In this document: one piece after another, positions 1 to 64,000 of the stretch | Position numbering within the stretch: position 1 is the stretch's first letter | Layout: the number at the start of each line of letters is the position of its first letter | Source: Elusimicrobiota bacterium | GTDB taxonomy: Bacteria; Elusimicrobiota; Elusimicrobia; UBA1565; UBA9628 | DNA: 64,000 bases | Direction: 5' to 3' | NCBI GenBank assembly: GCA_016212855.1 | Contig: JACRDP010000009.1 | Coordinates: forward strand, 89,275-153,274 | Program-made: the position numbers and the translations under genes | The notes under the pieces: generated by a model | What the model saw: only the letters and a program-made list of their open reading frames with translations | What the model was told of the DNA's origin: nothing | Databases searched by the model: none

Positions 1-375
1 TCTCAACGGCCCATACCGGCTCCTCCGGGAAGCGATCTGACCTCGATCAAAGTCATGGGATGTTTTTTGGCGAAGACTTTGGGCGCGAGTTATGTGCCCG
101 TGGCGTTGACGGCTTACCGATTGGAGACCGACTGGCCGATGATCCCCAATCCGCCTCCGCCGACGATTTCCCGCTCCCTCCCCAAGATTCTTCATGATCT
201 GGACGTCGAGGACGTTCTCGTTGACTTGACGATCTTCAACGCGCCTTCGGGAGGCCGCGATCAACGTTTTCAGGTGGATTTCCAGCTTCCCGATATTCGG
301 CCGGTGGATCACTTCCGCGCGCTGATTTTTGTGGATCACTCTCCTCCGGCACGGATGCTGAGGCGACGTTCCTGA
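1..375 (+). CDS. hypothetical protein, probably 5'-truncated by the window edge
   Basis: Track ORF 55..375. The same frame has no stop codon back to nt 1, so the gene may start upstream of the window. No motif recognised. Confidence 0.3.
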   Translation, partial: SQRPIPAPPGSDLTSIKVMGCFLAKTLGASYVPVALTAYRLETDWPMIPNPPPPTISRSLPKILHDLDVEDVLVDLTIFNAPSGGRDQRFQVDFQLPDIRPVDHFRALIFVDHSPPARMLRRRS

Positions 376-456
376 CGGACGCGCCGGCCGCCGCTTCAAT
401 TTAGCTTGAATGTCCCGAGTGGCGGAACTATAATACGCAAGTCTCAATGGAGGCCG

Positions 457-729
457 GTGAAATACAAGATCAAGGACTTGATCGTCTCCGTGTCAATTTT
501 ACCCCCCAAAGGCCGTTCAAAAAAGTACGTGCATTACCTCGCATGCGGCAGTTCATGCGGCAACACGTGCGACTGGAACCTGTCAGTGATAACGCGAAAT
601 CACGGAAGCGCCACCGAGGAGATGTCGTTCTATAGCGCGCTTGAGAAGCAGCTTGCCTCTCATCTGGCTCGGTTGAAGAAGAGCAACGTGACCCGCAAGA
701 AGCGGTTGAAGTTGCGCAAGAAATCGTGA
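457..729 (+). CDS. small Cys/Ser/Thr-rich peptide, candidate lanthipeptide-type RiPP precursor (paralog 1, 90 aa)
   Basis: Track ORF 406..729 (TTG). I prefer the in-frame GTG at 457 (GGAGG at 449-453) because it reproduces the N-terminus (V/M)KYKIKDL of the paralog at 758. Middle segment is ..HYLACGSSCGNTCDW... The C-terminal block TRNHGSATEEMSFYSALEKQLASHLARLKK plus a K/R tail is shared with paralog 2. Lies directly upstream of the kinase-LanC gene. Confidence 0.55.
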   Translation: MKYKIKDLIVSVSILPPKGRSKKYVHYLACGSSCGNTCDWNLSVITRNHGSATEEMSFYSALEKQLASHLARLKKSNVTRKKRLKLRKKS

Positions 730-757
730 GGCCCGGCTCCAATAGTCGAGGGGACAA

Positions 758-1093
758 ATGAAATATAAGATCAAAGACTTAATGGTGTCGATGGTGGCTT
801 GGCCTTCCCAGGGCTCCAAGGGTCCGATAAAACACTACATGCAGTACCTCGGAAAAGGCTGCGATGGGCCCTGTACCTGCTACAGTGTGACCTGCGGCAA
901 CACTTGTGGCAACACCTGCGACTGGACTATTTCGCACGCGACGAGAAACCACGTCAGCGCCACGGAAGAAATGTCGTTTTATAGCCAGCTCGAAAGGCAG
1001 TTGACGTCTCATCTGGCTCAACTGAAGAAGCGCAGAGCCTCCCTCAAGGGCCGCATCAAATCGTCGAACAAGCCGAAGCGCGCTAAACGTTAG
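758..1093 (+). CDS. small Cys/Ser/Thr-rich peptide, candidate lanthipeptide-type RiPP precursor (paralog 2, 111 aa)
   Basis: ATG preceded by GAGGGG. MKYKIKDLMVS... Middle segment GKGCDGPCTCYSVTCGNTCGNTCDW has 6 Cys. Conserved C-terminal block TRNHVSATEEMSFYSQLERQLTSHLAQLKK plus a basic tail. Paralogous to 457..729. Confidence 0.6.
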   Translation: MKYKIKDLMVSMVAWPSQGSKGPIKHYMQYLGKGCDGPCTCYSVTCGNTCGNTCDWTISHATRNHVSATEEMSFYSQLERQLTSHLAQLKKRRASLKGRIKSSNKPKRAKR

Positions 1094-1097
1094 CGGC

Positions 1098-2222
1098 TTG
1101 AGATCGCGCCTGGCTGGATCGCGGGGAATCGCTTCCCTGTCATTCCGTTTGAGTTCCGCAGTCCGGCTCGAGAAGATCCCGCGATCCGCTAAGGCCCTCT
1201 CTGCCAACCATGCTCGTGACGAGATGATCGGTCTAGTCGTGCGGGCTGACAATGCCCTGCACGTTCCGGTAACGGCGATTAATCTCGAGGTCTGGAATCT
1301 CCTGACCGGCCTTCGGGGCGCCCCGGAGGCGGATGCGGATACCGAGCGCCGCGAGATATTGCGCCGGCTCGTCATGGGTGATATTGTCGAGGTCCTCATC
1401 GACGGGGTGTGGCAGAGCGGCCCGGCGCCGCTCGCGAAAGCGCGCGATCCGCATGCTGCTGATGATGGGATGGAGCTTCGGCGACTCTCCGCCGAGGCGA
1501 TCATGTTGGCATACAAATCTCCGCGTGAGCACTCGTGGGAGCTTCTCAACCTGCTCTACTATTTCAACCGCGCACCTTTGTCACCGCGTTTGAAGCGGTC
1601 GTTGCCTGACGAGGCTGCTTGCCTACGATTTCTGGGTATCGCCAACGGCTCTTGCCGAATAGGCGGAAGGCGCTTCGACTTGCCTTTGCGACTTTCGCAC
1701 AACGGACGGGGATGGCGGACCTGGCGCCGCCAAGGAAATGGGCCGACTCGGCAAGTGATGGATGCAAGGCATAAGGTCTATATCAGTCCTCAGCTAGAGC
1801 AATTGCCGATGGTCTTTCGAACGACTTGTGCGCTCGCGTTTGAATCGAGCGCGGCATCCTTAAAAATCGGCGCGAGCCTGACCGAACTGCTTCGGCCGGA
1901 CAAGATGGTCGTCTATTTCGCGCGAGCGAGCGACGCCCAGGCTTTCGCACGTCGAGTCCTCACGAAAATGCCGCATGTCCGGGCGCAAGGCGTCCCGTTT
2001 TCCTGGCAATTCGGATCGACAGCCCTCGTGTCTCTCGGCGTCGATCCACTTGGGGCATCCGGCCATAGCTGGCGCACGTGGGTTTGCGAGGCTATCTCCA
2101 CCGCGATTTTGAGCGCTCGTCGTAGGGCCTCCCTCGATCCTCAGGCTTTCGTGTCGCGGCGCCTCGAGGCGATCGGTGTCGATACCGAGAGATGGATGCC
2201 GAAGACCTCGTGCCGGCTCTGA
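1098..2222 (+). CDS. HopA1-effector-like protein, candidate phospho-Ser/Thr lyase partner of the adjacent kinase-cyclase
   Basis: 374-aa ORF starting 4 nt after peptide 2. The start is uncertain (TTG 1098 or ATG 1224). The C-terminal half (HKVYISPQ...SLKIGASLTELLRPDKMVVYFARASDAQAF) resembles, from memory, HopA1-family proteins found in class V lanthipeptide clusters. No search was run. Confidence 0.4.
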   Translation: MRSRLAGSRGIASLSFRLSSAVRLEKIPRSAKALSANHARDEMIGLVVRADNALHVPVTAINLEVWNLLTGLRGAPEADADTERREILRRLVMGDIVEVLIDGVWQSGPAPLAKARDPHAADDGMELRRLSAEAIMLAYKSPREHSWELLNLLYYFNRAPLSPRLKRSLPDEAACLRFLGIANGSCRIGGRRFDLPLRLSHNGRGWRTWRRQGNGPTRQVMDARHKVYISPQLEQLPMVFRTTCALAFESSAASLKIGASLTELLRPDKMVVYFARASDAQAFARRVLTKMPHVRAQGVPFSWQFGSTALVSLGVDPLGASGHSWRTWVCEAISTAILSARRRASLDPQAFVSRRLEAIGVDTERWMPKTSCRL

Positions 2223-4638
2223 TAGCTTGAAAAATTTTCTCGATATTGAAATTGATCTAAGTCGGGATCGTTGGCTTCTCCCAAAAGATCTCCTAGTGAC
2301 GCCGATCGAACGTTTCGGCGATAAGTTCGTTCGCAAAGCACTTGGTCGGCCGTTAAGGCGAGGCGAGGGCGCGTTCGTGGCCAGCCGTGCCTTGACGCGC
2401 TCCGATCCGAAGCTGCTCGGCATCGAAGCGCGCGCCTTACTGGAGCGATTCCGCACACCCAGAACTCTCCTGCAGGCCGTGCTGGATCTCGCGGCGGAAC
2501 GGGGGGCGAGCCCCCAAGAGGTACTTAAGGACATCGCCGAGCCGGTCCGGCGTTTTATCGGTGATGGCTTCCTCATAAAATCCGGGCCGCAGAACTCCCT
2601 AACAGGCGGCGTTATCGTCCAGACGCTGCGCGTGGGCCAGCTAGTTCGCGGTCGCCGGGTCATGCGTTGCGTACGTCCGATGATCGATGTCGAGCTTTAT
2701 CTCATCGAAGGTTCCGGGAACCGGCGATGCGCGCTCAAATTGCTTCGGCCACAGTTCCATTCACCGAAGGCAGGGATGTTCGCGAACGAACAGCTGCGGA
2801 GGGAGCGGGCTGCCTTGGAGCAACTCGCTGGGACCGCGGCCGTGCGGCTGGTCGATGCTGGTGATTGGAAGCGCCGGCCGTTCGTGGCAGTCGAGTGGAT
2901 CGATGGTCCGAGCGTCGAGTTGTCGGCCCGAAGGATTCGCACGAGCGGCGCTTCTCCGGTTTCGCGCCAATCTCAGCTTCTGCGGCTCGCCGACGACGCT
3001 TTGGCGGCGTTGGAGAGCATTCACGCGCGGGGCTATTTACACGGAGATATACATCCCCAGAACCTGATTCTCCAGGGGGACCGGGTCCGCGTCATCGATT
3101 TCGGTCTGGCCCGGCGTATAGACGATTTAAGCCGCCCTCCGGTAGTCGGCATGGCCGGGGTCCTCGAGTTCATGCCGCCCGAGGCCGCACGCGCGATGCT
3201 GGACGGCAAGGATTATTATAGACGCACCATTCGTAGCGAAGTGTACTCCGCGGGAGTACTGACTTTTTTCATCCTGACCGGCAAGCTGCCGCATAAACTG
3301 ACGGTACATAGGCGAAAGGCCATCATCGATCTCGCCTCATTCTTGCCGCTTGCCTTTCATCGCCCATTCATTCCGAAGGCAATCGAACAGGTGCTGCGAC
3401 GAGCTCTCGACAAGACTCCCCGGCGGCGCTTTCCGTCCCTTCGGTCCTTCCGCCAAGCCCTCGAACAAGCTACGGCGCCACAAACGTCGGCACCCGCAAT
3501 CAAAACCGGCTCTTTCGCGCACACCCGGAGGGACCTGGACATTATCAGGAGGAAGGTGGGCCTCTTTCTGGAAGGTGTTCGGAAATCCGATCATCGGTCG
3601 CTGTCGCAGTCACTTCGGCCGCCACGCGCCTCCGTCGGTTTTGGTGGCGGTGGCGTGGCTTACGCTCTGCTGCGCGGCTCCGAAGTCTTCGACGACCCGG
3701 GTTTGCTGACGGCGTCCATGAGTTGGATCGAGCAGTGCCAGGCTGGCCTGGATCTCCGATCCGGAATCTACTCGGCTCCCGCAGGTATGACGGCGAAGAC
3801 CATCAATCTCGGGTCTGTCCTTTTTTCAAGGACAGGGCTATCGGCCGTCGAGGTCTTGATCGCAGAAGCCTCAGACATGGCCTCTTCACGTGAACAGGCC
3901 CTGATGCGGGTGAGTTCGACGATTGAACCCGCTTTGCGGAGCTCATCAGACCTCTTTCTGGGGCTGCCAGGCTGGCTTGCTATGGCGACGATACTCGCCA
4001 AGCGCATGGAAGATCCGCGCGCGCTGTCGTGGGCCGGAATCGCGGGACAGACGCTGTTGGATCGCACTCGAACCGACGGCTATGGCGACAGCGGCCTAGG
4101 CCTGGCCCACGGAAGAAGCGGCGTGCTATTTTCACTCATCCAATGGGCCCGAACGGCAGGCGTTGAACTCCCACCGTCGGTCAAGAATGAGACTTTACGC
4201 ATCGCAGAACCGGTCTTGTCCGGCGCCGCACATCCCAGAGAGGCCGGCCCATGGTTTCGAGCGGAGCTGCGCGGGACTCTGTGCAACGGCCTACCGGGCC
4301 TAGCGCTTTTTCTTTCGCGCGCCTACGAGCACTACGGAGATGAAACGCTCTTGGCCGCGGCCCGAGCGGCGATTACGGCAAGCGGACCACATTCCGATCA
4401 CACAAACGTATGCTGTGGCATCGCCGGACGCGCCTACGCTTTGCTGTCCGTCGCCCGGGTGGATCCGAGCGGACCATGGCGCGACCTAGCGCTCAAGCTC
4501 TGCCTGCGTGCGCTCGAGAATCCCTACTCCCGCCCATGGCCCTACGGATTGCTAAAGGGAGCGCCGGGGATCGTCTGTCTTGCCCTGGACATGCTCGACA
4601 CCGATACGACACCTGCTTGCCCGTTCCTGGAAACGTAG
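2176..4638 (+). CDS. Ser/Thr protein kinase domain fused to a LanC-like cyclase domain (lanthipeptide-synthetase-like), with an extra ~130-aa N-terminal module
   Basis: Kinase motifs: CALKLL (Lys), YLHGDIHPQNLIL (catalytic loop), VIDFGLAR (DFG), MPPEAA (APE). LanC-like motifs: GLAHGRSGVLFSL, LCNGLPGLALFL, CCGIAGRAYALL, GLLKGAPGIVCLAL. The start is uncertain (2176, overlapping the upstream ORF by 47 nt, or in-frame TTG 2227). Confidence 0.8.
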   Translation: MSIPRDGCRRPRAGSDSLKNFLDIEIDLSRDRWLLPKDLLVTPIERFGDKFVRKALGRPLRRGEGAFVASRALTRSDPKLLGIEARALLERFRTPRTLLQAVLDLAAERGASPQEVLKDIAEPVRRFIGDGFLIKSGPQNSLTGGVIVQTLRVGQLVRGRRVMRCVRPMIDVELYLIEGSGNRRCALKLLRPQFHSPKAGMFANEQLRRERAALEQLAGTAAVRLVDAGDWKRRPFVAVEWIDGPSVELSARRIRTSGASPVSRQSQLLRLADDALAALESIHARGYLHGDIHPQNLILQGDRVRVIDFGLARRIDDLSRPPVVGMAGVLEFMPPEAARAMLDGKDYYRRTIRSEVYSAGVLTFFILTGKLPHKLTVHRRKAIIDLASFLPLAFHRPFIPKAIEQVLRRALDKTPRRRFPSLRSFRQALEQATAPQTSAPAIKTGSFAHTRRDLDIIRRKVGLFLEGVRKSDHRSLSQSLRPPRASVGFGGGGVAYALLRGSEVFDDPGLLTASMSWIEQCQAGLDLRSGIYSAPAGMTAKTINLGSVLFSRTGLSAVEVLIAEASDMASSREQALMRVSSTIEPALRSSSDLFLGLPGWLAMATILAKRMEDPRALSWAGIAGQTLLDRTRTDGYGDSGLGLAHGRSGVLFSLIQWARTAGVELPPSVKNETLRIAEPVLSGAAHPREAGPWFRAELRGTLCNGLPGLALFLSRAYEHYGDETLLAAARAAITASGPHSDHTNVCCGIAGRAYALLSVARVDPSGPWRDLALKLCLRALENPYSRPWPYGLLKGAPGIVCLALDMLDTDTTPACPFLET

Positions 4639-4957
4639 CGTCCCTAGGACCCGGTCCCGGAGACGGAATTTCTAGTGCGCTCCAACTAAGAGCAGCCTCA
4701 CCCAACCATCGTAGCCCGCCCCCGCAGGAGCCCACCATCGTCCCAGGGGCTCAATTTCCCTCAAACAACCGCACGCCGCCTCAAAAATCGTTCCGCCGGG
4801 CATAGTCCGTCCGGCCCTTTCATGCGGGCCACTCGCTTGGAAAGTCCTGCCTCCCTTCCCTGTCTCAGCGCGGGTCCTCCTGGCTTCTCAACTCCCCCCG
4901 CTCAGTGCTCCCGCTCATCCAGGATAACTGCTGTGTCCCGTTTAAGTTACACAAGCC

Positions 4958-6406
4958 CTAACGATTCAACGCCGGATTCAAACGCACGGCCTCGCGCATC
5001 TGCGCGAGGCCGTCGCTTTTATGGCCTTCGCGAACCAGGAGAAGGCCGAGGTTGTAGCGGGCGGACGCGAAGGACGGGTCGTTCGGCTTGAGCTCGACGG
5101 CCTCGCGAAATAAATAGATGGCGCGGGCCGGATCGCGCTGTGCGACGATGGACGCGAGGTTCACGCGCGCCTCGGCGTCGCGCGGTTCGAGACGCATCGC
5201 GGCTTCAAGGAACGGGACGGCGGCGGCGCCGCGGCCGGCGACGAGCAAGGCGACCGACAAATTCGAGTTAGGCAGATACGCGTCGGGCTGAATCTCGACG
5301 GCGCGGCTCCACAGCGAGACGTCGTCTTTCCAGAACGAGGATTGCCGGATCGTCGCGACGGACAGCGCGAGAGCCGCGCCGTAGAGGACCGCCAGCGATG
5401 TCTGTTTTTTTAGACGGTCCAAACCCAGGCCAAACAAGACGGCGAAGGGCAGGCACGCGAGATACGAATAACGATCCGCGGCGGCTTGGCGTCCGTTCTG
5501 AAGCAGGCCGGACACCGGCGCCAGCGCGATAAGATAAGAAAACCAAACGGGCACAGCCCAGGATCGTACGCGTTTGTGGAAACAGAGGACTGTGACGAGC
5601 TGGGCCAATAGGGCTCCGGGGTACGATTCTTGTCGTATTCCGTCGCCGTTCAAAGAGAGGGCGTAGTAAGGAGAAAGATTGATCGGCATGAGCGTCTTCG
5701 ACAAATAGAACCACGCCCCGTTTCCTGCGACGAGAATTCGATCGAAAAGCCCCAGGTCGACGGCATGCACGTCTCCGGTTGAGAAGCCGCCCAGGTTTTT
5801 ACACGCCGCGAAAAGGCCGACGACGGCGTGTGGAATCAACTGCTTGGCCGACTTTCGATCGAGCACGAATAGAAACGGCAAAACGGCGATGGCCGTGCCC
5901 TTGGACAGAACGGCGAACACGAACGACAGCAACGAAATGTGTTTTCTATTCTCGAGCCACGCCCAAACGGACAGCACTGCGAAGAACCCCGACAAGACGT
6001 CGCGCCGTTCCGTAATCCAGACGACGGATTCCACTCTTAACGGATGGAGAGCGAAGAATAATGCGGCGCCTGCGGCGCCGTAAACAGAAGAGAACGCGCG
6101 CCGGCACGTCAGAAAAACGAGCGCGGCGGTCAGTGAATGAAGCAAAACGTTCGTTCGACGGAATGCAGAGGCATCCAACCCCCAAAGACTATAATCGGCG
6201 CCCCAGGAAAACCACGACAACGGCTGCCACGGACCGTAATGGCGCGTGCTCCACATCCATTTAATATTTGCCCACGACATGCCGCGCCACTTGTCGTTGT
6301 TCAGAAGATTGGCCGCGTCGTCCCACTGAAGGAATTTGGCCGCCGGCGCGAAACTGAAGACGACGAAGACCGTCAGCGCGATGAACGCCGGCGCGTATTT
6401 TTTCAT
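4958..6406 (-). CDS. TMTC/PMT-like GT-C membrane glycosyltransferase with C-terminal TPR repeats
   Basis: Multi-pass hydrophobic N-terminal two thirds with HPLRVESVVWITERRDVL (DUF1736/TMTC-type motif). C-terminal TPR-like repeats (..AEARVNLASIVAQ.., ..ARYNLGLLLVREG..). ATGA overlap with the upstream gene. Confidence 0.6.
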   Translation of the reverse strand: MKKYAPAFIALTVFVVFSFAPAAKFLQWDDAANLLNNDKWRGMSWANIKWMWSTRHYGPWQPLSWFSWGADYSLWGLDASAFRRTNVLLHSLTAALVFLTCRRAFSSVYGAAGAALFFALHPLRVESVVWITERRDVLSGFFAVLSVWAWLENRKHISLLSFVFAVLSKGTAIAVLPFLFVLDRKSAKQLIPHAVVGLFAACKNLGGFSTGDVHAVDLGLFDRILVAGNGAWFYLSKTLMPINLSPYYALSLNGDGIRQESYPGALLAQLVTVLCFHKRVRSWAVPVWFSYLIALAPVSGLLQNGRQAAADRYSYLACLPFAVLFGLGLDRLKKQTSLAVLYGAALALSVATIRQSSFWKDDVSLWSRAVEIQPDAYLPNSNLSVALLVAGRGAAAVPFLEAAMRLEPRDAEARVNLASIVAQRDPARAIYLFREAVELKPNDPSFASARYNLGLLLVREGHKSDGLAQMREAVRLNPALNR

Positions 6407-7731
6407 TTACGCACCCACAGCCGTCCGCAGCCCGAAGGTTTGTAGTAGCGATCGAACGTGCGGGTCATCGACTCCGGCATCCTCTTGAGACACGACTCGC
6501 AGCGGATCGCCGCGCTCGTGCGCGCAGCGGCCAGGGCGTCGTTCAACTGCTTTTCGAGCATCGGCGGCTCGTAATAGTTCTGCGAGTCGTCGGGCACGAA
6601 CCAGAGGTAGGCCGCGTGAGGGCGGTGGAAGGCGTCGCCGCTCCAGATGTCCCAGACGGGCGCGTCCTCGGGCAGGAGCGCGCTGGTACAGCGCCAGCGC
6701 TCGCGCTGGAGCTCGTTGCCCATGCGGATGAGACGGACCGCGTTAGAGCCGGGCAGAACGAGCGAGAGCGCGAGCGCGGCGGCCGCGAGCCGGCGGTCGC
6801 GCCAGGCGAACAGCTCGCGCGCGGCGAAGCCCGCGAGGAAGGGCGCGACGTAGAGCAGATGCTGGGGATAGGCGGAGGGCGTGACGGCCAGGCCGGCGAG
6901 GCCCACGGCGAGCGCGCCGGCTTCCTCCGGACGCTCCCGCCAGCGCCGCAGGCCGGCGAGGCCGAGCGCCCACATGAGCGGATCGGAGAGAAGCGAGGGC
7001 CGCATCGTCGCGATCCAGGCGACGCGCGCGCCGGGATAATGCGCGTTATACTGGACGTACCAGCGCCACAAGCTCCAAAAGCCGTCGCGCACCGCGAAAT
7101 ACGCCGTGCCCGTTCCCACGACCACCGCCCCCCCCAGCACAGCCTCGGCGAAGAAGCGCGCGTCCCGGCGCCGCCACGCGCACCCGGCGAGCAGGCCCGC
7201 CGCCGGGAACACGGCCTTGGGCGAGAACCACAGCGCCAATCCGAGCAGGACCCCCGCCGCGGCCGCCGCGGCGCGTTCGGTACGGCTCAAGACGAACGCG
7301 GCCGCGACGACCAGAAAGGCGGCGGGCATGTCGGGGCGTATCTCGAGCGATTTCTGCGCGAACGCCCCGAACCAGGCGAGCCAGGCCGCGGCGAGAACGC
7401 CTTCGAGCCGGTCGCTTCCCTTGCGCGGGCGCGCGACCAGCGTCAAAGCGCACAGCCAGAACAGCGATATGAACAGGCGCCCGGCGAGCGCCTTCTCGAC
7501 CGGGTCGGACGGTTGAGAGACGACCGGGGCCAGCGCGGCGGCGAGGAGCGGGCCGTGATGCTCGAAGAAATCGCGGAAGGGAAGATTGCCGTGGGACACG
7601 AGCAAGGCCGCGTGCAGATGGGCGAGCTCATCGGTGTCGTAATAGCGGTGCAGCGCGAGGCCCGCGCGCAGCGCCAATGCGCCGAGCAGGACGGCCGCGA
7701 GGCCGGCCCAGGCTCGTTTCCTCAGGGACAT
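6403..7731 (-). CDS. GT-C fold membrane glycosyltransferase-like protein (ArnT/PMT_2-like)
   Basis: The track ORF runs to 8154, but that part overlaps rsmA and is Arg-rich junk. I start at ATG 7731 (MSLRKRAWAGLAAVLLG..). N-terminal DTDELAHLHAALLVSHGNLPFRDFFEHHGPLL, then many TM segments. Confidence 0.5.
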   Translation of the reverse strand: MSLRKRAWAGLAAVLLGALALRAGLALHRYYDTDELAHLHAALLVSHGNLPFRDFFEHHGPLLAAALAPVVSQPSDPVEKALAGRLFISLFWLCALTLVARPRKGSDRLEGVLAAAWLAWFGAFAQKSLEIRPDMPAAFLVVAAAFVLSRTERAAAAAAGVLLGLALWFSPKAVFPAAGLLAGCAWRRRDARFFAEAVLGGAVVVGTGTAYFAVRDGFWSLWRWYVQYNAHYPGARVAWIATMRPSLLSDPLMWALGLAGLRRWRERPEEAGALAVGLAGLAVTPSAYPQHLLYVAPFLAGFAARELFAWRDRRLAAAALALSLVLPGSNAVRLIRMGNELQRERWRCTSALLPEDAPVWDIWSGDAFHRPHAAYLWFVPDDSQNYYEPPMLEKQLNDALAAARTSAAIRCESCLKRMPESMTRTFDRYYKPSGCGRLWVRK

Positions 7732-8498
7732 AAAGCGCGGGCGAGCGAACGCCACGCGTCGAACGGAATCTCCTCGGCCCGGGCCGAAACGCCGATCCCG
7801 GCGGCGGTAAACGCCGCGTCCACCTCGGCGCGCGGCCTGCCGAGAGCCTTCGCGAGCACGCCCGCGGCCATCTTGCGCCGCTGCGTGAAAGCCGTCTTGG
7901 CCAAACGCCAGAAGCCTTTTTGCTCGGACTCGCTCAGGCGCGGCGTCTTCAGGCGTGTCAGCACGACGACTCCGGAATCGACGGCCGGCGGCGGCATGAA
8001 CGCCGAGGGCGGCACCGTCAGCGCGAGCTCCGCGTCGGCGCGCGCGAGCACCGAGAGCGAGAGCAGGCCGTAGTCGGCGCCGCCGAGCTTGGCGACGATC
8101 CGTTCGGCGACCTCGAGCTGGAACATGAGCACGGCGCGGCTCCAGCCGTCCCACTCGAGCAGACGCTGTAAAATGGGAGTGCCGACCGCGTAGGGCAGGT
8201 TGCCCACGACGACGTACGGCCCCGGGAGCGCGCGCAGGTCCAGGCGCAGGAAGTCCTCGTTGATGATGTGCAGATTCTTGGCCGCATCGCCGACCATGCC
8301 GGGCAATTTAGACGCGAGGATGTCGTCGAGCTCGATCGCGGTGACCTTGGCGCCCGTCGCGAGCAGGCGGCCGGTGAGCGCGCCGCGTCCGGGCCCGATC
8401 TCGAGCACCGCGTCGCCGGGGCCGGCGTTCGCCAGCCCGGCGACGTCGTCCCGTGCGCCTTCGTCGCGCAGGAAGTGCTGGCCGAGCCGTCGCGGCAT
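7722..8498 (-). CDS. rsmA: 16S rRNA (adenine1518/1519-N6)-dimethyltransferase
   Basis: MPRRLGQHFL..., SAM motif VLEIGPGRGALT, GNLPY motif. Directly abuts the murC stop. Confidence 0.9.
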   Translation of the reverse strand: MPRRLGQHFLRDEGARDDVAGLANAGPGDAVLEIGPGRGALTGRLLATGAKVTAIELDDILASKLPGMVGDAAKNLHIINEDFLRLDLRALPGPYVVVGNLPYAVGTPILQRLLEWDGWSRAVLMFQLEVAERIVAKLGGADYGLLSLSVLARADAELALTVPPSAFMPPPAVDSGVVVLTRLKTPRLSESEQKGFWRLAKTAFTQRRKMAAGVLAKALGRPRAEVDAAFTAAGIGVSARAEEIPFDAWRSLARALCP

Positions 8499-9881
8499 CT
8501 AAACGCCCCTGCGGCGGCGCAGAAGATCCACGCCCGTCTTCCACACGTCGCCGGCCCCGAGCGTCAGCACCACGTCTCCGGGGCGCAGGTCGCGCGCGAG
8601 CTCGGGCGCGCCGGGAAACGGCGCGCAGTTCACCCCCGCCTTGCGGGCCGAGTCGATGATGAGCTTCGAGGTCACGCCCTTGAGCGGCTTCTCGCCCGCG
8701 GCGTAGATGTCGGTGACGAAGACGCGGTCGGCGCCCTTGAACGCGGGGCCGAAATCCTTGGCGAGCAGCTTCGTACGCGAGAAGCGGTGCGGTTGGAAGA
8801 CGACGACGATGCGCCGCGCCTTCCAGAGTCGGACCGCGGCGACGGTCGCGCGGATCTCGGTCGGGTGGTGGCCGTAGTCGTCGACGAACTCGACGCCGGC
8901 GGCGGTCCCCAGCCGGTCGAGCCGGCGTCCCACGCCCGAGAAGTCGGCCAGGCCCTTGGCCAGGCGCTTGAGGTCGAAGCCGAGGAACACGCCGGCGGCG
9001 AGTGCCGCGAGCGCGTTGGAGACGTTGTGCTTGCCGGGCACGCGCAGGCGCAGGGTCAGCACCTTCTTGTTATGATGGAAAACGTCGCAAGACGATCCGT
9101 CCTTGCCCATACGCACGTTCTTCGCGCGCCAGTCGGCGTCGTTGTTCACGCCGAAGGTGACGATCGGCCGGGTGACGCGGTCGCGAAGCGACATCAGGTT
9201 CGCGTCGTCGGAACAAAGGATCGCGGCGCCGTAGAACGGGAGCTTCTGAAGATGGGCGACGAAGGCGTCCTTGAGGGCGTCCATCGTCTTGTAGTGATCC
9301 ATGTGATCGTCGTCGACGTTGGTGACGACGGCGACGAGCGGCGTGAGGAACAGGAAGGAGCCGTCGCTCTCGTCGGCCTCGGCGACGAGGTACTCGCCGA
9401 CCCCGAGCTTGGCGTTGCTATGGATGTTCTTGAGCTGGCCGCCGATGATCATGGTCGGACCCGCGCCGGCCTCTTTGAGCGCCATGGACACGAGCGACGT
9501 CGTCGTGGTCTTGCCGTGCGAGCCGGCGATCGTGACCGTCTTCTTCATGCGTCCGAGTTCGGCCAGCATCTGCGCGCGCAGGACGACGGGCACCGCGCGC
9601 TTGCGCGCCCAAAGCACCTCGGGATTGTTCGCGGCGACCGCGGAGGACACGACGACGACCTGCGCTCCGGCGGCGTTCGCCGCCGAATGTCCTTCATAGA
9701 CGCGGATGCCGGCGGCCTGCAGGCGGCGGGTGGTCTCGGTGGACTTCGCGTCGGAGCCGGTGACCTTGTAGCCGAGATTGTTGAGCACCTCGGCGATGCC
9801 GCTCATGCCCACGCCCCCGACGCCGACGAAGTGGATGCGGCGCACGAACGAGCGCATCAGTCCGTTGTCCTGGCGGCTCAT
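8499..9881 (-). CDS. murC: UDP-N-acetylmuramate--L-alanine ligase
   Basis: IHFVGVGGVGMSGIAEVL, GSHGKTTTT, Mur-ligase C-terminal region. I start at ATG 9881 (MSRQDNG..), which forms an ATGA overlap with the upstream stop. Confidence 0.9.
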   Translation of the reverse strand: MSRQDNGLMRSFVRRIHFVGVGGVGMSGIAEVLNNLGYKVTGSDAKSTETTRRLQAAGIRVYEGHSAANAAGAQVVVVSSAVAANNPEVLWARKRAVPVVLRAQMLAELGRMKKTVTIAGSHGKTTTTSLVSMALKEAGAGPTMIIGGQLKNIHSNAKLGVGEYLVAEADESDGSFLFLTPLVAVVTNVDDDHMDHYKTMDALKDAFVAHLQKLPFYGAAILCSDDANLMSLRDRVTRPIVTFGVNNDADWRAKNVRMGKDGSSCDVFHHNKKVLTLRLRVPGKHNVSNALAALAAGVFLGFDLKRLAKGLADFSGVGRRLDRLGTAAGVEFVDDYGHHPTEIRATVAAVRLWKARRIVVVFQPHRFSRTKLLAKDFGPAFKGADRVFVTDIYAAGEKPLKGVTSKLIIDSARKAGVNCAPFPGAPELARDLRPGDVVLTLGAGDVWKTGVDLLRRRRGV

Positions 9882-12205
9882 TTCTTGTCTCCTGTATTCA
9901 CGGTCGCGGCCGCCGGCCGCAACAGCCACTTGAGCCCGTCGGCCGCGGCTTTATTCTTGGGCTGGATCGCGAGCGCGCGGCGCAGCGAGGCGACGGCCGA
10001 GGTCTCGTCGCCGATCATGACGGCCGAGACGCCCCGCCCGAGCCAGGCCGGCACCGAGGCCGGGTCGAGCTCCGCGGCGCGGCGAAACGCCGAATCGGCG
10101 CGCTGGCCCTCGCCGACGGCGGCGTGCGCGAGGCCGGTCGCCGTCCACCAGTCGGCGTCGTCGGGGTGATCGGGCTTTTCCCCGTTCTCGGGCAGCACCT
10201 CGGCGACCAACGCCATCCAGCCGGTGCCGATCACCCAGAGATCCATGTCGTTGCCGACCTGCCGGGGCTGATAGCTGACCTTGGCGGGGTTCTCCGCGTC
10301 GCCGCGTCCCGCCTCGACGGGACGCGTGAAGGTCAGGTTCATGCCGAGGCGCGCGTCGGTGTCCGGGGGCGCCTCGCGCATCGTCTTGCGCAGGTCGTCC
10401 ATGATCTTCTTCACCTGCTCGTCTCGCGGCGCGGCGTCGCCGGGCTTGAGCGCGTAGTCGCGGCGCACGGCCTGCGGCGACGAGGACGCCGGAGCGCCGT
10501 CCTGCCCGTGCGCGCGCGCGAGCGCCTTCCTGAGGCTCGCCCCCTCGCCCGGGCCGTCGCGAACGAGCTTCGGCCGCGGCAGGAACACCGCGTCCACGCG
10601 CATCATCGCGCCCTGATCCAGCGGCACGCGCCGCAGGTTGCGTTCGAAAACCGTCAAGGGATCGGTCTCCTGCGAGGGCTCGGGCTCCGGTGGCTTGGCC
10701 GCCTTCGGGTCCTCGGGAAGCTCGCCGGGCTTGGCGGCGCGCTTGCCGCCCGCGTAGGACACCGAGAGCTGCAGGCCCGGGCCGCCGACTTCGGGCGTCA
10801 GGTGAAAGGCTTCGGCCAAGGTCGCGCGCGCCTTGGAGCGGTCGCCGTTCTTGAGCTGAAGGCGGGCCAGGCGCATGCGCGCGACCGAGTCTCCGGGCTT
10901 GAGCGACACCGCCTTCTTGAGAGTGGAGGCCGCGGCCTTGTCCTCCTTGAGACGCTCCTCGGCGCAACCGAGCTCGAGCATCGCGTCCTCGTAGCGCGAC
11001 TCGAGCTTGACCGCCTCGCGCAGCTGCTCGACGGCGTCGGCGTCGCGCCCGAGCTTGCGGTAGAGCTGGCCGAGCTGGAAGCGGTACAACGGATTCTTCT
11101 TATCGAGATCGACGGCCTTGCGAAACAGCTCCAGGGCGGCGGGCACGTCGCCGCGCGTCTCGCGGATCGAACCCAGGTTCATCTGCGCGTCGGCTCTATT
11201 GGGGTCTAATTCCACGGCCTTAAGAAACGCCGCCTCGGAGGCGATCGCGTCTCCCTTCCACGCGTAGGAGATGCCGAGCAGGAGATACGACTGCGCGCTT
11301 TTCGGCTCCAGACCGAGCGAGGTTTTATACGAGACGATGGACTCGTCCACCTGGCCGTTCCAGTACTGCGCCACGCCGAGCAGCTGGTAGCCCGTGGGAT
11401 TCTTCGGATCGGCCGCGACCGCGCGCTTCATCTCCTGGAGCGCGAGCTCGTACTTTTTGTCCTCGAGATAGCGGTGCCCCTGCTGGAGTCCGCGCATCGC
11501 CTGGGCGGCCATGATCTGGTCCCACACCGTCTCCTGGCCGGGCTCGGTTTTTTCGGCCTGAACGACGGCCGAAAAAATCACCGAACAGAGCGCCGCGAGC
11601 AGCAGCGCGCGCAACCGCGGAAGCATGGCGCGCAACGCCAAGCCGCGGTGGCTGAGCGCGTTCTTTTCGTCGGGTCCCAGCTCGGCCAAGGTGCGGCCGT
11701 CGGGAAGAACGAACAGCGGGTCGTAGCCGAAGCCGTTGCTCCCCCGGGCGCGGTCGGCGATCCGGCCGTCGAGGCGTCCCTCCGCGTATTGGACCTCGCC
11801 GGCGGGACCCGCGAGGGCCATCACGGTGCGGAAGCTCGCCGCTCGCTCGGTCTTTCCGGCCAGCTCGCGGACGAGTTTGGCGCAATTGTCGGCGTACGAG
11901 CAGCCCGGTCCGGCCCAGCGCGCGGAGTACACGCCGGGCGCGCCGCCGAGAGCCGGCACCTCCAGGCCCGTGTCGTCGGCCAAGGCCCAGGTCCCGCAGG
12001 CGCGGGCGGCCTCGACCGCCTTTTTGCGGGCATTGCCCTCGAGCGTGTCCTGGTCTTCGACGGTCTCGGGAAAAGGCGCAAACGCGTCGAGCGACGCGAC
12101 GTCGACACCCGAGAGAAGGCGCGTGATCTCCTCCGTTTTGTGGGCGTTGCGCGTGGCGAGCACGAGGCGGACCGGGTGACGGGACAAGGGGCGAAATGTT
12201 ATCAT
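9878..12205 (-). CDS. rdgB: RdgB/HAM1-type dITP/XTP pyrophosphatase domain continuing in frame into a signal-peptide/TM segment and a long TPR-repeat domain
   Basis: I start at ATG 12205 (MITFRPLS..VRLVLATRNAHKTEEI..GFGYDPLF..SHRGLAL). There is no stop before MLPRLRALLLAALCSVIFSAVVQA/EK (internal ATG at 11626), which is followed by many TPR repeats. The track ORF extension to 13357 is rejected. Confidence 0.65.
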   Translation of the reverse strand: MITFRPLSRHPVRLVLATRNAHKTEEITRLLSGVDVASLDAFAPFPETVEDQDTLEGNARKKAVEAARACGTWALADDTGLEVPALGGAPGVYSARWAGPGCSYADNCAKLVRELAGKTERAASFRTVMALAGPAGEVQYAEGRLDGRIADRARGSNGFGYDPLFVLPDGRTLAELGPDEKNALSHRGLALRAMLPRLRALLLAALCSVIFSAVVQAEKTEPGQETVWDQIMAAQAMRGLQQGHRYLEDKKYELALQEMKRAVAADPKNPTGYQLLGVAQYWNGQVDESIVSYKTSLGLEPKSAQSYLLLGISYAWKGDAIASEAAFLKAVELDPNRADAQMNLGSIRETRGDVPAALELFRKAVDLDKKNPLYRFQLGQLYRKLGRDADAVEQLREAVKLESRYEDAMLELGCAEERLKEDKAAASTLKKAVSLKPGDSVARMRLARLQLKNGDRSKARATLAEAFHLTPEVGGPGLQLSVSYAGGKRAAKPGELPEDPKAAKPPEPEPSQETDPLTVFERNLRRVPLDQGAMMRVDAVFLPRPKLVRDGPGEGASLRKALARAHGQDGAPASSSPQAVRRDYALKPGDAAPRDEQVKKIMDDLRKTMREAPPDTDARLGMNLTFTRPVEAGRGDAENPAKVSYQPRQVGNDMDLWVIGTGWMALVAEVLPENGEKPDHPDDADWWTATGLAHAAVGEGQRADSAFRRAAELDPASVPAWLGRGVSAVMIGDETSAVASLRRALAIQPKNKAAADGLKWLLRPAAATVNTGDKK
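12200..12205 (+). promoter_or_regulatory. -10-like hexamer TATCAT, 7 nt upstream of GTG 12213 (leaderless-type arrangement)
   Basis: TATCAT tttccct GTG with no Shine-Dalgarno. The pattern recurs at other genes in the window. Confidence 0.3.
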
Positions 12206-12212
12206 TTTCCCT

Positions 12213-12506
12213 GTGAGACGGCTCCTCCTGACTTTCCTCGCCGCGGCCCTCCTCTCCTCTTCCGCCTGCCGCAGTTTCAAGCAGGAGGACGACCTCTCGG
12301 ACCAGGCGGTCAAGGTGCGCCTGGAGTCCCTCCTTCGCGGCCGCCGCGACCTCGACCTGAAGTACGTCACCGTCGACGTCAACGCCGGCGTCGCCACGAT
12401 CTCCGGCATCGTGCCCGCCGCCGACCAGGCCCGCGTGATCCGCCGCCTCGCCGCGGGCGTAAAGGGCGTCGACCAGGTCCTCAACAACCTCGTCATCCAA
12501 GAATGA
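12213..12506 (+). CDS. BON-domain lipoprotein
   Basis: Signal plus lipobox (LLSSSAC). BON-like ..DLKYVTVDVNAGVATISGIVPAADQARVIRRLAAGVKGVDQVLNNL. Confidence 0.7.
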   Translation: MRRLLLTFLAAALLSSSACRSFKQEDDLSDQAVKVRLESLLRGRRDLDLKYVTVDVNAGVATISGIVPAADQARVIRRLAAGVKGVDQVLNNLVIQE

Positions 12507-13489
12507 ACGAGCGGCGTTTGCGCGCCGACCTGCTGCGCTGGTACGGCCGGGCCAAGCGCGACCTCCCCTGGCGCCGCAACCCGACTCCCTATCGCGTCTG
12601 GGTGTCCGAGATCATGCTCCAGCAGACGACCGTCGCGGCGGTGACGCCGAAATACCTGGCCTTCCTGCGGCGCTTCCCGACGCTCGCCTCGCTCGCGTCC
12701 GCGACGGAGGACGCAGTCCTTAAGCAGTGGGCCGGCTTGGGCTACTACTCGCGCGCGCGCAACCTGCGGCGCGCGGCTCAGGCCGTCGTCGCCGAGCACA
12801 GCGGCCGATTTCCCGCCGATTTCGACGCGGTGCTCGCGCTCCCCGGCATCGGACGCTACACCGCCGGCGCGATCCTGTCCATCGCCTTCCAGAAGCCCTA
12901 TCCGCTCGTCGACGGCAACGTGATCCGGGTCTTCACCCGGCTCTTCTGCCTCAAGGGCCGCGCGAAGGACCCGGCGTTCGTCAAAAAGATGTGGCCGCTG
13001 GCCCAGCGCCTCGTGCCGGCGGCCCTGCCCGGCGATTGGAACCAGGCCCTGATGGAACTCGGCGCGACGGTTTGCACGCCCGATTCCCCCTCCTGCGGCG
13101 CATGTCCCGTCGCGAAGCATTGCGTCGCGTTCCGGAAAGGGCTCCAGGACGGGCTTCCCCTTCCGGAGATCCGACGCGAGCCCGTGCCCGTGCACTGGAG
13201 CTGCCTTTGGATCGAAAAAAATGGGAAGGTTCTGCTGTGGCGGCGCTCCGACAAAGAGCGGCTCCTCAAGAATCTGTGGGGCCTGCCGGAGGCGGGGCGC
13301 GTCGAGGCGACGCCAGGGCGAATGCTCGCCATGACTTGGCACTCGATCACTCATCACGCCTTGACCGTAGAGCTACGCGAGGCGGCCTTGGCCGGCGGAG
13401 CGCCTCCCGAGTCGAAGTGGGTGCCGCGCGGCGCCATCCGCGACTACCTCGTCTCGTCGCTCTGGCTCAAGCTCCTCCCGTCGCGCTAG
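12503..13489 (+). CDS. mutY: A/G-specific adenine DNA glycosylase
   Basis: I start at ATG 12503 (ATGA overlap). WYGRAKRDLPWR, VWVSEIMLQQT, LPGIGRYTAGAI, Fe-S loop CTPDSPSCGACPVAKHC, NUDIX-like C-terminus. Confidence 0.9.
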   Translation: MNERRLRADLLRWYGRAKRDLPWRRNPTPYRVWVSEIMLQQTTVAAVTPKYLAFLRRFPTLASLASATEDAVLKQWAGLGYYSRARNLRRAAQAVVAEHSGRFPADFDAVLALPGIGRYTAGAILSIAFQKPYPLVDGNVIRVFTRLFCLKGRAKDPAFVKKMWPLAQRLVPAALPGDWNQALMELGATVCTPDSPSCGACPVAKHCVAFRKGLQDGLPLPEIRREPVPVHWSCLWIEKNGKVLLWRRSDKERLLKNLWGLPEAGRVEATPGRMLAMTWHSITHHALTVELREAALAGGAPPESKWVPRGAIRDYLVSSLWLKLLPSR

Positions 13490-13563
13490 GCGCTTTACCG
13501 AACTTTTGCCCCGGCTTCACCGAATTATATCCAGCCTGTAATACCCTTTCGCCGCTCCGGGTC

Positions 13564-13569
13564 TACACT
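13564..13569 (+). promoter_or_regulatory. -10-like hexamer TACACT, 6 nt upstream of ATG 13576 (leaderless-type arrangement)
   Basis: TACACT gcgggt ATGAG with no SD. Nearly identical context at 15143-15159. Confidence 0.4.
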
Positions 13570-13575
13570 GCGGGT

Positions 13576-13935
13576 ATGAGCTTCATTCTGGTGATCGAGG
13601 ACGAGGAGGACATCTCGGAGTTCCTCCGCTATGTCCTGGAAAACGAGGATTACACGGTGAAGACGGCCGGAAGCCTCGCCGAAGCGCGCGCGCACCTCAA
13701 GGTCGGCCTGCCCGACGCCGTGCTCCTCGACCGGGGCCTGCCCGACGGCGACGGCCTCGAGATCTGCCGTGAGCTCAAGAAGGCGGGCGTCAAGCCGCCC
13801 ATCCTCGTCCTCAGCGCCCGAAAAAATCCCGACGAGGTCAGCGAGGGCCTCGCGGCCGGCGCCGACCACTACATCGTCAAGCCGTTCGATTTCATGGACC
13901 TTCTGTCCCGCCTGAGCCCCGCCCAGCCTTCGTAG
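13576..13935 (+). CDS. single-domain response regulator (CheY-like receiver)
   Basis: MSFILVIEDEEDI.., DAVLLDRGLPDGDG, VLSAR, KPF. I start at ATG 13576 inside track ORF 12727..13935. Confidence 0.85.
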   Translation: MSFILVIEDEEDISEFLRYVLENEDYTVKTAGSLAEARAHLKVGLPDAVLLDRGLPDGDGLEICRELKKAGVKPPILVLSARKNPDEVSEGLAAGADHYIVKPFDFMDLLSRLSPAQPS

Positions 13936-15052
13936 CCTTCAGGCGCGCGACAGGCCTCGCTCCGTCGAAGCCCTTCAGCACGACCGTTTCACGCGCGGCC
14001 CCCTCGAGCAGCGGCGACGACTCCCCGTCGATCGCCCCTTCGCTGATCAGGGCCTCGCCCGGCCCGGCCAGGCGCATGAGCCGCGCGGCCGCGTTGACGG
14101 TGTTGCCGAAGTAGTCGAGTTCTCCCGCCCGCTCTTCGCGGATCACCCGCCCCCAGCTGAGCCCGGTCCGTGCTCCGCTCCAGGCGCGGATCTCCGCCGC
14201 CGCCCGGACCCCGGCCGCGGCCGTCGGAAAGCTCGCCATGACCGTGTCGCCCTCGGTCTTGACCACGCGGCCGCCCTGGCGCTCGACCGCCTCGCGCGCG
14301 AAGGCGTGGAACGCCTTCACCGCCGCGTACGCCGTGCGCCGCCCGTCGCGTTCGAAGGCCTCGGCGAAGCCGTCGAGCCCCGCGAACAAGGTCGCGGCCA
14401 GCTCGACTCTCACGATGTCGACAGGGCGCGGCGCGTCAGGCGCGCGGACCGGCTCGGGAAGCACGGGCCTCTCGTCCGTTTCCGTCGCGACCTGGCCGCC
14501 ATCGGCGACGGCCGCCAGCGCCAACGTTTTCTCGACGGGCGCGCCGTAGATCTCGGGCGCCGCTCCGGTCGCGTCCACAAGCACGCGGCCGGCGTGCACG
14601 CCGACGCGCAGCGCGGGCGACTTGGGCTCCGTCGCCCGCAGCGCGGCGTTGCCCGCCTGGATCGCCTCCGCCGCCGCGAGCGCCGACGCGTAGCTCGGAA
14701 AGGCGATCAGGCTGCCGTCTCCGAGACGCCGGATCACGCGCCCGTCGAACGCGGACGCGGCGCTTTCCGCGTCGTCGACCACGGTCCGGATCAGGGCGTG
14801 CGCGCGGCGCGTGCCTTCCTTTAGGTGCAGGGCCGTCGAGTCCTTCGCGTCGAGCGCGAGCAAGCCCACGCCGCGCCTCTCATAGACGCCGGCCTCCGGC
14901 GCCAGATCGAGCGGCGCCGCCGTGGGCGCGGCCGCGGCCGGCGTCACGGGCGGCCGCTCGACGATCGCGGGCACCGGAAGGACCGGGCAGTAAAGGGTCG
15001 GCACGGCGACGGCCAACCGCAGGACGACCAGGGATTTGATCATCGCCTTCAA
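13892..15052 (-). CDS. tandem class III adenylate/guanylate cyclase-domain protein with an N-terminal signal-like segment
   Basis: Two cyclase-homology-like halves (..RRLGDGSLIAFPS..VGVHAGRV.. and ..KTEGDTVMASFPT..YFGNTVNAAARLM..). N-terminus MKAMIKSLVVLRLAVAV. Confidence 0.7.
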   Translation of the reverse strand: MKAMIKSLVVLRLAVAVPTLYCPVLPVPAIVERPPVTPAAAAPTAAPLDLAPEAGVYERRGVGLLALDAKDSTALHLKEGTRRAHALIRTVVDDAESAASAFDGRVIRRLGDGSLIAFPSYASALAAAEAIQAGNAALRATEPKSPALRVGVHAGRVLVDATGAAPEIYGAPVEKTLALAAVADGGQVATETDERPVLPEPVRAPDAPRPVDIVRVELAATLFAGLDGFAEAFERDGRRTAYAAVKAFHAFAREAVERQGGRVVKTEGDTVMASFPTAAAGVRAAAEIRAWSGARTGLSWGRVIREERAGELDYFGNTVNAAARLMRLAGPGEALISEGAIDGESSPLLEGAARETVVLKGFDGARPVARLKATKAGRGSGGTEGP

Positions 15053-15142
15053 TTTATCACCTTGACCGTGCCGCCGTCAGCGCCGTCCGGCCCATAGGCC
15101 GGACGGCAAAAGACCCACCTTGCGCGCCCCGCGAAAACCGTT

Positions 15143-15148
15143 TAAACT
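15143..15148 (+). promoter_or_regulatory. -10-like hexamer TAAACT, 6 nt upstream of ATG 15155 (leaderless-type arrangement)
   Basis: TAAACT gcgggc ATGAG with no SD. Confidence 0.4.
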
Positions 15149-15154
15149 GCGGGC

Positions 15155-16255
15155 ATGAGTCACCGCGTGCTGGTGGTCGAGGACGACCTCGACATCCAGG
15201 GCTACTGCAAGACCATTTTGGAATCCGAGGGCTTCACGGTCGACGCCTGCGACACCGCCGCCGAGGCCCGCCGCCTCTTCGCCGCCAACCGCCCCGACCT
15301 CGCCGTCCTCGACATCGGCCTGCCCGACGGCACGGGCATGGACCTCATGAAGGAATGGCACGCCTACGCCGGCCCCAAGGTCCCGGTCCTGTTCCTCACC
15401 GCGCGCGGGGACCTGAAGACCCGCCTCGAGTGCTTCCAAGCCGGCGCGGTGGACTACGTGCACAAGCCCTTCGCCGCCGAGGAGATGCTCGCGCGCGCCA
15501 AGGTCCATCTCCAGGTCAAAAAGTCTCATGAGGAGCTCGTGAAGCGCAACTACGAGCTGGAACTCGTCGCGCGCGCCCGCCAGGACATGACGGACATGAT
15601 CGTCCACGATCTCAAGGCGCCGCTCACCGCGATCAAAGGCACGCTCGAGCTGATCCACTCGCGGGGCCTCATCAGCCAGGACAACTACTCCCTCCTCCTC
15701 TCCAACGCCGGCACCGCCGCCGATTTCATGCTGTTGATGCTCAACGACATGCTCGACCTGGCGCAGGCCAAGGAGAAGGGTCTCAAAACCGAGATCACCT
15801 TCCTCGACCCGGCCTTGCTGTTGCGCAAGATCGAGAATCTGTTCTCCGGCCGCATGCGCCTCAACGGGGCCACGGTCGCGATGCGCGTCGCCCCCGGCGT
15901 GGAAAAAGTCCGCGCCGACCAGAACCTTCTCTTCCGCATCCTCGCCAACCTCATCACCAACGCGATGAAGGCCGCCCCCGGCGCGCACCCCGTCGAGGTG
16001 GACTGCGGCTACAACGGCGTCTCCGCCCGCTTCATCGTCTCCGACCGCGGGCCCGGCGTGCCCGACAATCAAAAGACGCGTATCTTCGAGAAGTACGTGA
16101 CGTCGGGCCGCAAGGACTCGCCCATGGATACCGGCACCGGCATCGGGCTCAGTTTTTGCGCCGCTGCCGTTTCCGCGCATAAGGGAAAGATCTGGGTCGA
16201 GGACCGGCCCGGCGGCGGCAGCCGCTTTATTTTCGACCTCCCGCAAGCCGATTAA
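15155..16255 (+). CDS. hybrid response regulator-histidine kinase (REC + HisKA + HATPase_c)
   Basis: REC: VLVVEDDLDI..LAVLDIGLPDGTG..KPF. H-box: MIVHDLKAPLTAI. N/G boxes: ILANLITNAMKA, DRGPGVP, GTGIGLSF. Confidence 0.85.
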   Translation: MSHRVLVVEDDLDIQGYCKTILESEGFTVDACDTAAEARRLFAANRPDLAVLDIGLPDGTGMDLMKEWHAYAGPKVPVLFLTARGDLKTRLECFQAGAVDYVHKPFAAEEMLARAKVHLQVKKSHEELVKRNYELELVARARQDMTDMIVHDLKAPLTAIKGTLELIHSRGLISQDNYSLLLSNAGTAADFMLLMLNDMLDLAQAKEKGLKTEITFLDPALLLRKIENLFSGRMRLNGATVAMRVAPGVEKVRADQNLLFRILANLITNAMKAAPGAHPVEVDCGYNGVSARFIVSDRGPGVPDNQKTRIFEKYVTSGRKDSPMDTGTGIGLSFCAAAVSAHKGKIWVEDRPGGGSRFIFDLPQAD

Positions 16256-16294
16256 GGCTTGACTCGGCCCTTACGCTATGGGACCATTGGGCCT

Positions 16295-17518
16295 ATGAAG
16301 ATACTAGGCCTGTCGGTCCTGCTGGTGGTGTCGGTCTCCGCCTCTGATTTCGACGTTCCCCCCGCCCCCGCTCCCGAGGCGCCGGTCTGGGTCGCCGTCG
16401 ATCACGCCGACCTGGCCAAAGCCGGATTGCCTGCGTTCCCGATCTCAGGCGTCCCCGAGATCACCGACGGGCGCACGGCGGTGTTCAAGGTCCGCCCGGA
16501 CATGCTCCCCGTCCTCTCGCAGTTCATGCACGACAACTTCAAGCGCTGCGGCGGCTACTTCGCGCACTCGACCAAGGCCGCCGCTCAGGCGTCGATGCGG
16601 CCGACCGTCGTCGTCGCCGCCGGCCCCTACACGCTCGACCAGCAGGCCGTCGTCACGCCGCTCGTCGCGGCCGTCACGGAGTCCGGCATCCGCGCGACGA
16701 TCGATAAGCTCGCCGCCTTCAACAACCGCTACTACCAGTCCGAGACCGGCGTCACGGCCTCGAACTGGATCCTGGCCCGCTGGTCGGAGCTCGCCGCCAA
16801 GATTCCCGGCGCCTCCGTCGAGCTGTTCGCCCACGCCTCCTGGAAGCAGCCCTCGGTGATCCTCACGATCCCCGGCTCCGAGTTCCCTGACGAGATCGTC
16901 GTCCTCGGCGGCCACCTCGATTCGATCAGCGGTTGGGGCAACTCCGGCGCCCGCGCGCCCGGCGCCGACGACAACGCCTCCGGCATCGCCGTCCTGACCG
17001 AGGCCGCCCGCGTGATCGCCGAGTCCGGCGTCCGCCCCAAGCGCACGATCCAGTTCATGGGCTACGCGGCCGAAGAAGTCGGCCTGCGCGGCTCTCAGGA
17101 AATCGCCGCCAAGTACTCGACCGGCGGCAAAAAGGTGATCGGCGTCATCCAGTTCGACATGTCGAACTTCAAGGGCACGGGCGCCGGGATTTACTTCCTC
17201 ACCGATTTCGTGGACCCCACGCTCAGCGCGTTCACCGCGAAGCTCGCGACGCAGTACTCGGGCGTGACGGCGTTCACCACCAAGTGCGGCTACGCCTGCT
17301 CGGACCACGCGTCGTGGACCAAGAAGGGCTTCCCCTCGGCGATGGCGTTCGAGGCGACCTTCGACGACAGCAACAAGGCCATCCACTCCGAACGCGACAC
17401 CTTGGCGACCTCGGGCGGCGACGCGTCCCACTCGATTCCCTTCGCCAAGCTCAGCGTCGCGTTCGCCCTCGAGCTCGCCAAGACCGCGCCGGCGGCGGTC
17501 AAAGTCACCTCGCGCTGA
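16295..17518 (+). CDS. secreted M28-family aminopeptidase
   Basis: Signal MKILGLSVLLVVSVSA. GHLDS, GADDNASGIAVLTEAARV, MGYAAEEVGLRGS, C..SDH motifs. Confidence 0.8.
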   Translation: MKILGLSVLLVVSVSASDFDVPPAPAPEAPVWVAVDHADLAKAGLPAFPISGVPEITDGRTAVFKVRPDMLPVLSQFMHDNFKRCGGYFAHSTKAAAQASMRPTVVVAAGPYTLDQQAVVTPLVAAVTESGIRATIDKLAAFNNRYYQSETGVTASNWILARWSELAAKIPGASVELFAHASWKQPSVILTIPGSEFPDEIVVLGGHLDSISGWGNSGARAPGADDNASGIAVLTEAARVIAESGVRPKRTIQFMGYAAEEVGLRGSQEIAAKYSTGGKKVIGVIQFDMSNFKGTGAGIYFLTDFVDPTLSAFTAKLATQYSGVTAFTTKCGYACSDHASWTKKGFPSAMAFEATFDDSNKAIHSERDTLATSGGDASHSIPFAKLSVAFALELAKTAPAAVKVTSR

Positions 17519-17570
17519 TCCGCGAACTCGCGGCGATTTTATCTTGAGATAAAGTCGTCGCCCGTCAGTT

Positions 17571-18365
17571 TCAGGAGAGCGGCTTCGGCCAGCTGTCGAA
17601 GATGAACAACTCTCCGGAACCGGTCAGGCCCGGCTTGGCGTCCTCGTAGCGCACGCTCGCGAGAGCCAAGTCCGCGGACGCGCTCGTCACGCGCCCGATC
17701 TCCCTGCCGTCGCGCACGATCGGATCTCCCGGAGCGGCCTTTCCCCGCAGACCCATCAAAATCTTGTTGACGTGCCCGCGGAACACGATCCGTGACACCG
17801 TCTCCTGGCCCATGTAGCAGCCTTTCTCCATGCTGATCGCCGCTTCCTGTCGCGCCTCGAGAGGCAAGGACTCGGAGTTCATATCCGCCCCGAACCATGG
17901 AAAGCCGGACGCGATGCGCAGCGCCTGGAACTCCGCGTCGGAGAGCAGTTCGGCGTCCACGGGCGGATCGACGCCGAGCAGCAGGCGCGCGGGCTCGTTG
18001 AGGCGCGTCCACGGCAGGCCCTGACTAAAGCCCTCCCCGACGACGAGCCAGGCCTGCTCGGAGCGCAGCGCCTTGAGCTTGGACTCGGACAGCATGATCT
18101 TCTTCTCGAACGCCATGAGAAAGCCGACCGCCGCCTCCGGGCGCGTGACCGCGAGCAAGGACAGCGCCGACTCCTCGTACAGCTCGAAATCGGCGGCGAG
18201 CAGGCCTTTGGGCGTCAGCACGCACGCGGGCAGGCACACGCCGGGAACGAGCTTGGTGACGTCGGCGGTGACAAGCCCCTGCAGGAAGGTCTTCGCGTCT
18301 TGGCCCAGGAAGCGGAAGAACCCCCACAGCGAGACGTCGTAGGCGCGTAGAGCCATGCGTTTCAT
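17571..18365 (-). CDS. YgfZ/GcvT-like folate-binding protein
   Basis: I start at ATG 18365 (MKRMALRAYDVSLWGFFRFLGQDAKTFLQGLVTADV..). C-terminal ..KGCYMGQETVSRI.. is typical of the YgfZ/aminomethyltransferase family. Confidence 0.6.
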   Translation of the reverse strand: MKRMALRAYDVSLWGFFRFLGQDAKTFLQGLVTADVTKLVPGVCLPACVLTPKGLLAADFELYEESALSLLAVTRPEAAVGFLMAFEKKIMLSESKLKALRSEQAWLVVGEGFSQGLPWTRLNEPARLLLGVDPPVDAELLSDAEFQALRIASGFPWFGADMNSESLPLEARQEAAISMEKGCYMGQETVSRIVFRGHVNKILMGLRGKAAPGDPIVRDGREIGRVTSASADLALASVRYEDAKPGLTGSGELFIFDSWPKPLS

Positions 18366-18371
18366 TATAGC

Positions 18372-18377
18372 TATCCT
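18372..18377 (+). promoter_or_regulatory. -10-like hexamer TATCCT, 6 nt upstream of GTG 18384
   Basis: TATCCT atccgc GTG with no SD. Confidence 0.3.
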
Positions 18378-18383
18378 ATCCGC

Positions 18384-19040
18384 GTGAAGCGCGAGATCGG
18401 CTTTCTGCTCGATATGGACGGCGTCGTGTGCCACAACATGCCCGCGCACGAGACCGCATGGACGCGCTTTTTCAAGACCAGGGGCATCGACATCGAGCTG
18501 CGCGAGTTCCGCGAGAAGACGATGGGCATGCCCACGCGCGAGGTCCTGCGCTACTACTACAAGCGCGAGGTCCCGCCCGAAGAAGCCCACGCCGCCGCGC
18601 TCATCAAAGAGACGATGTACAGGGAGCTTTACTTACCTGAACGGGCGCCAGCTAAGGGACTGCTCCGATTTCTGCAAGGCGCCCGGGCTGGCGGCTACCG
18701 CACCGGCCTCGGCACCGGCTCGAAAGACGACAACGTAACCTTCATCCTCGACGGCCTGAACCTGCGACCGTGGTTCGACGCGGTCGTCGACGGCGGCATG
18801 GTGACCAAGGGCAAGCCCGATCCGGAAACTTTTCTGATCCTCGCCGACAAGCTCAAGGTCGCGCCGAAGAACTGCGTGGTGTTCGAGGACTCTTTGCTCG
18901 GAGAAGAGGCCGCGCGCCGCGCTGGGATGGCGGTCGTCGCGATCACGACTTCGCACCGCGCCGACGAATTCAAGCACGCGGCCATCAAGGCCGCAGACTT
19001 CCGGACCCTGTCGCCTGCGAAAGCCGCCGCACTATGTTAG
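18384..19040 (+). CDS. HAD-superfamily hydrolase (beta-phosphoglucomutase-like)
   Basis: FLLDMDGVV (DxDG), ..GLGTGS.., KGKPDPETFL, FEDSLLGEEAARRAGM. Confidence 0.8.
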   Translation: MKREIGFLLDMDGVVCHNMPAHETAWTRFFKTRGIDIELREFREKTMGMPTREVLRYYYKREVPPEEAHAAALIKETMYRELYLPERAPAKGLLRFLQGARAGGYRTGLGTGSKDDNVTFILDGLNLRPWFDAVVDGGMVTKGKPDPETFLILADKLKVAPKNCVVFEDSLLGEEAARRAGMAVVAITTSHRADEFKHAAIKAADFRTLSPAKAAALC

Positions 19041-19043
19041 AAT
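19038..19043 (+). promoter_or_regulatory. -10-like hexamer TAGAAT, 7 nt upstream of ATG 19051
   Basis: TAGAAT cgggccg ATG with no SD. Confidence 0.35.
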
Positions 19044-19050
19044 CGGGCCG

Positions 19051-20049
19051 ATGAAGCTCGTCACCTTCGAGGTCGCCACGCCGCTGGGCCCCGTCGAGCG
19101 CCTCGGCGCTTTGCGCGGCGGCAGGATAGTAGACCTCAACCGAGCCGCCGCCCTCCTCTATAAAGCCCAGGGCAAGACCCGTCCTCAGGAACGCGCGGAT
19201 TTCTTCGTGCCCCCCTGCTTGCTCGGCCTGCTCGACGGCGGGAAGGAGTCGCTGACCGAGGCCGGGACCGCGTTGAACTCCCTGAAGGGAGCCCCCGCCG
19301 GAGTCATCTGGAAAGAGAGCCAGGTGAAGCTGCTGGCCCCGCTCCCGCGCCCGCGCTCCCTGCGCGATTTTTTCTCGTTCGAGGATCACGCGAAGGCCGG
19401 GGCCAAGCGCCGCAACGAACCGATGCAGAAAGAGTGGTACGAGCAGCCGGTGTTCTACAAGGGCAACCCGCGCTCGATCATCGGCCCCGGGGCGACGATC
19501 CCGTGGCCCGCGTTCACGCGCAAGCTCGATTTCGAATTCGAGATCGCGGCCGTCGTCGGCACGGCGGGGCGCGACATCTCGGTCAAGAACGCCCGTAAGC
19601 ACATCGCCGGCTATATCGTGATGAATGACTGCTCCGCGCGCGACATTCAGAGAAACGAAATGGCGTGCCGCATGGGGCCGGCCAAAGGAAAAGACTTCGC
19701 CACGGCCATGGGACCCTACTTCGTCACGTCCGATGAAGTCACGGCAAAAATTCCGGAGCTCAAAGTGAGAATCAACGGTAAAGAGTGGAGCCGCTCGAAG
19801 GGAGCGCAACCCTACTGGAATTTCGACGTGATGCTCTCGCACGCGTCCCAAGGCGAAGACCTCCTGCCCGGCGACCTGCTCGGCTCGGGAACCTATTTCA
19901 CCGGCTGCGGCCTGGACATGGCGCGCTGGATCAAGCCTGGAGACCGGATCGAGCTCGACGCGGGACCGCTCGGGACGCTTAAAAACGTCGTCGGCAAGCC
20001 CGCCGGAAAAACCCATCTGGTCTACAAGCGCACGGGAGCCTACGCATGA
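19051..20049 (+). CDS. fumarylacetoacetate hydrolase (FAH) family protein
   Basis: ..DFEFEIAAVVG..IAGYIVMNDCSARDIQ..GPAKGKDF..PGDLLGSGT.. are FAH-fold motifs. Confidence 0.8.
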   Translation: MKLVTFEVATPLGPVERLGALRGGRIVDLNRAAALLYKAQGKTRPQERADFFVPPCLLGLLDGGKESLTEAGTALNSLKGAPAGVIWKESQVKLLAPLPRPRSLRDFFSFEDHAKAGAKRRNEPMQKEWYEQPVFYKGNPRSIIGPGATIPWPAFTRKLDFEFEIAAVVGTAGRDISVKNARKHIAGYIVMNDCSARDIQRNEMACRMGPAKGKDFATAMGPYFVTSDEVTAKIPELKVRINGKEWSRSKGAQPYWNFDVMLSHASQGEDLLPGDLLGSGTYFTGCGLDMARWIKPGDRIELDAGPLGTLKNVVGKPAGKTHLVYKRTGAYA

Positions 20050-21272
20050 GCGTGATTCTGACGCGCGGCCGCGTGCCCAAGACGCCGCACACCGAATTCT
20101 ATTCGGAGCCCGAGGTCCTCGCGCTCGAGGAGATCCACGGAGTCTCCGGCTTTTCGGGAGATTGGTCCCGGAAGTATCACTACCGGAAGTATCCGACCCA
20201 GCAAGTGAGCGAGCCGAAGCGACTCCCCCTCGATCTTCGTCCGCAGACCATGGCGCCGCACCAGCCGCTGCAGCCCTGGCATATCCGCACCGGCCGCCTG
20301 AAGGCGCACGGCGACCACATCAGCGGGCGCGTGCCGCTCGTGTACGGCGCGACGACCCTCGTCTCCGCCGCGCGCTTTCAGAAGTCCTGCCCGCCCCAGA
20401 GGTTCTTTCGCAACGGCGACGGCCACGAGCTTTGGTTCGTGCAGGAAGGCTCCGGCCTCATCGCCTCCGAGTTCGGCGTGCTGCCGTTCCGCAAAGGTCA
20501 CTACGTCAACATCCCCAAAGGCACGACCTACCGCGTCGAGCTCGAGAGCGAGGACTGCGCCTTGCTCATCATCGAGTCGCGCCTGCCCATCCAGTTCGCC
20601 CCCCACTATCTCAACGCCTCCGGCCAAGCTCACCTGACCTCGCCCGTCGTGGAAACCGAGACCGGCCTGCCCGAGTTCCGGCCCGCGCGCGACGAGGAAG
20701 GCGAGTTCCGTGTCTGGACCAAGCACGACGGCGGACACGTCACCGAGCTGTTTCTGGGCCATCACCCCTTCGATCTCATCGGGTGGGAAGGCGCGCTGTA
20801 CCCCTACACCTTCCACACCGACGACCAGCACCCCGTCGCCCGGCAGATCCACACCGCGCCGCCCGCGCGCCAGACCTTCCAGTCGGGGACCGCGCCGCAT
20901 AACGGCTTCGCCGTCTGCACCTTCAAGGGCCAGATCGAAGGCTGGCACCCGCGCGACGTGCCCGCGCCCTACGCGCATTACAACGTGGACAGCGACGAGG
21001 TCATGTTCTTCTCGAACACGAGCTACGGCGCACGCAAGGGGCTCGTCGAGCCGGGCTCGTTCACCTTCCATCCCGGCTCGCTGCCCCATTCGCCGCACGG
21101 TATGGCGGCCAAGCGCTCCTTCGCCGAGCGCGGCAAGATCTCCGACTACCTCGCGGTCATGCTCGACACCTTCTTCGAGCCGCTCGCCGTCGCCAAGCAG
21201 GCCCTGCCGCTCGCGGACAAGGACTACCCGACGAGCTGGAACCGCGACACGCAGGGCATCTCGGGCGCCTAG
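20046..21272 (+). CDS. homogentisate 1,2-dioxygenase-like cupin dioxygenase
   Basis: About 400 aa. FFRNGDGHELWFVQEGSG, HYNVDSDEVMFF, FHPGSLPHSPHG. Neighbours are FAH-family and HPPD-like genes. Confidence 0.55.
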   Translation: MSVILTRGRVPKTPHTEFYSEPEVLALEEIHGVSGFSGDWSRKYHYRKYPTQQVSEPKRLPLDLRPQTMAPHQPLQPWHIRTGRLKAHGDHISGRVPLVYGATTLVSAARFQKSCPPQRFFRNGDGHELWFVQEGSGLIASEFGVLPFRKGHYVNIPKGTTYRVELESEDCALLIIESRLPIQFAPHYLNASGQAHLTSPVVETETGLPEFRPARDEEGEFRVWTKHDGGHVTELFLGHHPFDLIGWEGALYPYTFHTDDQHPVARQIHTAPPARQTFQSGTAPHNGFAVCTFKGQIEGWHPRDVPAPYAHYNVDSDEVMFFSNTSYGARKGLVEPGSFTFHPGSLPHSPHGMAAKRSFAERGKISDYLAVMLDTFFEPLAVAKQALPLADKDYPTSWNRDTQGISGA

Positions 21273-21273
21273 C

Positions 21274-21885
21274 ATGCAGCTCGACCCCGAGTCGCTCGCG
21301 GTCCGGGACCGCTACCAGCTCATGATCGCGACGATACTGCCCCGTCCGATCGCCTGGGTCGCGACGATCTCCCCCGACGGGAAGCCGAATCTCGCTCCTT
21401 TTTCGTTCTTCACGGGCATTTGCGCCAATCCGATGACCGTGTGCTTCGCGCCGGTGAACGACCGGAACGGCAAGAAGAAGGATACGCTCGTCAATATTGA
21501 ATTGACGAAGCAGTTCACCGTCAACATCGTGAACGAGAGCAACGCGAAATTGATGAACCAGACGTCGGCGCCTTACGCCTACGGCGTAAACGAATTTGAG
21601 AAGTGCGGTGTGACGGCCATCAAGAGCGCCGTCGTTATACCGCCCCGGGTCAAAGAAAGCCCGGTGTCGTACGAATGCGAACTCCGGCAGATCGTGCGGA
21701 TCGGAGAAGGTCCGTTGGCCGGAAACCTGGTCATCGGCAAAGTGATCATGTTCCACTGCGACGACGCGCTCTATAACGGCGGGAAGATCAAGCACCAGGA
21801 TATCCATGCGATCGGCCGCATGGAAGGCTCGTGGTACGCCCGCACGAACGACGCGTTCGAACTCCCCCGCCCGGAGGCGGCATGA
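21274..21885 (+). CDS. flavin reductase-like FMN-binding split-barrel protein
   Basis: I start at ATG 21274. ..ILPRPIAWVATISPDGKPNLAPFSFF.. is typical of the flavin reductase domain. Confidence 0.75.
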   Translation: MQLDPESLAVRDRYQLMIATILPRPIAWVATISPDGKPNLAPFSFFTGICANPMTVCFAPVNDRNGKKKDTLVNIELTKQFTVNIVNESNAKLMNQTSAPYAYGVNEFEKCGVTAIKSAVVIPPRVKESPVSYECELRQIVRIGEGPLAGNLVIGKVIMFHCDDALYNGGKIKHQDIHAIGRMEGSWYARTNDAFELPRPEAA

Positions 21886-22664
21886 AGAAACAGGCCTTTC
21901 ATAACTTCGTCGTCGACCACATGACCTTCCTCGTCGAACCCGACGTGTACAAGACGACCTACGCGCTGTTCCGGATCATCCTTGGCGTGTCGCGCGAAGA
22001 CCTGATCTACGAGAAGCGCTCCAATTGGCCGGGCCAGAAGAAGCAGGCTTCGATGACCTTCGCGTCGCGCATCGGCGTGGAGAAGAATCCGGCGGTGCCC
22101 AATCAGGCCATCATCGCCGTCGTCCAGCCCACCGAGCCCAAGACCCAGAGCTCCCACGTGCGGACCATGCTCAAGAATCGCGGCGGCGGCTGCCATTGGC
22201 AGCACATCGCGCTGCGCACGCCCGACCTCTTAGGATTCCACAAGTTCTGCCTCGAGCGCGGCGTGAACTTCATCACTCCGATTCTAAAGGACGCGGAGGA
22301 CGATCTCATCCAGGTGTTCAGCGGAGAGTGGATGGTCCCCGGCGGGCGCCCCACGGCGACGTTCTTCGAGTTCGTCCAGCGCGACCCGAGCCCGGAGCTG
22401 CTCAAGCAGCTCGAGACCGCCTCCAACCGCGAGGCCTGGTTCCGGGACAAGACCTTTCTCGGGCTGTACGGCGAGAAGGAGAACGAGTACAAGACCGGCA
22501 AGGCGACGCCGTTCATCCCGGACGCCCTGTCGCGCAAAATCGCCGCACGCCTCAAGGGACTCGAGGTCTGGGAGATCGGCGACGACCTGCTCGAGAAGGT
22601 CGAGGCCGACATGCTCGAGTACGCCGCCGCGCGCAGAAAAGGCCGGACAACCGCGGCCGCGTGA
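21882..22664 (+). CDS. 4-hydroxyphenylpyruvate dioxygenase-like VOC-superfamily protein (short)
   Basis: I start at ATG 21882. ..WQHIALRTPDLLGF..GVNFITP.., ..FFEFVQRD.. resemble HPPD C-terminal motifs. At 260 aa it is shorter than a canonical HPPD. Confidence 0.5.
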   Translation: MKKQAFHNFVVDHMTFLVEPDVYKTTYALFRIILGVSREDLIYEKRSNWPGQKKQASMTFASRIGVEKNPAVPNQAIIAVVQPTEPKTQSSHVRTMLKNRGGGCHWQHIALRTPDLLGFHKFCLERGVNFITPILKDAEDDLIQVFSGEWMVPGGRPTATFFEFVQRDPSPELLKQLETASNREAWFRDKTFLGLYGEKENEYKTGKATPFIPDALSRKIAARLKGLEVWEIGDDLLEKVEADMLEYAAARRKGRTTAAA

Positions 22665-23881
22665 TGGCCGCGGCCGCGCTGCTGCTGGCGCTCGCCGTCT
22701 CAGCGCGGGCCGACGTCGCCGTGTACGACGCGGGCCGCGATCCCGGCAAGGGCGTGATCTTCTCCGCCGACGGCTACCACTACGCGTTTTTTGAAAATGC
22801 GGGCGGCGAGGACCGCTGGATCGTCGACGGGAAAGTCCGCGCGAAGGGGCCGGGGGGCCTGCTGAGCGGACCGGGCGCGCTCAACGCGAACGGCGCTTTA
22901 CTGCTCCACTCGATCGCGGTCCTCGACAAGGCCGGAGACATCATCGGCTACGCGGCCGCGGTCGACGGCCGCCGCATCGGAACCGGGGTGTTCGCGGAGA
23001 TCCAAAGTCCGGCGCTGAGCCCGCGCGGGACCAATTCGGCTTACGTCGGCCGCACGGAAAAAGGCTGGGTCGTCGCTTCGCAGCAAGGGACGGGGCCCGC
23101 GTTCGAGGAGCCGCCGCTGCATCTCTCGATCACCGAGAAGCAGACGTTGTACGTCGTGAACTACGGCGGCGCCGCCTGGCTGTACCGCGACCACAAACCG
23201 GCGACGCGGACCGCCTTTTCGGCCGCGTCGTCGAGCCGCGACTTGCGGCATGTCGGCGGCGTTTACACCGGCAGCGACGACATGATCTACGTCTCGATCG
23301 ACGAATTCTCGTTCGGACCGTACAACTCCGCGAGTGCGCCCGTGTTCAGCCCGGACGGCACCCACAGCGCGTTCCTAGCCGGGGTTCGGTCGCAGTCCGG
23401 CTACGACGCGCTGTTCGTGGACGGAAAGCCCACGGGGATGAAGCGCTGCGGCGATTGCACGGTGGCGGTGGACGACCGCGGGCGCGCCTTCCAGGACGTC
23501 GTCATGACCGGCGCCAGCGAACGCCTGCAGATCCACATGGCCTTCCTCGACGGCAAGTCGGTTCATCCGGGCGGCCAGCCCCCCCGCGTCGGCCTCGCGC
23601 CCGGAGGCGGCCACTACGTCTATCCGATGCTGTCTCCGCAGGGCGTGGCCGTCGGCCTCGACGGAAAGATCTCCGAAAAGGGCGTCCCCATGCCGCTCGT
23701 GCCCGGACCGGTCGCGTTCGACGGCGAGGAGTACCACTACTGGTCGACGAAGCCGGGACGGCTCCTGCTCGTCTGCGGCAGCGCCGCGGGGCCGCGGGCG
23801 CCGAAAAGCCGCTGCGCGGGGACGGCGCGGAGTCTGGGGTGGCCGCAGACGGAAGCCGTCGAAGAACCGCCTGCCCGCTGA
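22664..23881 (+). CDS. secreted repeat protein, function unknown
   Basis: I start at ATG 22664 (1-nt overlap with the upstream TGA). Signal MAAAALLLALAVSARA. Repeated ..Y..F....G...W.VDGK..-type segments. Confidence 0.5.
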   Translation: MAAAALLLALAVSARADVAVYDAGRDPGKGVIFSADGYHYAFFENAGGEDRWIVDGKVRAKGPGGLLSGPGALNANGALLLHSIAVLDKAGDIIGYAAAVDGRRIGTGVFAEIQSPALSPRGTNSAYVGRTEKGWVVASQQGTGPAFEEPPLHLSITEKQTLYVVNYGGAAWLYRDHKPATRTAFSAASSSRDLRHVGGVYTGSDDMIYVSIDEFSFGPYNSASAPVFSPDGTHSAFLAGVRSQSGYDALFVDGKPTGMKRCGDCTVAVDDRGRAFQDVVMTGASERLQIHMAFLDGKSVHPGGQPPRVGLAPGGGHYVYPMLSPQGVAVGLDGKISEKGVPMPLVPGPVAFDGEEYHYWSTKPGRLLLVCGSAAGPRAPKSRCAGTARSLGWPQTEAVEEPPAR

Positions 23882-23915
23882 CTGGATGTTTTAGGCCATT
23901 CCTCGGCACATCCGT

Positions 23916-23936
23916 GCCGGGCGTCTCGCGCCCGGC
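23916..23936. terminator. GC-rich hairpin between convergent genes (possible bidirectional terminator)
   Basis: gccgggcg-tctcg-cgcccggc is an 8-bp perfect stem. There is no U-tract on either strand. Confidence 0.25.
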
Positions 23937-23938
23937 CG

Positions 23939-24460
23939 TTAGTCGAGGTTGATGACGTCGTCGCGCGAACCGTCGAGGTCCGCCTCTCCGGTGAACGACG
24001 GCGCCTGAGGCGGAGGCAGGGGAGCGCCGGGCGGCGGGATCGATGACAGCACCTGCTGCTGTTGCTGAGGAGGAGGCGGCGGCGCGGCCTTCACGGGCTT
24101 GCCGATCAAGCTCTCGATCGCCTCCTTCAACTGCTGAGAATCAAGAGGCTTGTCGATGTAGCCGATCTCCGGCGCGTCCATGACGACCATCTCGATCTCG
24201 AACTTCGGCGTGGTGCTGGCGAAGATAACGGGAGTCTTCGCGCCGGACGCGGTCTTCCTCAGGCGCTGCAGGATTTCGAAGCCGTCGGCGCCGGGAATTT
24301 TATAGTCGAGGATTATGAGGCCGGGCTTATGCTGGTCCGTGAGCGGGAGCACGCTGTAGCCGTCGTTGGCGATCACGGCCTCGTAGCCCAAAGACGTCAG
24401 AACCGCCTGAATCGTCGTTTTGAACTTGGCGTCGAGGTCGTACACCAGAATCTTCGTCAC
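23939..24460 (-). CDS. response regulator receiver with a Pro/Gln-rich C-terminal tail
   Basis: MTKILVYDLD.., LIILDYKIPGADG, KPL. Tail is ..AAPPPPPQQQQQVLSSIPPPGAPLPPPQAP... Confidence 0.8.
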   Translation of the reverse strand: MTKILVYDLDAKFKTTIQAVLTSLGYEAVIANDGYSVLPLTDQHKPGLIILDYKIPGADGFEILQRLRKTASGAKTPVIFASTTPKFEIEMVVMDAPEIGYIDKPLDSQQLKEAIESLIGKPVKAAPPPPPQQQQQVLSSIPPPGAPLPPPQAPSFTGEADLDGSRDDVINLD

Positions 24461-24539
24461 GGGGCTATTGTAATCCCGGACGCCGGGTCTGTCAACACCC
24501 TCCGTCGGCGATGGCCGGCGCTTTTTTCCCCACGGGGCG

Positions 24540-25307
24540 CTACTTGGCGGGCAGGCCCCTCGTGGCCCACGACAGGTTCACGAAGCCGATATCCGAGTCC
24601 GCGAACTCGGCCTTCTCGAGGCGGCCGCTGTTGACCGCGGCCGCGCCCGGCCGGGGGTCGAGCTCGGCGATCACCAGCTGGCCCGAGCCGGGCATCTCCT
24701 CGCGGTACTCGATGCCTTCCTCGCGCAAGTCGTAGGAGTCGCGCGGACGCTTGGGCGCGTCGAGCCTGCGGCGCTCGGTGACGATGACGGCGGCCGCTTC
24801 GGCCTGCTCGACGTAGCCCTCGACGACGCGCAGGCGGATCTCGAAGTGCGCGCGCCGGCTCTCGAGGGATTTCGGATAGAGGGAGATCACGAGCCAGCGG
24901 CCGTCCTTGCGGCCCTTGTGCGTCCGGGCGAAAGCCTTGGCCTTGGAGTTCTCCCCCTTCATGCGTCCCTTGACCTTGACCACCTTCAGGGCGATGGTGG
25001 TCTCGCCTCCGCCGGGCACGCCGCCCTCGCGCAGCGACAGCGGCTCCCAATCCACGGCGTCCTTGTGGATCACGGCGTGCATGGGGCGCGTCAGCTTCGC
25101 CTTGGGGGCGCCGCCGCCGATCTTGAAGCCGTGGCCGGCGACGTCGTCGATCGAAGGGGCGGACGTCGACACGGACACGGTCGAGGTCGAAGAGGTGACC
25201 GTATCGGTGGACGTGGAGACTGTCGCCGTGGACGCGTCCGCGCCGTACATCGGCGACTGGGCCGCGGCGGGCGCGGATATTAATACGGCGAGAATCGCCG
25301 CCCTCAC
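24540..25307 (-). CDS. secreted hypothetical protein with a Ser/Thr-rich linker
   Basis: I start at GTG 25307 (GTGA overlap with the valS stop). Signal VRAAILAVLISAPAAAQS. STATVSTSTDTVTSSTSTVSVSTS low-complexity stretch. Confidence 0.5.
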   Translation of the reverse strand: MRAAILAVLISAPAAAQSPMYGADASTATVSTSTDTVTSSTSTVSVSTSAPSIDDVAGHGFKIGGGAPKAKLTRPMHAVIHKDAVDWEPLSLREGGVPGGGETTIALKVVKVKGRMKGENSKAKAFARTHKGRKDGRWLVISLYPKSLESRRAHFEIRLRVVEGYVEQAEAAAVIVTERRRLDAPKRPRDSYDLREEGIEYREEMPGSGQLVIAELDPRPGAAAVNSGRLEKAEFADSDIGFVNLSWATRGLPAK

Positions 25308-28126
25308 GAGAGTACGGCGATCGTCTCTTTGAGGCGATCGCGGCGGGCCGCCGCGGCGTCGTGCTGCTCTTTGGCCTCGGCGACCTTTTCGGCGGGCGCG
25401 CTGGCGGCGGCGGATAGATTTTTCAGCTTCGCGGCGCATTTCTCGATATCGCCTTCGGCCTTCGCGAGATCCTTGGCCAGGCGCTCGCGCTCCTTGGCGA
25501 AGTCGATGACGCCGGCCAGCGGGATATGGAAGGTGACGCCGTCGGCGACCGCGGTGGCGCTTTGCGCGGGGCGGCCGCCGTTCATGGGCTCGAGGCTTTC
25601 GAGCTGGGCCAGGAGAAGCGCGTACGCGCGGTGCTTCCCGAGCAGGGCGGCGGCGAAGGGGCCCTCGGCCACGGCCTTGATCTTCAGCCCGGGCGGAACG
25701 TTCAGTTGCGAGCGCAGCGAGCGGATCGAGGTCACGGCGCCCATGACCAAGCTCATCTCCTTCTCAACCTCGGGATTCACCCGGCTGCCGTCGAGGACAG
25801 GGTAGCCGCCTCTGAGGATGAACTCGGCGGACTCGCCGGCGTACGCCTTGATCTCGGCGTACAACTCTTCGGTCACGAACGGCATGATCGGGTGCAAAGC
25901 CTTGAGCGAACCGGCCAGGATGTGGACGAGGATGGCCCGCACGGCGTCCTTGCTCTCCCCTTCGGCGCCGGTCAGGCGGCCTTTGGCGAGCTCGATGTAC
26001 CAGGCGCAGAACTCGTCCCACAGGAACACGTACAGCTCCTGCGCCGCGGCGGCGGGATCGTAAGCGTCGAGGCTCGCTTGAGCGTGGGACACGACCCGCT
26101 GATACCGGGACAGGATCCACCGGTCGGCGAATTCCAGATTTTTCGAGCCGAGCGAATAGACCGCGGGGGTCTCGGGCAGGTTCATGAGCACGAAGCGCGT
26201 CGAGTTCCAGAGCTTGTTGACGAAGTTGCGCGCGCCGACGACGGTCTGCTCGTCGAAGGCGATGTCCTTGCCCGGGTGGGCCTGCGCCATCAAGGCGAAG
26301 CGCAGGGCGTCGGTGCCGTGCTTCTCCATCATGACGAGCGGATCGATGACGTTGCCCAGCGACTTCGACATCTTCTTGCCGCTCTTGTCGCGCACGATGC
26401 CGTGGATGACGGCGTCGGGGAAGGCGGGCTTGTCCATGAAGGCGTGGCCCATCATCTGCATGCGGGCGACCCACAGATAGAGGATCTCGTAGCCGGTGAC
26501 GAGGGTCGAGGTCGGGTAGTAATAAGCAAGATCCTTGGTTTTCTCGGGCCAGCCGAACACGGCGAGCGGCCACAGCGCCGAGGAGAACCAAGTGTCGAGC
26601 ACGTCCGAATCTTGATACCAATGATTTTTCCCACATGTTTTACATGTATCTGGCTTAGTCTGACTAACCTTCAATCCCGGGAAACTAGCTATGGACTTTG
26701 CATCGACATCTTTACCCGCTTCGAATTCGAAGAATGGATTCAATGCGAGCAATTCGTCAAATGAAATTCCACCTTCAAGGATTGAGCCAGCTAAATATTG
26801 TTTTACCTGCATGCCAGCGTCTTTCCCGGATTTCAGCTGAACTTCTGTTCCAAGATATGCGATTGGATTTGTGCACGTCAGGCAATACCAAACCGGAATA
26901 CGATGTCCCCACCAAATTTGACGAGAAACGCACCAATCTTTGATGTTAACCAACCAATCACGATACGGCTTAACCCAACTAGTCGGATAAATTTTAAATT
27001 CACCGCTATCTAGGGCTTTAAGCGGTGCTTTGGCTAATTCAATCTGATTAACAAACCACTGGAACGAAAGTAAGGGCTCAATAATGGAGCTGCATCGATA
27101 ACAAATCTGTACTGCACTCTTATGATCTTCCTTCTTTCTTAGATATTTCTCCGACTCAAGATCCGCAATCACTTGATCGTGGGCCTTTTCTCTAGATAAA
27201 CCAGCATACTGGCCAGCCCAATCCGTCAATTTCCCGTCACGCCCTAGCACTTTGATTGCAGGCAATTTATGTCGCTGCCCGATTTCCCAGTCATTCTGAT
27301 CATGCGCGGGTGTAACTTTCAAACAGCCGGTACCGAATTCGAAGTCCACATAGGTATCTTCGATTATTGGAATCGAACGATTTGTGAACGGAATCAGCAC
27401 CCTTTTCCCAATCAAATGCGTCCACCGCTTATCCTTCGGGTTGATTGCGACGGCGGTGTCGCCGAACATCGTTATGGGACGCGTCGTCGCGACGACCGCG
27501 CCCTCGCCCCCGCCTTCGAGCGGATAATGGATGTGGTAAAGAGCGCCCTTCCGTTCTTCCCGTTCGACTTCGATGTCCGACAACGCCGTGCCGCATCGCA
27601 CGCACCAGTTCACGAGACGCTCGCCGCGGTAGATCAGCCCGCGCTCCCACAAGGTTTTGAAGGCGTGGAATACGGCCTTGCCGCGCTCCTCGTCCATCGT
27701 GAAGGCCTCGCGCTTCCAGTCGAGGGACGCGCCGAGACGATGCAATTGGCCCAGGATCGTCTTCTTGCAGTCGCGCGTCCAGACCTGCATGCGCTCGAGG
27801 AAGGCGTCGCGGCCCAACGCGTGACGGTCGATCTTCTCGGCCTTGAGCTGCTTCTCCATCACGTTCTGCGTGGCGATGCCGCCGTGGTCGCAGCCGGGCA
27901 CCCAGCAGGCTTCCTCGCCCTTCATGCGATGATGGCGGATGAACGCGTCCTGCAGGGAATTGTTGAGCGCGTGGCCGATGTGAAGGGCGCCCGTCACGTT
28001 CGGGGGCGGAATCACGATCGTGAACGGAGGCTTGGCGCCGGGTACGGAGCGAGACAGCTGAGCGGCGTCCCAGGACGCGAGGCGCTTCTCCTCGACCGGC
28101 TTGGGATCGTAAGCCTTCTCGAGCAT
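25304..28126 (-). CDS. valS: valine--tRNA ligase
   Basis: PPPNVTGALHIGHA (HIGH), KMSKS, DVLDTWFSS, C-terminal coiled coil. Contains an in-frame low-GC segment at about 26600-27450. Confidence 0.95.
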   Translation of the reverse strand: MLEKAYDPKPVEEKRLASWDAAQLSRSVPGAKPPFTIVIPPPNVTGALHIGHALNNSLQDAFIRHHRMKGEEACWVPGCDHGGIATQNVMEKQLKAEKIDRHALGRDAFLERMQVWTRDCKKTILGQLHRLGASLDWKREAFTMDEERGKAVFHAFKTLWERGLIYRGERLVNWCVRCGTALSDIEVEREERKGALYHIHYPLEGGGEGAVVATTRPITMFGDTAVAINPKDKRWTHLIGKRVLIPFTNRSIPIIEDTYVDFEFGTGCLKVTPAHDQNDWEIGQRHKLPAIKVLGRDGKLTDWAGQYAGLSREKAHDQVIADLESEKYLRKKEDHKSAVQICYRCSSIIEPLLSFQWFVNQIELAKAPLKALDSGEFKIYPTSWVKPYRDWLVNIKDWCVSRQIWWGHRIPVWYCLTCTNPIAYLGTEVQLKSGKDAGMQVKQYLAGSILEGGISFDELLALNPFFEFEAGKDVDAKSIASFPGLKVSQTKPDTCKTCGKNHWYQDSDVLDTWFSSALWPLAVFGWPEKTKDLAYYYPTSTLVTGYEILYLWVARMQMMGHAFMDKPAFPDAVIHGIVRDKSGKKMSKSLGNVIDPLVMMEKHGTDALRFALMAQAHPGKDIAFDEQTVVGARNFVNKLWNSTRFVLMNLPETPAVYSLGSKNLEFADRWILSRYQRVVSHAQASLDAYDPAAAAQELYVFLWDEFCAWYIELAKGRLTGAEGESKDAVRAILVHILAGSLKALHPIMPFVTEELYAEIKAYAGESAEFILRGGYPVLDGSRVNPEVEKEMSLVMGAVTSIRSLRSQLNVPPGLKIKAVAEGPFAAALLGKHRAYALLLAQLESLEPMNGGRPAQSATAVADGVTFHIPLAGVIDFAKERERLAKDLAKAEGDIEKCAAKLKNLSAAASAPAEKVAEAKEQHDAAAARRDRLKETIAVLS

Positions 28127-28530
28127 CAGCTCTTCACGGCCTTCTTTTTGAGGATATGCTCGATCTTCGTGATCAGGACCTCGCCGTCGATGGGCTTGGC
28201 GAGGTACTCCAGCGCGCCCGACTCGAGGCCGCTGACGACGTCGATGGGCTCGGAGGACCCGGTGAAGAGAATCACCGGCGTCGCCGCGAGCTCGGGATCG
28301 GCTTTCATCGAGCGGATCAGCTCGCGCCCGTCGAAGCCGGGCATGTACAGGTCCATGATGACGAGGTCGGGCTTCTCGGCGCGCACCGTCGCCAGGGCGC
28401 GTCCGGGCTCGCCCACCGCGACGGCGAAGTAGCCGGCGTGATCGAGCGCGAGACGCAGCGTCTCGCGGATCAAAACGTCGTCGTCGACGATGATGATCGT
28501 GAGGCGCGGCGCGGGGTGCTTCTTGCTCAC
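28126..28530 (-). CDS. single-domain response regulator
   Basis: I start at GTG 28530 (GTGA overlap with the phoH-like stop). LTIIIVDDDVLI, LVIMDLYMPGFDG, KPI. Confidence 0.8.
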   Translation of the reverse strand: MSKKHPAPRLTIIIVDDDVLIRETLRLALDHAGYFAVAVGEPGRALATVRAEKPDLVIMDLYMPGFDGRELIRSMKADPELAATPVILFTGSSEPIDVVSGLESGALEYLAKPIDGEVLITKIEHILKKKAVKS

Positions 28531-29828
28531 AGGAGATCCGAGGCCAGCGCGGCGAGCACGGAGCGCTCGCTCTTGGTGAAGGTGACGTGGCCGAACAAGC
28601 CCTGGCCCTTGAAGCGGTCGACGAGGTTGGTGAGACCGTTGGACGCCGCGTCGAGGTAGTAGTTGTCGACCTGATGCGGGTCGCCGGTGAGCACGATCTT
28701 CGCGCCCTGGCCGGCGCGCGAGATGATGGTCTTGATCTCGTGCGGCGTCAGGTTCTGCGAGTCGTCGATGATGATGAGCAGGCCGGGCAAGGTCCGTCCG
28801 CGAAGGTAGGTGACGGCCTCGATCTCGAGCACGCCCTCCTCCATCAGCATCTGAATATCCATGTCCGCGGTCTCGAGCGCGCCCTTGGGCTTTTCGAGCA
28901 GGAAGGACAGGTTGTCGTAGATGGCGCCCATCCAGTTGGTGAGTTTCTCTTCCTTGGTGCCGGGCAGGAAGCCGAGGTCGTGGCCCACCGCGATGACGGG
29001 CCGGGCGACGAGGATGCGGCGGTACAGCTTCTCCTCGAGCGTCTGCTGCAGGGCCGCGGCGAGCGCGATCATCGTCTTGCCCGAGCCGGCGAGGCCGACC
29101 AGGGTGATGAGCTGAATGTCGGGGTTGAGCAGGAGCTCCAGCGCGAAGCGCTGCTCGGTGTTGAGCGGCTTGATCCCCCACGGCGCGGAGTCGGCTTTGA
29201 CCAGCGGCACCAGCGACTTCGTCTTGAGGTCGTAGCGGGAGAGCGCGCTCTTGGACGTGCCCTCGGCCTTCAGGATGACGAACTCGTTGGGCACGAGATC
29301 CGGAACCGGGGGCGCCACGCGCTTGTCCTTGTAGAACGCGTCGATGAGCTCGCCCGAAACGGCGGCCTCGCGCCAGCCCTTGTACAGCTCGTCGAGGTCG
29401 ACCTTCTCCTTCTCGTAGTCCTGGGTTTCAAGTCCCAGGGACTCAGCCTTAATACGCAGGTTGATGTCCTTCGAGATGAAGATGACGTTCTCGCCCTGCT
29501 TCTTGAGATAAAGCGCGCACGAGAGGATTTCGTTGTCCTTGTTGTGGGCGGAGAAAGCCTTGGGCAGGCCGTCGGACACCTGGATCTCGACCTTGAGCTT
29601 GCCGCCGTGCTCGAGCGGGACCCAGTTCGAGAGCTTGCCGCCCTTGCGCAACTCGTCGAGCTTGCGCGAGATGTAGCGCGCCGAACGGCCGCGCTCGTCG
29701 TTGCTGCGCTTGAAGGTGTCGAGCTCCTCGATGACGGTCAGCGGCAGGACGACGCGGGAGCCTTCGAACGAGAAGATCGATTGCGGGTCGTGAAGGATGA
29801 CGTTGGTGTCGAGCACGAAGGTTTTCAT
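28527..29828 (-). CDS. PIN-domain + PhoH-like ATPase (PhoH2/YlaK-type)
   Basis: N-terminal PIN (FVLDTNVILHDP...TVIEELD). C-terminal PhoH Walker A GLAGSGKT and ..IIIDDSQNLT... Confidence 0.85.
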   Translation of the reverse strand: MKTFVLDTNVILHDPQSIFSFEGSRVVLPLTVIEELDTFKRSNDERGRSARYISRKLDELRKGGKLSNWVPLEHGGKLKVEIQVSDGLPKAFSAHNKDNEILSCALYLKKQGENVIFISKDINLRIKAESLGLETQDYEKEKVDLDELYKGWREAAVSGELIDAFYKDKRVAPPVPDLVPNEFVILKAEGTSKSALSRYDLKTKSLVPLVKADSAPWGIKPLNTEQRFALELLLNPDIQLITLVGLAGSGKTMIALAAALQQTLEEKLYRRILVARPVIAVGHDLGFLPGTKEEKLTNWMGAIYDNLSFLLEKPKGALETADMDIQMLMEEGVLEIEAVTYLRGRTLPGLLIIIDDSQNLTPHEIKTIISRAGQGAKIVLTGDPHQVDNYYLDAASNGLTNLVDRFKGQGLFGHVTFTKSERSVLAALASDLL

Positions 29829-30934
29829 GCGAGGATCTCCTCACGGTCGAACGGCGGCACGAACAGCCGGAACGCCTCGTTTCCGAGGAAAATTCCTTCC
29901 CGCGTCAGCATCCAGAGCCCGTTTTTTTCGCGGGCCAGGCCCCGGCTCTTGAGCGAAGCCCATTCCGGGGCGAACGCCATGCGCAAATTCGCGGACGGCT
30001 CGAAGCCCTCGACGAGGCGCAGGCCGAGCAGGGCCTCCTCGCCGGTCGCGTCGCGGCCCGCCGGCTTCTCCGATTCGGACAGGTCGCGGCGCCCGGCCTC
30101 GACGCCTTCCACGTAGGGCTTGAGGCGAGCCTCATTCGAGGAGCGCGTGCCGTCGTAATAGGACGCGGCGGAGCAGCCCAGGCCGACGTAGTCGCCGCGG
30201 ACCCAGTAGTTGATGTTGTGGGCGGAACGGCGGCCCGGCTTGGCGAAGTTCGAGATCTCGTAATGCTCGAGGCCGGCGGCGGCCAGGCGCTCGAGGGCCA
30301 ACTCGAACATCTCGCGGCCGAGATCCGAGTCTTCCCGCACGCCGCGCTTGGCGAACAAGGTGCGGTCTTCCACTTGAAGGCCGTAGAGGGAAATGTGCTC
30401 CGGGTCGAGCGCGAGGACGAAGTCGAGCGTAGCGCGCAGGCTCTCGAGCGTCTGCCCCGGCAGGCCGTACATCAGGTCCACCGAGATCGCGGGAATGCCG
30501 GCGCGGCGCGCCGCGAGAAATTTTTCCTTGAAGTCCGCGGCGGTGTGATGCCGGCCGACGGCGGGCAGGAGCGCGTCGTCGGCGGTCTGCAGGCCGATCG
30601 AGAGGCGCGTAACTCCCGCGCCCGCGAGCACGGCGAGCTTTTCCTCGTCGAGGCTCTCGGGATTTCCCTCGAACGTCGACTCTTTGAAGCGGGGGCCGGG
30701 GTAGGCGCGGCGCAGGCGCGCAAACAAATCTTTGATCTGCGGCGCCGTCAATTCGGAGGGAGTTCCGCCGCCCACGTACAAAGTTTCGGGGGCGATCGCC
30801 GGATGCAGAGCCGCCTCAGCCTCGAGCGCGGCGAGGTAGCGGTCGGCGAGTTTTCCCTGCCCGGAATAAGCGGCGAAGTCGCAGTAGAAGCACTTCACCG
30901 AGCAGAACGGAATATGGGCGTATAAACCGGTCAA
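29825..30934 (-). CDS. hemW: radical SAM HemN-like protein (HemW-type heme chaperone / coproporphyrinogen oxidase-like)
   Basis: LYAHIPFCSVKCFYCDF (CxxxCxxC), GGGTPS, HemN C-terminal domain. Confidence 0.85.
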   Translation of the reverse strand: MTGLYAHIPFCSVKCFYCDFAAYSGQGKLADRYLAALEAEAALHPAIAPETLYVGGGTPSELTAPQIKDLFARLRRAYPGPRFKESTFEGNPESLDEEKLAVLAGAGVTRLSIGLQTADDALLPAVGRHHTAADFKEKFLAARRAGIPAISVDLMYGLPGQTLESLRATLDFVLALDPEHISLYGLQVEDRTLFAKRGVREDSDLGREMFELALERLAAAGLEHYEISNFAKPGRRSAHNINYWVRGDYVGLGCSAASYYDGTRSSNEARLKPYVEGVEAGRRDLSESEKPAGRDATGEEALLGLRLVEGFEPSANLRMAFAPEWASLKSRGLAREKNGLWMLTREGIFLGNEAFRLFVPPFDREEILA

Positions 30935-31000
30935 TTCCCTCGGATTTTCCTATATTTCGGCCTTCTCCGCAAGCGACTGAACGGCCCACCGGCCAGGGGA

Positions 31001-31033
31001 CTTAGGGCCCGCTTAGGGCCCGCTTAGCGCCCG
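31001..31033. repeat. three tandem 11-mers (CTTAGGGCCCG x2, CTTAGCGCCCG) spanning the 3' end of the HNH gene
   Basis: Read directly: 31001-31011, 31012-31022, 31023-31033. The third copy contains the HNH gene stop (TTA on plus = TAA on minus). Confidence 0.8.
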
Positions 31034-32085
31034 CCCTCGGTCCGCCCGGAAGTGCCGCGCGACGCGCCGATCGCGGCGTCTATTTTCGCGTCGCCGAACA
31101 CGCGCCTCGCCTCCAATTGATTGTGCGCGCGGCACAACAATCGGACGTTGACCGGATCGCTCGAACCGCCGAGCGCCCAAGGGCGCACATGATCGAACTC
31201 CAGGCCGGCCCGCGCACCGCATGCGCGACTTTCCTCCGATTGGTAAGAGCATCTGCCTCCGTCGCGGCGCCAGACGACGTCTTTGACCGTCGCCGCGATC
31301 CCCCGGCTTCGCCTGCCGGCCGCGAGCCGCCGCGCGCGTTCCTTTCTCCTCTGCCGTTGATCGGGATCGATTTTCTCGAGCAGCGCCTTGATCGCGCCCC
31401 CGAACACGTCCTCCATCCTTCCCGCCCATTTATGGCGCGATAGCTCCTTCGCCCTCTCATAGCCGTGAAGTAAGTCCTCGTCACCCGTGAAGGAAAAATG
31501 CACGCGCCGAACGGCTGAGGTTTGCGGCGCGCCGGGCGCGGCAGGCGCCTCCTGTGGGACCGTCGTCGGTGGGGCAATCCCTTGAGGTTCGGACATGGGA
31601 GTTTGGGTGAAGAAATCTGCGGCCTCAGCCGGCGGAACGGACGCCTCGACCGTCAAGAATCGAATCCGATCAATGGGCTCAGTTGGAACTGGAGAGAGGG
31701 CGGCGACGAGCGCCTCCATCTCCCGCGTACTTTTTCCGATGGACGCGCGGATCAGTTTTCGATAGTTGTTCCACTTCAAATGCGGCTCGAGCAGCGCCAC
31801 GGACGTCAAGGACAGCGTCCCACGCTCGAGCAGGCGGTAGAGGATTTTGAATTTATCCGCGGCGCGAGCCGCCCGAATGCGTCGAAACGCCTCGCCTTGA
31901 GCGTAGCGCAGCTCGCGGACGCAGTATTCGAATAGAGATGGAAAACCGACTTCTGTCGCGAGACGTCTGTTTTCGAACTCGGCGAGATGCTTCACGATCG
32001 CGACGAGAGATTCGCGCTCGTCCCCGACCAGCGACTTGAGCGAATGAATGAGTTCCTCGTTGGTGAGGGCGGCCAAGCTATTCAT
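31024..32085 (-). CDS. HNH endonuclease-domain protein (DUF222-like N-terminus)
   Basis: C-terminal ..CSYQSEESRACGARAGLEFDHVRPWALGGSSDPVNVRLLCRAHNQLEA.. (HNH). Flanked by AT-richer non-coding DNA. Confidence 0.7.
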   Translation of the reverse strand: MNSLAALTNEELIHSLKSLVGDERESLVAIVKHLAEFENRRLATEVGFPSLFEYCVRELRYAQGEAFRRIRAARAADKFKILYRLLERGTLSLTSVALLEPHLKWNNYRKLIRASIGKSTREMEALVAALSPVPTEPIDRIRFLTVEASVPPAEAADFFTQTPMSEPQGIAPPTTVPQEAPAAPGAPQTSAVRRVHFSFTGDEDLLHGYERAKELSRHKWAGRMEDVFGGAIKALLEKIDPDQRQRRKERARRLAAGRRSRGIAATVKDVVWRRDGGRCSYQSEESRACGARAGLEFDHVRPWALGGSSDPVNVRLLCRAHNQLEARRVFGDAKIDAAIGASRGTSGRTEGGR

Positions 32086-32176
32086 ATCTTCATACGATCG
32101 AGCGGTACATTTTGTTCCATGTCTCCTTCGGAAAATCCTTCGTTTTTAAAAAAATAACTCAATGATTTAAAGCCTT

Positions 32177-32202
32177 ATTCACTTTCGGCGCCGAAAGTGA
32201 AT
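32177..32202. promoter_or_regulatory. 26-nt perfect palindrome ATTCACTTTCGGC|GCCGAAAGTGAAT in a divergent intergenic region
   Basis: Read directly. Lies between the HNH gene start (32085, minus) and the next plus-strand gene. Preceded by TTTTTAAAAAAA. Confidence 0.5.
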
Positions 32203-32305
32203 TACATATATGGGCACAGCATTATTTTTTCAAAAACGAAGGGCCCAACGCGGTAGAGGCCGAAAGACCCCTGGCGAACCCGGCTCATCGCCGCATCCTT
32301 TGATA

Positions 32306-33412
32306 ATGATTGCGGCCCTGCTCGTATTGGCTTTCTCCGTCCCCTGTCACGCCGGAGTCACGGCGTCCGCGCAGACCGGAGCGGAAGGAGCGCTTCCGCG
32401 CATAACGCTGGAGACCGTTCTTAGCCCGGCCGCGGTCCAGACTGCGGGCGCCGCGACCGGCATCGGACTTCAGACCTCGATTTCGTTGGCGCCCGCTCCG
32501 TCGGTCATCACCGCGCTTCCCGCTTCCGCGGTTCCCTCGGCAGTCCACGCCGCGCCCGTGACGGCGATCTCCGCCGTTTTGACCGCCGCAGCTGCGACGC
32601 CCGAGTCGCCGAAAGCGAATCCGGAGACGGCCGCGACTCCGGCGGACAGAGCCCAACCGACGTTCAAGACCCGCATCCTCGGGATGCTCAAGACTTTGGC
32701 CAATCCTTTCGGCGGCAAAGCCGCCGAAGAAGCCCCCCCGGCCAACGAGGCTGAGCGCCTCGATCGCGAGTTCTCCAGGGTCGACCTGTGGAATAAGGTC
32801 GCTCCGGCCGCTAAGATGGAAATCGAGAAAATTCGCGCGGACGAGTTGAGCAAGGCCGCGCTGAAGGAGTACGTCCAGCGCGAGGCCGACGCGGCGATCG
32901 AACGCATCAAGGCCGCGCGCGGCGTCGCGAACATCGGCTTCCACTATAATCTGCACGGCGGCCGGCGCGAGGAATACGTCGGCGCGGGCATCCGCGCCAC
33001 GATGGGCGACATCGCCCTGCGCTACAGCATGAACGCAGACTCCAACTACAAGGTCTATTTCTTTCAGAGCGCCCAGCACGGCGGCTTCGTCCCGCTCGAC
33101 TCGACCCACGGCGAGCACATCTTCATCAAGATGCGCATGGGCTACGTGATGAACCTCTTCGACCTCGACGCCCCCGCTCTCGCCGCCGCCCGCGCCGACG
33201 GCCGCATCAAGAACTTCGGCTCGATCTCGATGGACTTCCACGGCATGAAGGGCGTGCCCTACTCCGCCTATCTCGCCCCGCCGGTCGAGGTCTTCCACGG
33301 GACGGCGAAGAAGATCGGCCTGAAGAAGCTGGGCTGGGACGAAGAGACCCTCGTCACGATCCGCTACCTCGAGGCCGCGGCGCTCGCCGGCGGCGATTTC
33401 ATCCCGCGCTAG
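32306..33412 (+). CDS. secreted hypothetical protein
   Basis: The track ORF starts at 32210. I prefer ATG 32306, which yields a signal peptide (MIAALLVLAFSVPCHAGV). Ala/Pro/Thr-rich linker, then a ~200-aa globular C-terminus with no motif recognised. Confidence 0.5.
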   Translation: MIAALLVLAFSVPCHAGVTASAQTGAEGALPRITLETVLSPAAVQTAGAATGIGLQTSISLAPAPSVITALPASAVPSAVHAAPVTAISAVLTAAAATPESPKANPETAATPADRAQPTFKTRILGMLKTLANPFGGKAAEEAPPANEAERLDREFSRVDLWNKVAPAAKMEIEKIRADELSKAALKEYVQREADAAIERIKAARGVANIGFHYNLHGGRREEYVGAGIRATMGDIALRYSMNADSNYKVYFFQSAQHGGFVPLDSTHGEHIFIKMRMGYVMNLFDLDAPALAAARADGRIKNFGSISMDFHGMKGVPYSAYLAPPVEVFHGTAKKIGLKKLGWDEETLVTIRYLEAAALAGGDFIPR

Positions 33413-33421
33413 GCGAAGTGC

Positions 33422-33427
33422 TAGACT
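33422..33427 (+). promoter_or_regulatory. -10-like hexamer TAGACT, 7 nt upstream of TTG 33435 (era)
   Basis: TAGACT agccctc TTG with no SD. Confidence 0.3.
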
Positions 33428-33434
33428 AGCCCTC

Positions 33435-34328
33435 TTGGCCACCCACAAAGCCGGCTTCGTCGCGCTCGCCGGGCGCCCCAACGTCGGGAAATCGACCCTG
33501 CTGAACTCCTTGCTCAAGTTCAAGCTGTCGATCGTCTCGCACAAGCCCCAGACCACGCGCCACCGCCTGCTCGGCATCCTCGAAGGCGAGGACTTCCAGG
33601 CCTGCTTCCTCGACACCCCCGGCCTCATCGACGCGCCGTCCGACCAGCTGCAGAAAGCCCTGCGCAACGAGACGACGCGCGCGCTGCGTGACGACTCCGA
33701 CCTGATCGTGTATATGGTCGACGCGGTCGAGGCGAACCCGGAGAAGGTGGGCGAGACGCACCTGCGCTCCGGCACGCCGGTCCTGCTCGTGATCAACAAG
33801 TGCGACCGCGACGTCGCCGAGACCAAGCTCGCCGCGATCGAGAAGGCGTACTCGGCCGCGCTCAATCCCGAGAAGATATTCCGCATCTCCGCCCTCAAGA
33901 ACCAGGGCGTCGAGGAGCTCAAGACCGAGATCCTCTCCCGCCTGCCGGAGAGCGAGGCCTTCTACGACAAAGGCCAGATGTCGGACCGCTGGGAGCGCTT
34001 CTTCGCCGCCGAGATCGTCCGAGAGCAGGTTTTCGACTTGTACCACGATGAGATTCCCCACGCCGTCGCCGTCGTCGTGGAAACCTTCCGCGAGCATCCC
34101 GGCAAGCAGCCCGACGAGGTGTTCGCCACGCTCTACGTCGAGCGCGACGGCCAGAAAGGCATCATCATCGGCAAGGGCGGCAAGGACCTCCACCGCCTGA
34201 CCGAGCGCTCGCAGGCGATGCTCGAGGCCTTCCTCGGCCGCCAGGTCCAACTTGAGCTGTGGATCAAGGTGCGCAAAGACTGGCGCAAGGATCCGAAGTC
34301 GCTGGCCGAGTTCGGCTACACGACCTAG
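33435..34328 (+). CDS. era: GTPase Era
   Basis: GFVALAGRPNVGKSTLLN (G1), DTPG, NKCD, C-terminal KH domain. Confidence 0.9.
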   Translation: MATHKAGFVALAGRPNVGKSTLLNSLLKFKLSIVSHKPQTTRHRLLGILEGEDFQACFLDTPGLIDAPSDQLQKALRNETTRALRDDSDLIVYMVDAVEANPEKVGETHLRSGTPVLLVINKCDRDVAETKLAAIEKAYSAALNPEKIFRISALKNQGVEELKTEILSRLPESEAFYDKGQMSDRWERFFAAEIVREQVFDLYHDEIPHAVAVVVETFREHPGKQPDEVFATLYVERDGQKGIIIGKGGKDLHRLTERSQAMLEAFLGRQVQLELWIKVRKDWRKDPKSLAEFGYTT

Positions 34329-34378
34329 CCGCGACGGCGTTGGCCGAATCAGGCCGGATATCGTACTATCTCCCCCGC

Positions 34379-36352
34379 ATGAAGAAGACTAAGCCCAAAG
34401 TGAAGCCCGCCGCGCCCAAAGAGGCCGCCGCGCCTAAACCCCGCGCCGAGAAGCCTCGCCACATCGGCAAGACCGCCGACGAGATGGGCAAGCAGCAGCG
34501 CGAGATCTCGGTCTCCGAATTTTTCACCAAGAACCGCCACCTGCTCGGCTTCGACAATCCGCGCAAGGCCCTGCTCACCTGCGTGAAGGAAGCCGTCGAC
34601 AACGCGCTCGACGCGTCGGAAGAAGCCGGCATCCTCCCCGAGATCGTCGTCAAGCTCGTCGCGGTCACCCCGGACGGCAAACCCGCGCCGGTCGTCTCGC
34701 AGGCCACGCGCTTCCAGGTCACCATCATCGACTACGGCCCCGGCATCGTCCGCGACCAGATCCCGAAGATTTTCGCCAAGCTCCTGTACGGCTCGAAGTT
34801 CCACCGCCTGCGCATGAGCCGCGGCCAGCAGGGCATCGGCATTTCAGCGGCCGGGATGTACGGTCAATTAACGACGGGCAAGCCGGTCAAGATCATCTCC
34901 CGCACCGGCGAAAAGCAGCCCGCGCACTACTTCGAGGTGCAGATCGACTCGAAGAAGAACGAGCCGATCATCCTCGAGAAGAAGCAGATCGAGTGGGAGG
35001 CCCACCGCGGCACCCAGGTGACCATCGAGCTCGAGGGCAAGTACGTGAAAGGCCGCGCCTCGGTCGACGAGTACATGGAGCTCTCGGCCATCTCCAATCC
35101 GCACGCGTCCTTCACCTACCACGCGCCCGACGGTGAGACCAAGACCTACCCGCGCACGATCCAGCACAACCCCGATCCGCCCAAGGAGATCAAGCCGCAT
35201 CCGTACGGCATCGAGCTCGGCATGCTCCTCAAGATGCTCCAGGACACCAAGAGCCACTGGCTCGCCGGCTTCCTGTCGGCCGACTTCTCCCGCGTGTCGA
35301 CCGAGACCGCGACGGAGATCTGCAAGGCCGCGGGCGTATCTCCTAAGAAACGTCCGCGCGATGTCGTTGGGCAGGAAGCGGAGAAGCTGTTCCAGACCAT
35401 CCAGGCCACCAAGCTGATGGCGCCTCCCACGAACTGCCTCTCGCCCATCGGCGAGAAGGAGATCTTGGCCGGCCTGTTCAAGCAGATCAAGGGCGATTTT
35501 TATACGGCGGTGAGCCGCCCTCCCGCGGTCTATCGCGGCAATCCTTTCATCATCGAGGCCGGCCTCGCCTGGGGCCGCGGACCGGAGCAGGCGGCGCTCG
35601 ACGCGCTCAACGCGCAGAAGGCCCCGCTCGCCGAGGGCGAGAGCCACGGAGGCGACGACAACGAGCTGGCGCGCGTGATGCGCTTCGCCAACCGCGTTCC
35701 CCTCCTTTATCAGCAGTCCGCGTGCTCGACCTTCAAGGCCGTGCTCGACACGACCTGGAAGAACTACGGCATCGCGCAGTCGCGCGGAGCGCCCCCCGCG
35801 GGCCCCATGGTCGTGTTCGTCCACATGGCCTCGGTCTGGGTTCCGTTCACGAGCGAGTCGAAGGAGGCCATCGCCGACTACGACGAGATCCGCAAGGAGA
35901 TCACCCTCGCCTTGCGCGAGGCCGGACGGCGCCTGGGCGTGTTCATCAAGCGCCGGGCCCGAGCCCACGCCGAGAGCAAGCGCCGCGACATCTTCGAGCT
36001 GTACATCGAGGAAGTGGTGGGCGCCTGCTCCCGCCTCAAGGGCGGCAAGCTCGCCGCGACCAAGCTCAAGACTCAGCTCACCGAGATCGCCAAGAAGATC
36101 ACCGGCGGCCAGAAGACAGATGAGATGCTCGACAAGAACGCGGGCCCGCACGGCCTGCCGCACTCGATCATCGTGACGGCCGAAGGCATCGAGGGCGAAG
36201 TGCCCGTCGAAGGCCCCGTCGCCGTGACCGAGGCCGCCCCGGCCGCCGTCGAGGCCGCCCCGGAACCGGAAAAGCCCGTGAAGAAGGCGAAAAAGGCCAA
36301 GGCGAAGTCGAAGAAGAAGGCCAAGCCCGCGAAGAAGAGCAGGAAAAAATAA
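34379..36352 (+). CDS. top6B: type IIB DNA topoisomerase VI subunit B, with Lys/Ala/Pro-rich N- and C-terminal tails
   Basis: I start at ATG 34379. ..SVSEFFTKNRHLLGFDNPRKALLTCVKEAVDNALDA.. (GHKL Bergerat N-box), DYGPGI, SRGQQGIG. Tails: MKKTKPKVKPAAPKEAAAPKP.. and ..KPVKKAKKAKAKSKKKAKPAKKSRKK. Confidence 0.85.
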   Translation: MKKTKPKVKPAAPKEAAAPKPRAEKPRHIGKTADEMGKQQREISVSEFFTKNRHLLGFDNPRKALLTCVKEAVDNALDASEEAGILPEIVVKLVAVTPDGKPAPVVSQATRFQVTIIDYGPGIVRDQIPKIFAKLLYGSKFHRLRMSRGQQGIGISAAGMYGQLTTGKPVKIISRTGEKQPAHYFEVQIDSKKNEPIILEKKQIEWEAHRGTQVTIELEGKYVKGRASVDEYMELSAISNPHASFTYHAPDGETKTYPRTIQHNPDPPKEIKPHPYGIELGMLLKMLQDTKSHWLAGFLSADFSRVSTETATEICKAAGVSPKKRPRDVVGQEAEKLFQTIQATKLMAPPTNCLSPIGEKEILAGLFKQIKGDFYTAVSRPPAVYRGNPFIIEAGLAWGRGPEQAALDALNAQKAPLAEGESHGGDDNELARVMRFANRVPLLYQQSACSTFKAVLDTTWKNYGIAQSRGAPPAGPMVVFVHMASVWVPFTSESKEAIADYDEIRKEITLALREAGRRLGVFIKRRARAHAESKRRDIFELYIEEVVGACSRLKGGKLAATKLKTQLTEIAKKITGGQKTDEMLDKNAGPHGLPHSIIVTAEGIEGEVPVEGPVAVTEAAPAAVEAAPEPEKPVKKAKKAKAKSKKKAKPAKKSRKK

Positions 36353-36357
36353 CGACC

Positions 36358-37452
36358 ATGGCCAAAAGACATCCCGAAGTCGAAAAAAAGCTCGTCGGCT
36401 TGGCCGATCTCGTCATCGACGCGGCCGCGCGCCGCAAGGACCCCGCGATCTCGATCCCCGTGCGCTCGCTGTCGAACGTCAAGTTCAACGAGAAGAAGGG
36501 CTTCATCGAGATGGGCAAGAACAAGCAGATGCGCACGTTCTTCAACGTCGGCATGGCCAAGAAGTTCATGCAGACCATGCTCGTCGCCGACGCGCTCAAC
36601 GAGCTGCAGAAGGCCGACCTGACGACCAGCCTCCGCGAAATTTACTACCGCACGAAGCACACGATGGGCGATTCGCACGAGAACACCTTCGACGACCAGG
36701 CCGAGTCCGATCCGGTCATCGAGGACCTCGAGGTCGGCCTCGCCGCCCTGCGCGAGGAGTTCCACGTCCGCGCCGAAAACGCCGGCACGATCATCGGCCC
36801 GGTCGTGTTCGAGGATGACGGCGACAAGGTGGACTGCGCCAAGCTCGGCAAGGGCGGCTACTCCGTGCCCTCCATCGTCGAGGAAGAGTACCTCAAGATC
36901 AAGAAGTGCACCGCCGACTTCGTCCTGCTCATCGAGAAGGGAACGCAGTGGAACCGCCTCGCCGAGGACAAGTTCTGGAAGAAGTACAACTGCATCCTGC
37001 TCACCGGCAACGGCCAGCCGCCGCGCGGCGTACGGCGCCTGGCGCGCCGCCTCAATGAAGAGAAGAAGCTCCCCGTCTACGTGCTCGTCGACAACGACCC
37101 GTGGGGGTACTACATCTACTCCGTCGTCAAGCAGGGCTCGATCAACCTCGCCTTCGAGAGCCAGCGCATGGCGATCCCGACGGCGAAATTCATCGGACTC
37201 TCCTCGCTCGATCCCGAGCATTACGCCCTGCCGCGCAACGTCGGCATCAAGCTCAACGACAAGGACATCAGCCGCGCCAAGGAGTTGATGGCCTACCCGT
37301 GGTTCCAGAAGAAGGAGTGGCAGGTCGAAATCTCACGCATGCTCAAGAGCGGCCTCAAGTACGAATTGGACGCGCTCGCGAACAAGGACTTCCAGTACCT
37401 GACCAAGACCTATCTTCCGAAGAAGCTCAAAGAGAAGGACTGGCTGGACTGA
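36358..37452 (+). CDS. top6A: type IIB DNA topoisomerase VI subunit A (Spo11-like)
   Basis: ..SLREIYYRTK.. (catalytic Tyr region), Toprim LLIEKGTQWNRL and VLVDNDPWGYYI. Confidence 0.85.
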   Translation: MAKRHPEVEKKLVGLADLVIDAAARRKDPAISIPVRSLSNVKFNEKKGFIEMGKNKQMRTFFNVGMAKKFMQTMLVADALNELQKADLTTSLREIYYRTKHTMGDSHENTFDDQAESDPVIEDLEVGLAALREEFHVRAENAGTIIGPVVFEDDGDKVDCAKLGKGGYSVPSIVEEEYLKIKKCTADFVLLIEKGTQWNRLAEDKFWKKYNCILLTGNGQPPRGVRRLARRLNEEKKLPVYVLVDNDPWGYYIYSVVKQGSINLAFESQRMAIPTAKFIGLSSLDPEHYALPRNVGIKLNDKDISRAKELMAYPWFQKKEWQVEISRMLKSGLKYELDALANKDFQYLTKTYLPKKLKEKDWLD

Positions 37453-37485
37453 ACTCGGTCTGGGTACTCCACAGGAACAGCTAAA

Positions 37486-38610
37486 ATGGCCAGACGCTGG
37501 GTTCTGCTCGTCATCGACGACGCGGCCAAGCTGACCGAAGTTGAGGAGCTCGTCCGCGGCCTCGGCTTCCATGTCACGATCGCGCCCGACACCGCGCAGG
37601 GCGCCGAGCAGGCCAAGGATCTCAAGCCCGTCCTCGTCATCTCAAACAAGCCGCCGGAGGCGGCTGGCTACGCGGGCCGGCCGTTCCTGCTTCTAAACGA
37701 GACGATCGAGCCCGAACCGCTCAAAGCGAAGATCGTGTCGATGACGACGGAGCAGCCCGCTCCGCCCCCCGCCGAGCCCGCTCCGGCCTCCGCCGAGCCC
37801 GCCGCTCCGGCCCAACGCTGGATCGTCGCCGCGAGCAGCGACCCGGCGACGCCGACCATCATTGAAATGGCTTTGCTCGGACTGGACCTCGAGACGGCCG
37901 CGGTCACGGAAGCCGCCCAAACCACGGCGCAAGTGGAGAAGCTCAAGCCCGAGCTGTTCCTCTGCGATCTGGACTTGCCCGGGCTGACGGACGGCGTCTC
38001 CGTGCTCCGGGAGCTCCGGCGCAATCCGGCCACGAGCACGATCCCTCTTCTCCTCATCGGCGCGCGCGACGCCGACGAGGCGCTGTCGAAGATTCTCGCC
38101 TTCGACGCGACCGTCCGCTTCCATAAAAAGCCGCTCGACGCGGAGAAGCTCCGGGGCATGATCGTGAGCTTGCTCGCGGGAGAGCCGGCTCCGCCCCCGG
38201 AACCGGTCGCGCCCGTTCCAGGCCCCTCCGCCGTGCCGATACGCGGCGCGGCGCTCATACTCGACGCCGACCCCGCCGCGCGCGCGATCATGGCCGGCAT
38301 CCTCAAGGACATCGGCCTGACGGCGTCAGCGTGCGAGCCGGCAACGGCGATGACCGCCGCCTCCGAGCTCAAGCCCGCGCTGATCGTTTCCGACCTCGCG
38401 TCGCCAGGCGCCGTCGCTTTGCTCACCGAGATACGCATGGACGCGCTCCTGCGCGAGATCCCGTTCCTCTTCATCGCGGACATGACCGCGCAGCAGGCGA
38501 TGGGGCTGATCTCGTGGGACGATCCGACGGTAGGCTTCGTGAAAAAGCCTCTGGACCCGGCGAAGTTCAGGGCGCTCGCCGCGGAATTGACGGGCTGGCA
38601 GGCGCCCTAG
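37486..38610 (+). CDS. protein with three receiver-like (REC) domains, partly degenerate
   Basis: Three repeats of the receiver pattern. Domain 1: LLVIDDA...PVLVISN (acceptor Asp absent). Domain 2: ..ELFLCDLDLPGLTDG.. Domain 3: ..ALILDADP...ALIVSDLASPG.. Each ends with KKPL/KPL. Confidence 0.6.
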   Translation: MARRWVLLVIDDAAKLTEVEELVRGLGFHVTIAPDTAQGAEQAKDLKPVLVISNKPPEAAGYAGRPFLLLNETIEPEPLKAKIVSMTTEQPAPPPAEPAPASAEPAAPAQRWIVAASSDPATPTIIEMALLGLDLETAAVTEAAQTTAQVEKLKPELFLCDLDLPGLTDGVSVLRELRRNPATSTIPLLLIGARDADEALSKILAFDATVRFHKKPLDAEKLRGMIVSLLAGEPAPPPEPVAPVPGPSAVPIRGAALILDADPAARAIMAGILKDIGLTASACEPATAMTAASELKPALIVSDLASPGAVALLTEIRMDALLREIPFLFIADMTAQQAMGLISWDDPTVGFVKKPLDPAKFRALAAELTGWQAP

Positions 38611-38613
38611 AAG

Positions 38614-40605
<1,992 letters not shown>

Positions 40606-40613
40606 TTATATCA

Positions 40614-41795
40614 CTACGGGGAGAAATGCCCGGGATATTTATTGCCGACGCACGGCGCTTTCAGGCACGGTTTGATCAGCGCACGGTAGTCCCAGTCGTC
40701 TTTCTCGGCGTACGCGGCCTTGTACGCCGCCAGCGCCTCATCGCGGCGTCCGAGGGCGTCGAGCAACTGGCCTGTCCGCACGCGGCTCCACACCATCCAC
40801 TTCGTGCGCACGGCGCGCGCCTCGGCGCCGGCCACGAACTCGGCGAGAGCCGCGTTCTTCTCGCCGGAGGCCCACAGCAAGGTGCCGAGCAACGCGTGGC
40901 TTCCGGACAGGTTGACCGCGGGATAGCGCCCCGACTTCACGCGCGCCTGGTACTCGCGCGCCTCCCTGACGGCCTCGGACAGTTCCTTGCACTCGTACAG
41001 CGCCGAGATGAAGGCGGTGTCGAGCATCGCGCTGCCGGGGTATTGCGCGTGGATCTCGCGCATCAGGCGAAGGCCCTCCGTGGGATTGTACGCGCCGAAC
41101 GGATCCTCGAGGTATATCTCGACGAGGATCATCTTCGCGGTGACCTTCGCGTAGCGGCCCTTCTCGGCCGCGAGCAGAATTTGTTTGAGGCCTCTCTCGC
41201 GGTCGCCGCCGAGGACGATCTTCGCCAGCCAGCCGGCGAACTTGGGAATGGTCGCGACGTAGTAGTCGAACATGCCCAGGCCGAGCACCGCGTCGTAGAG
41301 CGCGGGCTCGAGCTTCACGGCGCGCCGCACGAACTTCATCGAAGCGCGGCCGTGACCGAAGGCCTGCAGCCACCGGTGCTGCACGATGGCAAGGCGGCCG
41401 AACATCCCATGGGAAGCGCCCAGGATGAACAGGGCGTCGGGATCGTTCGGATGAGCCTTAAGATACGCCTCCGCCCTCTTGATGCTCTCGAGGGCCTTGG
41501 CCTCGAAAGACTTCAGCAGGGCCGGGTCCCCCTGATTCTCGCCGTAGATGAAGGTGATGAGATCGATCGCCGCGCGGCCGAAATAGGGATGCGGGTACGC
41601 CGGATCGAGGGCGATCGCCTGGGCCATGTCCGCCTCGGCCTGGGCGAAGCGCATCAAATAGATGTCGTCCACGCCCGCCATCAGGAGCTTGTCCATCTCC
41701 GGGGTCACCGAGGTCTTGCGCGCGGCGGCGGGAGCCGCCAGGAGGAGCAGAATCAACAATTGTCGCACGGGCGGCCGATATTCTATCATTGGCAT
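40614..41795 (-). CDS. secreted TPR-like repeat protein
   Basis: Signal (LLILLLLAAPAAA). Helical-repeat composition. No catalytic motif recognised. Confidence 0.5.
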   Translation of the reverse strand: MPMIEYRPPVRQLLILLLLAAPAAARKTSVTPEMDKLLMAGVDDIYLMRFAQAEADMAQAIALDPAYPHPYFGRAAIDLITFIYGENQGDPALLKSFEAKALESIKRAEAYLKAHPNDPDALFILGASHGMFGRLAIVQHRWLQAFGHGRASMKFVRRAVKLEPALYDAVLGLGMFDYYVATIPKFAGWLAKIVLGGDRERGLKQILLAAEKGRYAKVTAKMILVEIYLEDPFGAYNPTEGLRLMREIHAQYPGSAMLDTAFISALYECKELSEAVREAREYQARVKSGRYPAVNLSGSHALLGTLLWASGEKNAALAEFVAGAEARAVRTKWMVWSRVRTGQLLDALGRRDEALAAYKAAYAEKDDWDYRALIKPCLKAPCVGNKYPGHFSP

Positions 41796-41803
41796 AGCTC
41801 TTT

Positions 41804-42805
41804 ATGAAGGCCATCCTGGCCCGCGAAGGCCGCGCCGCATTGACCGAAGTCCCGGTCCCCCCGATCGGGGACGGAGAGTTCCTTTTATCGGTGGAGGTCT
41901 GCGGGCTGTGCGGCACCGACGTGATGAAGCTCGACACGAAAGCCAAGGGCGCGATCCTGGGCCACGAGCTGTGCGGCAAGGTCGAGAAAGCCGGTCCCAA
42001 TTCCCCCTTCCTCCCCGGCGAACGCGTCGTCGTCTCCCATCACGTGCCCTGCCTGTCCTGCCACTACTGCCGCAAAGGCCAGGAGAGCATGTGCCGGCAG
42101 TTCAAATCGACGAACATCGAGCCCGGCGGCTTCGCCGAGTTCGTGCGCGTGCCCGCCTTGCACGCGCGGCACGCGACCTTCAAGGTTCCCGACAATCTCG
42201 ACGCGATCTCCGCCTCGCAGACCGAGCCGCTGGCCTGCGTGTTGAGAAACGTCAAGAGAATCGGAGCGGAGAAAGACGACGTCATTGGGATCATCGGTTT
42301 GGGCGCCATAGGGCAAATGACGGGCCAGCTGTTGAAAATTCTGGGGGCCAAGGCCGTGGGCCTGGATCTCGACCCGGAACGCGTGAAGAAGTTTTCGCGC
42401 TGGGGAACGGCCACGGTCAATGCCGACGAATTCGCGCAGCTCGGCAAGGACCAAAGCGAAGGCCGCGGCTTCGACGCGATCATCTTCTCCGCCGGCACGC
42501 CCGCGCTCGTCGCGCGCTGCGTCGCCTGGCTGCGCGACGGCGGGACATTGAACGTGTTCGCGTCCTTCCATCCGGATCCGTTCATGAAATTGGATCTGAA
42601 TCAGATCTATCACAGGGAGTTATCCGTTCTCTCATCGTATTCCCCGTCGTTGGTCGATTTAAAGGAAGCCTTCGAGCTCATCGCGTCCAAGAAGTTCAAT
42701 CCCCTGATCCTCGGGCCGCTGTCCTTCCCGCTCTCGAAGTTCGACGACGCGGTCAAGGCCGTCAAATCGCGCCAGACCCTCAAGTCGATCCTGGTGGCGC
42801 GATGA
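41804..42805 (+). CDS. zinc-dependent alcohol/polyol dehydrogenase (MDR family)
   Basis: CGTDV, GHELCGKVEKAG, structural-Zn loop CLSCHYCRKGQESMC, Rossmann GLGAIG. Confidence 0.8.
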   Translation: MKAILAREGRAALTEVPVPPIGDGEFLLSVEVCGLCGTDVMKLDTKAKGAILGHELCGKVEKAGPNSPFLPGERVVVSHHVPCLSCHYCRKGQESMCRQFKSTNIEPGGFAEFVRVPALHARHATFKVPDNLDAISASQTEPLACVLRNVKRIGAEKDDVIGIIGLGAIGQMTGQLLKILGAKAVGLDLDPERVKKFSRWGTATVNADEFAQLGKDQSEGRGFDAIIFSAGTPALVARCVAWLRDGGTLNVFASFHPDPFMKLDLNQIYHRELSVLSSYSPSLVDLKEAFELIASKKFNPLILGPLSFPLSKFDDAVKAVKSRQTLKSILVAR

Positions 42806-43824
42806 GAGGCGTCATCTACCACGGTCCGCGCGACATCCGCCTGGAAGAGATATCGACACCGACGCCCGGAACGGGCGAGGTGGTCGTCAAGCTCGGCGCG
42901 GCGCTGACCTGCGGCACCGATTTCAAAGCCTACCGCCAAGGCCACCCGGTCCTGCTCGGCTCGTACCCCTCCCCGTTCGGCCACGAGCTCGCAGGCACGG
43001 TCTTCGCCGTCGGCAAGGGCGTGGCGACGGCCAAGGAGGGCGACCGCGTCGTCGTCGCCAACTCCGCGCCGATGGACGACTGCTTCTGGTGCACGAACGG
43101 CCAGAACCACCTGTGCCCCGCGCTCAAGCTGCACAACGGCGCCTACGCGGAGTACGACCTCGTGCCCGCGCATATCGTCAAGCACAACCTCCACCACCTG
43201 AAGTCGTCGGTTCCGTTCTCGGTCGGCGCGATGGCCGAGCCTTTCTCGACGACGATCCACGCCGCCGAGATCATGGGAGTGCGCGCGGGCGACACCGCCG
43301 TGATCATCGGCGCCGGACCGATGGCCATCATGCTCATTCATGCCCTGCGCGCCCGCGGCGCCCGGGTCGCCGTACTGGGGCGCTCGCGGGAGAACCTGCT
43401 CTCGACGCGCGCGGCCGGTGCGGACCGGTCCTTCAGCTCCCTCGACGGGCCCGTCGCGGACGCCCTCAAAAGCTGGGCCGGCGAACGCGGCCCCGATCAC
43501 GTCTTCGAGGCCGTGGGCAAGTCCGAGACCCACCTCCTGGCCCTGGAAATCGTCCGCCCCGGCGGCAAGATCTGCCTGTTCGGCGGCTGCGCGCCGGGGA
43601 CCACGGTCCCGCTCGACGTGCACCGCATCCACTACAAGCAGATCGCGATCCACGGCGTGTTCCATCACACCCCGCCGCATTTCAAGGAGGCCGTACGCCT
43701 GCTCTCCGAGGGCAAGGTCAAGACCGAGCTTCTGATCCAAGGGTGCGTGAAGCTCGCGGATCTCCCGGCTTTCTTCTTCACCAACGCGGACAAATCCATC
43801 CCCAAGTGCGTGGTGACCCCGTGA
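42802..43824 (+). CDS. zinc-dependent alcohol/polyol dehydrogenase (MDR family), second copy
   Basis: I start at ATG 42802 (ATGA overlap). CGTDF, GHELAGTVFAVG, CFWCTNGQNHLC, GAGPMA. Confidence 0.8.
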   Translation: MRGVIYHGPRDIRLEEISTPTPGTGEVVVKLGAALTCGTDFKAYRQGHPVLLGSYPSPFGHELAGTVFAVGKGVATAKEGDRVVVANSAPMDDCFWCTNGQNHLCPALKLHNGAYAEYDLVPAHIVKHNLHHLKSSVPFSVGAMAEPFSTTIHAAEIMGVRAGDTAVIIGAGPMAIMLIHALRARGARVAVLGRSRENLLSTRAAGADRSFSSLDGPVADALKSWAGERGPDHVFEAVGKSETHLLALEIVRPGGKICLFGGCAPGTTVPLDVHRIHYKQIAIHGVFHHTPPHFKEAVRLLSEGKVKTELLIQGCVKLADLPAFFFTNADKSIPKCVVTP

Positions 43825-44783
43825 GCCTCGACCTCGCCTTCGCGCTCGCCCGCCGCGTGAATCCGCGCGAGACCAGCCCGAATCCGCGAGTGGGCTGCGT
43901 CCTCGTCAAAGACGGCCGCACGGTCGGCCAGGGCGTCCATCACGGCTACGGCAAGCCCCACGCCGAACCGGTCGCGCTCCAGAAGGCCGGCGCGCGCACC
44001 CGGGGCGCCGTCGCCTACGTCACGATGGAGCCCTGCGCCCCCTTCGCGGGCAAGCGCAACCCGTCCTGCGCCGAGGCCCTCATCGCCGCGGGCGTGCGCA
44101 AGGTCGTCTGCGCCACGCTCGACCCGAACCCGAAGGTCGCCGGCCGCGGCCTCGCCCTCCTGCGCCGCGCCGGAATCAAGACCTCGGTCCAGCCCGATTA
44201 CGCCGCCGCCGGAGCGCTCCTCAACCGCGGGTTCTTTTCCGTCATGCGCCGCCGCCGGCCCTGGGTGGTCCTCAAAACCGCGCTCTCGCTCGACGGCAAG
44301 GCCGCCGCGACGAATGGGAAGTCACGCTGGGTCACCGGCAAGCCCGCGCGTAACGCGGTCCATGCGTTGCGCGCCCAATATGACGCTATTTTAGTGGGCG
44401 CCGGCACGGTGCTCGCCGACAATCCCGCGCTCACGTCCCACGGCGCCGGCAAGAATCCTCTCCGGGTCGTGCTCGCCGGGCGCCGCTCCTTGTCCAAGCG
44501 CGCCAAGGTCTTCGACTCCTCCGCGCCCACCGTCGTGTACCGCAAGATGGCTCTGCGCGCAATCCTCAAGGACCTGGCCAGGCGCGGCGTCGGGACGCTT
44601 CTCGTCGAGGGCGGGCCGACGATTCACGCCGCTTTTTTGAAAGCCGGCCTGGTCGACGAGGCGAAGGTGTTCCTCGCGCCCAAACTCTTGTCCGGCTCGC
44701 TCGATCCGAACACGGCGCCTCGGCTCAAAACGCCGAAGGTCACCAAACTCGGAGACGACTGGCTCATCGAGGGCGCGCTATGA
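43821..44783 (+). CDS. ribD: bifunctional riboflavin biosynthesis deaminase/reductase
   Basis: I start at GTG 43821 (GTGA overlap). NPRVGCVLV, HAEPVAL, TMEPC..C, then reductase ..LKTALSLDGK... Confidence 0.85.
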   Translation: MSLDLAFALARRVNPRETSPNPRVGCVLVKDGRTVGQGVHHGYGKPHAEPVALQKAGARTRGAVAYVTMEPCAPFAGKRNPSCAEALIAAGVRKVVCATLDPNPKVAGRGLALLRRAGIKTSVQPDYAAAGALLNRGFFSVMRRRRPWVVLKTALSLDGKAAATNGKSRWVTGKPARNAVHALRAQYDAILVGAGTVLADNPALTSHGAGKNPLRVVLAGRRSLSKRAKVFDSSAPTVVYRKMALRAILKDLARRGVGTLLVEGGPTIHAAFLKAGLVDEAKVFLAPKLLSGSLDPNTAPRLKTPKVTKLGDDWLIEGAL

Positions 44784-44813
44784 CGACCCGGGGAACGACC
44801 TTCTCCCTTTCAA

Positions 44814-44838
44814 TCTATGTCTGTTTATATAGACATAT
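44814..44838. promoter_or_regulatory. 25-nt inverted-repeat motif TCTATGTCTGTTTATATAGACATAT between ribD and ribE (candidate operator/promoter)
   Basis: 21/25 nt identical to 62645-62669. ATGTCT..AGACAT arms flank an AT-rich centre. It is an AT-rich island in a GC-rich context, 50 nt upstream of the ribE start. Confidence 0.45.
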
Positions 44839-44888
44839 CGCGGCCACCCATACCCTTCGCCCCGACCTCCGCGGGAGCAATTAACGTC

Positions 44889-45476
44889 ATGTTCACCGGC
44901 ATCATCAATCATCTGGGAACCGTCAAGAAACGAACGGCCACGGCATTGGTGATCTCCGCTAAAATTCCCAAGCCCAAACTGGGAGCTTCCATCGCGGTTA
45001 ACGGAACGTGCCTGACCGTCGTGAAGACGAAGGGCGGCGAGCATTCCTTCGACGTCGGGCCGGATACCTGGAAGCGGACCAATTTGGGTGCGCTCAGGCC
45101 CGGCCAGCAGGTCAACGTGGAGCCTTCGCTGAAGCTCGGTCAAGAAATCGGAGGGCATTTCGTCTCCGGGCACGTCGATGCGACCGGCGAAATCGTGTCG
45201 CTTGAGCCTTGGGGCCAAGATTTTTATCGCCTGCGCGTCGAGCTACCCAAGGCCCTGACCGGGCTCGTCGCGGTGAAGGGTTCGATCGCGATCGACGGGA
45301 TCAGCCTGACGGTCACGGCCGTCAACGCGGAGGATTTCGAGGTCATGCTCGTCCCCCACACTTTGCGCCACACGAACCTCGGGAAGCGCGGAACAGACGA
45401 CCGCGTCAATCTCGAGGTCGATCCGCTCGCGCGCTACGCGATGACGGCGGCGTCGGCATTGAGGAGCAAGAAATGA
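44889..45476 (+). CDS. ribE: riboflavin synthase (alpha chain)
   Basis: The canonical N-terminus [10 protein letters not shown] begins at ATG 44889, so track start 44817 is rejected. Internal duplication (..NGTCLTV.. / ..DGISLTV..). Confidence 0.85.
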
Positions 45477-46714
45477 GGGCCGCGAAGGGTTTTGACCGGA
45501 TCGAAGACGCGATCGCCGACATACGCAAGGGAAAGATGATCGTCGTCGTGGACGATCCCAACCGCGAGAACGAGGGCGACGTCGTCATCGCCGCGGAAAA
45601 ATGCGGCGTCGCCGCCGTCAATTTCATGGCGGTCCACGCGCGCGGCCTCATCTGCGTGCCCCTGCCCGCCTCGCGCCTCGAGACGCTCAAGCTTCAGTCC
45701 ATGACCGACGCCTCCGACTCCCTCGGCGCCGTGCCGGGCAAGGACACCGCCTTCACCATCTCGGTCGACGTCAAGCGCGGCACCACCACGGGCATCTCGG
45801 CCCGCGACCGCGCCCTCACGATCAAGGCGCTGACCCACCCGCGCACGCGCCCCGAGGACCTGGGGCGCCCCGGCCACATTTTTCCGCTCAAGGCCAAAGA
45901 AGGCGGCGTACTCGTGCGCGCCGGACACACCGAGGCCGCGGTCGACCTGGCCCGCCTCGCGGGCCTGACCCCCGCCGGCGTCATCTGCGAGATCCTCAAC
46001 GCCGACGGCAGCATGTCGCGCACCCCGCAGTTGAAGACGTTCGCCAAGAAGCACAAGTTGCGCATCGTGACCATCGCCGACCTCATCGAGTACCGCCGCC
46101 GCAAGGACCGTCTCGTCGAGCGCAAGGCCAGCGCCAAGCTCCCCACGAAATACGGCGACTTCACCATTCGCGTCTACGAAGAAGCCCTCACCGGCAAGGT
46201 CCATCTCGCCATGGTCAAAGGCGCGGTCTCCGGCGCCAAGCGCGTGCTCGTGCGCGTGCATTCCTCCTGCGTGACCGGAGACGCCCTTTTTTCCGCGAAG
46301 TGCGACTGCGGCGTCCAGCTCGACGCGGCGCTCAAGCAGATCGCCCACGCCAAGAAGGGCGTCCTCGTCTACCTTAACCAGGAAGGCCGCGGGATCGGGC
46401 TCATCAACAAGATCAAGGCTTACGCCCTCCAGGACAAGGGCCTCGACACCGTCGAGGCCAACTTGGCGCTCGGCCTCAAGCCGGACCTGCGCGAGTACGG
46501 CATCGGCGCGCAGATCTTGGCCGACCAGGGCCTCACCTCGATCCGCATCCTCACCAACAACCCGCGCAAGATCGTCGGCATCGAGGGCTACGGCCTGACT
46601 GTCGCCGAGCGCGTCCATCTGCAGATTCCGTCCACCAGACACACCGCCGGCTATCTGCGGACCAAGCGCGAGAAAATGGGACACTTGTTGACCGTGCCGG
46701 AGGAGATCAGATGA
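45473..46714 (+). CDS. ribBA: bifunctional 3,4-dihydroxy-2-butanone-4-phosphate synthase / GTP cyclohydrolase II
   Basis: I start at ATG 45473 (ATGA overlap). ..[10 protein letters not shown].., ..[12 protein letters not shown].., then ..[11 protein letters not shown].. and ..NQEGRGIGL... Confidence 0.9.
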
Positions 46715-47145
46715 AGCGAGTCGCCATCGTCAAATCGCGGTTCAACGAGGAAGTGACCTCGCGCCTGCTCGCGAGCTGCCTGAAGACCTTCAAGTCCGAG
46801 GGCTGGAGCGACTCCCAGCTCAAGGTCGTCGAGGTTCCCGGCGGCTGGGAGATCCCCTGGGCCGCCCAGGAACTCGCCAAGACGAACCTCTATCAGGCGG
46901 TCGTCGCTTTAGGCTGCGTCATGAAGGGCCAGACCCCGCAGAACGACCACCTCTCACGCTCCCTCATGCAGAGCCTGCACCGCATCTCGCTCGAAACGCG
47001 CGTGCCGATCGTGCTCGGGGTCATCACCCCGAACAACGAGAAGCAGGCCCTCGCGCGCACCAAGGGCAAGATGGACCGCGGCCATGAAGCCGCGCTCGCC
47101 GCGCTCGAGATGATCGCGCTCCGGGAGGAGCTGCGTGGGACGTAG
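46711..47145 (+). CDS. ribH: 6,7-dimethyl-8-ribityllumazine synthase
   Basis: ..[11 protein letters not shown].., [10 protein letters not shown], ..[10 protein letters not shown].., ..PIVLGVIT... Confidence 0.85.
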
Positions 47146-47584
47146 AAGACTCGCCCGCGAGATCGCCCTCCAGGCCCTGTACGTGGCCGACGTCGCGCAC
47201 ACCCCCGCGGCGGAGGCCTTCGCCATCGTCACCCGGCGCGAAGGAGAAGAAGCCGACGCCGAGACCCTCGCCTTCGCGCGCGAGCTGGCCCTCGGCGCCA
47301 TCGAGCGCGTGGAAAAGCTCGACGCCACGATCCAAGAGCAGGCCGCGAACTGGTCGATGGCGCGCATGGCCGCGGTGGACCGCAACGTCCTGCGCCTGGC
47401 CGCCTACGAGCTCGAAGCCCGCCTCGACACGCCCGTCGGCGTGATCATCGACGAGGCCATCGAGATCGTCCGCAAGTATTCCACCGAGGAAGCGACCCGC
47501 TTCATCAACGGCATTTTGGACTCGCTGAAGCGGCTCCGCGACGGTAAGCCGAAAGCCAAGAAGAAGTCGCCCCCGAAGGAATAG
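47135..47584 (+). CDS. nusB: transcription antitermination factor NusB
   Basis: [13 protein letters not shown].., ..VDRNVLRLAAYEL.., ..VIIDEAIEIVRKY.., ..FINGILD... Confidence 0.85.
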   Translation: MGRRRLAREIALQALYVADVAHTPAAEAFAIVTRREGEEADAETLAFARELALGAIERVEKLDATIQEQAANWSMARMAAVDRNVLRLAAYELEARLDTPVGVIIDEAIEIVRKYSTEEATRFINGILDSLKRLRDGKPKAKKKSPPKE

Positions 47585-51156
<3,572 letters not shown>

Positions 51157-51188
51157 GCGCCGCCCTTGACGCCCCGGCGCCTCCCCGC

Positions 51189-51194
51189 TACACT
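51189..51194 (+). promoter_or_regulatory. -10-like hexamer TACACT, 8 nt upstream of ATG 51203
   Basis: TACACT gtcgcggt ATG with no SD. Confidence 0.3.
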
Positions 51195-51202
51195 GTCGCG
51201 GT

Positions 51203-51667
51203 ATGCAGCGAGAATCCACCGTCGTCCGGCTCCGCATCACGAGCGCGACTTTGACCGCCGCCCAGATCGAGGCCGCGCTCGGCATCAAGCCCGACGAATC
51301 CTGGAAGATCGGAGACCGCACCGGCACCTTCGGCGCGCTCCTCAAGGAGCACGGCTACGTGCTCGACTCGACCGCGATGATGACGACCAATCCCGCGGAC
51401 CACTTCCGCTCCCTGCTCAAGCGCATCGCCCCGGTGGCCCAGAAGATCGGCGAGCTCTCCGCCCAGGCGAAGGTCGAGGTCGTCTGCTCGATCATCAGCA
51501 AGCACATCCCCCCCGTGGGCTTCGAGCGCGACGACCTGCGCTGGCTCGCGGCGATGGGCGCCAAGCTCGACGTGGAGATCTCGATTCTCGTCGACCGCTC
51601 GGCCGCTCAGGCCGCGCCCACGGAGAAGAAGCCCGGCGACAAGGAAGGGCCCGCCAAGGTGTTCTGA
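51203..51667 (+). CDS. DUF4279-like small protein
   Basis: ..VRLRITSATLTAAQIEAALGIKPDESWKIGD.. and ..LRWLAAMGAKLDVEI.. match my recollection of the DUF4279 layout. Confidence 0.5.
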   Translation: MQRESTVVRLRITSATLTAAQIEAALGIKPDESWKIGDRTGTFGALLKEHGYVLDSTAMMTTNPADHFRSLLKRIAPVAQKIGELSAQAKVEVVCSIISKHIPPVGFERDDLRWLAAMGAKLDVEISILVDRSAAQAAPTEKKPGDKEGPAKVF

Positions 51668-51674
51668 GGCGCGG

Positions 51675-52910
51675 CTACTTCGGGACGACGACGCCCTTCA
51701 GGTCGGGCGACTCCGGATACTTAAGCCCCATGCGGCTCATCGTCTTGCGCAGAAGCTTCGTGAAGTCGAGACGCACGCGCGGCTTGTCGTCGGCCGCGAG
51801 AACATGCCAGGGCGCATACCAAGTGCTCGTGCGCGCCAGAATCGAGCCGAACACCTTCTGCAGGGGATCCCACTTCTTGCGCGTCTCCAGATCGTACATC
51901 GAGAACTTCCAGTTCTTGTCCGGGCGGTCGATGCGCCTCTGCAGCCGCTCGCGCTGCACGTCCTTCGAGATGTGCAGGAACACCTTCACGATCTTGATGC
52001 CGCGCCGCGCCAGCTCGAGCTCGAAGGCGTTGATGCGGGCGTAGCGCGCCTCGATCGTCTCGCCGGGCATGGTCTCCCAGGCCGTGGGCACGATGATGTC
52101 CTCGTAATGAGAGCGGTTGAACACGCCGATGATGCCGGGCTTGGGCAGCGCCGCCTTGATGCGCACGAGGAAGTCCTGCGCGGCCTCCTCGGGGGTCGGT
52201 TTTTTAAAGGCGTTGACGTCGACGAAGGCGGGGTTGAGGCCGGTCATGCCGTGCTTGATCACGCCGTCCTTGTGGGCCGTGTCCATGCCCTGGATGACGA
52301 CGAGCACGGACTGGGTCTTGGCCGCGGCGAGAATGTCCTCGAGCGCGTTGAGCTTCTTGACCTCCTTCTTGAGCTTCTTGGCCGCCTTTTTCTCGGACAC
52401 GCCGTCTTCGTCGTTGGTCGGAACGAGCGACAGGTCCACGGCTTCTCCCGGCGCGGCGACGGCGCCGTCGAAGCGCTCGTTGAGCGCCTGGGCGGCCTCG
52501 ACGAGCGACTTGCCCCCGTCTTTCGACTTGGCGAGCATTTCCCCCAGCTCGGTGAGCCTGTCGGCGGCCTTGTGCGCCTTCTCGCCGCCCGCGGCGCGCA
52601 AGGACTTCACGAGCTCGGGAAGAGCGGTTTGCGGGGCGGCCACGGCCTGGGTGATCGCGGCGCGGGCCGCGAAGACGGCGGGAGTCGCCGCGACCGGGGT
52701 CGGGGCGATGTTCGCCTGGAACGCGGCTTTCAGCTGGGAAACGGTCTCGGCCGCGAGCAGGGGCTTGAGCTGGGAGTTGATCTCCGAGACGACGGGGCCG
52801 CGGAAAACGGGGACGACCGGCTCGGACAGGACGGGAACGCGGACGACCTGGGCGAAGGACGGGGCGCCGAGCAGGACGGCGCAGGCCAGCGCCGTAAGGA
52901 ATCGCCTCAT
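51675..52910 (-). CDS. ppk2: polyphosphate kinase 2 (PPK2) family protein with a signal-like N-terminus and a ~190-aa Ala-rich extension
   Basis: I start at ATG 52910 (MRRFLTALACAVLLGAPSFAQ). PPK2 core ..VLVVIQGMDTAHKDG.. (Walker A-like), ..VFNRSHYEDI.., ..KVFLHISK..Q..R... Confidence 0.75.
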   Translation of the reverse strand: MRRFLTALACAVLLGAPSFAQVVRVPVLSEPVVPVFRGPVVSEINSQLKPLLAAETVSQLKAAFQANIAPTPVAATPAVFAARAAITQAVAAPQTALPELVKSLRAAGGEKAHKAADRLTELGEMLAKSKDGGKSLVEAAQALNERFDGAVAAPGEAVDLSLVPTNDEDGVSEKKAAKKLKKEVKKLNALEDILAAAKTQSVLVVIQGMDTAHKDGVIKHGMTGLNPAFVDVNAFKKPTPEEAAQDFLVRIKAALPKPGIIGVFNRSHYEDIIVPTAWETMPGETIEARYARINAFELELARRGIKIVKVFLHISKDVQRERLQRRIDRPDKNWKFSMYDLETRKKWDPLQKVFGSILARTSTWYAPWHVLAADDKPRVRLDFTKLLRKTMSRMGLKYPESPDLKGVVVPK

Positions 52911-53001
52911 GCGCACAGTATAAAGGTATGCGAACAAGCCCGGTTGGGCCGACTGGGGAAGGCCGGCCCGGAAAAAGGGCCTAGATGGTACAATCGATCC
53001 G

Positions 53002-53445
53002 ATGAAGATTCTCTTGATGCTGGCGCTGCTGGCCGGAAACGCCGGGGCCAAGAAGGCGCCCCAGGGCATGACGCGTTTCAACGAGACGTGCCCGGTCGCC
53101 CGGCTACTGCCGGTCCTGGAGGACGACTACGCGGCTTGCTCGAAGAAGGAAAAGACCGCCTGCGACGGCTTCGTCTCCGGCTTGCGCGAGTTGCTCCCGG
53201 AATACGACTGCCAGCGCCCGTTCGACGCCGGCCCGCCGGACGACTACATCGTTCCGGCGATCTGGAAGGCGGGCGACGCAGCCCTCGCGAAATACGTCGC
53301 GCTTCTGGCGAGCCTCAAGACGAAAAAGGCGCTCGAGCTGTTCGCCAGCCCGGAGTTTCGGGCCATCTTGGACGGCCATTTGGCCGAAACCTACATGGAA
53401 CGTTCGAGGGCCGCGCAGAAGCGGCTGAAGGTCAGGCGACCTTGA
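53002..53445 (+). CDS. secreted hypothetical protein (4 Cys)
   Basis: Signal MKILLMLALLAGNAGA. No motif recognised. Its 3' end overlaps the convergent rSAM-1 gene by 14 nt. Confidence 0.4.
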   Translation: MKILLMLALLAGNAGAKKAPQGMTRFNETCPVARLLPVLEDDYAACSKKEKTACDGFVSGLRELLPEYDCQRPFDAGPPDDYIVPAIWKAGDAALAKYVALLASLKTKKALELFASPEFRAILDGHLAETYMERSRAAQKRLKVRRP

Positions 53446-54394
53446 TGTCCCAGCACTCGTTGGCGTGCTTGAGCAGGTCGGTCTCGGTCTGAGCGCGGCG
53501 CACGAACTTCTGCACTTCTTCCGACTTCCAGGCGGCGCCGACCTTGGGCCAGGCTGAGGCCAGGCTTTCCTTCTTCAGGTCGGCCACGGCGAACGGCAGC
53601 GCGTTCAGAAGCTTGGCGCGGCCGTTGGGCACGACGAGCACCATGCTTTGAGGGCTCTCGGCGCGGGTGACCATCTCCTGCTGGATGCCCCACGGGTAGA
53701 TCGCGAGCTTGGGCCCCTTGAGGGCGGCGGCCGCGACCTTGAGGCTCATCACGGCGTCCTTCCACTGCTCGTCGGTCGCCGCGAGCGAGTCCCAGGCATG
53801 CGCGGCCCGCCCTAATCGCATCATGGGCCCGGTGACGAAGGTTCGCACACCTCGCTTGGCGGCCTGCTCGTACACGCTGACCGCGTCATTGACATTAATT
53901 TTCGTTGGAATAAAAACGAGTTCAGGTTCGAGCCCGCGCTTAACAAGGCGGTCGATCGCCGCCCAAGCGGGGGCGTAACCAGAGCCCGGCCTGAGCCGTT
54001 CGTGGATTTCCCCGGTGGCGCCGTCGATCGAAATCTGGACACATGCGATTTTGAGTTCCTTCAATTTGTCGCATGCGGCGTCGTCGAGATCCAGTCCGTT
54101 CGTCTCGATCTTGATCTCGACGCCGCCTTTCGTGAGGGTCTCGAAAATCTCGATGGCCCAGGGCGAGCCCATCGGTTCCCCGCCGCCGAAGGCGACGTAC
54201 GCGATCCCGTTTGAAACGATTTGGCGGGTTAAATTTAATGCCTGCTCGCGGTTCATCTCGTCGGGCCACGCCTTGTCCGGCCCCGACTCCTCGCAGCAAT
54301 GCAGGCAGCGCCCCGTGCAGCGGTTGCTCAGCTGCCAGGCAAGAAAGAGGGGGGCGCCGTAGTCGCCCACGGACGCCCCCCTCCGGTCCGGCAT
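53432..54394 (-). CDS. radical SAM enzyme, paralog 1 (PqqE/SPASM-superfamily-like core, Cys-free C-terminal domain)
   Basis: CTGRCLHC (CxxxCxxC), GGGEP, ETNG, SIDG. No Cys downstream of the core. ATG 54394 lies 1 nt after the stop of the 39-aa ORF. Confidence 0.8.
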   Translation of the reverse strand: MPDRRGASVGDYGAPLFLAWQLSNRCTGRCLHCCEESGPDKAWPDEMNREQALNLTRQIVSNGIAYVAFGGGEPMGSPWAIEIFETLTKGGVEIKIETNGLDLDDAACDKLKELKIACVQISIDGATGEIHERLRPGSGYAPAWAAIDRLVKRGLEPELVFIPTKINVNDAVSVYEQAAKRGVRTFVTGPMMRLGRAAHAWDSLAATDEQWKDAVMSLKVAAAALKGPKLAIYPWGIQQEMVTRAESPQSMVLVVPNGRAKLLNALPFAVADLKKESLASAWPKVGAAWKSEEVQKFVRRAQTETDLLKHANECWDIKVA

Positions 54395-54395
54395 T

Positions 54396-54515
54396 TTACG
54401 TGAACCGGATGTAAGGCTGGGCCATCACGCGCTCGGAAACTTCCTCCAAAGAGGGCGTCTCCCAAGCGAGCTTCGGCTCGGCCTTCGCATCGGTCACGGT
54501 TTTCTGGTCGTTCAT
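54396..54515 (-). CDS. 39-aa candidate precursor peptide (not in the supplied ORF track): MNDQKTVTDAKAEPKLAWETPSLEEVSERVMAQPYIRFT
   Basis: My own reverse-complement translation: ATG at 54515-54513, TAA at 54398-54396. AAGAGGA lies 4 nt upstream, 11 nt after the rSAM-2 stop. Wedged between two rSAM genes in an operon that also has a PqqD-like protein. W-x-x-P...EEV resembles PqqA-type leaders. Confidence 0.55.
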   Translation of the reverse strand: MNDQKTVTDAKAEPKLAWETPSLEEVSERVMAQPYIRFT

Positions 54516-54526
54516 GTGTCCTCTTT

Positions 54527-55486
54527 TCACCGGCTGACCATCGCCGGCAAATCTTGTTCCAGCTCCGTCCATTCATTCGCGCGGGCCGACCGCTTCGGGT
54601 CGGCCGCCAGCAGCGCCAGCGCCTCGCGCACCTGCGCCGTGGCCCACGCGGCTTTGTACGACTCCCACGCGGCGAGGAAATCTTGCGTTTTAAGGTCGGC
54701 GCACGTAAAGGGCAGCGGGGCGGCGACCTTCACCTTCCCGTCGGGAAGGATCAACAACGTGCCGGAAGGCTGCAAAGCCCGGTGCGCCATCTCCTCGCGC
54801 AGCGAGAAGGGTTTGTAGCACAGCTCCATGCGTCCGGCCAGTTCGCGCTCCTTGCGCTCTAAAACGCGCAGGAAGGCCGCGTAATCGGCCTTGGACGGCT
54901 CGAGCCGGTCCCATAGCTTCGCCGCGGTGCCAAGACGCATGAGCTCACCGGTGTTGAACCGGAAAGCGCCCAGAGACAAGGCTAGATCGATCACGGCTTC
55001 GGCTTCGAAAATATTGAGGCGCGTCGGCGCAAAAGTGATTTCAAGAGGCAGGCCCGCGGCTACGACGCCCCGGCAGGCTGTTATGGCCCGGTCGAGATCA
55101 CCATTGATCCGTTGCCGTCCGTACACCGCCTGAGACGCGCCATCCAGCGAGATCTGAACCGATCTAATCCCGAGACCCTTCACCGAATCCACATCGAAAT
55201 TGTTGCCGTTCGTTTCGACCTTGAGGAGCACCCCTCCGTCCGAAAGTGTTCGGCACACCTCGGCGAAATGCGGCACAAGCGTCGGCTCCCCGCCCACGAT
55301 CATCGCGTACGGCACTCCCGCGGCGACGATCTCGCGCGAGAGCTTGAGCGCCTGCTCCCGCGTGAGTTCCCCCGCCAACGCTTTGCCCGGCGCGGAGTCG
55401 GTGCAGCAATGGAGGCAGGCCAGGTCGCAGTCCCTGGTGAGCTGCCAGGTGACCATGGTCGGGGCGGCGAATTGTTCGATCTTCAT
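54527..55486 (-). CDS. radical SAM enzyme, paralog 2 (Cys-poor C-terminal domain)
   Basis: CDLACLHC, VGGEP, ETNG, SLDG. Only 2 Cys after the core (..ELCYKPF.., ..PFTCADL..). ATGA overlap with the prenyltransferase gene. Confidence 0.8.
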   Translation of the reverse strand: MKIEQFAAPTMVTWQLTRDCDLACLHCCTDSAPGKALAGELTREQALKLSREIVAAGVPYAMIVGGEPTLVPHFAEVCRTLSDGGVLLKVETNGNNFDVDSVKGLGIRSVQISLDGASQAVYGRQRINGDLDRAITACRGVVAAGLPLEITFAPTRLNIFEAEAVIDLALSLGAFRFNTGELMRLGTAAKLWDRLEPSKADYAAFLRVLERKERELAGRMELCYKPFSLREEMAHRALQPSGTLLILPDGKVKVAAPLPFTCADLKTQDFLAAWESYKAAWATAQVREALALLAADPKRSARANEWTELEQDLPAMVSR

Positions 55487-56400
55487 TTAGAGATCGCCGT
55501 AAACACGGCGAATAAAAAAGTGGTCAGCGCGTAGCACTGCACAATGGCGCGAATGGCGGGCATGAACAGTCGCGGCGTATCCCACGTGGTGGCGCCGGCA
55601 CGTAAAGAAATAATCCAAAGCGGGACTCCGGCGGCCGCGGCAAGAAGGGTCAACGAAGGGAACAGGCCCGTCGCAACCCCGAGCGGGATCGTCAGCAGCC
55701 CCAGCGCGGACATGGCCAGGTAGAGATACCTTCCGTTTTTGCGCCCGAGCCGAACGACCAGATTTTTCTTGCCCACCAGACGATCCTGATGAAAGTCCGG
55801 AATGTTGTTCACCGTCGCCAGCGCGGTGATCAAAAGCCCCGGCACGAGCGAGGCCAGCAAGGCCGCCCACGAAAAACGATGGGTGTGAAGATGCAGGGAC
55901 CCTAAAACCATCCACGGACCATAAGAGAGGCCGATGACGGTTTCGCCGAGCCCGCGATAAACCCAACGAATCGGGGGTCCCACATACCACACCGCCGCGG
56001 CGCCGCCCAGCAACGTATAGAGAACGATAGGCCAGCCGCCCTGCCAGGCGAGATAGAAACCGATGGACGCGGCCACGGCGAAGGCCGTCACGCCGAGCGA
56101 GAACATCCATTCGGGAATATATTCCTCGGCATCGGGATTGAAGACGCGGTCGGTGCCCATCTTGGCGTCGTAGTACTCGTTGAATGATTCAACGCCGATA
56201 ACCGACAAGAATATCCCGAACAGCCCCAACAGAAAAACGCTTCCGTTAAACGTCTTCTCCACCCCATACGCCCACGCTCCGCCCAGGAAGTAGGGCAGAA
56301 GCCCCGCGTACAGGAAGAACCTGTAGCGCACGACCGAGGCGACCTTCATGACGATGGTCTGCTCGGCCGGCGCGTGCGGGGCGGCGAAGACGTCGCTCAT
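55483..56400 (-). CDS. UbiA-superfamily aromatic prenyltransferase, MenA-like
   Basis: I start at ATG 56400 (ATGA overlap). FNEYYDAKMGTD (compare MenA NDYxDxxxGxD), YVGPPIRWVYRGLGETVIGLSYGP, NNIPDFHQDRLVGKKNLVVRLG (compare MenA NNxRDxxxDxxxGKxTLxVRLG). Multi-TM. Confidence 0.8.
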   Translation of the reverse strand: MSDVFAAPHAPAEQTIVMKVASVVRYRFFLYAGLLPYFLGGAWAYGVEKTFNGSVFLLGLFGIFLSVIGVESFNEYYDAKMGTDRVFNPDAEEYIPEWMFSLGVTAFAVAASIGFYLAWQGGWPIVLYTLLGGAAAVWYVGPPIRWVYRGLGETVIGLSYGPWMVLGSLHLHTHRFSWAALLASLVPGLLITALATVNNIPDFHQDRLVGKKNLVVRLGRKNGRYLYLAMSALGLLTIPLGVATGLFPSLTLLAAAAGVPLWIISLRAGATTWDTPRLFMPAIRAIVQCYALTTFLFAVFTAISK

Positions 56401-57353
56401 GCGGCTCCGACCTCCTCCCACTGATGCAGGCGGGAGACGATGTTGGGATCTTCGGCCAAGCGGTCGATGAAGGCCGACACGCGCGGGCTCTGCCAGGCCT
56501 TCTGGAACTGAGCCCAGACCTGGCCGAGCGTCTGCAGGCGCAGGTCGCCGCAGGTGAATGGAAGCGCGTTGATGAGCTTGACCTTGCCGTTGGGCAGGAT
56601 GATGAACAAAGCGGCGGGATTGATCAGGCGGTAGCGCAGCTCCTCGAGGAGCCCCATCTCATGGTAGTACACGCGCATCTTGCCCTTGTACTGCTCGGTT
56701 TTCTTGGCGAGCGTCGCGAAGAACTCCGGGTAGTCCGCCTCGTCGGGGGCGGTGATGCCCCAGGTGCGCACCGCGTTGCCGGTGAACATCAGCTTGCCGG
56801 TGTAGAAGGAGTAGGCGCCGATCTCGTAAGCGAGATCGACCGCGGCGCCGATCTCCTTGATGTTGAACCGGGCCGGGACGAAGTTGATCTCGATCGGAAC
56901 GCCCGCCTCGCGGAGGTTCTTGATGCCGTTGAGGGCTTCCTCGAAGCGGCCGTGCACGCGCATCTTGTTGAAGGAGGCGGTGGACGCGCCGTCGAGCGAG
57001 ACCTGCACGGCCTTCACGCCGAGATCCTTGAAGCGCTTGCAGTTCTCCTTGGTGAGGTAGTGGCCGTTGGTCTCGATCTTCAGGCCCACGCCGCCCTTGG
57101 TGATGCGTTCGACCATCGGGAAGAAGTCGGGGCGGACCATGGGCTCGCCGCCGGAGAAGGAGACGTACGGGACCTCGCTTTTCACGAGTTGGTCGATGAT
57201 GCCCATCGCCTGCTCGGTGGTCAGCTCGTCCTTGAAGGCCTTACCCGGGCCGCTTTCCTCGATGCAATGCAGGCAGGCGAGGTTGCACTCGTTGGTGATC
57301 TGCCACGCCACGTACAGCGGCGCCCCGAGGTCCGACGTCTGTTGGTCTTCCAT
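56397..57353 (-). CDS. radical SAM enzyme, paralog 3 (Cys-poor C-terminal domain)
   Basis: CNLACLHC, SGGEP, ETNG, SLDG. A single Cys after the core (..PFTCGDL..). Confidence 0.85.
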   Translation of the reverse strand: MEDQQTSDLGAPLYVAWQITNECNLACLHCIEESGPGKAFKDELTTEQAMGIIDQLVKSEVPYVSFSGGEPMVRPDFFPMVERITKGGVGLKIETNGHYLTKENCKRFKDLGVKAVQVSLDGASTASFNKMRVHGRFEEALNGIKNLREAGVPIEINFVPARFNIKEIGAAVDLAYEIGAYSFYTGKLMFTGNAVRTWGITAPDEADYPEFFATLAKKTEQYKGKMRVYYHEMGLLEELRYRLINPAALFIILPNGKVKLINALPFTCGDLRLQTLGQVWAQFQKAWQSPRVSAFIDRLAEDPNIVSRLHQWEEVGAA

Positions 57354-57358
57354 GGTGT

Positions 57359-57799
57359 TTACTCGACGATCAATCCTTTTTCCTTCAGCTGAGCGAGGAA
57401 CGTCTCGGCCTCCGTCGCCATCTTGCCGGTCGGGTCTTCGAACTTCTCCTTGAGCTTGGCGACGAGGTTGGACGACTCGGCGCCCGCGATGACCTCGCGC
57501 ACGACGGCCGCGCCGGTGGGGCTCAAAGTGTAGACCTTCTCGGAGCGCGTCTCGAACAGGACCGCGCCGAACTTCTCTTCACGGAATTTGACGAACGGGG
57601 CGAGTTTCATGATTCCCTCTCTATGGGCGACGAGGCAGGAGTTGGCGTCCCAGACCTCGCGCGCCGCGATCTCTTCCATCTCACGTCTGACCTTCAGAAT
57701 GCTGGCCGTGTCCGCCGCGTCGGCCTGAACGGCTTCGGTTTCAGAGACGACGAAGTCTCCGCTCTTCCACGACTTTCGGAGCAGGGCTTCGTACGACAT
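57359..57799 (-). CDS. PqqD-like (RRE-type) peptide-chaperone domain protein, 146 aa
   Basis: The C-terminal ~85 aa (FREEKFGAVLFETRSEKVYTLSPTGAAVVREVIAGAESSNLVAKLKEKFEDPTGKMATEAETFLAQLKEKGLIV) follow the PqqD strand-strand-strand then three-helix pattern. The N-terminal ~60 aa are unassigned. Confidence 0.6.
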   Translation of the reverse strand: MSYEALLRKSWKSGDFVVSETEAVQADAADTASILKVRREMEEIAAREVWDANSCLVAHREGIMKLAPFVKFREEKFGAVLFETRSEKVYTLSPTGAAVVREVIAGAESSNLVAKLKEKFEDPTGKMATEAETFLAQLKEKGLIVE

Positions 57800-58746
57800 T
57801 AAAATTCTCTCTTAGCCATGATCTCGACGAAGAAAGCGAGTTCCTTCGCCTCGGCCTTGCAGGGCAGCTTGTCGATCATGGCCAACATCGAGTCCACGAT
57901 CTCGCGGCCTTTCGCCCGCGTCTTCTGTATGCAGCCGCGATCCTTCAAGAGCTTGGCGATCTTCGCCGCGTCGGGCTTCTCTTCGTTCCATAAAGCCAGG
58001 AACTCGTCCCTGACGGTCGGATCCTGAACGGCATAGATGCACGGCAAGGTCAGCTTGCGATTGGCCAGGTCCTGACCCTCGTCTTTGCCCGAGATGCGGT
58101 CCGACAAAGTGTAATCATGAATGTCGTCGACGATCTGAAGGAGAATGCCCGCGGCGCAGGCCAGGCGAGGCGGATCGCTTTGCTCATGCGGGAAGCTCGA
58201 GAGCTCCGAGAGCACCGACCCGGCCCACTCGAACAAGGCGCCGGTCTTGCGCGACGCGACGCCCATGTAAGCGTCGACGGTCACTTCGAGAGAGCCCTTC
58301 AAAAACTCTTCCTGCAACTCGCCCACGGTCATCTCGCGCACCGTGGTGACGAGAAGCTTGGGCGCGTTCGGGGAGATATCGATGGCCTCTTCGAGGCCCT
58401 GCGCGAAGGCCAGGTCGCCCAGGAGAAGGCCCGTGGTCGTGCCGAAAATCTTGTTGGGGGTCGGATGCCCGCGGCGCAGGTCGGCCTCGTCCACGCAGTC
58501 GTCGTGGAGCAAAGACGCGTTGTGGACCAGCTCCATGGCCCGCGACACGCCCTCGGCCTTCTCCTGGTCCACGCCCAGGGCGCCGGACAGAAGGAGCGCG
58601 AAGCGCGAGCGCAGCATCTTTCCCGGGCGGGAGATATGGGCCGCCAACTCCTGTCCCACGCGCCCCTCGATGCGGCGGGCGCGGCTTTCCAAGCCGGCGC
58701 GTACTCGCGTCAGGGAGTCCTCGACCTTAAGAAGGGAGATCGGCAT
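57799..58746 (-). CDS. polyprenyl diphosphate synthase (IspB-like trans-prenyltransferase)
   Basis: First Asp-rich motif LLHDDCVDEADLRRG and second IVDDIHDY. 1-nt TAATG overlap with the downstream gene. Confidence 0.85.
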   Translation of the reverse strand: MPISLLKVEDSLTRVRAGLESRARRIEGRVGQELAAHISRPGKMLRSRFALLLSGALGVDQEKAEGVSRAMELVHNASLLHDDCVDEADLRRGHPTPNKIFGTTTGLLLGDLAFAQGLEEAIDISPNAPKLLVTTVREMTVGELQEEFLKGSLEVTVDAYMGVASRKTGALFEWAGSVLSELSSFPHEQSDPPRLACAAGILLQIVDDIHDYTLSDRISGKDEGQDLANRKLTLPCIYAVQDPTVRDEFLALWNEEKPDAAKIAKLLKDRGCIQKTRAKGREIVDSMLAMIDKLPCKAEAKELAFFVEIMAKREF

Positions 58747-58767
58747 GGGGTTCTCGATTATACCAAG

Positions 58768-59262
58768 TCAGGCCATCGTCTTTAAGACGGCAAGCACCTT
58801 CGGCATGACCGTGCTCCGTTCCTGCCGCGCCAGGCGGCCCAGGACGGAGTCCACCGTCTTCACGAGCTCCAACAGCTCCGAAATCTTCTTGTTGAAGCGG
58901 GGATCACCCGACTCCTTGAGACACTCCTCCAAGGCGACGATCACCGGCTCGATTTCCCGCTTCTTGCGCTCGCGCGCGATGCGGCAGCCCATGCTCCAGA
59001 TGTCCTGGTCGGCCTGGAAGTACTCGCGCCGCTCCGAACCGACCGAGACGCGCCGGATCAGCCCCCAATCGACCAGAGCACGAAGGTTCATGTTGGCGTT
59101 GCCCCGCGAAATCTCCAGACGCTCCATGATCTCGTCCGTGGACAGGGCCGCGTCGGCGGCTATGAGGAGTGCATGGATACGCGCCATCGTCTTATTGATG
59201 CCCCAGCACGAGGCCATCTCCCCCCAGGTGCGGACGAATTTGTCCTTGGCGTTATCTTTCAT
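58768..59262 (-). CDS. GbsR/MarR-family winged-helix transcriptional regulator
   Basis: I start at ATG 59262 (MKDNAKDKFVRTWGEMASCWGINKTMARIHALL..STDEIMERLEISRGNANMNLRALVDWGLI). An AT-rich promoter-like region lies at 59263-59314. 21 nt upstream of the polyprenyl synthase gene. Confidence 0.7.
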   Translation of the reverse strand: MKDNAKDKFVRTWGEMASCWGINKTMARIHALLIAADAALSTDEIMERLEISRGNANMNLRALVDWGLIRRVSVGSERREYFQADQDIWSMGCRIARERKKREIEPVIVALEECLKESGDPRFNKKISELLELVKTVDSVLGRLARQERSTVMPKVLAVLKTMA

Positions 59263-59314
59263 ATATTTCTGAAAGTATGATACATGATGAAACACTTGGG
59301 GTCAAGACCCAGAA

Positions 59315-60514
59315 TCAGATCAGGCCGAGCTCTTTGCCGACCTTGCCGAACTTCTCGAGGGCGAAGTCGAGATCCTGGCCGGTGTGGCCGGACGAAACGA
59401 TCGTGCGCAGGCGGTCCTTCCCCCGCGCCACGATCGGGAAGCAGATGGCCAGCGCGAACACGCCCTCGTCGAACAGACGCGCGGAGAACTCCTGCGCCTT
59501 CTTCGTGTCGCCGACGATCACGGGCGTGATCGGGGTCTCCGACGCGCCGGTGTCGAAGCCGAGCGTTTTGAGGCCCTCCTTGAAGTGGCGGGCGTTCGAC
59601 CACAGCTTTTGAATGCGCTGCGGCTCCTCGAGCATCACGTCGAGCGCGGCCGAGCAGGTGGCGATCACCGAGGCGGGATGCGAGCTCGAGAAGGTGAACG
59701 GGCGCGCGGTCGATGTGAGGTAGTCGATGAGTCGGCGCTCTCCGGCGACATAGCCGCCGACCGCGCCGACCGCCTTGGACAAGGTCCCGATCGAGACCTG
59801 AACGCGCTCTGACACCTTGAAGTGGTTCGGCGTGCCGCGCCCGTTCTCCCCCATCACGCCGGAGGCGTGGGCGTCGTCGACCATGACGAACGCCCCGTAT
59901 TTCTCGGCCAGGTCGCAGATTTCCGGAAGCGGGGCGAGGTCCCCGTCCATGGAGAACACTCCGTCGGTCACGATCATCTTGCGCCGCGCGCCGCGCGCCT
60001 CGGGCGACTCCAAAATCGCCCGCAGCGCTTTCATATCCTTGTGCGGATACACCTTGCGCGCGGCCTTCGCGAGACGAGCGCCGTCGATGATGGACGCGTG
60101 ATTGAGCTCGTCGGAGATGAGCAGATCCTTGGGATCGCTCATCAGGCTCTGGCAGCAGGCGACGTTGACGGTGAAGCCGGACTGGAAGACGAGCGCGGCC
60201 TCGGTGCCCTTGAACTTGGCGAGCTTCGCCTCGAAGGCGAGATGGACGTCCTGGGTGCCGATGATCGGGCGCACGGCCGCGGTGCCGACGCCGTGCGAGT
60301 CGACGGCGGCCTTGGCCGCGGCCTTGAGCTTCGGGTGGCCCGTGAGGTCGAGGTAGTTGTTCGACGTCAGGTTCACGACCTTCTTGCCGTCCACGACGGA
60401 GACCGGGGCCTGGTGGCCGGAAAGCACGCGCAGCTTCACGAAGCGGCCTTCGCTTTTGAGCGCGGCGATGTCGGCGTCGAGGAAGTCCATGAGTGAACCG
60501 GTCTTAGGTGCCAT
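59315..60514 (-). CDS. kbl: glycine C-acetyltransferase (2-amino-3-ketobutyrate CoA ligase)
   Basis: I start at ATG 60514 (MAPKTGSL..). ..NNYLDLTGHP.., ..DDAHASG.., ..GTLSKA.. (PLP Lys). A tdh gene lies nearby. Confidence 0.85.
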   Translation of the reverse strand: MAPKTGSLMDFLDADIAALKSEGRFVKLRVLSGHQAPVSVVDGKKVVNLTSNNYLDLTGHPKLKAAAKAAVDSHGVGTAAVRPIIGTQDVHLAFEAKLAKFKGTEAALVFQSGFTVNVACCQSLMSDPKDLLISDELNHASIIDGARLAKAARKVYPHKDMKALRAILESPEARGARRKMIVTDGVFSMDGDLAPLPEICDLAEKYGAFVMVDDAHASGVMGENGRGTPNHFKVSERVQVSIGTLSKAVGAVGGYVAGERRLIDYLTSTARPFTFSSSHPASVIATCSAALDVMLEEPQRIQKLWSNARHFKEGLKTLGFDTGASETPITPVIVGDTKKAQEFSARLFDEGVFALAICFPIVARGKDRLRTIVSSGHTGQDLDFALEKFGKVGKELGLI

Positions 60515-60530
60515 GCGGGGATTATATAGA

Positions 60531-62042
60531 ATGTCCGCCATGCGACGCATCGACGCGGCGGCGGCCGTCCTTCTGGCGCTGTGCCTGAGCTGTCTTTTGG
60601 CGCGCCTCGCGGCGGTGCCGGCCATGTCCCTCGATGAGGCCTGGATCGGCCTGTTCGCAGGCCGCTTGCGCGCCCAGGGCTTCTACACGCCCCACGAGAT
60701 GAACCATTACACCGGACCGCTGTTCGCCTGGCTCGCGGGCCACTTCTTTTCCTGGCGCGGGACAAGCCTCGAGAATCTACGCCTGCCCGGCGCGCTGCTC
60801 AGCACGGCGGCGCTCGCCGGGCTGTGGCTGCATCTGCGCCGGCGCGTCTCGCCTGAGGCGGGGGTGACGTGGCTACTGCTCGCCGCCGGCTCGGCGTACT
60901 TCCTGATGAAGTCCCGCCTGGGCTGGGAGGTGTACGCGCTGCACCCGATCCTGATCCTGGGCGTCTTCGCGGCGCTCGCCCGGCCCGGCGGCGGGCCCGC
61001 GCTCGCCGCGTTGAGCGTGATCGGCACGCAGAACCACTTCATCTTCCTTTCGATCCCCGCCTCGCTCGTCGTGCTCTTCGGAGCGCGGGCGGCCTGGCGC
61101 GGCGAAAAGGAAGCCGAGCAGCGTCTGCGCGACGCCGCGGCCGCGCTCGCGGCCTCCGTCGTCTTCGCCTTGATCAAGCACCCGGTTTCCGAGGAGACTT
61201 GGATGGCGCACCGCGCGGCGCTCGTGGCGGCGCTTCTCGCGGGACCTCTCCTCGCCGCCGTCGGAGTCCGCGCGCTCCCGGTCCGGCTGCTGCTCAAGCC
61301 GTTCGGATTCGCGCGTCGCGAGCTCACGATCCTGCTGGCGCTGGCCTCGATCGCGTTCGGCGTGTGGCACGTCCCGCCGCTCGCGCAGGTCTTCGCCGGG
61401 CCGGTGGTCTTCAAGCGTCTGTTCTCGTACGAGACTCCGGCGCTCCTGAGCATCCTCTTGCACGCGTGGGGCGTTTTCCTCGCCGCAACCCTCGCGTGGT
61501 ACAGCGTGGGCGCCTGGCACGACACGACGCTCGGCTTCCACGAGCGCACGCTCCGGCTCTGGCCCGCCGCCTACGCCGCCGTCTTCGTCGCCTTCCGCCA
61601 CACGAGCTCGCTGCGCTACTACTCCCTGCCGTTCCTGCTCTCGGCCGTGGCCCTCGCGACGATTCTGCCGCGGATGGCCCGCGCCGACAAGCGCGGTGTG
61701 TATGCCTGCGCGGCGGCGGCGGCCCTGCTCACCCAAAGCCTGCTGTGGAGGGAGTTGATCGTTCCCGGGGACCGACGTCCGCTGAGGTTCCACGTCGGTT
61801 GGCGCCATGAGAACTCCAAGGATTTCTCGCGCAAGGAAGGGCTGTTCGCGGCGTTCGACCAATCAAGGGCTTGCGCCGTCGCCCATCCAGAACGGAGCTT
61901 CACCGCCATTCCGCTGTTTTTCCATCTCACCGAGTCGCCCGCGCGAGCTTGCGACTCCGCGCTCGCCTTCGATTCGGACCAGAGCCCCGAGAAAACCGAG
62001 CCGCCTTATTACCGCTGGACGCTCGTGCCGGTCGCGAAGTAA
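60531..62042 (+). CDS. GT-C fold membrane glycosyltransferase-like protein
   Basis: I start at ATG 60531 (or 60540). ..SLDEAWIGLFAGRL.., then 10 or more hydrophobic segments. Only 16 nt from the divergent kbl start. Confidence 0.5.
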   Translation: MSAMRRIDAAAAVLLALCLSCLLARLAAVPAMSLDEAWIGLFAGRLRAQGFYTPHEMNHYTGPLFAWLAGHFFSWRGTSLENLRLPGALLSTAALAGLWLHLRRRVSPEAGVTWLLLAAGSAYFLMKSRLGWEVYALHPILILGVFAALARPGGGPALAALSVIGTQNHFIFLSIPASLVVLFGARAAWRGEKEAEQRLRDAAAALAASVVFALIKHPVSEETWMAHRAALVAALLAGPLLAAVGVRALPVRLLLKPFGFARRELTILLALASIAFGVWHVPPLAQVFAGPVVFKRLFSYETPALLSILLHAWGVFLAATLAWYSVGAWHDTTLGFHERTLRLWPAAYAAVFVAFRHTSSLRYYSLPFLLSAVALATILPRMARADKRGVYACAAAAALLTQSLLWRELIVPGDRRPLRFHVGWRHENSKDFSRKEGLFAAFDQSRACAVAHPERSFTAIPLFFHLTESPARACDSALAFDSDQSPEKTEPPYYRWTLVPVAK

Positions 62043-62632
62043 GACGGCGGACCCTCGACGGGCAGCAGCTCCCACAGGTCCTCGACGGCGACCGCGCGCA
62101 GAGCTTCGCGGCGCGACAGGACGCGGACATCGAGCGGGATCGCCCACTTTTCCTTCAACACAACCGCGAGAACGCGCGCGGCTTCACCGATGGCTCGGCG
62201 GCCGCGCGAACCTTCGACGAGCACGAGTTCCAAAGACTTGCCCGGCTCCAGGCGTCCCTTGGCCGCCGCGCCTCCGAGCAGAACGGCGGCCGCCTTGCCG
62301 CGCAGCTCGCCCTTGATCGCGTCGGCCACGCCGTCCGCATGCTCCGACTCGCGTTCGAACATCGGCGCGAGAACCTCCGCCACGAGCCAGCGCCGGCGGT
62401 CGAGGCGCCACTGGTCCGAGCGTCCGGCGGGACGCCGCTCGACCAGTCCCAGGCGCTCCAGGCCGGCCAAGGCGACGGCCGCGCCCTGGTGATTGATGCG
62501 CGCCAGGCGCGCCACGGCGCGGCCCGACAGCGGCGCCCTGGCCTGCGCCAGTTCGCGCAGGACCGCGAGGCGGCTCGGAGCCGACAAAACGGCGTCCAAC
62601 GGGCGGGCGAGATGGCCTTTCAGGTAGATCAT
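62009..62632 (-). CDS. winged-HTH protein fused to a degenerate nucleotidyltransferase-like domain
   Basis: N-terminus: ..SRLAVLRELAQARAPLSGRAVARLARINHQGAAVALAGLERLGLVER.. (wHTH). C-terminus: ..AAVLLGGAAAKGRLEPGKSLELVLV.. resembles the minimal NTase GS..G....SDxD motif but with the acidic pair replaced. GGGAGG SD. Confidence 0.5.
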   Translation of the reverse strand: MIYLKGHLARPLDAVLSAPSRLAVLRELAQARAPLSGRAVARLARINHQGAAVALAGLERLGLVERRPAGRSDQWRLDRRRWLVAEVLAPMFERESEHADGVADAIKGELRGKAAAVLLGGAAAKGRLEPGKSLELVLVEGSRGRRAIGEAARVLAVVLKEKWAIPLDVRVLSRREALRAVAVEDLWELLPVEGPPSYFATGTSVQR

Positions 62633-62644
62633 GGGTCCTCCCAG

Positions 62645-62669
62645 TCTATGTCTATAATTATAGACATAT
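62645..62669. promoter_or_regulatory. 25-nt motif TCTATGTCTATAATTATAGACATAT containing a perfect 20-nt palindrome and a TATAAT box (candidate autoregulatory operator/promoter)
   Basis: ATGTCTATAA|TTATAGACAT (62648-62667) is a perfect palindrome. The minus-strand TATAAT (62662-62657) lies 24 nt upstream of ATG 62632. 21/25 nt identical to 44814-44838. Confidence 0.5.
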
Positions 62670-62751
62670 TCTGAACACCACGGACAAGACCTGGGCCGAA
62701 AGACGCCGAAAAAAGACCCGTAAGGCCCCCGACCGCCGATTGCGATTCCCC

Positions 62752-62757
62752 TACAAT
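62752..62757 (+). promoter_or_regulatory. -10-like hexamer TACAAT, 6 nt upstream of ATG 62764
   Basis: TACAAT aaaacc ATG with no SD. Confidence 0.35.
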
Positions 62758-62763
62758 AAAACC

Positions 62764-62949
62764 ATGAAAGCCGCGCTCAAAGCGGGCCGCCTCTCCGACG
62801 CGGAAGTGCCCGCGGCGTTCCGCGAGCGCGCCGCGACCATCGATTTCGACGTCCCGTCGCTCTCCGACGCGGTGCTCACCCTGTCCGAATCCGCCGAGGG
62901 CACGCCCTGGGAAGCGAAAACCGCGGCGCTCGCCACGCTGCTCCCTTAA
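62764..62949 (+). CDS. small hypothetical protein (61 aa)
   Basis: In-frame ATG inside track ORF 62740..62949. Third-position GC is high, like the rest of the genome. Leaderless-type TACAAT context. No motif recognised. Confidence 0.4.
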   Translation: MKAALKAGRLSDAEVPAAFRERAATIDFDVPSLSDAVLTLSESAEGTPWEAKTAALATLLP

Positions 62950-63968
62950 GGGACGAAGACGACCTTGCCGCAGTCGCGCGCCGGCGCGTTCATCGCGGCG
63001 AAGCCCGCCTCGAAGTCCTTGAGCGGGAAGGTGTGGGTCACGACGGGCTTGAGGTCGATCGCTCCCGAGCGGAGCAGGCGGTCGGCCTTGTACCAGGTCT
63101 CGAAAATCTCGCGCCCGACGATGCCGTGTACGCGCACGCCCTTGAAGATCAGGTCGTTGGCCCAGTCGAGCTCGATCTTCTTCGAGGGGATGCCGAAGGC
63201 GGTGATGCGCCCGCCGCTGCGCACGAACTTGAACGCGTTCGTGATCGCGGCCTGAGCGCCGGACATCTCGCAGACGACGTCGTAACCGTCCTTGACCTTG
63301 CCGGCCTTAACCGCGTCCTCGTCGGGCGAGACGACGGTGGTGGCGCCCATGCGCAGCGCGAGTTCGGCGCGATATTTGGAGCCCTCGACGGCGACGATGC
63401 GGTCCGCGCCGGAGGCCTTGGCCACCGCGATCGAGAACAGTCCCTGCGGGCCGCAGCCCATCACGAGCACGGACTTGGCGGCGACGGGCTCGACGAGCAC
63501 GGAGTATACGGCGTTGCCGAACGGCTCGAACAGCGAGCCCAAATCCCTTAACGTGTCGTCCGTGTGCTTCCACGCGCACCGCGCCGGCACCGCCGCGTAC
63601 TCGCCGAAGCCTCCGGGGCCGTCCACGCCGATGATGCGCATCTCGCGGCAGACGTGGCGCTGGCCGTTCTGACACTGATAGCACAAGCCGCAGAAGATGT
63701 GGCTCTCGACGGAGACGAAGTCGCCCTTCTTGAAGTCGCGCGCGGACGCGCCGACCTCGGCGATCGTCCCGCAGAACTCGTGGCCGAAGGTGGACGGCGT
63801 CTTGAAGCGTTCGGGCGCCCAGGAGGTCCAGCCGTAGATGGGCAGGTCCGAGCCGCAGATGGACGCGCGGTGAACTTTGACCAAAACCTCATCGGGCTTG
63901 AGCTTGAGGTCGGCGACGGACTCGAAGGCCGCTCCGGGAGCGGGCGTTTTTTTGAGCAGGGCTTTCAT
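62946..63968 (-). CDS. tdh: L-threonine 3-dehydrogenase
   Basis: MKALLK..., ICGSDLPIY, GHEFCGTIAEVG, CGLCYQCQNGQRHVC, GCGPQG. A kbl gene lies nearby. Confidence 0.9.
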   Translation of the reverse strand: MKALLKKTPAPGAAFESVADLKLKPDEVLVKVHRASICGSDLPIYGWTSWAPERFKTPSTFGHEFCGTIAEVGASARDFKKGDFVSVESHIFCGLCYQCQNGQRHVCREMRIIGVDGPGGFGEYAAVPARCAWKHTDDTLRDLGSLFEPFGNAVYSVLVEPVAAKSVLVMGCGPQGLFSIAVAKASGADRIVAVEGSKYRAELALRMGATTVVSPDEDAVKAGKVKDGYDVVCEMSGAQAAITNAFKFVRSGGRITAFGIPSKKIELDWANDLIFKGVRVHGIVGREIFETWYKADRLLRSGAIDLKPVVTHTFPLKDFEAGFAAMNAPARDCGKVVFVP

Positions 63969-64000
63969 TCGAAGAAATTCCTCGCGACGAACAGAAGGTT

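Follow-up and report, generated by a model that had tools for sequence, protein, structure and literature searches.

A probable lanthipeptide-type operon with a predicted stand-alone lyase and a kinase-LanC fusion in an Elusimicrobiota bacterium

The window analysed here, a stretch of 64,000 nucleotides from an Elusimicrobiota bacterium (contig JACRDP010000009.1), carries near its left end an operon that probably specifies a ribosomal peptide of the lanthipeptide type together with its two-protein synthetase, in which a separate lyase (X) is paired with a fused kinase and cyclase (KC). Predicted dehydration machinery and a LanC-type cyclase are encoded beside Cys/Ser/Thr precursors, as is general for lanthipeptide systems, and the interpretation given in the first-pass annotation was largely right. 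The operon is self-contained, comprising a promoter, pepA, pepB and the genes for X and KC. Its features are as follows.

406..434, plus strand: sigma-70-type promoter, TTGAAT-17 nt-TATAAT (consensus matches 10/12), directly 5' of pepA
457..729, plus strand: pepA, 90-aa precursor, GTG start at 457, GGAGG at 449-453
758..1093, plus strand: pepB, 111-aa precursor (ORF list and gene call on the second assembly, L083)
1098..2222, plus strand: protein X, 374 aa, TTG start; alternative ATG at 1224 giving 332 aa
2176..4638, plus strand: KC, kinase-LanC fusion, 820 aa; alternative start at 2227 giving 803 aa
4986..5013, plus strand: terminator-like structure, a hairpin whose 12-bp stem has 10 GC pairs, followed by a T-rich tail (consensus match only)

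All four co-directional ORFs described at first pass are present, with some adjustment of their starts. The ORF list gives pepA as 406-729; the TTG at 406 belongs to the -35 box of the promoter and is thus not the start codon, the real start being GTG 457 behind GGAGG. An independent gene caller returned peptides of exactly 90 and 111 aa in L083. For X, the NCBI start is ATG 1224 (332 aa), and the 374-aa form aligns over almost the full length of the family HMM (HMM positions 17-388 of 393; X residues 13-371). For KC, the difference between the NCBI call of 803 aa and the 820-aa form puts the alternative start 4 nt past the stop of X, at 2227. The hairpin, a candidate operon end, lies 348 nt past the KC stop and within the 3' end of a convergent gene (4958-6406, minus strand) for a TPR membrane protein. 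On the left, the operon had been thought to be bounded by the window edge; in fact it has a promoter of its own, and a gene of the erythromycin-esterase family lies upstream. The flanking ORFs with a family match encode housekeeping proteins (KsgA-type methylase, Mur ligase, valyl-tRNA synthetase, PhoH) or TPR proteins. As previously stated, the scanned flanking ORFs of the window include no recognisable protease or exporter, and none is conserved in the context of the family loci. The locus has a lower GC content than the window (59.8% versus 65.0%, about 2.3 SD under the mean) and ranks second-lowest among 120 overlapping 4.2-kb stretches, the lowest of which, starting from base 1, overlaps it; earlier hand counts of GC (0.450, 0.567 and 0.650) were exact. 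The proposed compositionally distinct island is nevertheless weakly supported, since the valyl-tRNA synthetase gene forms another low-GC patch in the window.

The two small genes encode tandem paralogues, as had been suggested, with 52% identity (E 2e-33). pepA consists of the motif VKYKIKDLIVSV, the core ACGSSCGNTCDW, the C-terminal helix SFYSALEKQLASHLARL and a basic tail, and contains only 3 Cys; pepB consists of the motif MKYKIKDLMVSM, a 6-Cys core (CDGPCTCYSVTCGNTCGNTCDW), a C-terminal helix and a basic tail. The pair displays a dN/dS of 0.2 at a pS of 0.64, indicating purifying selection on both. When HMMs of the N-terminal motif and C-terminal helix were built with the window peptides left out, pepB was the top match in the window to both (E 0.004 and 3e-4, respectively), and pepA ranked second among 475 window ORFs against the N-motif HMM (E 0.013). 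Across the family, precursors of 60-280 aa have in common an N-terminal FKIKDLMVxV motif and a C-terminal helix, LxxLKxQL, on either side of a Cys/Thr core that is hypervariable and in many cases repetitive. The cores contain 9.8% Cys and 15.7% Ser/Thr, with 0% and 0.8% Cys in the two conserved flanks, and 63 of 65 cores hold at least 2 Cys plus at least 2 Ser/Thr. Such length combined with a conserved C-terminal helix is atypical of lanthipeptides, and the division into N-terminal motif, central core and conserved C-terminal helix is unlike that of typical leader-core precursors.

The locus is no singleton but belongs to a large family. X is encoded by the genomes of 228 species in about 14 phyla, and 1,598 X clusters at 50% identity were counted among 1.84 billion representative proteins. 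Genome mining for the trio beside homologous peptides located KC immediately after X in 71 of the 74 loci with room for it (in the other three KC is frameshifted twice and lies 750 nt away once), while recognisable precursors occur upstream in 62 of the 78 loci with upstream sequence, and small Cys-rich ORFs are conserved beside homologous X/kinase-LanC pairs in many phyla. The window copy is divergent within the family: its X has a degenerate N-terminal domain, and its KC departs from the consensus at several positions of at least 90% conservation.

X is highly diverged in sequence. No Pfam or NCBIfam model matched the window copy, PF17914 (HopA1) did not match it at E<=10, and PDB sequence searches returned no related entry, only one chance-level match (E 1.1). 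Among 121 family members, PF17914 matches 5 (best E 1.1e-4) and RamC_N matches 3, weakly. Assignment as a lyase therefore rests on predicted structure and motif spacing. The AlphaFold model (pLDDT 81, above 90 across the lyase part) was matched by Foldseek to HopA1 (4rsx, 5e-8), then the class V lyase LxmY (9dk1_B, 5e-7), then SpvC/OspF (about 1e-5 to 1e-4), with the lyase domains of ThurKC, SalKC and CuvL lower in the ranking; the HopA1-like fold proposed at first pass thus reappears in the model, despite the lack of a sequence-HMM match. In the 374-aa numbering, K226, K256, R266 and D268 are invariant across the family and Y273 is nearly so, giving the motif K-x29-K-x9-R-x6-Y with K, K, R, Y spacings of 30/10/17, compared with 32/10/17 for the catalytic set R187, K219, R229 and Y236 of CaoY. 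In CaoY, elimination is abolished by K219A and R187A and impaired by R229Q (PMC9486802). By spacing, K226, K256 and Y273 would also fit K104, K136 and Y158 of SpvC. The position of SpvC His106, two residues past the first Lys, is occupied in X by an invariant Tyr (Y228); this His is likewise missing from class V LanY lyases, CaoY included. Within the probable reading as a whole, X is predicted to be a stand-alone phosphoSer/Thr lyase that belongs to a highly diverged HopA1/LanY type and whose N-terminal domain is degenerate.

For KC, the 820-aa kinase-LanC fusion described earlier is confirmed, and its kinase is intact. An X-like N-domain (about 18-178) is followed by a Ser/Thr kinase (about 181-440; Pkinase PF00069, 4e-19, with a short APH overlap) and a LanC-type cyclase (about 490-813; LANC_like PF05147, 6e-19). 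The best family match is NCBIfam LanL (1.6e-45), aligned only at 215-801 of 851 and scoring 156 bits against a 650-bit cut-off. Foldseek places the class IV synthetase CuvL first (8cav, 1.5e-20), followed by class III synthetases. In 71 KC homologues, conservation is 100% at K188, E210, H289, D291, N296, D308, H645, C703, C746 and C747. C746-C747 align with C322-H323 of LanCL1, by which three Cys make up the predicted zinc site (CCG in place of CHG), with Cys747 replacing His as third ligand. Judged by its zinc ligands and best structural match, the kinase-cyclase is class IV-like. No lyase domain was found in KC: the LanL alignment begins only at 215, and hhalign shows no relation between the KC N-domain and the lyase part of X (probability 0.1%). 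This N-domain of about 160 aa is instead related to that of X (hhalign probability 84%, E 7.6e-6). Its predicted secondary structure, beta-beta-alpha-beta-beta, three helices and then beta, is compatible with a PqqD-like wHTH RiPP recognition element (RRE; a three-strand, three-helix winged helix that binds leader peptides); matches of the N-domains to RRE models are weak (Pfam PqqD 3/16, best E 0.019; ThcOx 2/16), and a PDB sequence search with the N-domains gave no match.

Gene content, folds, conservation of catalytic residues, synteny and precursor architecture together suggest a course of chemical steps. The kinase domain of KC would phosphorylate Ser/Thr in the central core of pepA and pepB. 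X, through its HopA1/LanY/OspF fold, would then eliminate phosphate to give dehydroalanine or dehydrobutyrine, with K256 as putative general base, K226 as enolate stabiliser, R266 binding phosphate and Y273 assisting. Subsequently, the zinc-dependent LanC domain would add core Cys to the dehydroresidues, forming (methyl)lanthionine rings with the use of His645 and the Cys703/Cys746/Cys747 zinc site. The hypervariable core of the precursors lies between two invariant flanks, the N-terminal beta-strand-like FKIKDLMVxV and the C-terminal amphipathic helix LxxLKxQLxxxL, which suggest bipartite leader/follower recognition, and the homologous N-domains of X and KC may be winged-helix peptide-binding domains as in RiPP enzymes. 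X is probably docked on the kinase, by analogy with LxmKY and CaoKY; class V lyases function as heterodimers with their own kinase (PMC9486802). Ring pattern, any proteolysis or export, biological role and product function are likewise inferred.

The same enzymes could dehydrate Ser/Thr and yet yield a product without intramolecular lanthionines, either because the LanC domain adds a small-molecule thiol in the manner of eukaryotic LanCL, or because the dehydroamino acids persist and the Cys bind metal. Among solved structures the LanC domain is closest by sequence to LanCL1/LanCL2, which also rank high in Foldseek; some cores are rich in His/Cys repeats, such as CTGHQTHPQE repeated about seven times in the precursor at L026, and such repeats would suit metal binding; and the commonest spacings place Cys N-terminal to Ser/Thr (C-x3-[ST], z 15.9), the less usual ring direction. 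Nevertheless, the co-occurrence of Cys and Ser/Thr in nearly every core, with almost none in the conserved flanks, is a lanthipeptide core signature, the overall fold of KC most resembles genuine synthetases of classes IV and III, and a three-Cys zinc site occurs in the highly active ProcM-type lanthipeptide cyclases, so that such a product is considered unlikely.

A second alternative, to which we give still less credence, takes the small proteins as regulatory or structural partners of a kinase and lyase that edit other cellular phosphoproteins in OspF/HopA1-effector-like signalling. Protein kinases are indeed targets of HopA1 and OspF family members, many HopA1-LanC loci have been noted to have no obvious precursor and might act on larger proteins (Eyles et al. 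2021, Chem Sci), the C-terminus of the long putative precursors is coiled-coil-like, and large Ser/Thr kinases flank many acidobacterial loci. However, in most loci the small genes directly precede the enzyme genes within one operon, conserved flanks around a hypervariable Cys/Ser/Thr core are the classic RiPP pattern, the dedicated extra N-domain in X and KC is consistent with peptide recognition, and no secretion signal or effector context was seen. An anti-phage defence or toxin module around the Ser/Thr kinase is very improbable: the matches of KC to PADLOC PD-T4-6 (1.7e-38), mad6 and MkoA and to NCBIfam MADS6 are all confined to the generic kinase domain (residues about 165-425), whereas PADLOC matches neither X nor the peptides, the neighbours are housekeeping genes, and the LanC domain, lyase and Cys-rich peptides would be left unexplained.

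For the lanthipeptide-type reading, the first-pass annotation accurately placed the layout between classes III/IV and class V, with the lyase separate and the kinase and cyclase fused; no description of it was found in the searchable literature. Class III LanKC (RamC, ThurKC) and the streptococcal "class VI" LanKCb share the kinase-then-cyclase order with KC. They are, however, single polypeptides without a separate lyase, and the class III cyclase domains have no zinc ligands where KC has three Cys; the invariant zinc-ligand Cys and the absence of a fused lyase rule KC out as a class III LanKC. The lyase domain of LanKCb is truncated. A passage in a review describes LanKCb as a rare streptococcal synthetase family. 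The resemblance to class IV LanL (VenL, SgbL, CuvL) lies in the Hanks-type Ser/Thr kinase fused to a zinc-type LanC cyclase and in a small operon without a dedicated protease. In contrast to LanL, KC carries the X-N-like domain in place of an N-terminal OspF-type lyase domain, its zinc site is Cys-Cys-Cys rather than Cys-Cys-His, and in the precursors the core is central and is followed by a conserved C-terminal helix; although zinc ligands and catalytic His are present, the missing lyase domain rules out a single-polypeptide LanL.

With class V (LxmKY, CaoKY; thioamitide TvaCD/TsaCD) the operon shares a lyase that is predicted to be a stand-alone HopA1-fold protein, retains the K, R, Y spacing of CaoY and is expected, by analogy, to act in complex with a separate kinase-bearing protein. 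In place of an APH-type LanK (PF01636), the kinase here is Pkinase (PF00069) fused to LanC; a canonical LanC serves as cyclase instead of LanX, LanD/LanJ tailoring genes are absent, PF17914 recognition is lacking in the window X and rare among its relatives, and an extra N-terminal domain is common to X and KC; the Pkinase-LANC_like fusion rules out the LanK/LanX layout. HopA1-like proteins have been found bioinformatically to neighbour LanC-like proteins often, and HopA1-LanC and HopA1-APH fusions have been proposed as uncharacterised lanthionine synthetases (Eyles et al. 2021, Chem Sci). Those loci were found via PF17914, to which the X lyase family is mostly invisible, and are paired with APH phosphotransferases, and the X/KC precursor family is not mentioned among them; here, a Pkinase-LanC fusion is accompanied by a separate predicted lyase.

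The four co-directional ORFs proposed in the first-pass annotation are all present in the ORF listing of the window, and correspond to the small genes pepA and pepB followed by X, the stand-alone HopA1-like predicted lyase, and KC, the kinase-LanC fusion. The consensus promoter upstream of them spans 406-434; the TTG at 406 that opens the mechanical ORF is therefore its -35 box. The promoter and the features that surround the operon are as follows.

1-375, + strand: 3' end of an erythromycin-esterase-family (PF05139) gene, the product of which has 442 aa on the overlapping contig L083 and the stop of which lies 30 nt upstream of the operon promoter
406-434, + strand: promoter TTGAAT-17 nt-TATAAT, from DNA reading and a consensus scan
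4958-6406, - strand: gene convergent with the operon, encoding a 482-aa protein with C-terminal TPR repeats and an N-terminal part that, judged by eye, resembles a membrane domain
4986-5013: strongest terminator-like hairpin, within the 3' end of the TPR-protein gene
6403-8154, - strand: gene adjoining the TPR-protein gene, encoding a 583-aa protein without a Pfam match that also looks membrane-bound

Translation of pepA starts at GTG 457, downstream of GGAGG, and yields 90 aa, while that of pepB starts at ATG 758 and yields 111 aa. On L083, a Logan contig of the same organism from an independent assembly, the called genes are exactly 90, 111, 332, and 820 aa; in the NCBI annotation, X begins at ATG 1224 and has 332 aa, and KC is listed as a “protein kinase” of 803 aa. 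The start of X was retained at TTG 1098 because the resulting 374-aa form covers positions 17-388 of the 393-position family HMM, and 1098 is the likely start, with 1224 as an alternative. The genes are closely packed: pepA is separated from pepB by 28 nt, pepB from X by 4 nt (assuming TTG 1098 as the X start), and X from KC by 4 nt; with a KC start at 2176, this last gap becomes an overlap of 47 nt. An RNA attenuator in the pepB-X interval was considered and dropped (fold z-score -0.81). The two peptides are 52% identical, and the dN/dS of the pair is 0.2 at near-saturated synonymous divergence, implying that both are real coding genes.

Regarding base composition, the earlier hand counts of GC proved exact on recomputation. 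At 59.8% GC, compared with 65.0% across the window, the locus is the second-lowest of 120 overlapping 4.2-kb stretches, the lowest of which overlaps the locus itself. The compositional “island” described previously is a real but modest drop in GC. The other low-GC patch of the window (55-56% GC, 26001-28000) is a valyl-tRNA synthetase gene (25304-28126, - strand), which shows that a low GC content does not by itself mark DNA of this genome as acquired, and a genomic island was given little weight.

The proposal that KC combines a protein kinase and a LanC-like cyclase was borne out by Pfam, with Pkinase at residues 181-419 and LANC_like at 490-813. Among NCBIfam models, that of class IV LanL scores best, at 156 bits against a cut-off of 650; its alignment to KC is confined to model positions 215-801 of 851, from which it follows that the lyase module is missing from KC. 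The AlphaFold model of KC (pLDDT 80) is structurally closest to class IV CuvL (8cav, 1.5e-20) and then to class III ThurKC, SalKC, and PneKC; the full-length homologue search returned only 6 proteins, and the model therefore rests on a shallow alignment. Among 71 full-length KC homologues from related loci, the kinase residues K188, E210, H289, D291, N296, and D308 and the cyclase residues H645, C703, C746, and C747 are 100% conserved. The zinc site of KC is predicted to be Cys-Cys-Cys (CCG), because C703 aligns with Cys276 and C746-C747 with Cys322-His323 of human LanCL1, the zinc ligands of that protein. A Cys-Cys-Cys site is a known variant in ProcM-type class II enzymes. At several non-catalytic positions that are at least 90% conserved, KC of the window departs from the consensus (W702L, W647R, W686H, R672E, and P223V). 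Judged by its sequence, the Elusimicrobia KC is a divergent family member and the Elusimicrobia copy of the cassette a family outlier.

The missing elimination activity would be supplied by X. Searches of the window X against Pfam and NCBIfam, and against the PDB by phmmer and by profile, gave no useful match, and only structure comparison was informative; of the 22 relatives returned by the first homologue search, none carried a Pfam domain. The model built on the alignment of these 22 relatives has a pLDDT of 81, exceeding 90 across residues 85-330 of the 332-aa form. When it was compared with the PDB by Foldseek, the top matches were exclusively phosphoSer/Thr lyases, listed here with their Foldseek E-values.

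HopA1 4rsx: 5e-8
LxmY of the lexapeptide dehydratase LxmKY, 9dk1_B: 5e-7
HopA1 4rsw: 5e-7
SpvC, OspF, and VirA: 2e-5 to 4e-4
Lyase domains of ThurKC, SalKC, and CuvL: from 1e-3

The HopA1-like character ascribed earlier to the 374-aa protein is thus upheld at the level of the modeled fold, but not by sequence HMMs, to which the window X is unmatched. Within a set of 121 representatives sharing at most 50% pairwise identity, Y154, W206, K226, Y228, K256, R266, D268, P300, G314, S324, and R326 (374-aa numbering) are invariant and Y273 is at least 90% conserved. In this set PF17914 (HopA1) matches 5 members weakly, with a best E of 1.1e-4, and PF25816 (RamC_N, the class III lyase domain) matches 3, also weakly. 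In CaoY, elimination is abolished by K219A and R187A, which trap phosphopeptides, and impaired by R229Q, and K219, R229, and Y236 have been aligned with K136, R148, and Y158 of SpvC (PMC9486802). The spacings of 32, 10, and 17 along R187-K219-R229-Y236 of CaoY compare with 30, 10, and 17 along K226-K256-R266-Y273 of X, and a putative catalytic mapping was made from this motif spacing and conservation. The weak Pfam signals point the same way, and we conclude that X is a highly diverged, predicted stand-alone lyase.

X and KC are further linked by their N-terminal domains. By hhalign, the first approximately 160 residues of KC match the N-domain of the X family with a probability of 84% (E 7.6e-6, 71 columns), in contrast to 0.1% for the lyase part of X; on this profile comparison, the KC N-domain is considered homologous to the X-family N-domain, not to the lyase. 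Its predicted secondary structure comprises two beta hairpins, three helices, and one strand, compatible with a winged-helix peptide-binding domain (RRE) as a hypothesis for both enzymes. Sub-threshold Pfam matches of the N-domains to PqqD (3/16, best E 0.019) and ThcOx (2/16) are suggestive only. The KC N-domain profile gave chance-level matches only against the PDB, and a homologue search with the N-terminal 190 aa of KC as query returned nothing, KC itself included. In the window X, the N-terminal domain (1098-1400) is degenerate relative to the family.

The association of X with KC extends far beyond this organism. A pattern scan using one genome per species found X relatives in 228 genomes spanning about 14 phyla, most being Acidobacteriota by record title, with further carriers among Pseudomonadota, Eremiobacterota, Gemmatimonadota, Chloroflexota, Planctomycetota, Bacteroidota, Nitrospirota, Myxococcota, Actinomycetota, Cyanobacteriota, and Melainabacteria; cultured carriers are Bacillus mycoides (strain GOE10, for example), B. 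pfraonensis, and Fimbriimonas ginsengisoli. The X HMM, searched against 1.84 billion representatives, recovered 1,598 clusters (at 50% identity) at E<=1e-3 and 1,144 at E<=1e-30, and nearly all of the best 150 listed are about 390 aa long. A full kinase-LanC gene lies directly 3' of X in 71 of the 74 loci whose sequence continues for 2.5 kb or more past X; in the other three it is frameshifted (two loci) or 750 nt away (one). In all-against-all clustering of the ORFs from 83 loci, no other gene family was present in more than 8, shadow ORFs overlapping KC aside, and hence no conserved protease, exporter, or tailoring enzyme. A protease is usually absent from class III and IV clusters too (PMC8341899). 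Many cassettes of Thermoanaerobaculia and other Acidobacteriota are flanked by one or two proteins of about 1160-1180 aa (L012 3737-7252; also in the family loci L023, L038, L039, L052, L061, L075, and L082), the one in L012 appearing by eye to contain two tandem Ser/Thr kinase domains, a membrane segment, and a TolB-like beta-propeller. An extra precursor-like ORF occurs 3' of the downstream kinase at L038 14957-15202, L039 14922-15128, and L031 14875-15156. Some loci look decayed or mis-assembled, the precursor being broken into two frames in L019 (7075-7441) and the kinase-LanC gene into two ORFs in L072 (8883-11324) and L080 (8674-10975).

Small ORFs accompany homologous X/KC pairs as well, which settles in the affirmative whether those of the window are conserved: precursors lie directly upstream of X in 62 of the 78 loci with enough upstream sequence, numbering one or two per locus and measuring 46-281 aa (median 146). 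Each begins with a motif of consensus FK(I/V)KDLM(V/I)NVLP, continues with a hypervariable and often internally repetitive core (for example CYASGGG x5, CTGHQTHPQE x7, SGPSQPTGPGC x5, or period-3 and period-4 C(S/T)x runs), and ends in an amphipathic helix with the minimal motif LxxLKxQLxxxL; the helical part is often longer, about 60 aa, and then has a Lys-rich tail. The cysteine content is 9.8% in the cores, 0% in the N-motif, and 0.8% over the final 40 residues, and 63 of 65 cores hold two or more Cys together with two or more Ser/Thr. Relative to shuffles, C-x3-[ST] (z 15.9), C-x2-[ST] (z 8.6), and C-[ST] (z 8.0) are over-represented, values that are inflated by internal repeats. With HMMs rebuilt without the window peptides and scored on 475 window ORFs, pepB (E 0.004) and pepA (E 0.013) were the two best for the N-motif, the next being at 3.2, and pepB was the top for the C-helix (E 3e-4).

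The best-supported reading is that X and KC form a two-protein lanthipeptide synthetase. Core Ser/Thr would be phosphorylated by the KC kinase, the phosphate would be eliminated by X, and thioether rings would then be closed by the KC cyclase. Such a split is plausible because class V lyases function as heterodimers with their kinases, and because, in the proposal of Goto et al., LanL derives from kinases, phosphoSer/Thr lyases, and thiol-alkylating enzymes that each existed as stand-alone proteins. Recognition may be bipartite, given that the N-domains come as a pair and that two flanks of the precursors are conserved. Thiol adducts or metal binding by the cores in place of rings is less well supported, as is action of the kinase and lyase on other phosphoproteins. 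A defence module was dropped, as PADLOC matches were limited to the generic kinase domain of KC. Beyond the two-protein synthetase, a bolder reading taken as a whole is tentative and rather improbable: the cassettes would be a new class of lanthionine-forming systems, the products of which would be long ribosomal proteins (about 60-280 aa) in place of short secreted peptides, with a repeat-based Cys/Thr core converted into a ladder of thioether rings. Two separate recognition elements of the precursor would guide maturation: an N-terminal strand bound by the paralogous N-domains that X and KC carry, and a C-terminal helix that would serve as a follower or be kept as a functional coiled coil. 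The layout would then represent, in a present-day system, the stage of stand-alone modules put forward by Goto et al. If the chemistry is true, these loci hold a large and so far untapped reserve of thioether peptides, hypervariable and rich in repeats, in poorly mined soil phyla, offer a natural split system for studying substrate hand-over between kinase, lyase, and cyclase, present a possible bipartite leader/follower recognition mode, and lend weight to the model in which LanL evolved by modular assembly.

It is the architecture of the synthetase that defines a lanthipeptide class. Full-text searches of the openly accessible literature found no description of the family of Pkinase-LanC and cryptic lyase or of its precursors; Eyles et al. 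found HopA1-LanC neighbourhoods and HopA1-LanC and HopA1-APH fusions through PF17914. Metagenome surveys report “class IV lanthipeptides” in Acidobacteriota-rich soils, and the cassette loci are probably counted among them, as domain-based surveys probably file such loci as class IV and miss the lyase, most members of which escape Pfam. By the convention of the field, the cassette is likely to be named a new class. The earlier view that the established classes do not match agrees with the present comparison, in which the layout departs from the defining architectures of classes III, IV, and V alike. The kinase-cyclase resembles that of class IV but is without the fused lyase; unlike in class III, zinc ligands are present and a fused lyase is absent; and in place of the APH kinase and LanX of class V there is a Pkinase-LanC fusion, X resembling the stand-alone lyase of that class in its modeled fold. 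With a kinase-cyclase of class IV type and a separate lyase of class V type, the layout lies outside classes I-V and the reported class VI.

Follow-up and report, generated by a model that had tools for sequence, protein, structure and literature searches.

Near the start of the window, by which we mean the whole 64,000-nucleotide stretch of Elusimicrobiota DNA analyzed here, two small Cys-containing peptides (pep1 and pep2) are encoded ahead of a pair of enzyme genes. The question raised by this locus is whether the peptides are substrates of these enzymes and, if so, which part of each would be modified. The original prediction described tandem paralogs with conserved ends, a hypervariable Cys-rich middle and a basic helical tail, and left a choice between precursors of atypical layout and small metal- or nucleic-acid-binding proteins. 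From the comparisons described below, we read pep1 and pep2 as tandem precursor substrates of a three-component lanthipeptide-type cassette, whose conserved ends would act as handling elements, and we put the probability of this reading at roughly 0.6.

Both peptide genes lie on the + strand (Table 1), and their products share 54% identity (BLASTP, E = 1e-34), in keeping with their description as tandem paralogs. The shared blocks that had been picked out by eye, KYKIKDL(I/M)VS, CGNTCDW and TRNH(G/V)SATEEMSFYS(A/Q)LE(K/R)QL(A/T)SHLA(R/Q)LKK, were all found, together with the Lys/Arg-rich tails, and the Cys counts also agreed with those first given. At the DNA level, the two genes are 76% identical and differ mostly at third codon positions, with a pS of 0.64, a pN of 0.24 and a dN/dS of approximately 0.2 (Nei-Gojobori). 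This third-position bias and dN/dS ratio indicate that pep1 and pep2 are true coding genes under purifying selection, derived from an old duplication. The sequence GGAGG occurs at positions 449–453, ahead of the GTG start of pep1, and NCBI annotates this gene at the same length as we do. A longer pep1 ORF opening at TTG 406 was considered and rejected; NCBI places the start at GTG 457, and TTG 406 is an unlikely start because it doubles as the −35 hexamer of a promoter-like site. Three sites of this promoter-like kind were found in 5.2 kb, compared with 1.3 expected. In the spacer between pep2 and the lyase gene (1090–1225), RNA folding gave no support for an attenuator (z-score −1.25), and a terminator-like hairpin at 1121–1140 was weak.

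Table 1. Features of the peptide and enzyme genes, in window coordinates.
Feature	Position	Strand	Details
Promoter candidate, sigma-70-like, upstream of pep1	406–434	+	TTGAAT-17 nt-TATAAT, 10/12, consensus match only
pep1 (putative precursor, paralog 1)	457–729	+	90 aa, GTG start, 3 Cys; NCBI P0003 (HY923_02600)
pep1 N-terminal family motif (KYKIKDLIVSVS)	460–495	+	N-motif HMM, 10.7 bits, E = 0.024
pep1 putative Cys/Ser/Thr core (CGSSCGNTC)	544–570	+	Paralog and subfamily alignments
pep1 TRNH block, amphipathic helix (Y..LEKQL...LA) and Lys/Arg tail	592–726	+	Subfamily alignment; helix by analogy with the pep2 model
pep2 (putative precursor, paralog 2)	758–1093	+	111 aa, ATG start, 6 Cys; NCBI P0001 (HY923_02605)
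pep2 N-terminal family motif (KYKIKDLMVSMV)	761–796	+	N-motif HMM, 13.9 bits, E = 0.0022
pep2 putative Cys/Thr-rich core (CDGPCTCYSVTCGNTCGNTC), CGNT repeat included	860–919	+	Paralog comparison, closest relative
pep2 TRNH block, predicted helix (aa 68–103) and Lys/Arg tail	941–1090	+	AlphaFold2 model, subfamily conservation
Phospho-Ser/Thr lyase, LxmY/HopA1 fold, separate gene	1224–2222	+	332 aa per NCBI; ORF open from 1098
Lyase, putative catalytic Lys, Arg and Tyr	1863–1865, 1893–1895, 1914–1916	+	
Kinase-cyclase fusion	2176–4638	+	820 aa; Pkinase 4e-19, LANC_like 6e-19 (Pfam)
Fusion, N-terminal domain	2176–2690	+	~170 aa
Fusion, Ser/Thr kinase domain	2716–3501	+	
Fusion, LanC-like cyclase	3643–4614	+	CCG zinc-ligand motif at 4411–4419, aa 746–748

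The N-terminal block FKIKDLMVxVxP is the strongest signature of the family to which these peptides belong, a standing that the original prediction missed. A profile HMM of this motif, trained without the window sequences, ranked pep2 first and pep1 second among the 1298 six-frame segments of the 64-kb window, and in a 927-kb six-frame translation, 63 of the 64 matches scoring at least 8 bits lay on the same strand as a lyase gene and no more than 2.5 kb upstream of it. With a 13-sequence lyase sub-alignment as the query for related loci, we found that at least 235 species genomes, drawn from many phyla, encode the lyase and likewise the enzyme pair, in taxa that include Acidobacteriota, Gemmatimonadota, Chloroflexota, Actinomycetota and Bacillus, among others. 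The kinase-LanC gene directly followed the lyase gene in essentially all of the 86 loci examined, and beside the pair in approximately 75 of them we found small ORFs with the same three-part plan, so the proposed atypical layout, a variable Cys/Ser/Thr-rich middle between conserved ends, recurs across the family; some loci have the precursor on the downstream side of the enzymes, or no precursor that we could find. Relatives retrieved by peptide sequence alone adjoined both enzymes in every case (7/7), and for this reason the objection that homologs might occur away from modifying enzymes does not hold. We consider the reading of pep1 and pep2 as precursors to be well supported. Pfam and NCBIfam contain no model for the precursor family, and a search of both with the window peptides and 10 diverse relatives returned nothing but sub-threshold coiled-coil noise. 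All sources call the members hypothetical, and we found no description of the family or of the enzyme arrangement in the open-access literature, although an earlier description elsewhere is possible.

Across the family, the middle segment is rich in Cys (16%), Thr (13%), Gly (12%) and Pro (9%), spans 9–159 aa with 2–35 Cys, and is built of tandem repeats in 18 of 74 members. Ser or Thr is present in every one of these presumptive cores and is enriched 1.7- to 2.3-fold at Cys+3 and Cys+4, and the number of Ser plus Thr is at least the number of Cys minus one in 58 of 62. When conservation of the middle was compared with that of the ends, a check that the original prediction had proposed, pairwise identity was 19% for the core versus 46% for the N motif and 34% for the C-terminal helix. 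The middle is thus hypervariable, as claimed, at the subfamily and family level, but not between the window paralogs themselves, where it differs chiefly by a 13-aa indel (GKGCDGPCTCYSV); P0002, the closest relative outside the window, retains the Cys pattern of pep2. In the basic-tail subfamily (P0002, P0097, P0098, P0100 and P0103), both ends are kept around cores of 3–14 Cys.

Behind the middle lies an amphipathic helix, whose position and amphipathic pattern are conserved family-wide and whose first motif, DLxxLKxQLxxxLxxVE, is kept across phyla. Judging from composition and from sub-threshold coiled-coil matches, this region is often lengthened to two coiled-coil-like helices. A median of 51 residues (range 1–97) follow the last Cys in the family, and 52 and 57 do so in the window peptides. 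The window helix scored ~0 bits against the family C-motif HMM and shares with the family helix only the pattern Phi-x-x-L-x-x-Q/K-L-x-x-x-L, and we therefore claim no sequence-level homology between the two. A low-confidence AlphaFold2 model of pep2, built on a 3-sequence alignment (mean pLDDT 48), had residues 1–66 disordered, a helix over residues 68–103 (pLDDT 66–74) and the remainder below 50. We infer that the C-terminal helix may be a recognition element.

The original prediction had also referred to a kinase-cyclase, which was indeed found, but it overlooked the separate LxmY/HopA1-type lyase gene. The AlphaFold2 model of the window lyase (pLDDT 77) matched HopA1 (4rsx, 2.4e-8), LxmY (9dk1_B, 2.5e-7) and SpvC/OspF (~1e-4) in Foldseek, as well as the ThurKC lyase domain. 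Its residues K256, R266 and Y273 have the same K-10-R-7-Y spacing as K219, R229 and Y236 of CaoY, which were validated as catalytic by mutagenesis (PMC9486802), and within the lyase family the Lys and Arg are invariant and the Tyr nearly so (≥90%). The Pfam HopA1 threshold was not reached, with no match for the window lyase and weak matches for 2 of 23 homologs, and a PDB sequence profile search with the lyase family gave nothing useful.

In the kinase-cyclase fusion, Pfam and NCBIfam found no lyase domain and, for APH, Pfam gave just a weak partial match. The fusion matched the NCBIfam LanL model with an E-value of 1.6e-45, at 155.8 bits against a cutoff of 650 and only over profile positions 215–801 of 851, and the LanKC model at 96 bits (cutoff 575). 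An alignment of 54 homologs showed conservation of the kinase Lys, HGDxHPxN and DFG motifs and of the LanC motifs GxAHG, CNG and CCG, and the LanC acid/base His and full three-Cys zinc site were kept in all 54. The window kinase carries VIDFGLA, and the family-wide motif is DFG, not the DFE that is conserved in LanKC and LanL kinases (PMC9828337), while CCG is the three-Cys zinc site usually seen in promiscuous cyclases of the ProcM type (PMC8524650). By its DFG and CCG motifs, the fusion is not a class III or class IV enzyme minus a domain, a point that the original prediction missed. With hhalign, a similarity was found between the N-terminal domains of the lyase and of the kinase-cyclase (probability 60%, E = 9e-5); the window lyase has a shorter version than its family, and the lyase of one locus (L001) has none. 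We compared these domains with RRE leader-binding domains, which are PqqD-like winged helices of three strands and three helices. Pfam returned nothing above threshold for the enzyme N-domains, with one weak match to DUF7782, and a PDB sequence search with the kinase-cyclase N-domain found no match; a peptide-binding role for them is for this reason offered as conjecture.

In the scheme that we propose, the central Cys/Ser/Thr-rich segment would be the core, and the Hanks-type kinase domain within the 820-aa fusion would phosphorylate its Ser and Thr residues. The phosphate would then be eliminated by the separate LxmY/HopA1-type lyase to give dehydroalanine or dehydrobutyrine, to which the zinc-dependent LanC domain, with its three-Cys CCG site, would add Cys thiols to form (methyl)lanthionine rings. 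The conserved ends would be handling elements that lie outside the product: the N-terminal FKIKDLMV-type motif may serve as a short leader and the C-terminal amphipathic helix as a second element, on the follower side, for docking or processing, with the related N-terminal domains of both enzymes as candidate docking modules. Neighbor clustering across the 86 loci found no conserved protease, exporter/transporter or tailoring gene. The missing protease and exporter were counted against the scheme, as were the ~0-bit score of the window helix, the shortened N-domain of the window lyase, and the two-helix C-terminal regions of many members, which exceed what a docking element needs.

Several of these observations could instead be accommodated by leader-core precursors in which only the N motif guides the enzymes and the helix and tail stay in the mature product. 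What matures would in that case be a small modified protein and not a peptide, with the helix, coiled coil and Lys/Arg tail supplying function (e.g., oligomerization, membrane or polyanion binding, or surface assembly). Such an outcome would suit the 60–97 residues found past the last Cys in many members, the second helix motif (PQT..E.E.LE.KL) present in 15 of 76, the common occurrence of basic C-termini, and the coiled-coil-like composition, though Pfam coiled-coil matches stayed below threshold. It would also suit the lack of a conserved protease or exporter and the divergence of the window helix from the family helix, the N motif being kept. Against retention, the first helix motif is constant beside a hypervariable middle, which is the pattern expected if the enzymes read the helix; the shortest members (L011, L022, L069 and L076) have only ~15 helix residues, and a subtilisin-type protease is encoded near one locus (L086). 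We regard a retained helix as a serious, if unlikely, contender.

A more radical departure is that the peptides are not substrates at all but Cys-rich metal- or nucleic-acid-binding proteins (metallothionein-like, or acting as zinc chaperones, regulators or inhibitors) that just happen to be transcribed together with the enzymes. The abundant Cys and Lys/Arg-rich tail of the window subfamily, the zinc requirement of the LanC domain, and a Cys-less relative (L085, 9258–9500), from which it appears that the ends can persist without a core, can be cited in its favor. It fits poorly, however, with a Cys content that runs from 2 to 35 at unconserved spacing, with core lengths as varied as those given above and frequent repeat arrays, and with the co-enrichment of Ser/Thr at fixed offsets from Cys. 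No metal- or DNA-binding family was matched in Pfam or NCBIfam, and the precursor ORF is the sole candidate substrate gene in the kinase/lyase/LanC cassette. The Cys region also lacks a predicted fold (pLDDT <50), although the pep2 model counts only weakly against a folded Cys domain. This alternative, raised in the original prediction, fared badly, and we give it the smallest chance of any reading considered here. Scarcely better placed is the idea that the peptides are substrates of a different chemistry, with labionin, or with links from His to butyrine like those of noursin-type LanKC products, or with dehydro or phospho residues and the Cys left as disulfides or metal sites. Some cores do contain His/Thr-rich repeats (CTGHQTHPQE), Ser/Thr mostly lie C-terminal to Cys, opposite to the direction that rings usually take, and LanKC-like enzymes are known to form His-butyrine links (PMC10206099). 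We nevertheless find other chemistry very improbable, given that the acid/base His and three-Cys zinc site, retained in 54 of 54 homologs, constitute a thiolate-addition apparatus and that nearly all cores (58/62) supply the Ser/Thr noted above for their Cys.

Reading pep1 and pep2 as lanthipeptide-type precursors suggests a form of lanthipeptide biosynthesis that is so far undescribed. If true, the enzyme architecture would be new to lanthipeptides, mixing features of class IV, class V and ProcM, and so would the precursor logic, with a core displayed between a leader and a follower. The family would also mark a blind spot in genome mining, as it fails rules based on a C-terminal core, on LanL/LanKC scores and on Pfam HopA1, and the failure of all three standard rules is the probable reason why at least 235 species have it listed as hypothetical. 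The extreme variability of the cores, in length, repeats and Cys number, suggests a very tolerant modification system, and a scaffold whose two ends are constant would lend itself well to the display of peptide libraries. Cultured carriers, namely Bacillus pfraonensis 70b (L039) and Microbacterium rhizomatis JCM 30598 (L063), make the system directly testable.

Among known systems, the window enzymes resemble those of class IV (LanL; e.g., VenL and SgbL) in the fusion of a Ser/Thr kinase to a zinc-type LanC, with LanL as the best NCBIfam match, in the small Cys/Ser/Thr-rich substrate genes of the operon, and in what would be dehydration through phosphorylation followed by elimination. They differ from class IV in that the fusion has no N-terminal OspF-type lyase domain, the lyase being a separate gene, and instead begins with an unrelated domain of 170 residues; in DFG versus the DFE of LanL; and in a CCG zinc site versus the Cys-Cys-His of LanL. 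In class III (LanKC), the cyclase is without zinc ligands, whereas the window cyclase has three Cys ligands. As in LanA precursors, the putative core carries Cys and Ser/Thr and is encoded beside its synthetase, but a LanA core ends the peptide, as it does in LanL precursors, while the core of the window family is central and trailed by the median of 51 residues noted above.

Class V (LxmK-LxmY, CaoK-CaoY and TsaC-TsaD) likewise has a separate HopA1-like lyase of the same fold, with the same K...R...Y spacing, and in both cases the genes for lyase and kinase lie next to each other or overlap, as a complex would predict. The class V kinase, however, is of the APH family, in clusters without a LanC cyclase, whereas the window kinase is Hanks-type and fused to LanC; in addition, the present lyase family has an extra N-terminal domain of ~130 aa, and the precursors are unlike. 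Gene clusters encoding HopA1-LanC proteins were proposed by Eyles et al. (2021) as uncharacterized lanthionine synthetases (PMC8153245). In those clusters, LanC is fused to HopA1 and an APH phosphotransferase stands apart, whereas here LanC is fused to the kinase and the lyase stands apart, and the family N-motif strings were absent from three text supplementary files of that paper. The prochlorosin system of class II, built around ProcM, shares the CCG zinc site and the use of one enzyme set on precursors with conserved recognition parts and hypervariable cores, but ProcM has a LanM-type dehydration domain, and in its precursors the core stands at the C-terminus behind a long N-terminal leader of Nif11 type and is not trailed by a follower.

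Class III and IV leaders contain an amphipathic (M/L)xx(L/V)xxL motif, such as MLDLQGM in CurA, that is bound by the leader-recognition domain of the kinase N-lobe (PMC9828337). The family sequence I-K-D-L-M-V might be likened to the M-L-D-L-Q-G-M of CurA, both being short, hydrophobic/acidic and D-L-containing, and the family also has a conserved amphipathic helix; we treat this resemblance as a lead. The family motif, however, lies at the extreme N-terminus, where its alternating hydrophobics suggest a strand, and the family helix is C-terminal to the core. In class VI, streptococcal LanKCb enzymes of LanKC type have a truncated lyase domain and make miniature peptides (PMC12328550). By that review description, the present system differs in that its lyase is complete and separate and its precursors are large. 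Other RiPPs, namely bottromycins, cyanobactins and amatoxins, carry recognition or follower sequences at the C-terminus, and to our knowledge no lanthipeptide class has been described with a follower. The likeness to these RiPPs lies in a conserved element C-terminal to the modified core, and the difference in an unrelated enzyme chemistry. Set beside all of these systems, the locus may represent an undescribed class, a tentative proposal that we hold at slightly less than even odds, in which a Hanks-type kinase-LanC(CCG) fusion and a trans-acting LanY-type lyase with related docking N-domains would recognize precursors at either side of the core, by a strand-like tag at the N-terminus and by a helix at the C-terminus, and would build large, multi-ring and often repeat-built "lanthi-proteins" with up to 35 Cys.

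Both ORFs of the two tandem small Cys-containing proteins, pep1 and pep2, lie on the + strand, and every sequence block listed in the original prediction was recovered in them. The proteins share 54% identity (BLASTP, E 1e-34) and their genes 76% DNA identity, with third codon positions holding most of the differences, and a Nei-Gojobori count gave a pS of 0.64 and a pN of 0.24 (dN/dS ~0.2); judged by these sequence comparisons, pep1 and pep2 are real genes under purifying selection that stem from an old tandem duplication. The description of their middle as hypervariable stood only in part, since between these two peptides it comes down to essentially one 13-residue indel (GKGCDGPCTCYSV), and the nearest outside relative, P0002 (66% identity to pep2), keeps the Cys pattern of pep2. 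A longer pep1 ORF from TTG 406 was rejected: a promoter-like site (406-434) has its -35 hexamer at this TTG, and NCBI annotates 90 aa. The source of the window is a metagenome-assembled genome labelled Elusimicrobia bacterium. The cassette region (1-6400) has a G+C content of 53-62% (~53% in the peptide genes), compared with 64-70% in most of the window, and this low value may reflect horizontal acquisition; another low-GC block (55.5%) occupies 26001-28000.

Features of the cassette, in window coordinates
Feature	Position	Strand	Description
pep1	457-729	+	GTG start, 90 aa; GGAGG at 449-453; NCBI product P0003 also 90 aa
pep2	758-1093	+	ATG start, 111 aa; P0001
lyase	1224-2222	+	332 aa as annotated, open from 1098; between peptides and kinase-cyclase
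kinase-cyclase	2176-4638		820 aa; Pkinase and LANC_like domains

Among 5.8 billion clustered proteins, the sole close relative of the window peptides was found on a 3.6-kb contig (L001) with identical gene order. A degenerate-pattern scan of one genome per species detected a relative of the lyase in 235 genomes, from which 80 loci were kept, and 86 loci were examined in all. The 80 belong in the majority to Acidobacteriota, and further to Gemmatimonadota, Burkholderiaceae, Rhodocyclaceae, Actinomycetota, Chloroflexota, Bacteroidota, Eremiobacterota and Melainabacteria, as well as to Bacillus pfraonensis and B. mycoides. At essentially all 86 loci the gene immediately after the lyase, on the lyase strand, codes for a homologue of the kinase-LanC fusion that includes its N-terminal 170 residues. 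No protease or exporter was conserved among the neighbours of this enzyme pair at the 86 loci.

Individual neighbourhoods carry additional genes. L086 (1-10957), where the order is lyase, kinase-cyclase, precursor (P0097), has a Peptidase_S8 (subtilisin) gene ~1.1 kb downstream, the sole indication of a dedicated maturation protease in this analysis, along with an ECF sigma factor upstream and a radical SAM gene nearby. In L042 (~2879-4483) and L060 (~3732-5447), the lyase is directly preceded by a gene resembling flavin-dependent tryptophan halogenases, and no precursor ORF was recognised in either locus. In Thermoanaerobaculia-type loci a lineage-specific fourth gene, coding for a large Ser/Thr kinase with fused PD40/Tricorn beta-propeller repeats, immediately precedes the precursor (L002:4541-7213, L030:1828-5328; second kinase matches in L019, L047, L061 and L079). 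In L088 (3939-10094), a methyltransferase gene precedes the precursor, a gene of the luciferase-like monooxygenase family abuts the kinase-cyclase stop, and PqqD and FtsX genes occupy the opposite strand; these are possibly tailoring and export genes of one lineage.

In ~75 of the 86 loci we found one or two ORFs of 60-260 aa built on a common plan; most of them immediately precede the lyase, and a few come after the kinase-cyclase. They begin, straight after the start codon, with an N-terminal motif (consensus FKIKDLMINVLPE), followed by a Gly/Ala-rich linker, a middle of 9-159 aa with 2-35 Cys (16% Cys, 13% Thr, 12% Gly and 9% Pro) and a C-terminal amphipathic helix with the consensus (E/D)DLAALKAQLxxALxEVE. 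The stretch after the last Cys is at least 60 residues long in 32 of 74 precursors, 15 of 76 contain a second helix motif, and the middle consists of tandem repeats, such as CYASGGG, CTGHQTHPQE, CTPSPPD or GPCSGPSSPT, in 18 of 74. On average, pairs of precursors were 46% identical in the N motif, 34% in the helix and 19% in the middle, the latter in gapped alignment. Every core contains Ser/Thr, with Ser+Thr reaching at least the number of Cys minus one in 58 of 62; relative to Cys, Ser/Thr is over-represented at Cys+1 and Cys+3 (1.7-fold) and at Cys+4 (2.3-fold), and under-represented at Cys+2.

An HMM of the N motif gave 64 matches of at least 8 bits in a six-frame search of 927 kb, 63 of them on the lyase strand and no more than 2.5 kb ahead of the lyase gene; the remaining match is another precursor, 3.8 kb upstream. 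When this HMM was rebuilt without the window sequences, pep2 (13.9 bits, E 0.0022) and pep1 (10.7 bits, E 0.024) were the top two of 1298 segments of the 64-kb window. At the other loci, 47 of 48 matches of at least 10 bits to an HMM of the C motif lay upstream on the lyase strand; this HMM does not score pep1 or pep2, whose helix (Y-S-x-L-E-K/R-Q-L-x-S-H-L-A) has only the hydrophobic pattern in common with that of the family. It is the N motif that places pep1 and pep2 in this family, which is genomically locked to the enzyme pair.

Some ORFs depart from the plan. Downstream of the kinase-cyclase in L085 (9258-9500, +), an ORF with the N motif (MSFQIRNLMIQ) and the C helix (LGLLRQQLRRTLRQ) contains zero Cys, and may be a degenerate copy or act as a decoy or regulator. 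In the same position in L072 (6352-6597, +) lies a conventional-looking lanthipeptide precursor, with a leader and a C-terminal Thr/Ser/Cys-rich core ending in ...TCATCLGPSCAHPGPSINPTLNSLCC; because a three-part precursor was not found in this locus, some enzyme pairs may serve canonical substrates. The precursors L031:4870-5334 and L083:4989-5450 carry Arg-rich, seemingly out-of-frame text in place of the C-terminal helix, probably through a frameshift or assembly error.

An exhaustive profile search with three close sequences yielded four more representatives, P0097, P0098, P0100 and P0103, all with the N motif, the conserved helix T-(R/K)-x-H...Y..LEKKL..ALAE and, after it, a tail of Lys/Arg. 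As the original prediction had proposed, comparison of these homologues showed that both ends are kept while the middle varies, here from 3 to 14 Cys. The T-(R/K)-x-H motif between core and helix (TRNH, TRGH, THGH, TREH, TKGH; window 592-612 and 941-961, P0097, P0098 and P0103), conserved in this basic-tail subfamily, may mark a site of processing or of contact with a metal or an enzyme. Seven relatives were found by peptide sequence alone (P0002, P0097, P0100, P0033, P0046, P0062 and P0049), and all seven adjoin a Pfam-less protein (258 aa in L001, otherwise ~385-405 aa), which was checked as a member of the lyase family in L001 and L087; in the other five, the assignment was made on size, position and the missing Pfam match. 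A Pkinase-LANC_like protein is also present wherever the contig extends far enough; the short L087 contig holds the 385-aa lyase-family protein and only the first 26 codons of the next gene. In the 5.8-billion-protein set, a profile search identified 65 clusters, none with a Pfam domain, and all those with names are called "hypothetical protein".

The peptides had alternatively been proposed to be folded metal-binding proteins. Cys number and spacing are, however, not conserved across the family, and the L085 relative has both ends yet no Cys. AlphaFold2 modelling of pep2 likewise argues weakly against such a fold, with a pLDDT below 50 for residues 1-66 and of 66-74 for a helix at 68-103, from an alignment of three sequences. 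We favour a lanthipeptide-type precursor.

The best NCBIfam match of the kinase-cyclase is class IV LanL, covering profile positions 215-801 only and scoring 155.8 bits against a cutoff of 650; in this comparison, the OspF-type lyase domain of LanL was absent. An alignment of 54 homologues shows conservation of the kinase Lys, of HGDxHPxN in the catalytic loop and of DFG, and likewise of the LanC motifs GxAHG, CNG and CCG. DFE is reported to be conserved in LanKC/LanL kinases, whereas the window protein has DFG (PMC9828337). The three-Cys zinc site CCG, found here too, is described as the hallmark of promiscuous ProcM-like cyclases (PMC8524650).

The lyase matched neither Pfam nor NCBIfam; its homologues are ~390-400 aa long, one carries the JGI label HopA1 family, and two of 23 have weak Pfam HopA1 matches. 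Its AlphaFold2 model (13 homologues, mean pLDDT 77) matches HopA1 (4rsx, 2.4e-8) and LxmY of the lexapeptide dehydratase complex (9dk1_B, 2.5e-7). The family has an invariant Lys and Arg and a nearly invariant Tyr (LKIG...LRPDK..VYF) spaced by 10 and 7 residues, identical to the spacing of K219, R229 and Y236 of CaoY, which mutagenesis showed to be needed for elimination (PMC9486802). Most homologues have an N-terminal domain of ~130 aa; that of the window lyase (1098-1470) is shorter and modelled with low confidence (pLDDT 40-67), and the 258-aa L001 lyase has none at all, and therefore substrate delivery to the lyase may depend on the kinase-cyclase in these two cassettes.

The domains and motifs of the kinase-cyclase, together with the modelled fold and residue spacing of the lyase, indicate that the cassette has genes for a kinase, a phospho-Ser/Thr lyase and a zinc-dependent LanC cyclase, which together cover the full chemistry of lanthionine formation. 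The catalytic motifs of the enzymes are intact, and the middle of the precursors is composed like a lanthipeptide core. We infer that core Ser/Thr would be phosphorylated by the kinase domain, the phosphate eliminated by the trans-acting lyase, and Cys thiolates added at the CCG zinc site to form thioether rings. In RiPPs (ribosomally made, post-translationally modified peptides), conserved precursor segments are generally recognition elements and variable segments the product, and because of this rule both conserved ends would be the parts read by the conserved machinery. One candidate reader is the kinase N-lobe, to which leaders bind in class III/IV enzymes (PMC9828337). Others are the N-terminal domains of the lyase and kinase-cyclase, between which hhalign gave a weak relationship (probability 60%, E 9e-5). 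As a lead only, IKDLMV of the family is similar to the leader motif of class III/IV (e.g. MLDLQGM).

HopA1-LanC fusions with separate phosphotransferases, an arrangement different from that of the window cassette, were noted by Eyles et al. (PMC8153245), and the motif strings of our family were absent from three supplementary files of that study. Our search of the open-access literature returned no description of the cassette or of its precursors, and publication in a subscription journal is possible; with respect to that open-access literature, the chemistry is known, while the enzyme architecture and precursor logic are new. By sequence, the system appears to work like a lanthionine synthetase, yet it falls outside each of classes III, IV and V: it has the zinc ligands that class III is without, lacks the fused lyase of class IV, scores far below the LanL cutoff and does not place its core C-terminally as class IV does, and differs from class V in having a LanC domain and a Hanks-type rather than an APH kinase.

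Follow-up and report, generated by a model that had tools for sequence, protein, structure and literature searches.

A conserved bacterial module of peptide-modification and prenylation genes with a possible polyprenylated, peptide-derived product

Introduction

When genes for peptide modification and genes for quinone tailing share an operon, do they encode one pathway, and what would such a pathway make? The question is raised by a gene cluster in a 64,000-nucleotide stretch of Elusimicrobiota DNA, here called the window, for which an earlier note had proposed a peptide that is modified by radical SAM (rSAM) enzymes and then prenylated. The note knew of no described pathway that joins the two activities, and the literature yielded no description of one. 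On balance we favour the reading that the cluster is one cassette whose product, derived from a ribosomal peptide, is polyprenylated and membrane-bound; most probably it is a carrier or cofactor that is redox-active and resembles a quinone. If this is true, a peptide may here be the starting material for a membrane electron carrier of a new kind.

Results

Layout of the operon

The cluster occupies positions 53432-59262 of the minus strand and consists of eight co-directional genes joined by overlaps of 1-4 nt or gaps of at most 21 nt. Every ORF of the eight-gene operon described earlier was found in place, and the domains assigned to its proteins were upheld by Pfam profile matches, with Radical_SAM matching three of the proteins (E 5e-15 to 3e-26). 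In the direction of transcription the features are:

59277..59305, minus strand: candidate sigma-70-like promoter, TTGACC-17 nt-TATCAT (consensus match only, 10/12)
58768..59262, minus strand: GbsR/MarR-type winged-helix regulator, 164 aa from ATG 59262 (MarR_2 and HTH_20 matches)
57799..58746, minus strand: trans-polyprenyl diphosphate synthase, long-chain type, 315 aa (polyprenyl_synt, E 1.9e-42)
57359..57799, minus strand: PqqD-family peptide-binding (RRE) protein, 146 aa, with an N-terminal extension and the domain at residues 79-144 (PqqD, E 3.7e-10)
56397..57353, minus strand: rSAM enzyme 3, 318 aa (Radical_SAM; best PDB matches SkfB, PqqE, BlsE)
55483..56400, minus strand: MenA/UBIAD1-related UbiA-superfamily membrane prenyltransferase, 305 aa from ATG 56400 (UbiA, E 1.2e-22)
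54527..55486, minus strand: rSAM enzyme 2, 319 aa (Radical_SAM; CxxxCxxC)
54396..54515, minus strand: gene for the putative precursor peptide, 39 aa (AAGAGGA 5 nt before the ATG; conservation in about 200 loci)
53432..54394, minus strand: rSAM enzyme 1, 320 aa (Radical_SAM; CxxxCxxC)

The regulator and synthase genes are 21 nt apart, the synthase and PqqD genes overlap by 1 nt (TAATG), and 5 nt separate the PqqD gene from that of rSAM3. The UbiA gene overlaps both rSAM3 (given its start at ATG 56400; an alternative GTG lies at 56421) and rSAM2 by 4 nt (ATGA in each case). The peptide gene follows rSAM2 after an 11-nt gap that contains the AAGAGGA, and is followed by rSAM1 after 1 nt. The sigma-70-like site just upstream of the regulator ATG is the probable start of the operon, judged by its match and position; two such sites were observed in 7 kb against 0.8 expected. 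The regulator itself scores 31.5 bits with MarR_2 (cutoff 27, E 2e-7) and 39.5 bits with the GbsR-type CudC model of NCBIfam, far under the cutoff of 218. Among complete Elusimicrobiota loci about one in three (12/33) have it next to the module; none of the proteobacterial loci do.

The peptide is a real gene under purifying selection

The 39-aa ORF encodes MNDQKTVTDAKAEPKLAWETPSLEEVSERVMAQPYIRFT, where a variable N-terminus is followed by a conserved W-E-T-P-x-L-E-E-V-S and then by the invariant core V-M-A-Q-P-Y-I-R-F-T. Searches anchored on the enzymes or on the peptide yielded roughly 200 loci, which belong to Elusimicrobiota, to Alpha- and Betaproteobacteria and to further hosts, with 32-69% GC. 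Nearly all of them hold a small peptide with a variable N-terminus and the ending W-x-x-P-x-[LM]-E-[DE]-V-S-x-x-[VI]-MAQPYIRFT, the last nine residues being unchanged across very different bacteria. The VMAQPYIRFT core is identical in 68 distinct DNA versions with three to four synonymous codons at Ala, Pro, Arg and Thr; amino acids are thus fixed while synonymous codons are free, and the peptide is under purifying selection. Leader columns outside any search pattern are kept as well (W and P in 116/117 each, V9 in 117/117). It is clear from these data that the ORF is a real gene. The exact window sequence is annotated as a gene on 149 contigs, in all cases as “hypothetical”, and had no match in Pfam and NCBIfam even at E<=10.

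The conserved small ORF was found in 75 of the 76 enzyme-anchored loci with enough upstream DNA, and in all eight extra loci reached through rSAM or UbiA homologs. The hypothesis of the earlier note turned on this conservation and on the family membership of the rSAM enzymes (see below), and it survived both comparisons.

Peptide and prenylation genes form one conserved unit

Comparison of gene neighbourhoods, which the earlier note had called for, gave the order PqqD-rSAM3-UbiA-rSAM2-peptide-rSAM1 in every complete locus from 80 species-representative genomes. Order and overlapping stop/start codons are the same in Elusimicrobiota, Rhodopila and Burkholderiales, an arrangement far beyond chance. 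Throughout the approximately 200 loci the peptide is almost always next to a PqqD-type protein, one to three rSAM paralogs and a MenA-related UbiA protein. The minimal module is peptide-PqqD-one rSAM-UbiA, and the window version has three rSAM paralogs, the long-chain-type synthase and the regulator. The rSAM trio noted earlier is therefore present in the window as three paralogs but is not essential, because minimal modules carry a single rSAM.

Loci found through the peptide alone had module genes adjacent in 118 of 120 cases. In the sister clades of the UbiA protein (38-47% identity) every sampled member lies in a peptide-PqqD-rSAM-UbiA module, while a UbiA relative scoring above the MenA cutoff does not. 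Together with the UbiA gene being wedged between rSAM genes with overlapping stop and start codons in every locus, we take this as evidence that the peptide-modification and prenylation genes are one unit. No flanking gene families were common to different phyla.

The enzymes keep their motifs and lie outside curated families

In rSAM3 the CxxxCxxC motif is present in 60/60 orthologs, C105 and C268 being the sole other conserved cysteines; rSAM2 has the motif plus conserved C28, C138, C223 and C262, and rSAM1 the motif plus C34 and C118 only. rSAM2 is 38-41% identical to rSAM1 and rSAM3 over its full length, and in minimal modules the one rSAM shares 42-47% identity with rSAM3 against 37-42% with rSAM1 or rSAM2. 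rSAM1 has 1706 homologs at E<=1e-10, and its AF2 model (pLDDT 89) has SkfB, SuiB, PqqE and MoaA as closest folds in Foldseek. SPASM (PF13186) was not matched in the paralogs, which have one to four extra conserved cysteines each and no seven-Cys auxiliary-cluster set. They belong to the PqqE/MftC/SkfB lineage, without the SPASM cysteines.

The earlier note had allowed that the three enzymes might fall inside characterised haem or menaquinone families. They do not: scores were 66-141 bits for AhbD (cutoff 500), 64-117 for NirJ (515) and 61-119 for AhbC (650), and no MqnC/MqnE-type model is among the NCBIfam matches listed for them. With MftC (93-133 bits, cutoff 265) and PqqE (39-94 bits, cutoff 381) the scores were likewise low, and no module protein reached the curated NCBIfam cutoffs for MftC, PqqE, AhbD, NirJ or MenA.

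The PqqD-type protein is kept in every complete locus. Its NCBIfam scores are 38 bits for the lasso-peptide PqqD chaperone (cutoff 70) and 25 bits for MftB (cutoff 33), and in the PDB it matches the lasso RRE TfuB1 best. The constant presence of this PqqD/RRE protein and an rSAM fold nearest to RiPP maturases support the peptide as substrate, as do its invariant core, its kept leader columns and an M-x3-Y spacing like that of MftA.

For the UbiA protein the top NCBIfam matches are MenA models, each under its cutoff (TIGR00751, 72.8 vs 102.15; NF004751, 107.9 vs 264), and relatives down to 38% identity are likewise under the curated MenA cutoffs. Its sole PDB sequence match is UBIAD1. It has several hydrophobic segments and both of the Asp-rich motifs pointed out earlier, NEYYDAKMGTD and NNIPDFHQDRLVGKKNL, which show next to no variation among 63 orthologs. 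The intact motifs of UbiA and of the three rSAMs speak for active enzymes. The synthase contains both DDxxD motifs, also as noted before, with Ala77-Ser78 at -5/-4 of the first in 34/34 orthologs. Models for heptaprenyl, solanesyl and octaprenyl synthases head its NCBIfam matches, all under cutoff, and the PDB entries that it matches best are hepta-, octa-, hexa-, deca- and solanesyl-PP synthases; this predicted long-chain type is counted in favour of a lipid role. The synthase gene adjoins the module in Elusimicrobiota and in some minimal-type loci (L089, L187).

Redox and lipid neighbours

In 10 loci rSAM1 has a Coq10/1T17-like START gene no more than approximately 100 nt away, with two orientations occurring. 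Five loci have Wolinella-type FrdCAB immediately upstream, on the same strand, and about four more have it nearby. The FrdA proteins of these loci are 75-94% identical; the loci are mutually related and may equal only one or two independent events. The recurrent neighbours, namely the Wolinella-type quinol:fumarate reductase (QFR), Coq10-like START, NapC/NirT and NqrF-like genes, point to a membrane, quinone-like redox role. Respiratory genes are common in genomes generally, and the neighbour counts stand without a background rate. The redox-related neighbours are confined to subsets of the proteobacterial and minimal-type loci, and in the window and in Rhodopila globiformis the module is flanked by housekeeping genes. 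R. globiformis makes UQ, MK (it contains MK-9) and RQ, and with these it would not obviously require a further carrier.

Elsewhere the neighbours include NapC/NirT cytochromes, MtrCAB-like genes and a CyoABCD-type oxidase. NqrF-like reductases with Rnf/Nqr-family complexes also occur beside the module.

Discussion

A proposed pathway

From family knowledge, the W-x-x-P-x-[LM]-E-[DE]-V-S segment would be a recognition segment bound by the PqqD-type protein, which would present the core [VI]MAQPYIRFT to one or more rSAM enzymes. By analogy with PqqE, MftC, SuiB and SkfB these may introduce a cross-link at the only Tyr or close to it, by way of hydrogen-atom abstraction. The rSAM3-type enzyme may be ancestral and sufficient, with the rSAM2 and rSAM1 paralogs performing further steps or forming a hetero-complex. 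The MenA-related UbiA protein would put a long polyprenyl chain on the modified aromatic ring. Elusimicrobiota would obtain the donor from the co-encoded synthase, other hosts from a synthase of their own. Host peptidases could excise the modified part by trimming the remainder of the peptide; nine consecutive invariant residues exceed what PQQ and mycofactocin precursors need, and the peptide could be largely intact in the product. Judged from the neighbours, the product might work with quinone-dependent respiratory enzymes in the cell membrane.

The conserved module contains no protease, exporter or immunity gene, and the lack of the first two suggests that the product stays in the cell membrane. 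It also contains no hydroxylase, methyltransferase, peptidase or decarboxylase, so a true quinone made from Tyr would need host enzymes.

Other readings of the locus

It is possible, though rather unlikely, that the product is a prenylated RiPP, a lipopeptide which keeps most of the peptide and has no electron-carrier role, such as a membrane-anchored signalling, structural or protective molecule. The run of nine invariant residues hints that the finished molecule depends on its peptide part, the conserved module lacks a peptidase, one rSAM and one UbiA in the minimal module imply two modifications only, the flanks in the window and Rhodopila are housekeeping genes, and ComX and the cyanobactins are precedents. 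Such a molecule fits poorly with the absence of both exporter and immunity gene and with a core that is invariant across phyla, where typical bioactive RiPPs have variable cores. Furthermore, a long-chain-type synthase with a MenA-type transferase is a hallmark of quinone tails, and Coq10-like START, QFR and NqrF-like genes recur as neighbours. We find it improbable that a small aromatic is the substrate of UbiA and the rSAM enzymes in a novel menaquinone-like head-group route, with the peptide and PqqD protein as scaffold, activator or regulatory subunit. PqqD/RRE domains are known solely as binders of peptide substrates, conservation peaks at the C-terminal core around the Tyr as in the substrates PqqA and MftA, and chorismate, futalosine or Men genes were not seen in any module. 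This has to be set against the MenA/UBIAD1-like UbiA, the missing peptidase, the lack of the auxiliary SPASM clusters that peptide cross-linkers typically have, and the menaquinol-type QFR as neighbour.

Since the best family matches of UbiA are DHNA polyprenyltransferase models and R. globiformis contains MK-9, the UbiA protein and synthase could be the host's ordinary (demethyl)menaquinone tailing enzymes, located by chance or loosely beside an unrelated peptide-maturation system. This is very improbable: UbiA and its relatives to 38% identity stay under every curated MenA cutoff, translational coupling ties the gene to the rSAM genes on both sides in every locus, sampled sister-clade proteins are all in the same module type while the relative passing the MenA cutoff is not, and other men genes were not found nearby. 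If the rSAMs were an AhbC/AhbD/NirJ-like set of the haem or haem-d1 type with a tetrapyrrole as substrate, and UbiA resembled haem O or chlorophyll synthase, this would account for the 141 bits of rSAM3 with AhbD and 136 bits with NirJ2 and for the weak BchG/ChlG matches of UbiA. We consider it hardly credible, as the cutoffs are far above these scores (500-650 bits), the rSAMs lack both the SPASM domain and the auxiliary-cluster cysteine set, the PqqD protein and conserved peptide are always there, tetrapyrrole genes occur in no locus and the top Foldseek matches are RiPP maturases.

Comparison with known systems

The pathway that we favour, from ribosomal peptide to polyprenylated membrane product, resembles several known systems in part. 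In ComX pheromones and cyanobactins a ribosomal peptide is given an isoprenoid group by soluble ComQ-type or ABBA/F-family prenyltransferases that use short C5-C15 donors, and the products are secreted and have variable cores; the module instead pairs an integral membrane enzyme of the UbiA family with a long-chain-type synthase, keeps its core invariant and lacks an exporter. Menaquinone tailing by MenA/UBIAD1 and an IspB/HepT-type synthase shares the UbiA-superfamily fold with both Asp-rich motifs, a synthase closest to hepta-, octa- and solanesyl-PP synthases and, in some hosts, an adjoining menaquinol-type QFR. It differs in that the module UbiA is under all nine MenA equivalog and subfamily cutoffs and forms its own clade, with sampled members all in peptide/PqqD/rSAM modules, and in that the module has no Men or Mqn head-group genes.

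With the SPASM/twitch maturases (SkfB, SuiB, anSME-like) the module has in common the overall fold (Foldseek E 1e-15 to 1e-11, TM 0.64-0.70) and, presumably, RRE dependence and a peptide substrate, whereas three rSAM paralogs arrayed around a membrane prenyltransferase set it apart. PQQ is likewise a peptide-derived redox cofactor made with an rSAM enzyme and a PqqD chaperone, and PqqE is among the closest folds. PqqA presumably has the same format as the module peptide, with a W-x-x-P start, about 17 residues to the Tyr and four residues after it, although the module peptide did not match the PqqA Pfam model and has Met at the position of the cross-linked Glu (M-x3-Y versus E-x3-Y). The module also lacks SPASM, PqqB, PqqC and PqqF, and includes a prenyltransferase in its unit.

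Mycofactocin differs in that the Tyr of the module peptide is not C-terminal, IRFT following it, and the peptide did not match the MftA model; the rSAMs are without SPASM and under the MftC cutoff, the PqqD-type protein is under the MftB cutoff, and homologs of MftD, MftE and MftF are absent. The likenesses are a small precursor with a C-terminal conserved core containing Tyr (MftA), the M-x3-Y spacing in the MftA signature IDGMCGVY, a discrete PqqD-family chaperone (MftB), and MftC as best or near-best NCBIfam match of all three rSAMs. In mycofactocin the tailoring transferase MftF adds a sugar tail to the peptide-derived head group; the module would likewise tail such a head group, with polyprenyl from a UbiA-family membrane enzyme in place of glucose.

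Organization of the module

The earlier note had described eight tightly packed minus-strand genes at 53432-59262, and all eight ORFs are indeed present. They encode a regulator, a polyprenyl synthase, a PqqD-like protein, the radical SAM protein rSAM3, a MenA/UBIAD1-related prenyltransferase (UbiA), the radical SAM protein rSAM2, a 39-aa peptide, and the radical SAM protein rSAM1, and the domain calls were upheld by Pfam (MarR_2, polyprenyl_synt, PqqD, Radical_SAM in all three rSAM proteins, and UbiA). The genes central to the analysis are:

56397-57353, minus strand: rSAM3
55483-56400, minus strand: UbiA prenyltransferase
54527-55486, minus strand: rSAM2
54396-54515, minus strand: peptide gene
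53432-54394, minus strand: rSAM1

The tight packing also holds, as the seven junctions are overlaps of 1-4 nt or gaps of 21 nt or less.

Table. Junctions between adjacent genes, read from the sequence.
Regulator-synthase: 21-nt gap
Synthase-PqqD: 1-nt overlap
PqqD-rSAM3: 5-nt gap
rSAM3-UbiA: 4-nt ATGA overlap, assuming that UbiA starts at the ATG at 56400
UbiA-rSAM2: 4-nt ATGA overlap
rSAM2-small ORF: 11-nt gap with a strong Shine-Dalgarno site, AAGAGGA
Small ORF-rSAM1: 1-nt gap

A candidate promoter, consisting of a sigma-70-like hexamer pair with 10 of 12 consensus matches, lies just 5' of the regulator ATG. Shuffled sequence gave at least as many terminator-like matches, and Rfam and tRNA scans across the window gave none. 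The window has a GC content of about 65%, and the best rSAM1 homolog is 96% identical, the named matches being Elusimicrobia MAGs. The module is flanked in the window by housekeeping genes only (PPK2, a Kbl/BioF-family gene, PurH, and LigA). Other ORFs recorded in the window are:

51675-53081, minus strand: PPK2-family polyphosphate kinase (TIGR03709, 282.8 bits against a cutoff of 247) with its N-terminus extended by about 200 aa rich in Ala and Pro
53002-53445, plus strand: candidate 147-aa ORF with a signal-peptide-like N-terminus, several Cys, and no NCBIfam match; it is convergent on rSAM1 and overlaps its 3' end by 14 nt
2176-4638, plus strand: 820-aa protein in which a protein-kinase domain (residues 181-419) precedes a LanC-like domain (490-813), the domain order of class III/IV lanthipeptide synthetases

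The small ORF is a conserved and selected gene

For comparison, 80 loci were taken from one-genome-per-species collections via alignment of rSAM1 homologs, with hosts among the Elusimicrobiota, Rhodopila (Alphaproteobacteria), and many Burkholderiales. Every complete locus in this sample has the gene order PqqD-rSAM3-UbiA-rSAM2-gap-rSAM1. The earlier note had made its peptide hypothesis depend on a conserved small ORF in homologous loci, and when the gap was searched blind to peptide sequence, by taking whichever ORF ends beside the rSAM1 start, such an ORF was found in 75 of the 76 loci with enough upstream DNA. In these 75 loci the N-terminus is variable and the C-terminus reads W-E-T-P-x-[LMI]-E-[ED]-V-S-x-x-V-M-A-Q-P-Y-I-R-F-T. 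The last ten residues are constant in 68 distinct DNA versions, in which the Ala, Pro, Arg, and Thr codons of the peptide end each occur in 3-4 synonymous forms. Fixed residues combined with free synonymous codons are the hallmark of purifying selection on a translated product, and the small ORF is clearly a genuine gene under strong selection.

The exact 39-aa peptide is annotated as a gene on 149 public contigs, each time as "hypothetical protein". It had no match among the Pfam and NCBIfam models at E<=10, and a homolog search with its 58-aa extended frame returned Elusimicrobiota-type variants only. A back-translated MAQPYIRFT-stop pattern, independent of the enzymes, was scanned over metagenome contigs and hit at least 120 stretches. 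Among the matches listed, 112 are of the three-rSAM type seen in the window and 6 of the minimal type described below, with two exceptions, the orphan copy L157 and the locus L174. Leader columns outside the search pattern are also kept among the matches listed (W 116/117, P 116/117, E7 112/117, V9 117/117, and S10 114/117). As nearly all of the listed peptide-anchored matches carry the module genes, peptide and enzymes are mutually predictive.

Two irregular loci were recorded. In L157 (metagenome contig Ga0181516_10011259, oriented 1190-1220) the peptide gene (…WETPVIDEVTERVMAQPYIRFT) stands alone: the 1.2 kb upstream and the 3.7 kb downstream of it contain no PqqD, rSAM, or UbiA gene, and the ORF directly after it resembles by eye a CDP-alcohol phosphatidyltransferase. 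L029 (4089-5000) is the sole enzyme-anchored locus with upstream DNA where neither peptide nor rSAM2 precedes rSAM1, which may reflect rearrangement or mis-assembly.

Radical SAM and PqqD-like proteins

The three rSAM proteins are full-length paralogs with 35-41% mutual identity. In the three ortholog sets, 75/77, 66/67, and 60/60 proteins keep CxxxCxxC, and a GGEP motif is visible in the alignment; the paralogs belong to the Radical SAM superfamily. Each paralog has 1-4 further conserved Cys that do not form a SPASM set, and the SPASM Pfam model PF13186 matched none of the three. Their best NCBIfam matches (MftC, AhbD, NirJ, TIGR04053, SkfB, and PqqE) all fall far below the curated cutoffs and span only the N-terminal two thirds of the profiles, for MftC only positions ~1-235 of 339.

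Table. Scores in bits of rSAM1, rSAM2, and rSAM3 against NCBIfam models.
MftC, TIGR03962 (cutoff 265): 95.5, 92.5, 132.9
PqqE, TIGR02109 (cutoff 381): 38.8, 62.4, 94.1
AhbD (cutoff 500): 65.7, 85.4, 140.6
NirJ (Ahb/NirJ cutoffs 500-650): 63.5, 67.8, 116.7
AhbC (Ahb/NirJ cutoffs 500-650): 63.1, 61.2, 119.2

An AlphaFold model of rSAM1 (pLDDT 89) has the RiPP maturases SkfB, SuiB, and PqqE as its nearest folds, then MoaA and viperin. The PqqD-like protein passes the general PqqD model (PF05402, 40.4 bits, cutoff 23.4) and stays below the PQQ-specific TIGR03859 (19.9 bits, cutoff 46) and MftB TIGR03967 (25 bits, cutoff 33); its nearest solved relative is the lasso-peptide RRE TfuB1.

In L038 (CP096137.1, a complete Elusimicrobiota genome, 8870-10914) adjacent tblastn segments of rSAM1 and rSAM2, among others, lie in different frames, and split-frame matches likewise occur in L048, L059, and L143. 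These are probably long-read frameshift errors and not pseudogenes.

Prenyltransferase and polyprenyl synthase

The UbiA protein scores 80.9 bits against PF01040, and UBIAD1 is its sole PDB sequence match. It matches MenA-type NCBIfam models, all nine of them under cutoff (TIGR00751 72.8 against 102.15; NF004751 107.9 against 264), and both Asp-rich motifs (N-E-Y-[FY]-D-x3-G-T-D and P-D-[FY]-H-Q-D) are invariant in 63 orthologs. An exhaustive search against 1.8 billion representatives revealed a gradient of relatives, in which all those at 38-63% identity miss the MenA cutoffs and only those at 32-35% barely pass TIGR00751.

The polyprenyl synthase, which has a polyprenyl_synt domain and two DDxxD motifs, resembles hepta-, octa-, deca-, and solanesyl-diphosphate synthases and is under the specific equivalog cutoffs (HepT 126 against 457, IspB 101 against 412). 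Small residues at positions -5/-4 of the first DDxxD motif go with a long product, and Ala-Ser occupies these positions in 34 of 34 synthase orthologs, which fits a long predicted product.

Minimal and intermediate modules

Each sampled UbiA relative at 38-47% identity lies inside a module. L091 has the three-rSAM type, and the contexts of four relatives (L087/L088, L089, L090, and L092) consist of small ORF, PqqD, one rSAM, and UbiA, while L093, a relative that passes the MenA model, has no such module around it. The UbiA clade of the module is MenA-related and found only in this context as far as sampled. The small ORFs of the minimal modules also end in [VI]MAQPYIRFT, in hosts with GC contents from 32% to 69%, and the single rSAM protein is nearest to rSAM3 of the window. 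The minimal modules imply a core system of peptide, PqqD, one rSAM, and UbiA, of which the window module is an elaborated version with two additional rSAM paralogs.

In L187 (oriented 11483-13925, GC 0.44) a polyprenyl synthase, the peptide, PqqD, and two tandem rSAM genes are followed by the contig end, an order suggestive of intermediate architectures with two rSAM genes. Upstream of this locus are FeoB/FeoA-DtxR-like iron genes.

Genomic neighbours in other hosts

Greedy ORF calling gave many shadow ORFs in the GC-rich proteobacterial loci, several without a Pfam match, and neighbour calls rest on Pfam-positive ORFs and on genes called on contigs. Elusimicrobiota loci have the synthase as an extra gene, and about a third of the complete ones also the regulator. 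No flanking gene family is common to different phyla, which indicates that the module is self-contained. Rhodopila globiformis DSM 161, the only cultured carrier found, has it after dnaG-rpoD and a toxin-antitoxin pair; this species is reported to contain UQ, MK, and RQ.

In five Burkholderiales loci the module directly follows, on the same strand, an FrdC-FrdA-FrdB operon, which scores above the curated cutoffs for fumarate reductase and whose cytochrome b matches Wolinella quinol:fumarate reductase with E 5e-77. About four further loci have this operon nearby, three of them with a DctM-type transporter in between. In ten loci a Polyketide_cyc/SRPBCC START gene, seen in two orientations, lies no further than ~100 nt from rSAM1; the best PDB match of its product is 1T17, which we take to be the Caulobacter Coq10 homolog. 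Other hosts have NapC/NirT-type cytochromes, cytochrome b561, MtrC/MtrA/MtrB-like genes, and an HdrD-like protein as neighbours, or a CyoABCD-type oxidase with a PQQ dehydrogenase. Among the minimal-type loci, a membrane-anchored Fer2-FAD-NAD (NqrF-like) reductase adjoins the module in three and an Rnf/Nqr-family complex lies directly upstream in two. The immediate neighbours in these other hosts are repeatedly quinone-linked. This is guilt by association and of limited weight: the Frd-linked loci are mutually related, respiratory genes are common in genomes, and the window module has housekeeping flanks.

The two complexes upstream of minimal modules are:

L089, 186-6265: Rnf/Nqr-family membrane complex, last gene NqrF-like (Fer2-FAD-NAD) in place of RnfB
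L158, oriented 4-4028: Rnf/Nqr-family membrane complex

Their first subunit has RnfC_N or NQRA domains. An assignment of the L089 operon as Nqr was rejected, as Pfam gave an RnfC_N-type first and an NqrF-like last subunit, i.e. an Rnf/Nqr-family hybrid. Burkholderiales MAGs repeatedly have, close to the module and the Frd operon, genes for a three-subunit 2-oxoacid:ferredoxin oxidoreductase (POR_N/PFOR_II, POR, TPP_enzyme_C; flanks of L066, L070, L072, L075, L077, L080, L059, and L049), and together the three look like an anaerobic-metabolism island.

A putative pathway and its alternatives

The module is one conserved cassette whose peptide is under selection and whose enzymes keep their catalytic motifs; it includes an RRE and a prenyltransferase of a MenA-related clade. 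It probably encodes a single pathway that prenylates an rSAM-modified ribosomal peptide. The PqqD protein would bind the W-x-x-P-x-L-E-[DE]-V-S segment. By analogy with PqqE, which joins Glu to Tyr, and MftC, which joins Val to Tyr, one or more rSAM enzymes would initiate cross-linking or cleavage by H-abstraction at the invariant core around Tyr, and the aromatic ring so formed would receive a long polyprenyl chain from the UbiA enzyme. Since the module has neither exporter nor protease, the product would stay in the membrane, where it may work with quinone-dependent complexes.

The chances that this product is a redox carrier or cofactor appear roughly even. A bolder version, which we put forward tentatively and would not bet on, is a third, ribosomally templated route to a respiratory polyprenyl quinone, in which the head group would be carved by rSAM chemistry from a Tyr-containing peptide core and then receive its tail from a MenA-like enzyme. 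Such a portable electron carrier, encoded by 4-6 genes and probably of low potential, would be used by menaquinol-type fumarate reductases, NqrF-containing Rnf/Nqr-like complexes, and NapC/CymA-type cytochromes in bacteria of several phyla. The invariance of nine residues and the missing peptidase favour a non-redox prenylated lipopeptide, an unlikely outcome that nevertheless deserves attention, and a route that starts from a small-molecule head group, with the peptide serving as scaffold, seems improbable. An ordinary MenA co-located by chance is very unlikely, being contradicted by the missed MenA cutoffs, by translational coupling, and by the module contexts of the sister clade. The haem-type AhbC/AhbD/NirJ set, kept as an alternative in the earlier note, can practically be dismissed, as all three rSAM proteins miss the cutoffs and have no SPASM domain or Cys set, and PqqD and a peptide are present.

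To our knowledge only few cofactors are cut from ribosomal peptides (PQQ, mycofactocin, and protein-bound quinones), and in all membrane quinones that we know of the head group comes from the metabolism of small molecules (chorismate, futalosine, 4-hydroxybenzoate, or homogentisate). The cassette is widespread and obligatorily couples a peptide, with a core more conserved than the enzymes, to a MenA-type prenyltransferase; it would either add a new class of lipid-anchored peptide-derived cofactors or reveal a new kind of RiPP that is lipidated by an enzyme of the UbiA family. Soil and groundwater metagenomes contain the family in abundance (>1700 rSAM1 homologs and at least 120 peptide matches), and the small ORF ending in MAQPYIRFT is a precise annotation marker for genes that currently go by "hypothetical", "radical SAM protein", or "prenyltransferase". 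Because the carriers include the cultivable R. globiformis, the question is directly testable.

Comparison with known systems

The earlier note knew of no described pathway joining peptide modification to quinone tailing, and we likewise found none in the literature accessible without subscription; the main survey of groundwater Elusimicrobia genomes makes no mention of it either. MftA ends in the signature IDGMCGVY (PMC11162802) with a C-terminal Tyr, whereas the window peptide ends in VMAQPYIRFT and shares with that signature only the M-x3-Y spacing; MftD, MftE, and MftF genes are absent from the window cluster and the related loci. PqqA has E-x3-Y, whereas the peptide family has Met at -4 from Tyr in all loci, the PqqA Pfam model did not match the peptide at E<=10, and neither PqqB nor PqqC was found in the loci examined. 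PqqE has a SPASM domain, unlike rSAM1-3, which lack both a PF13186 match and a conserved auxiliary Cys set.

The likeness to the PQQ system lies in a peptide chaperone of the PqqD family, that to MenA in the UbiA-superfamily fold and two Asp-rich motifs, and that to RiPP and cofactor pathways in general in a conserved precursor gene that lies together with genes for an RRE and for modifying enzymes. The defining features of Mft, Pqq, MenA, and Ahb/NirJ that we looked for were absent, save generic domains. There is a substantial chance that this rSAM/RRE pathway, whether to a peptide-derived cofactor or a RiPP, yields a categorically new product class. A member of none of these systems, it resembles the biosynthesis of mycofactocin or PQQ coupled to tailing of the menaquinone type.
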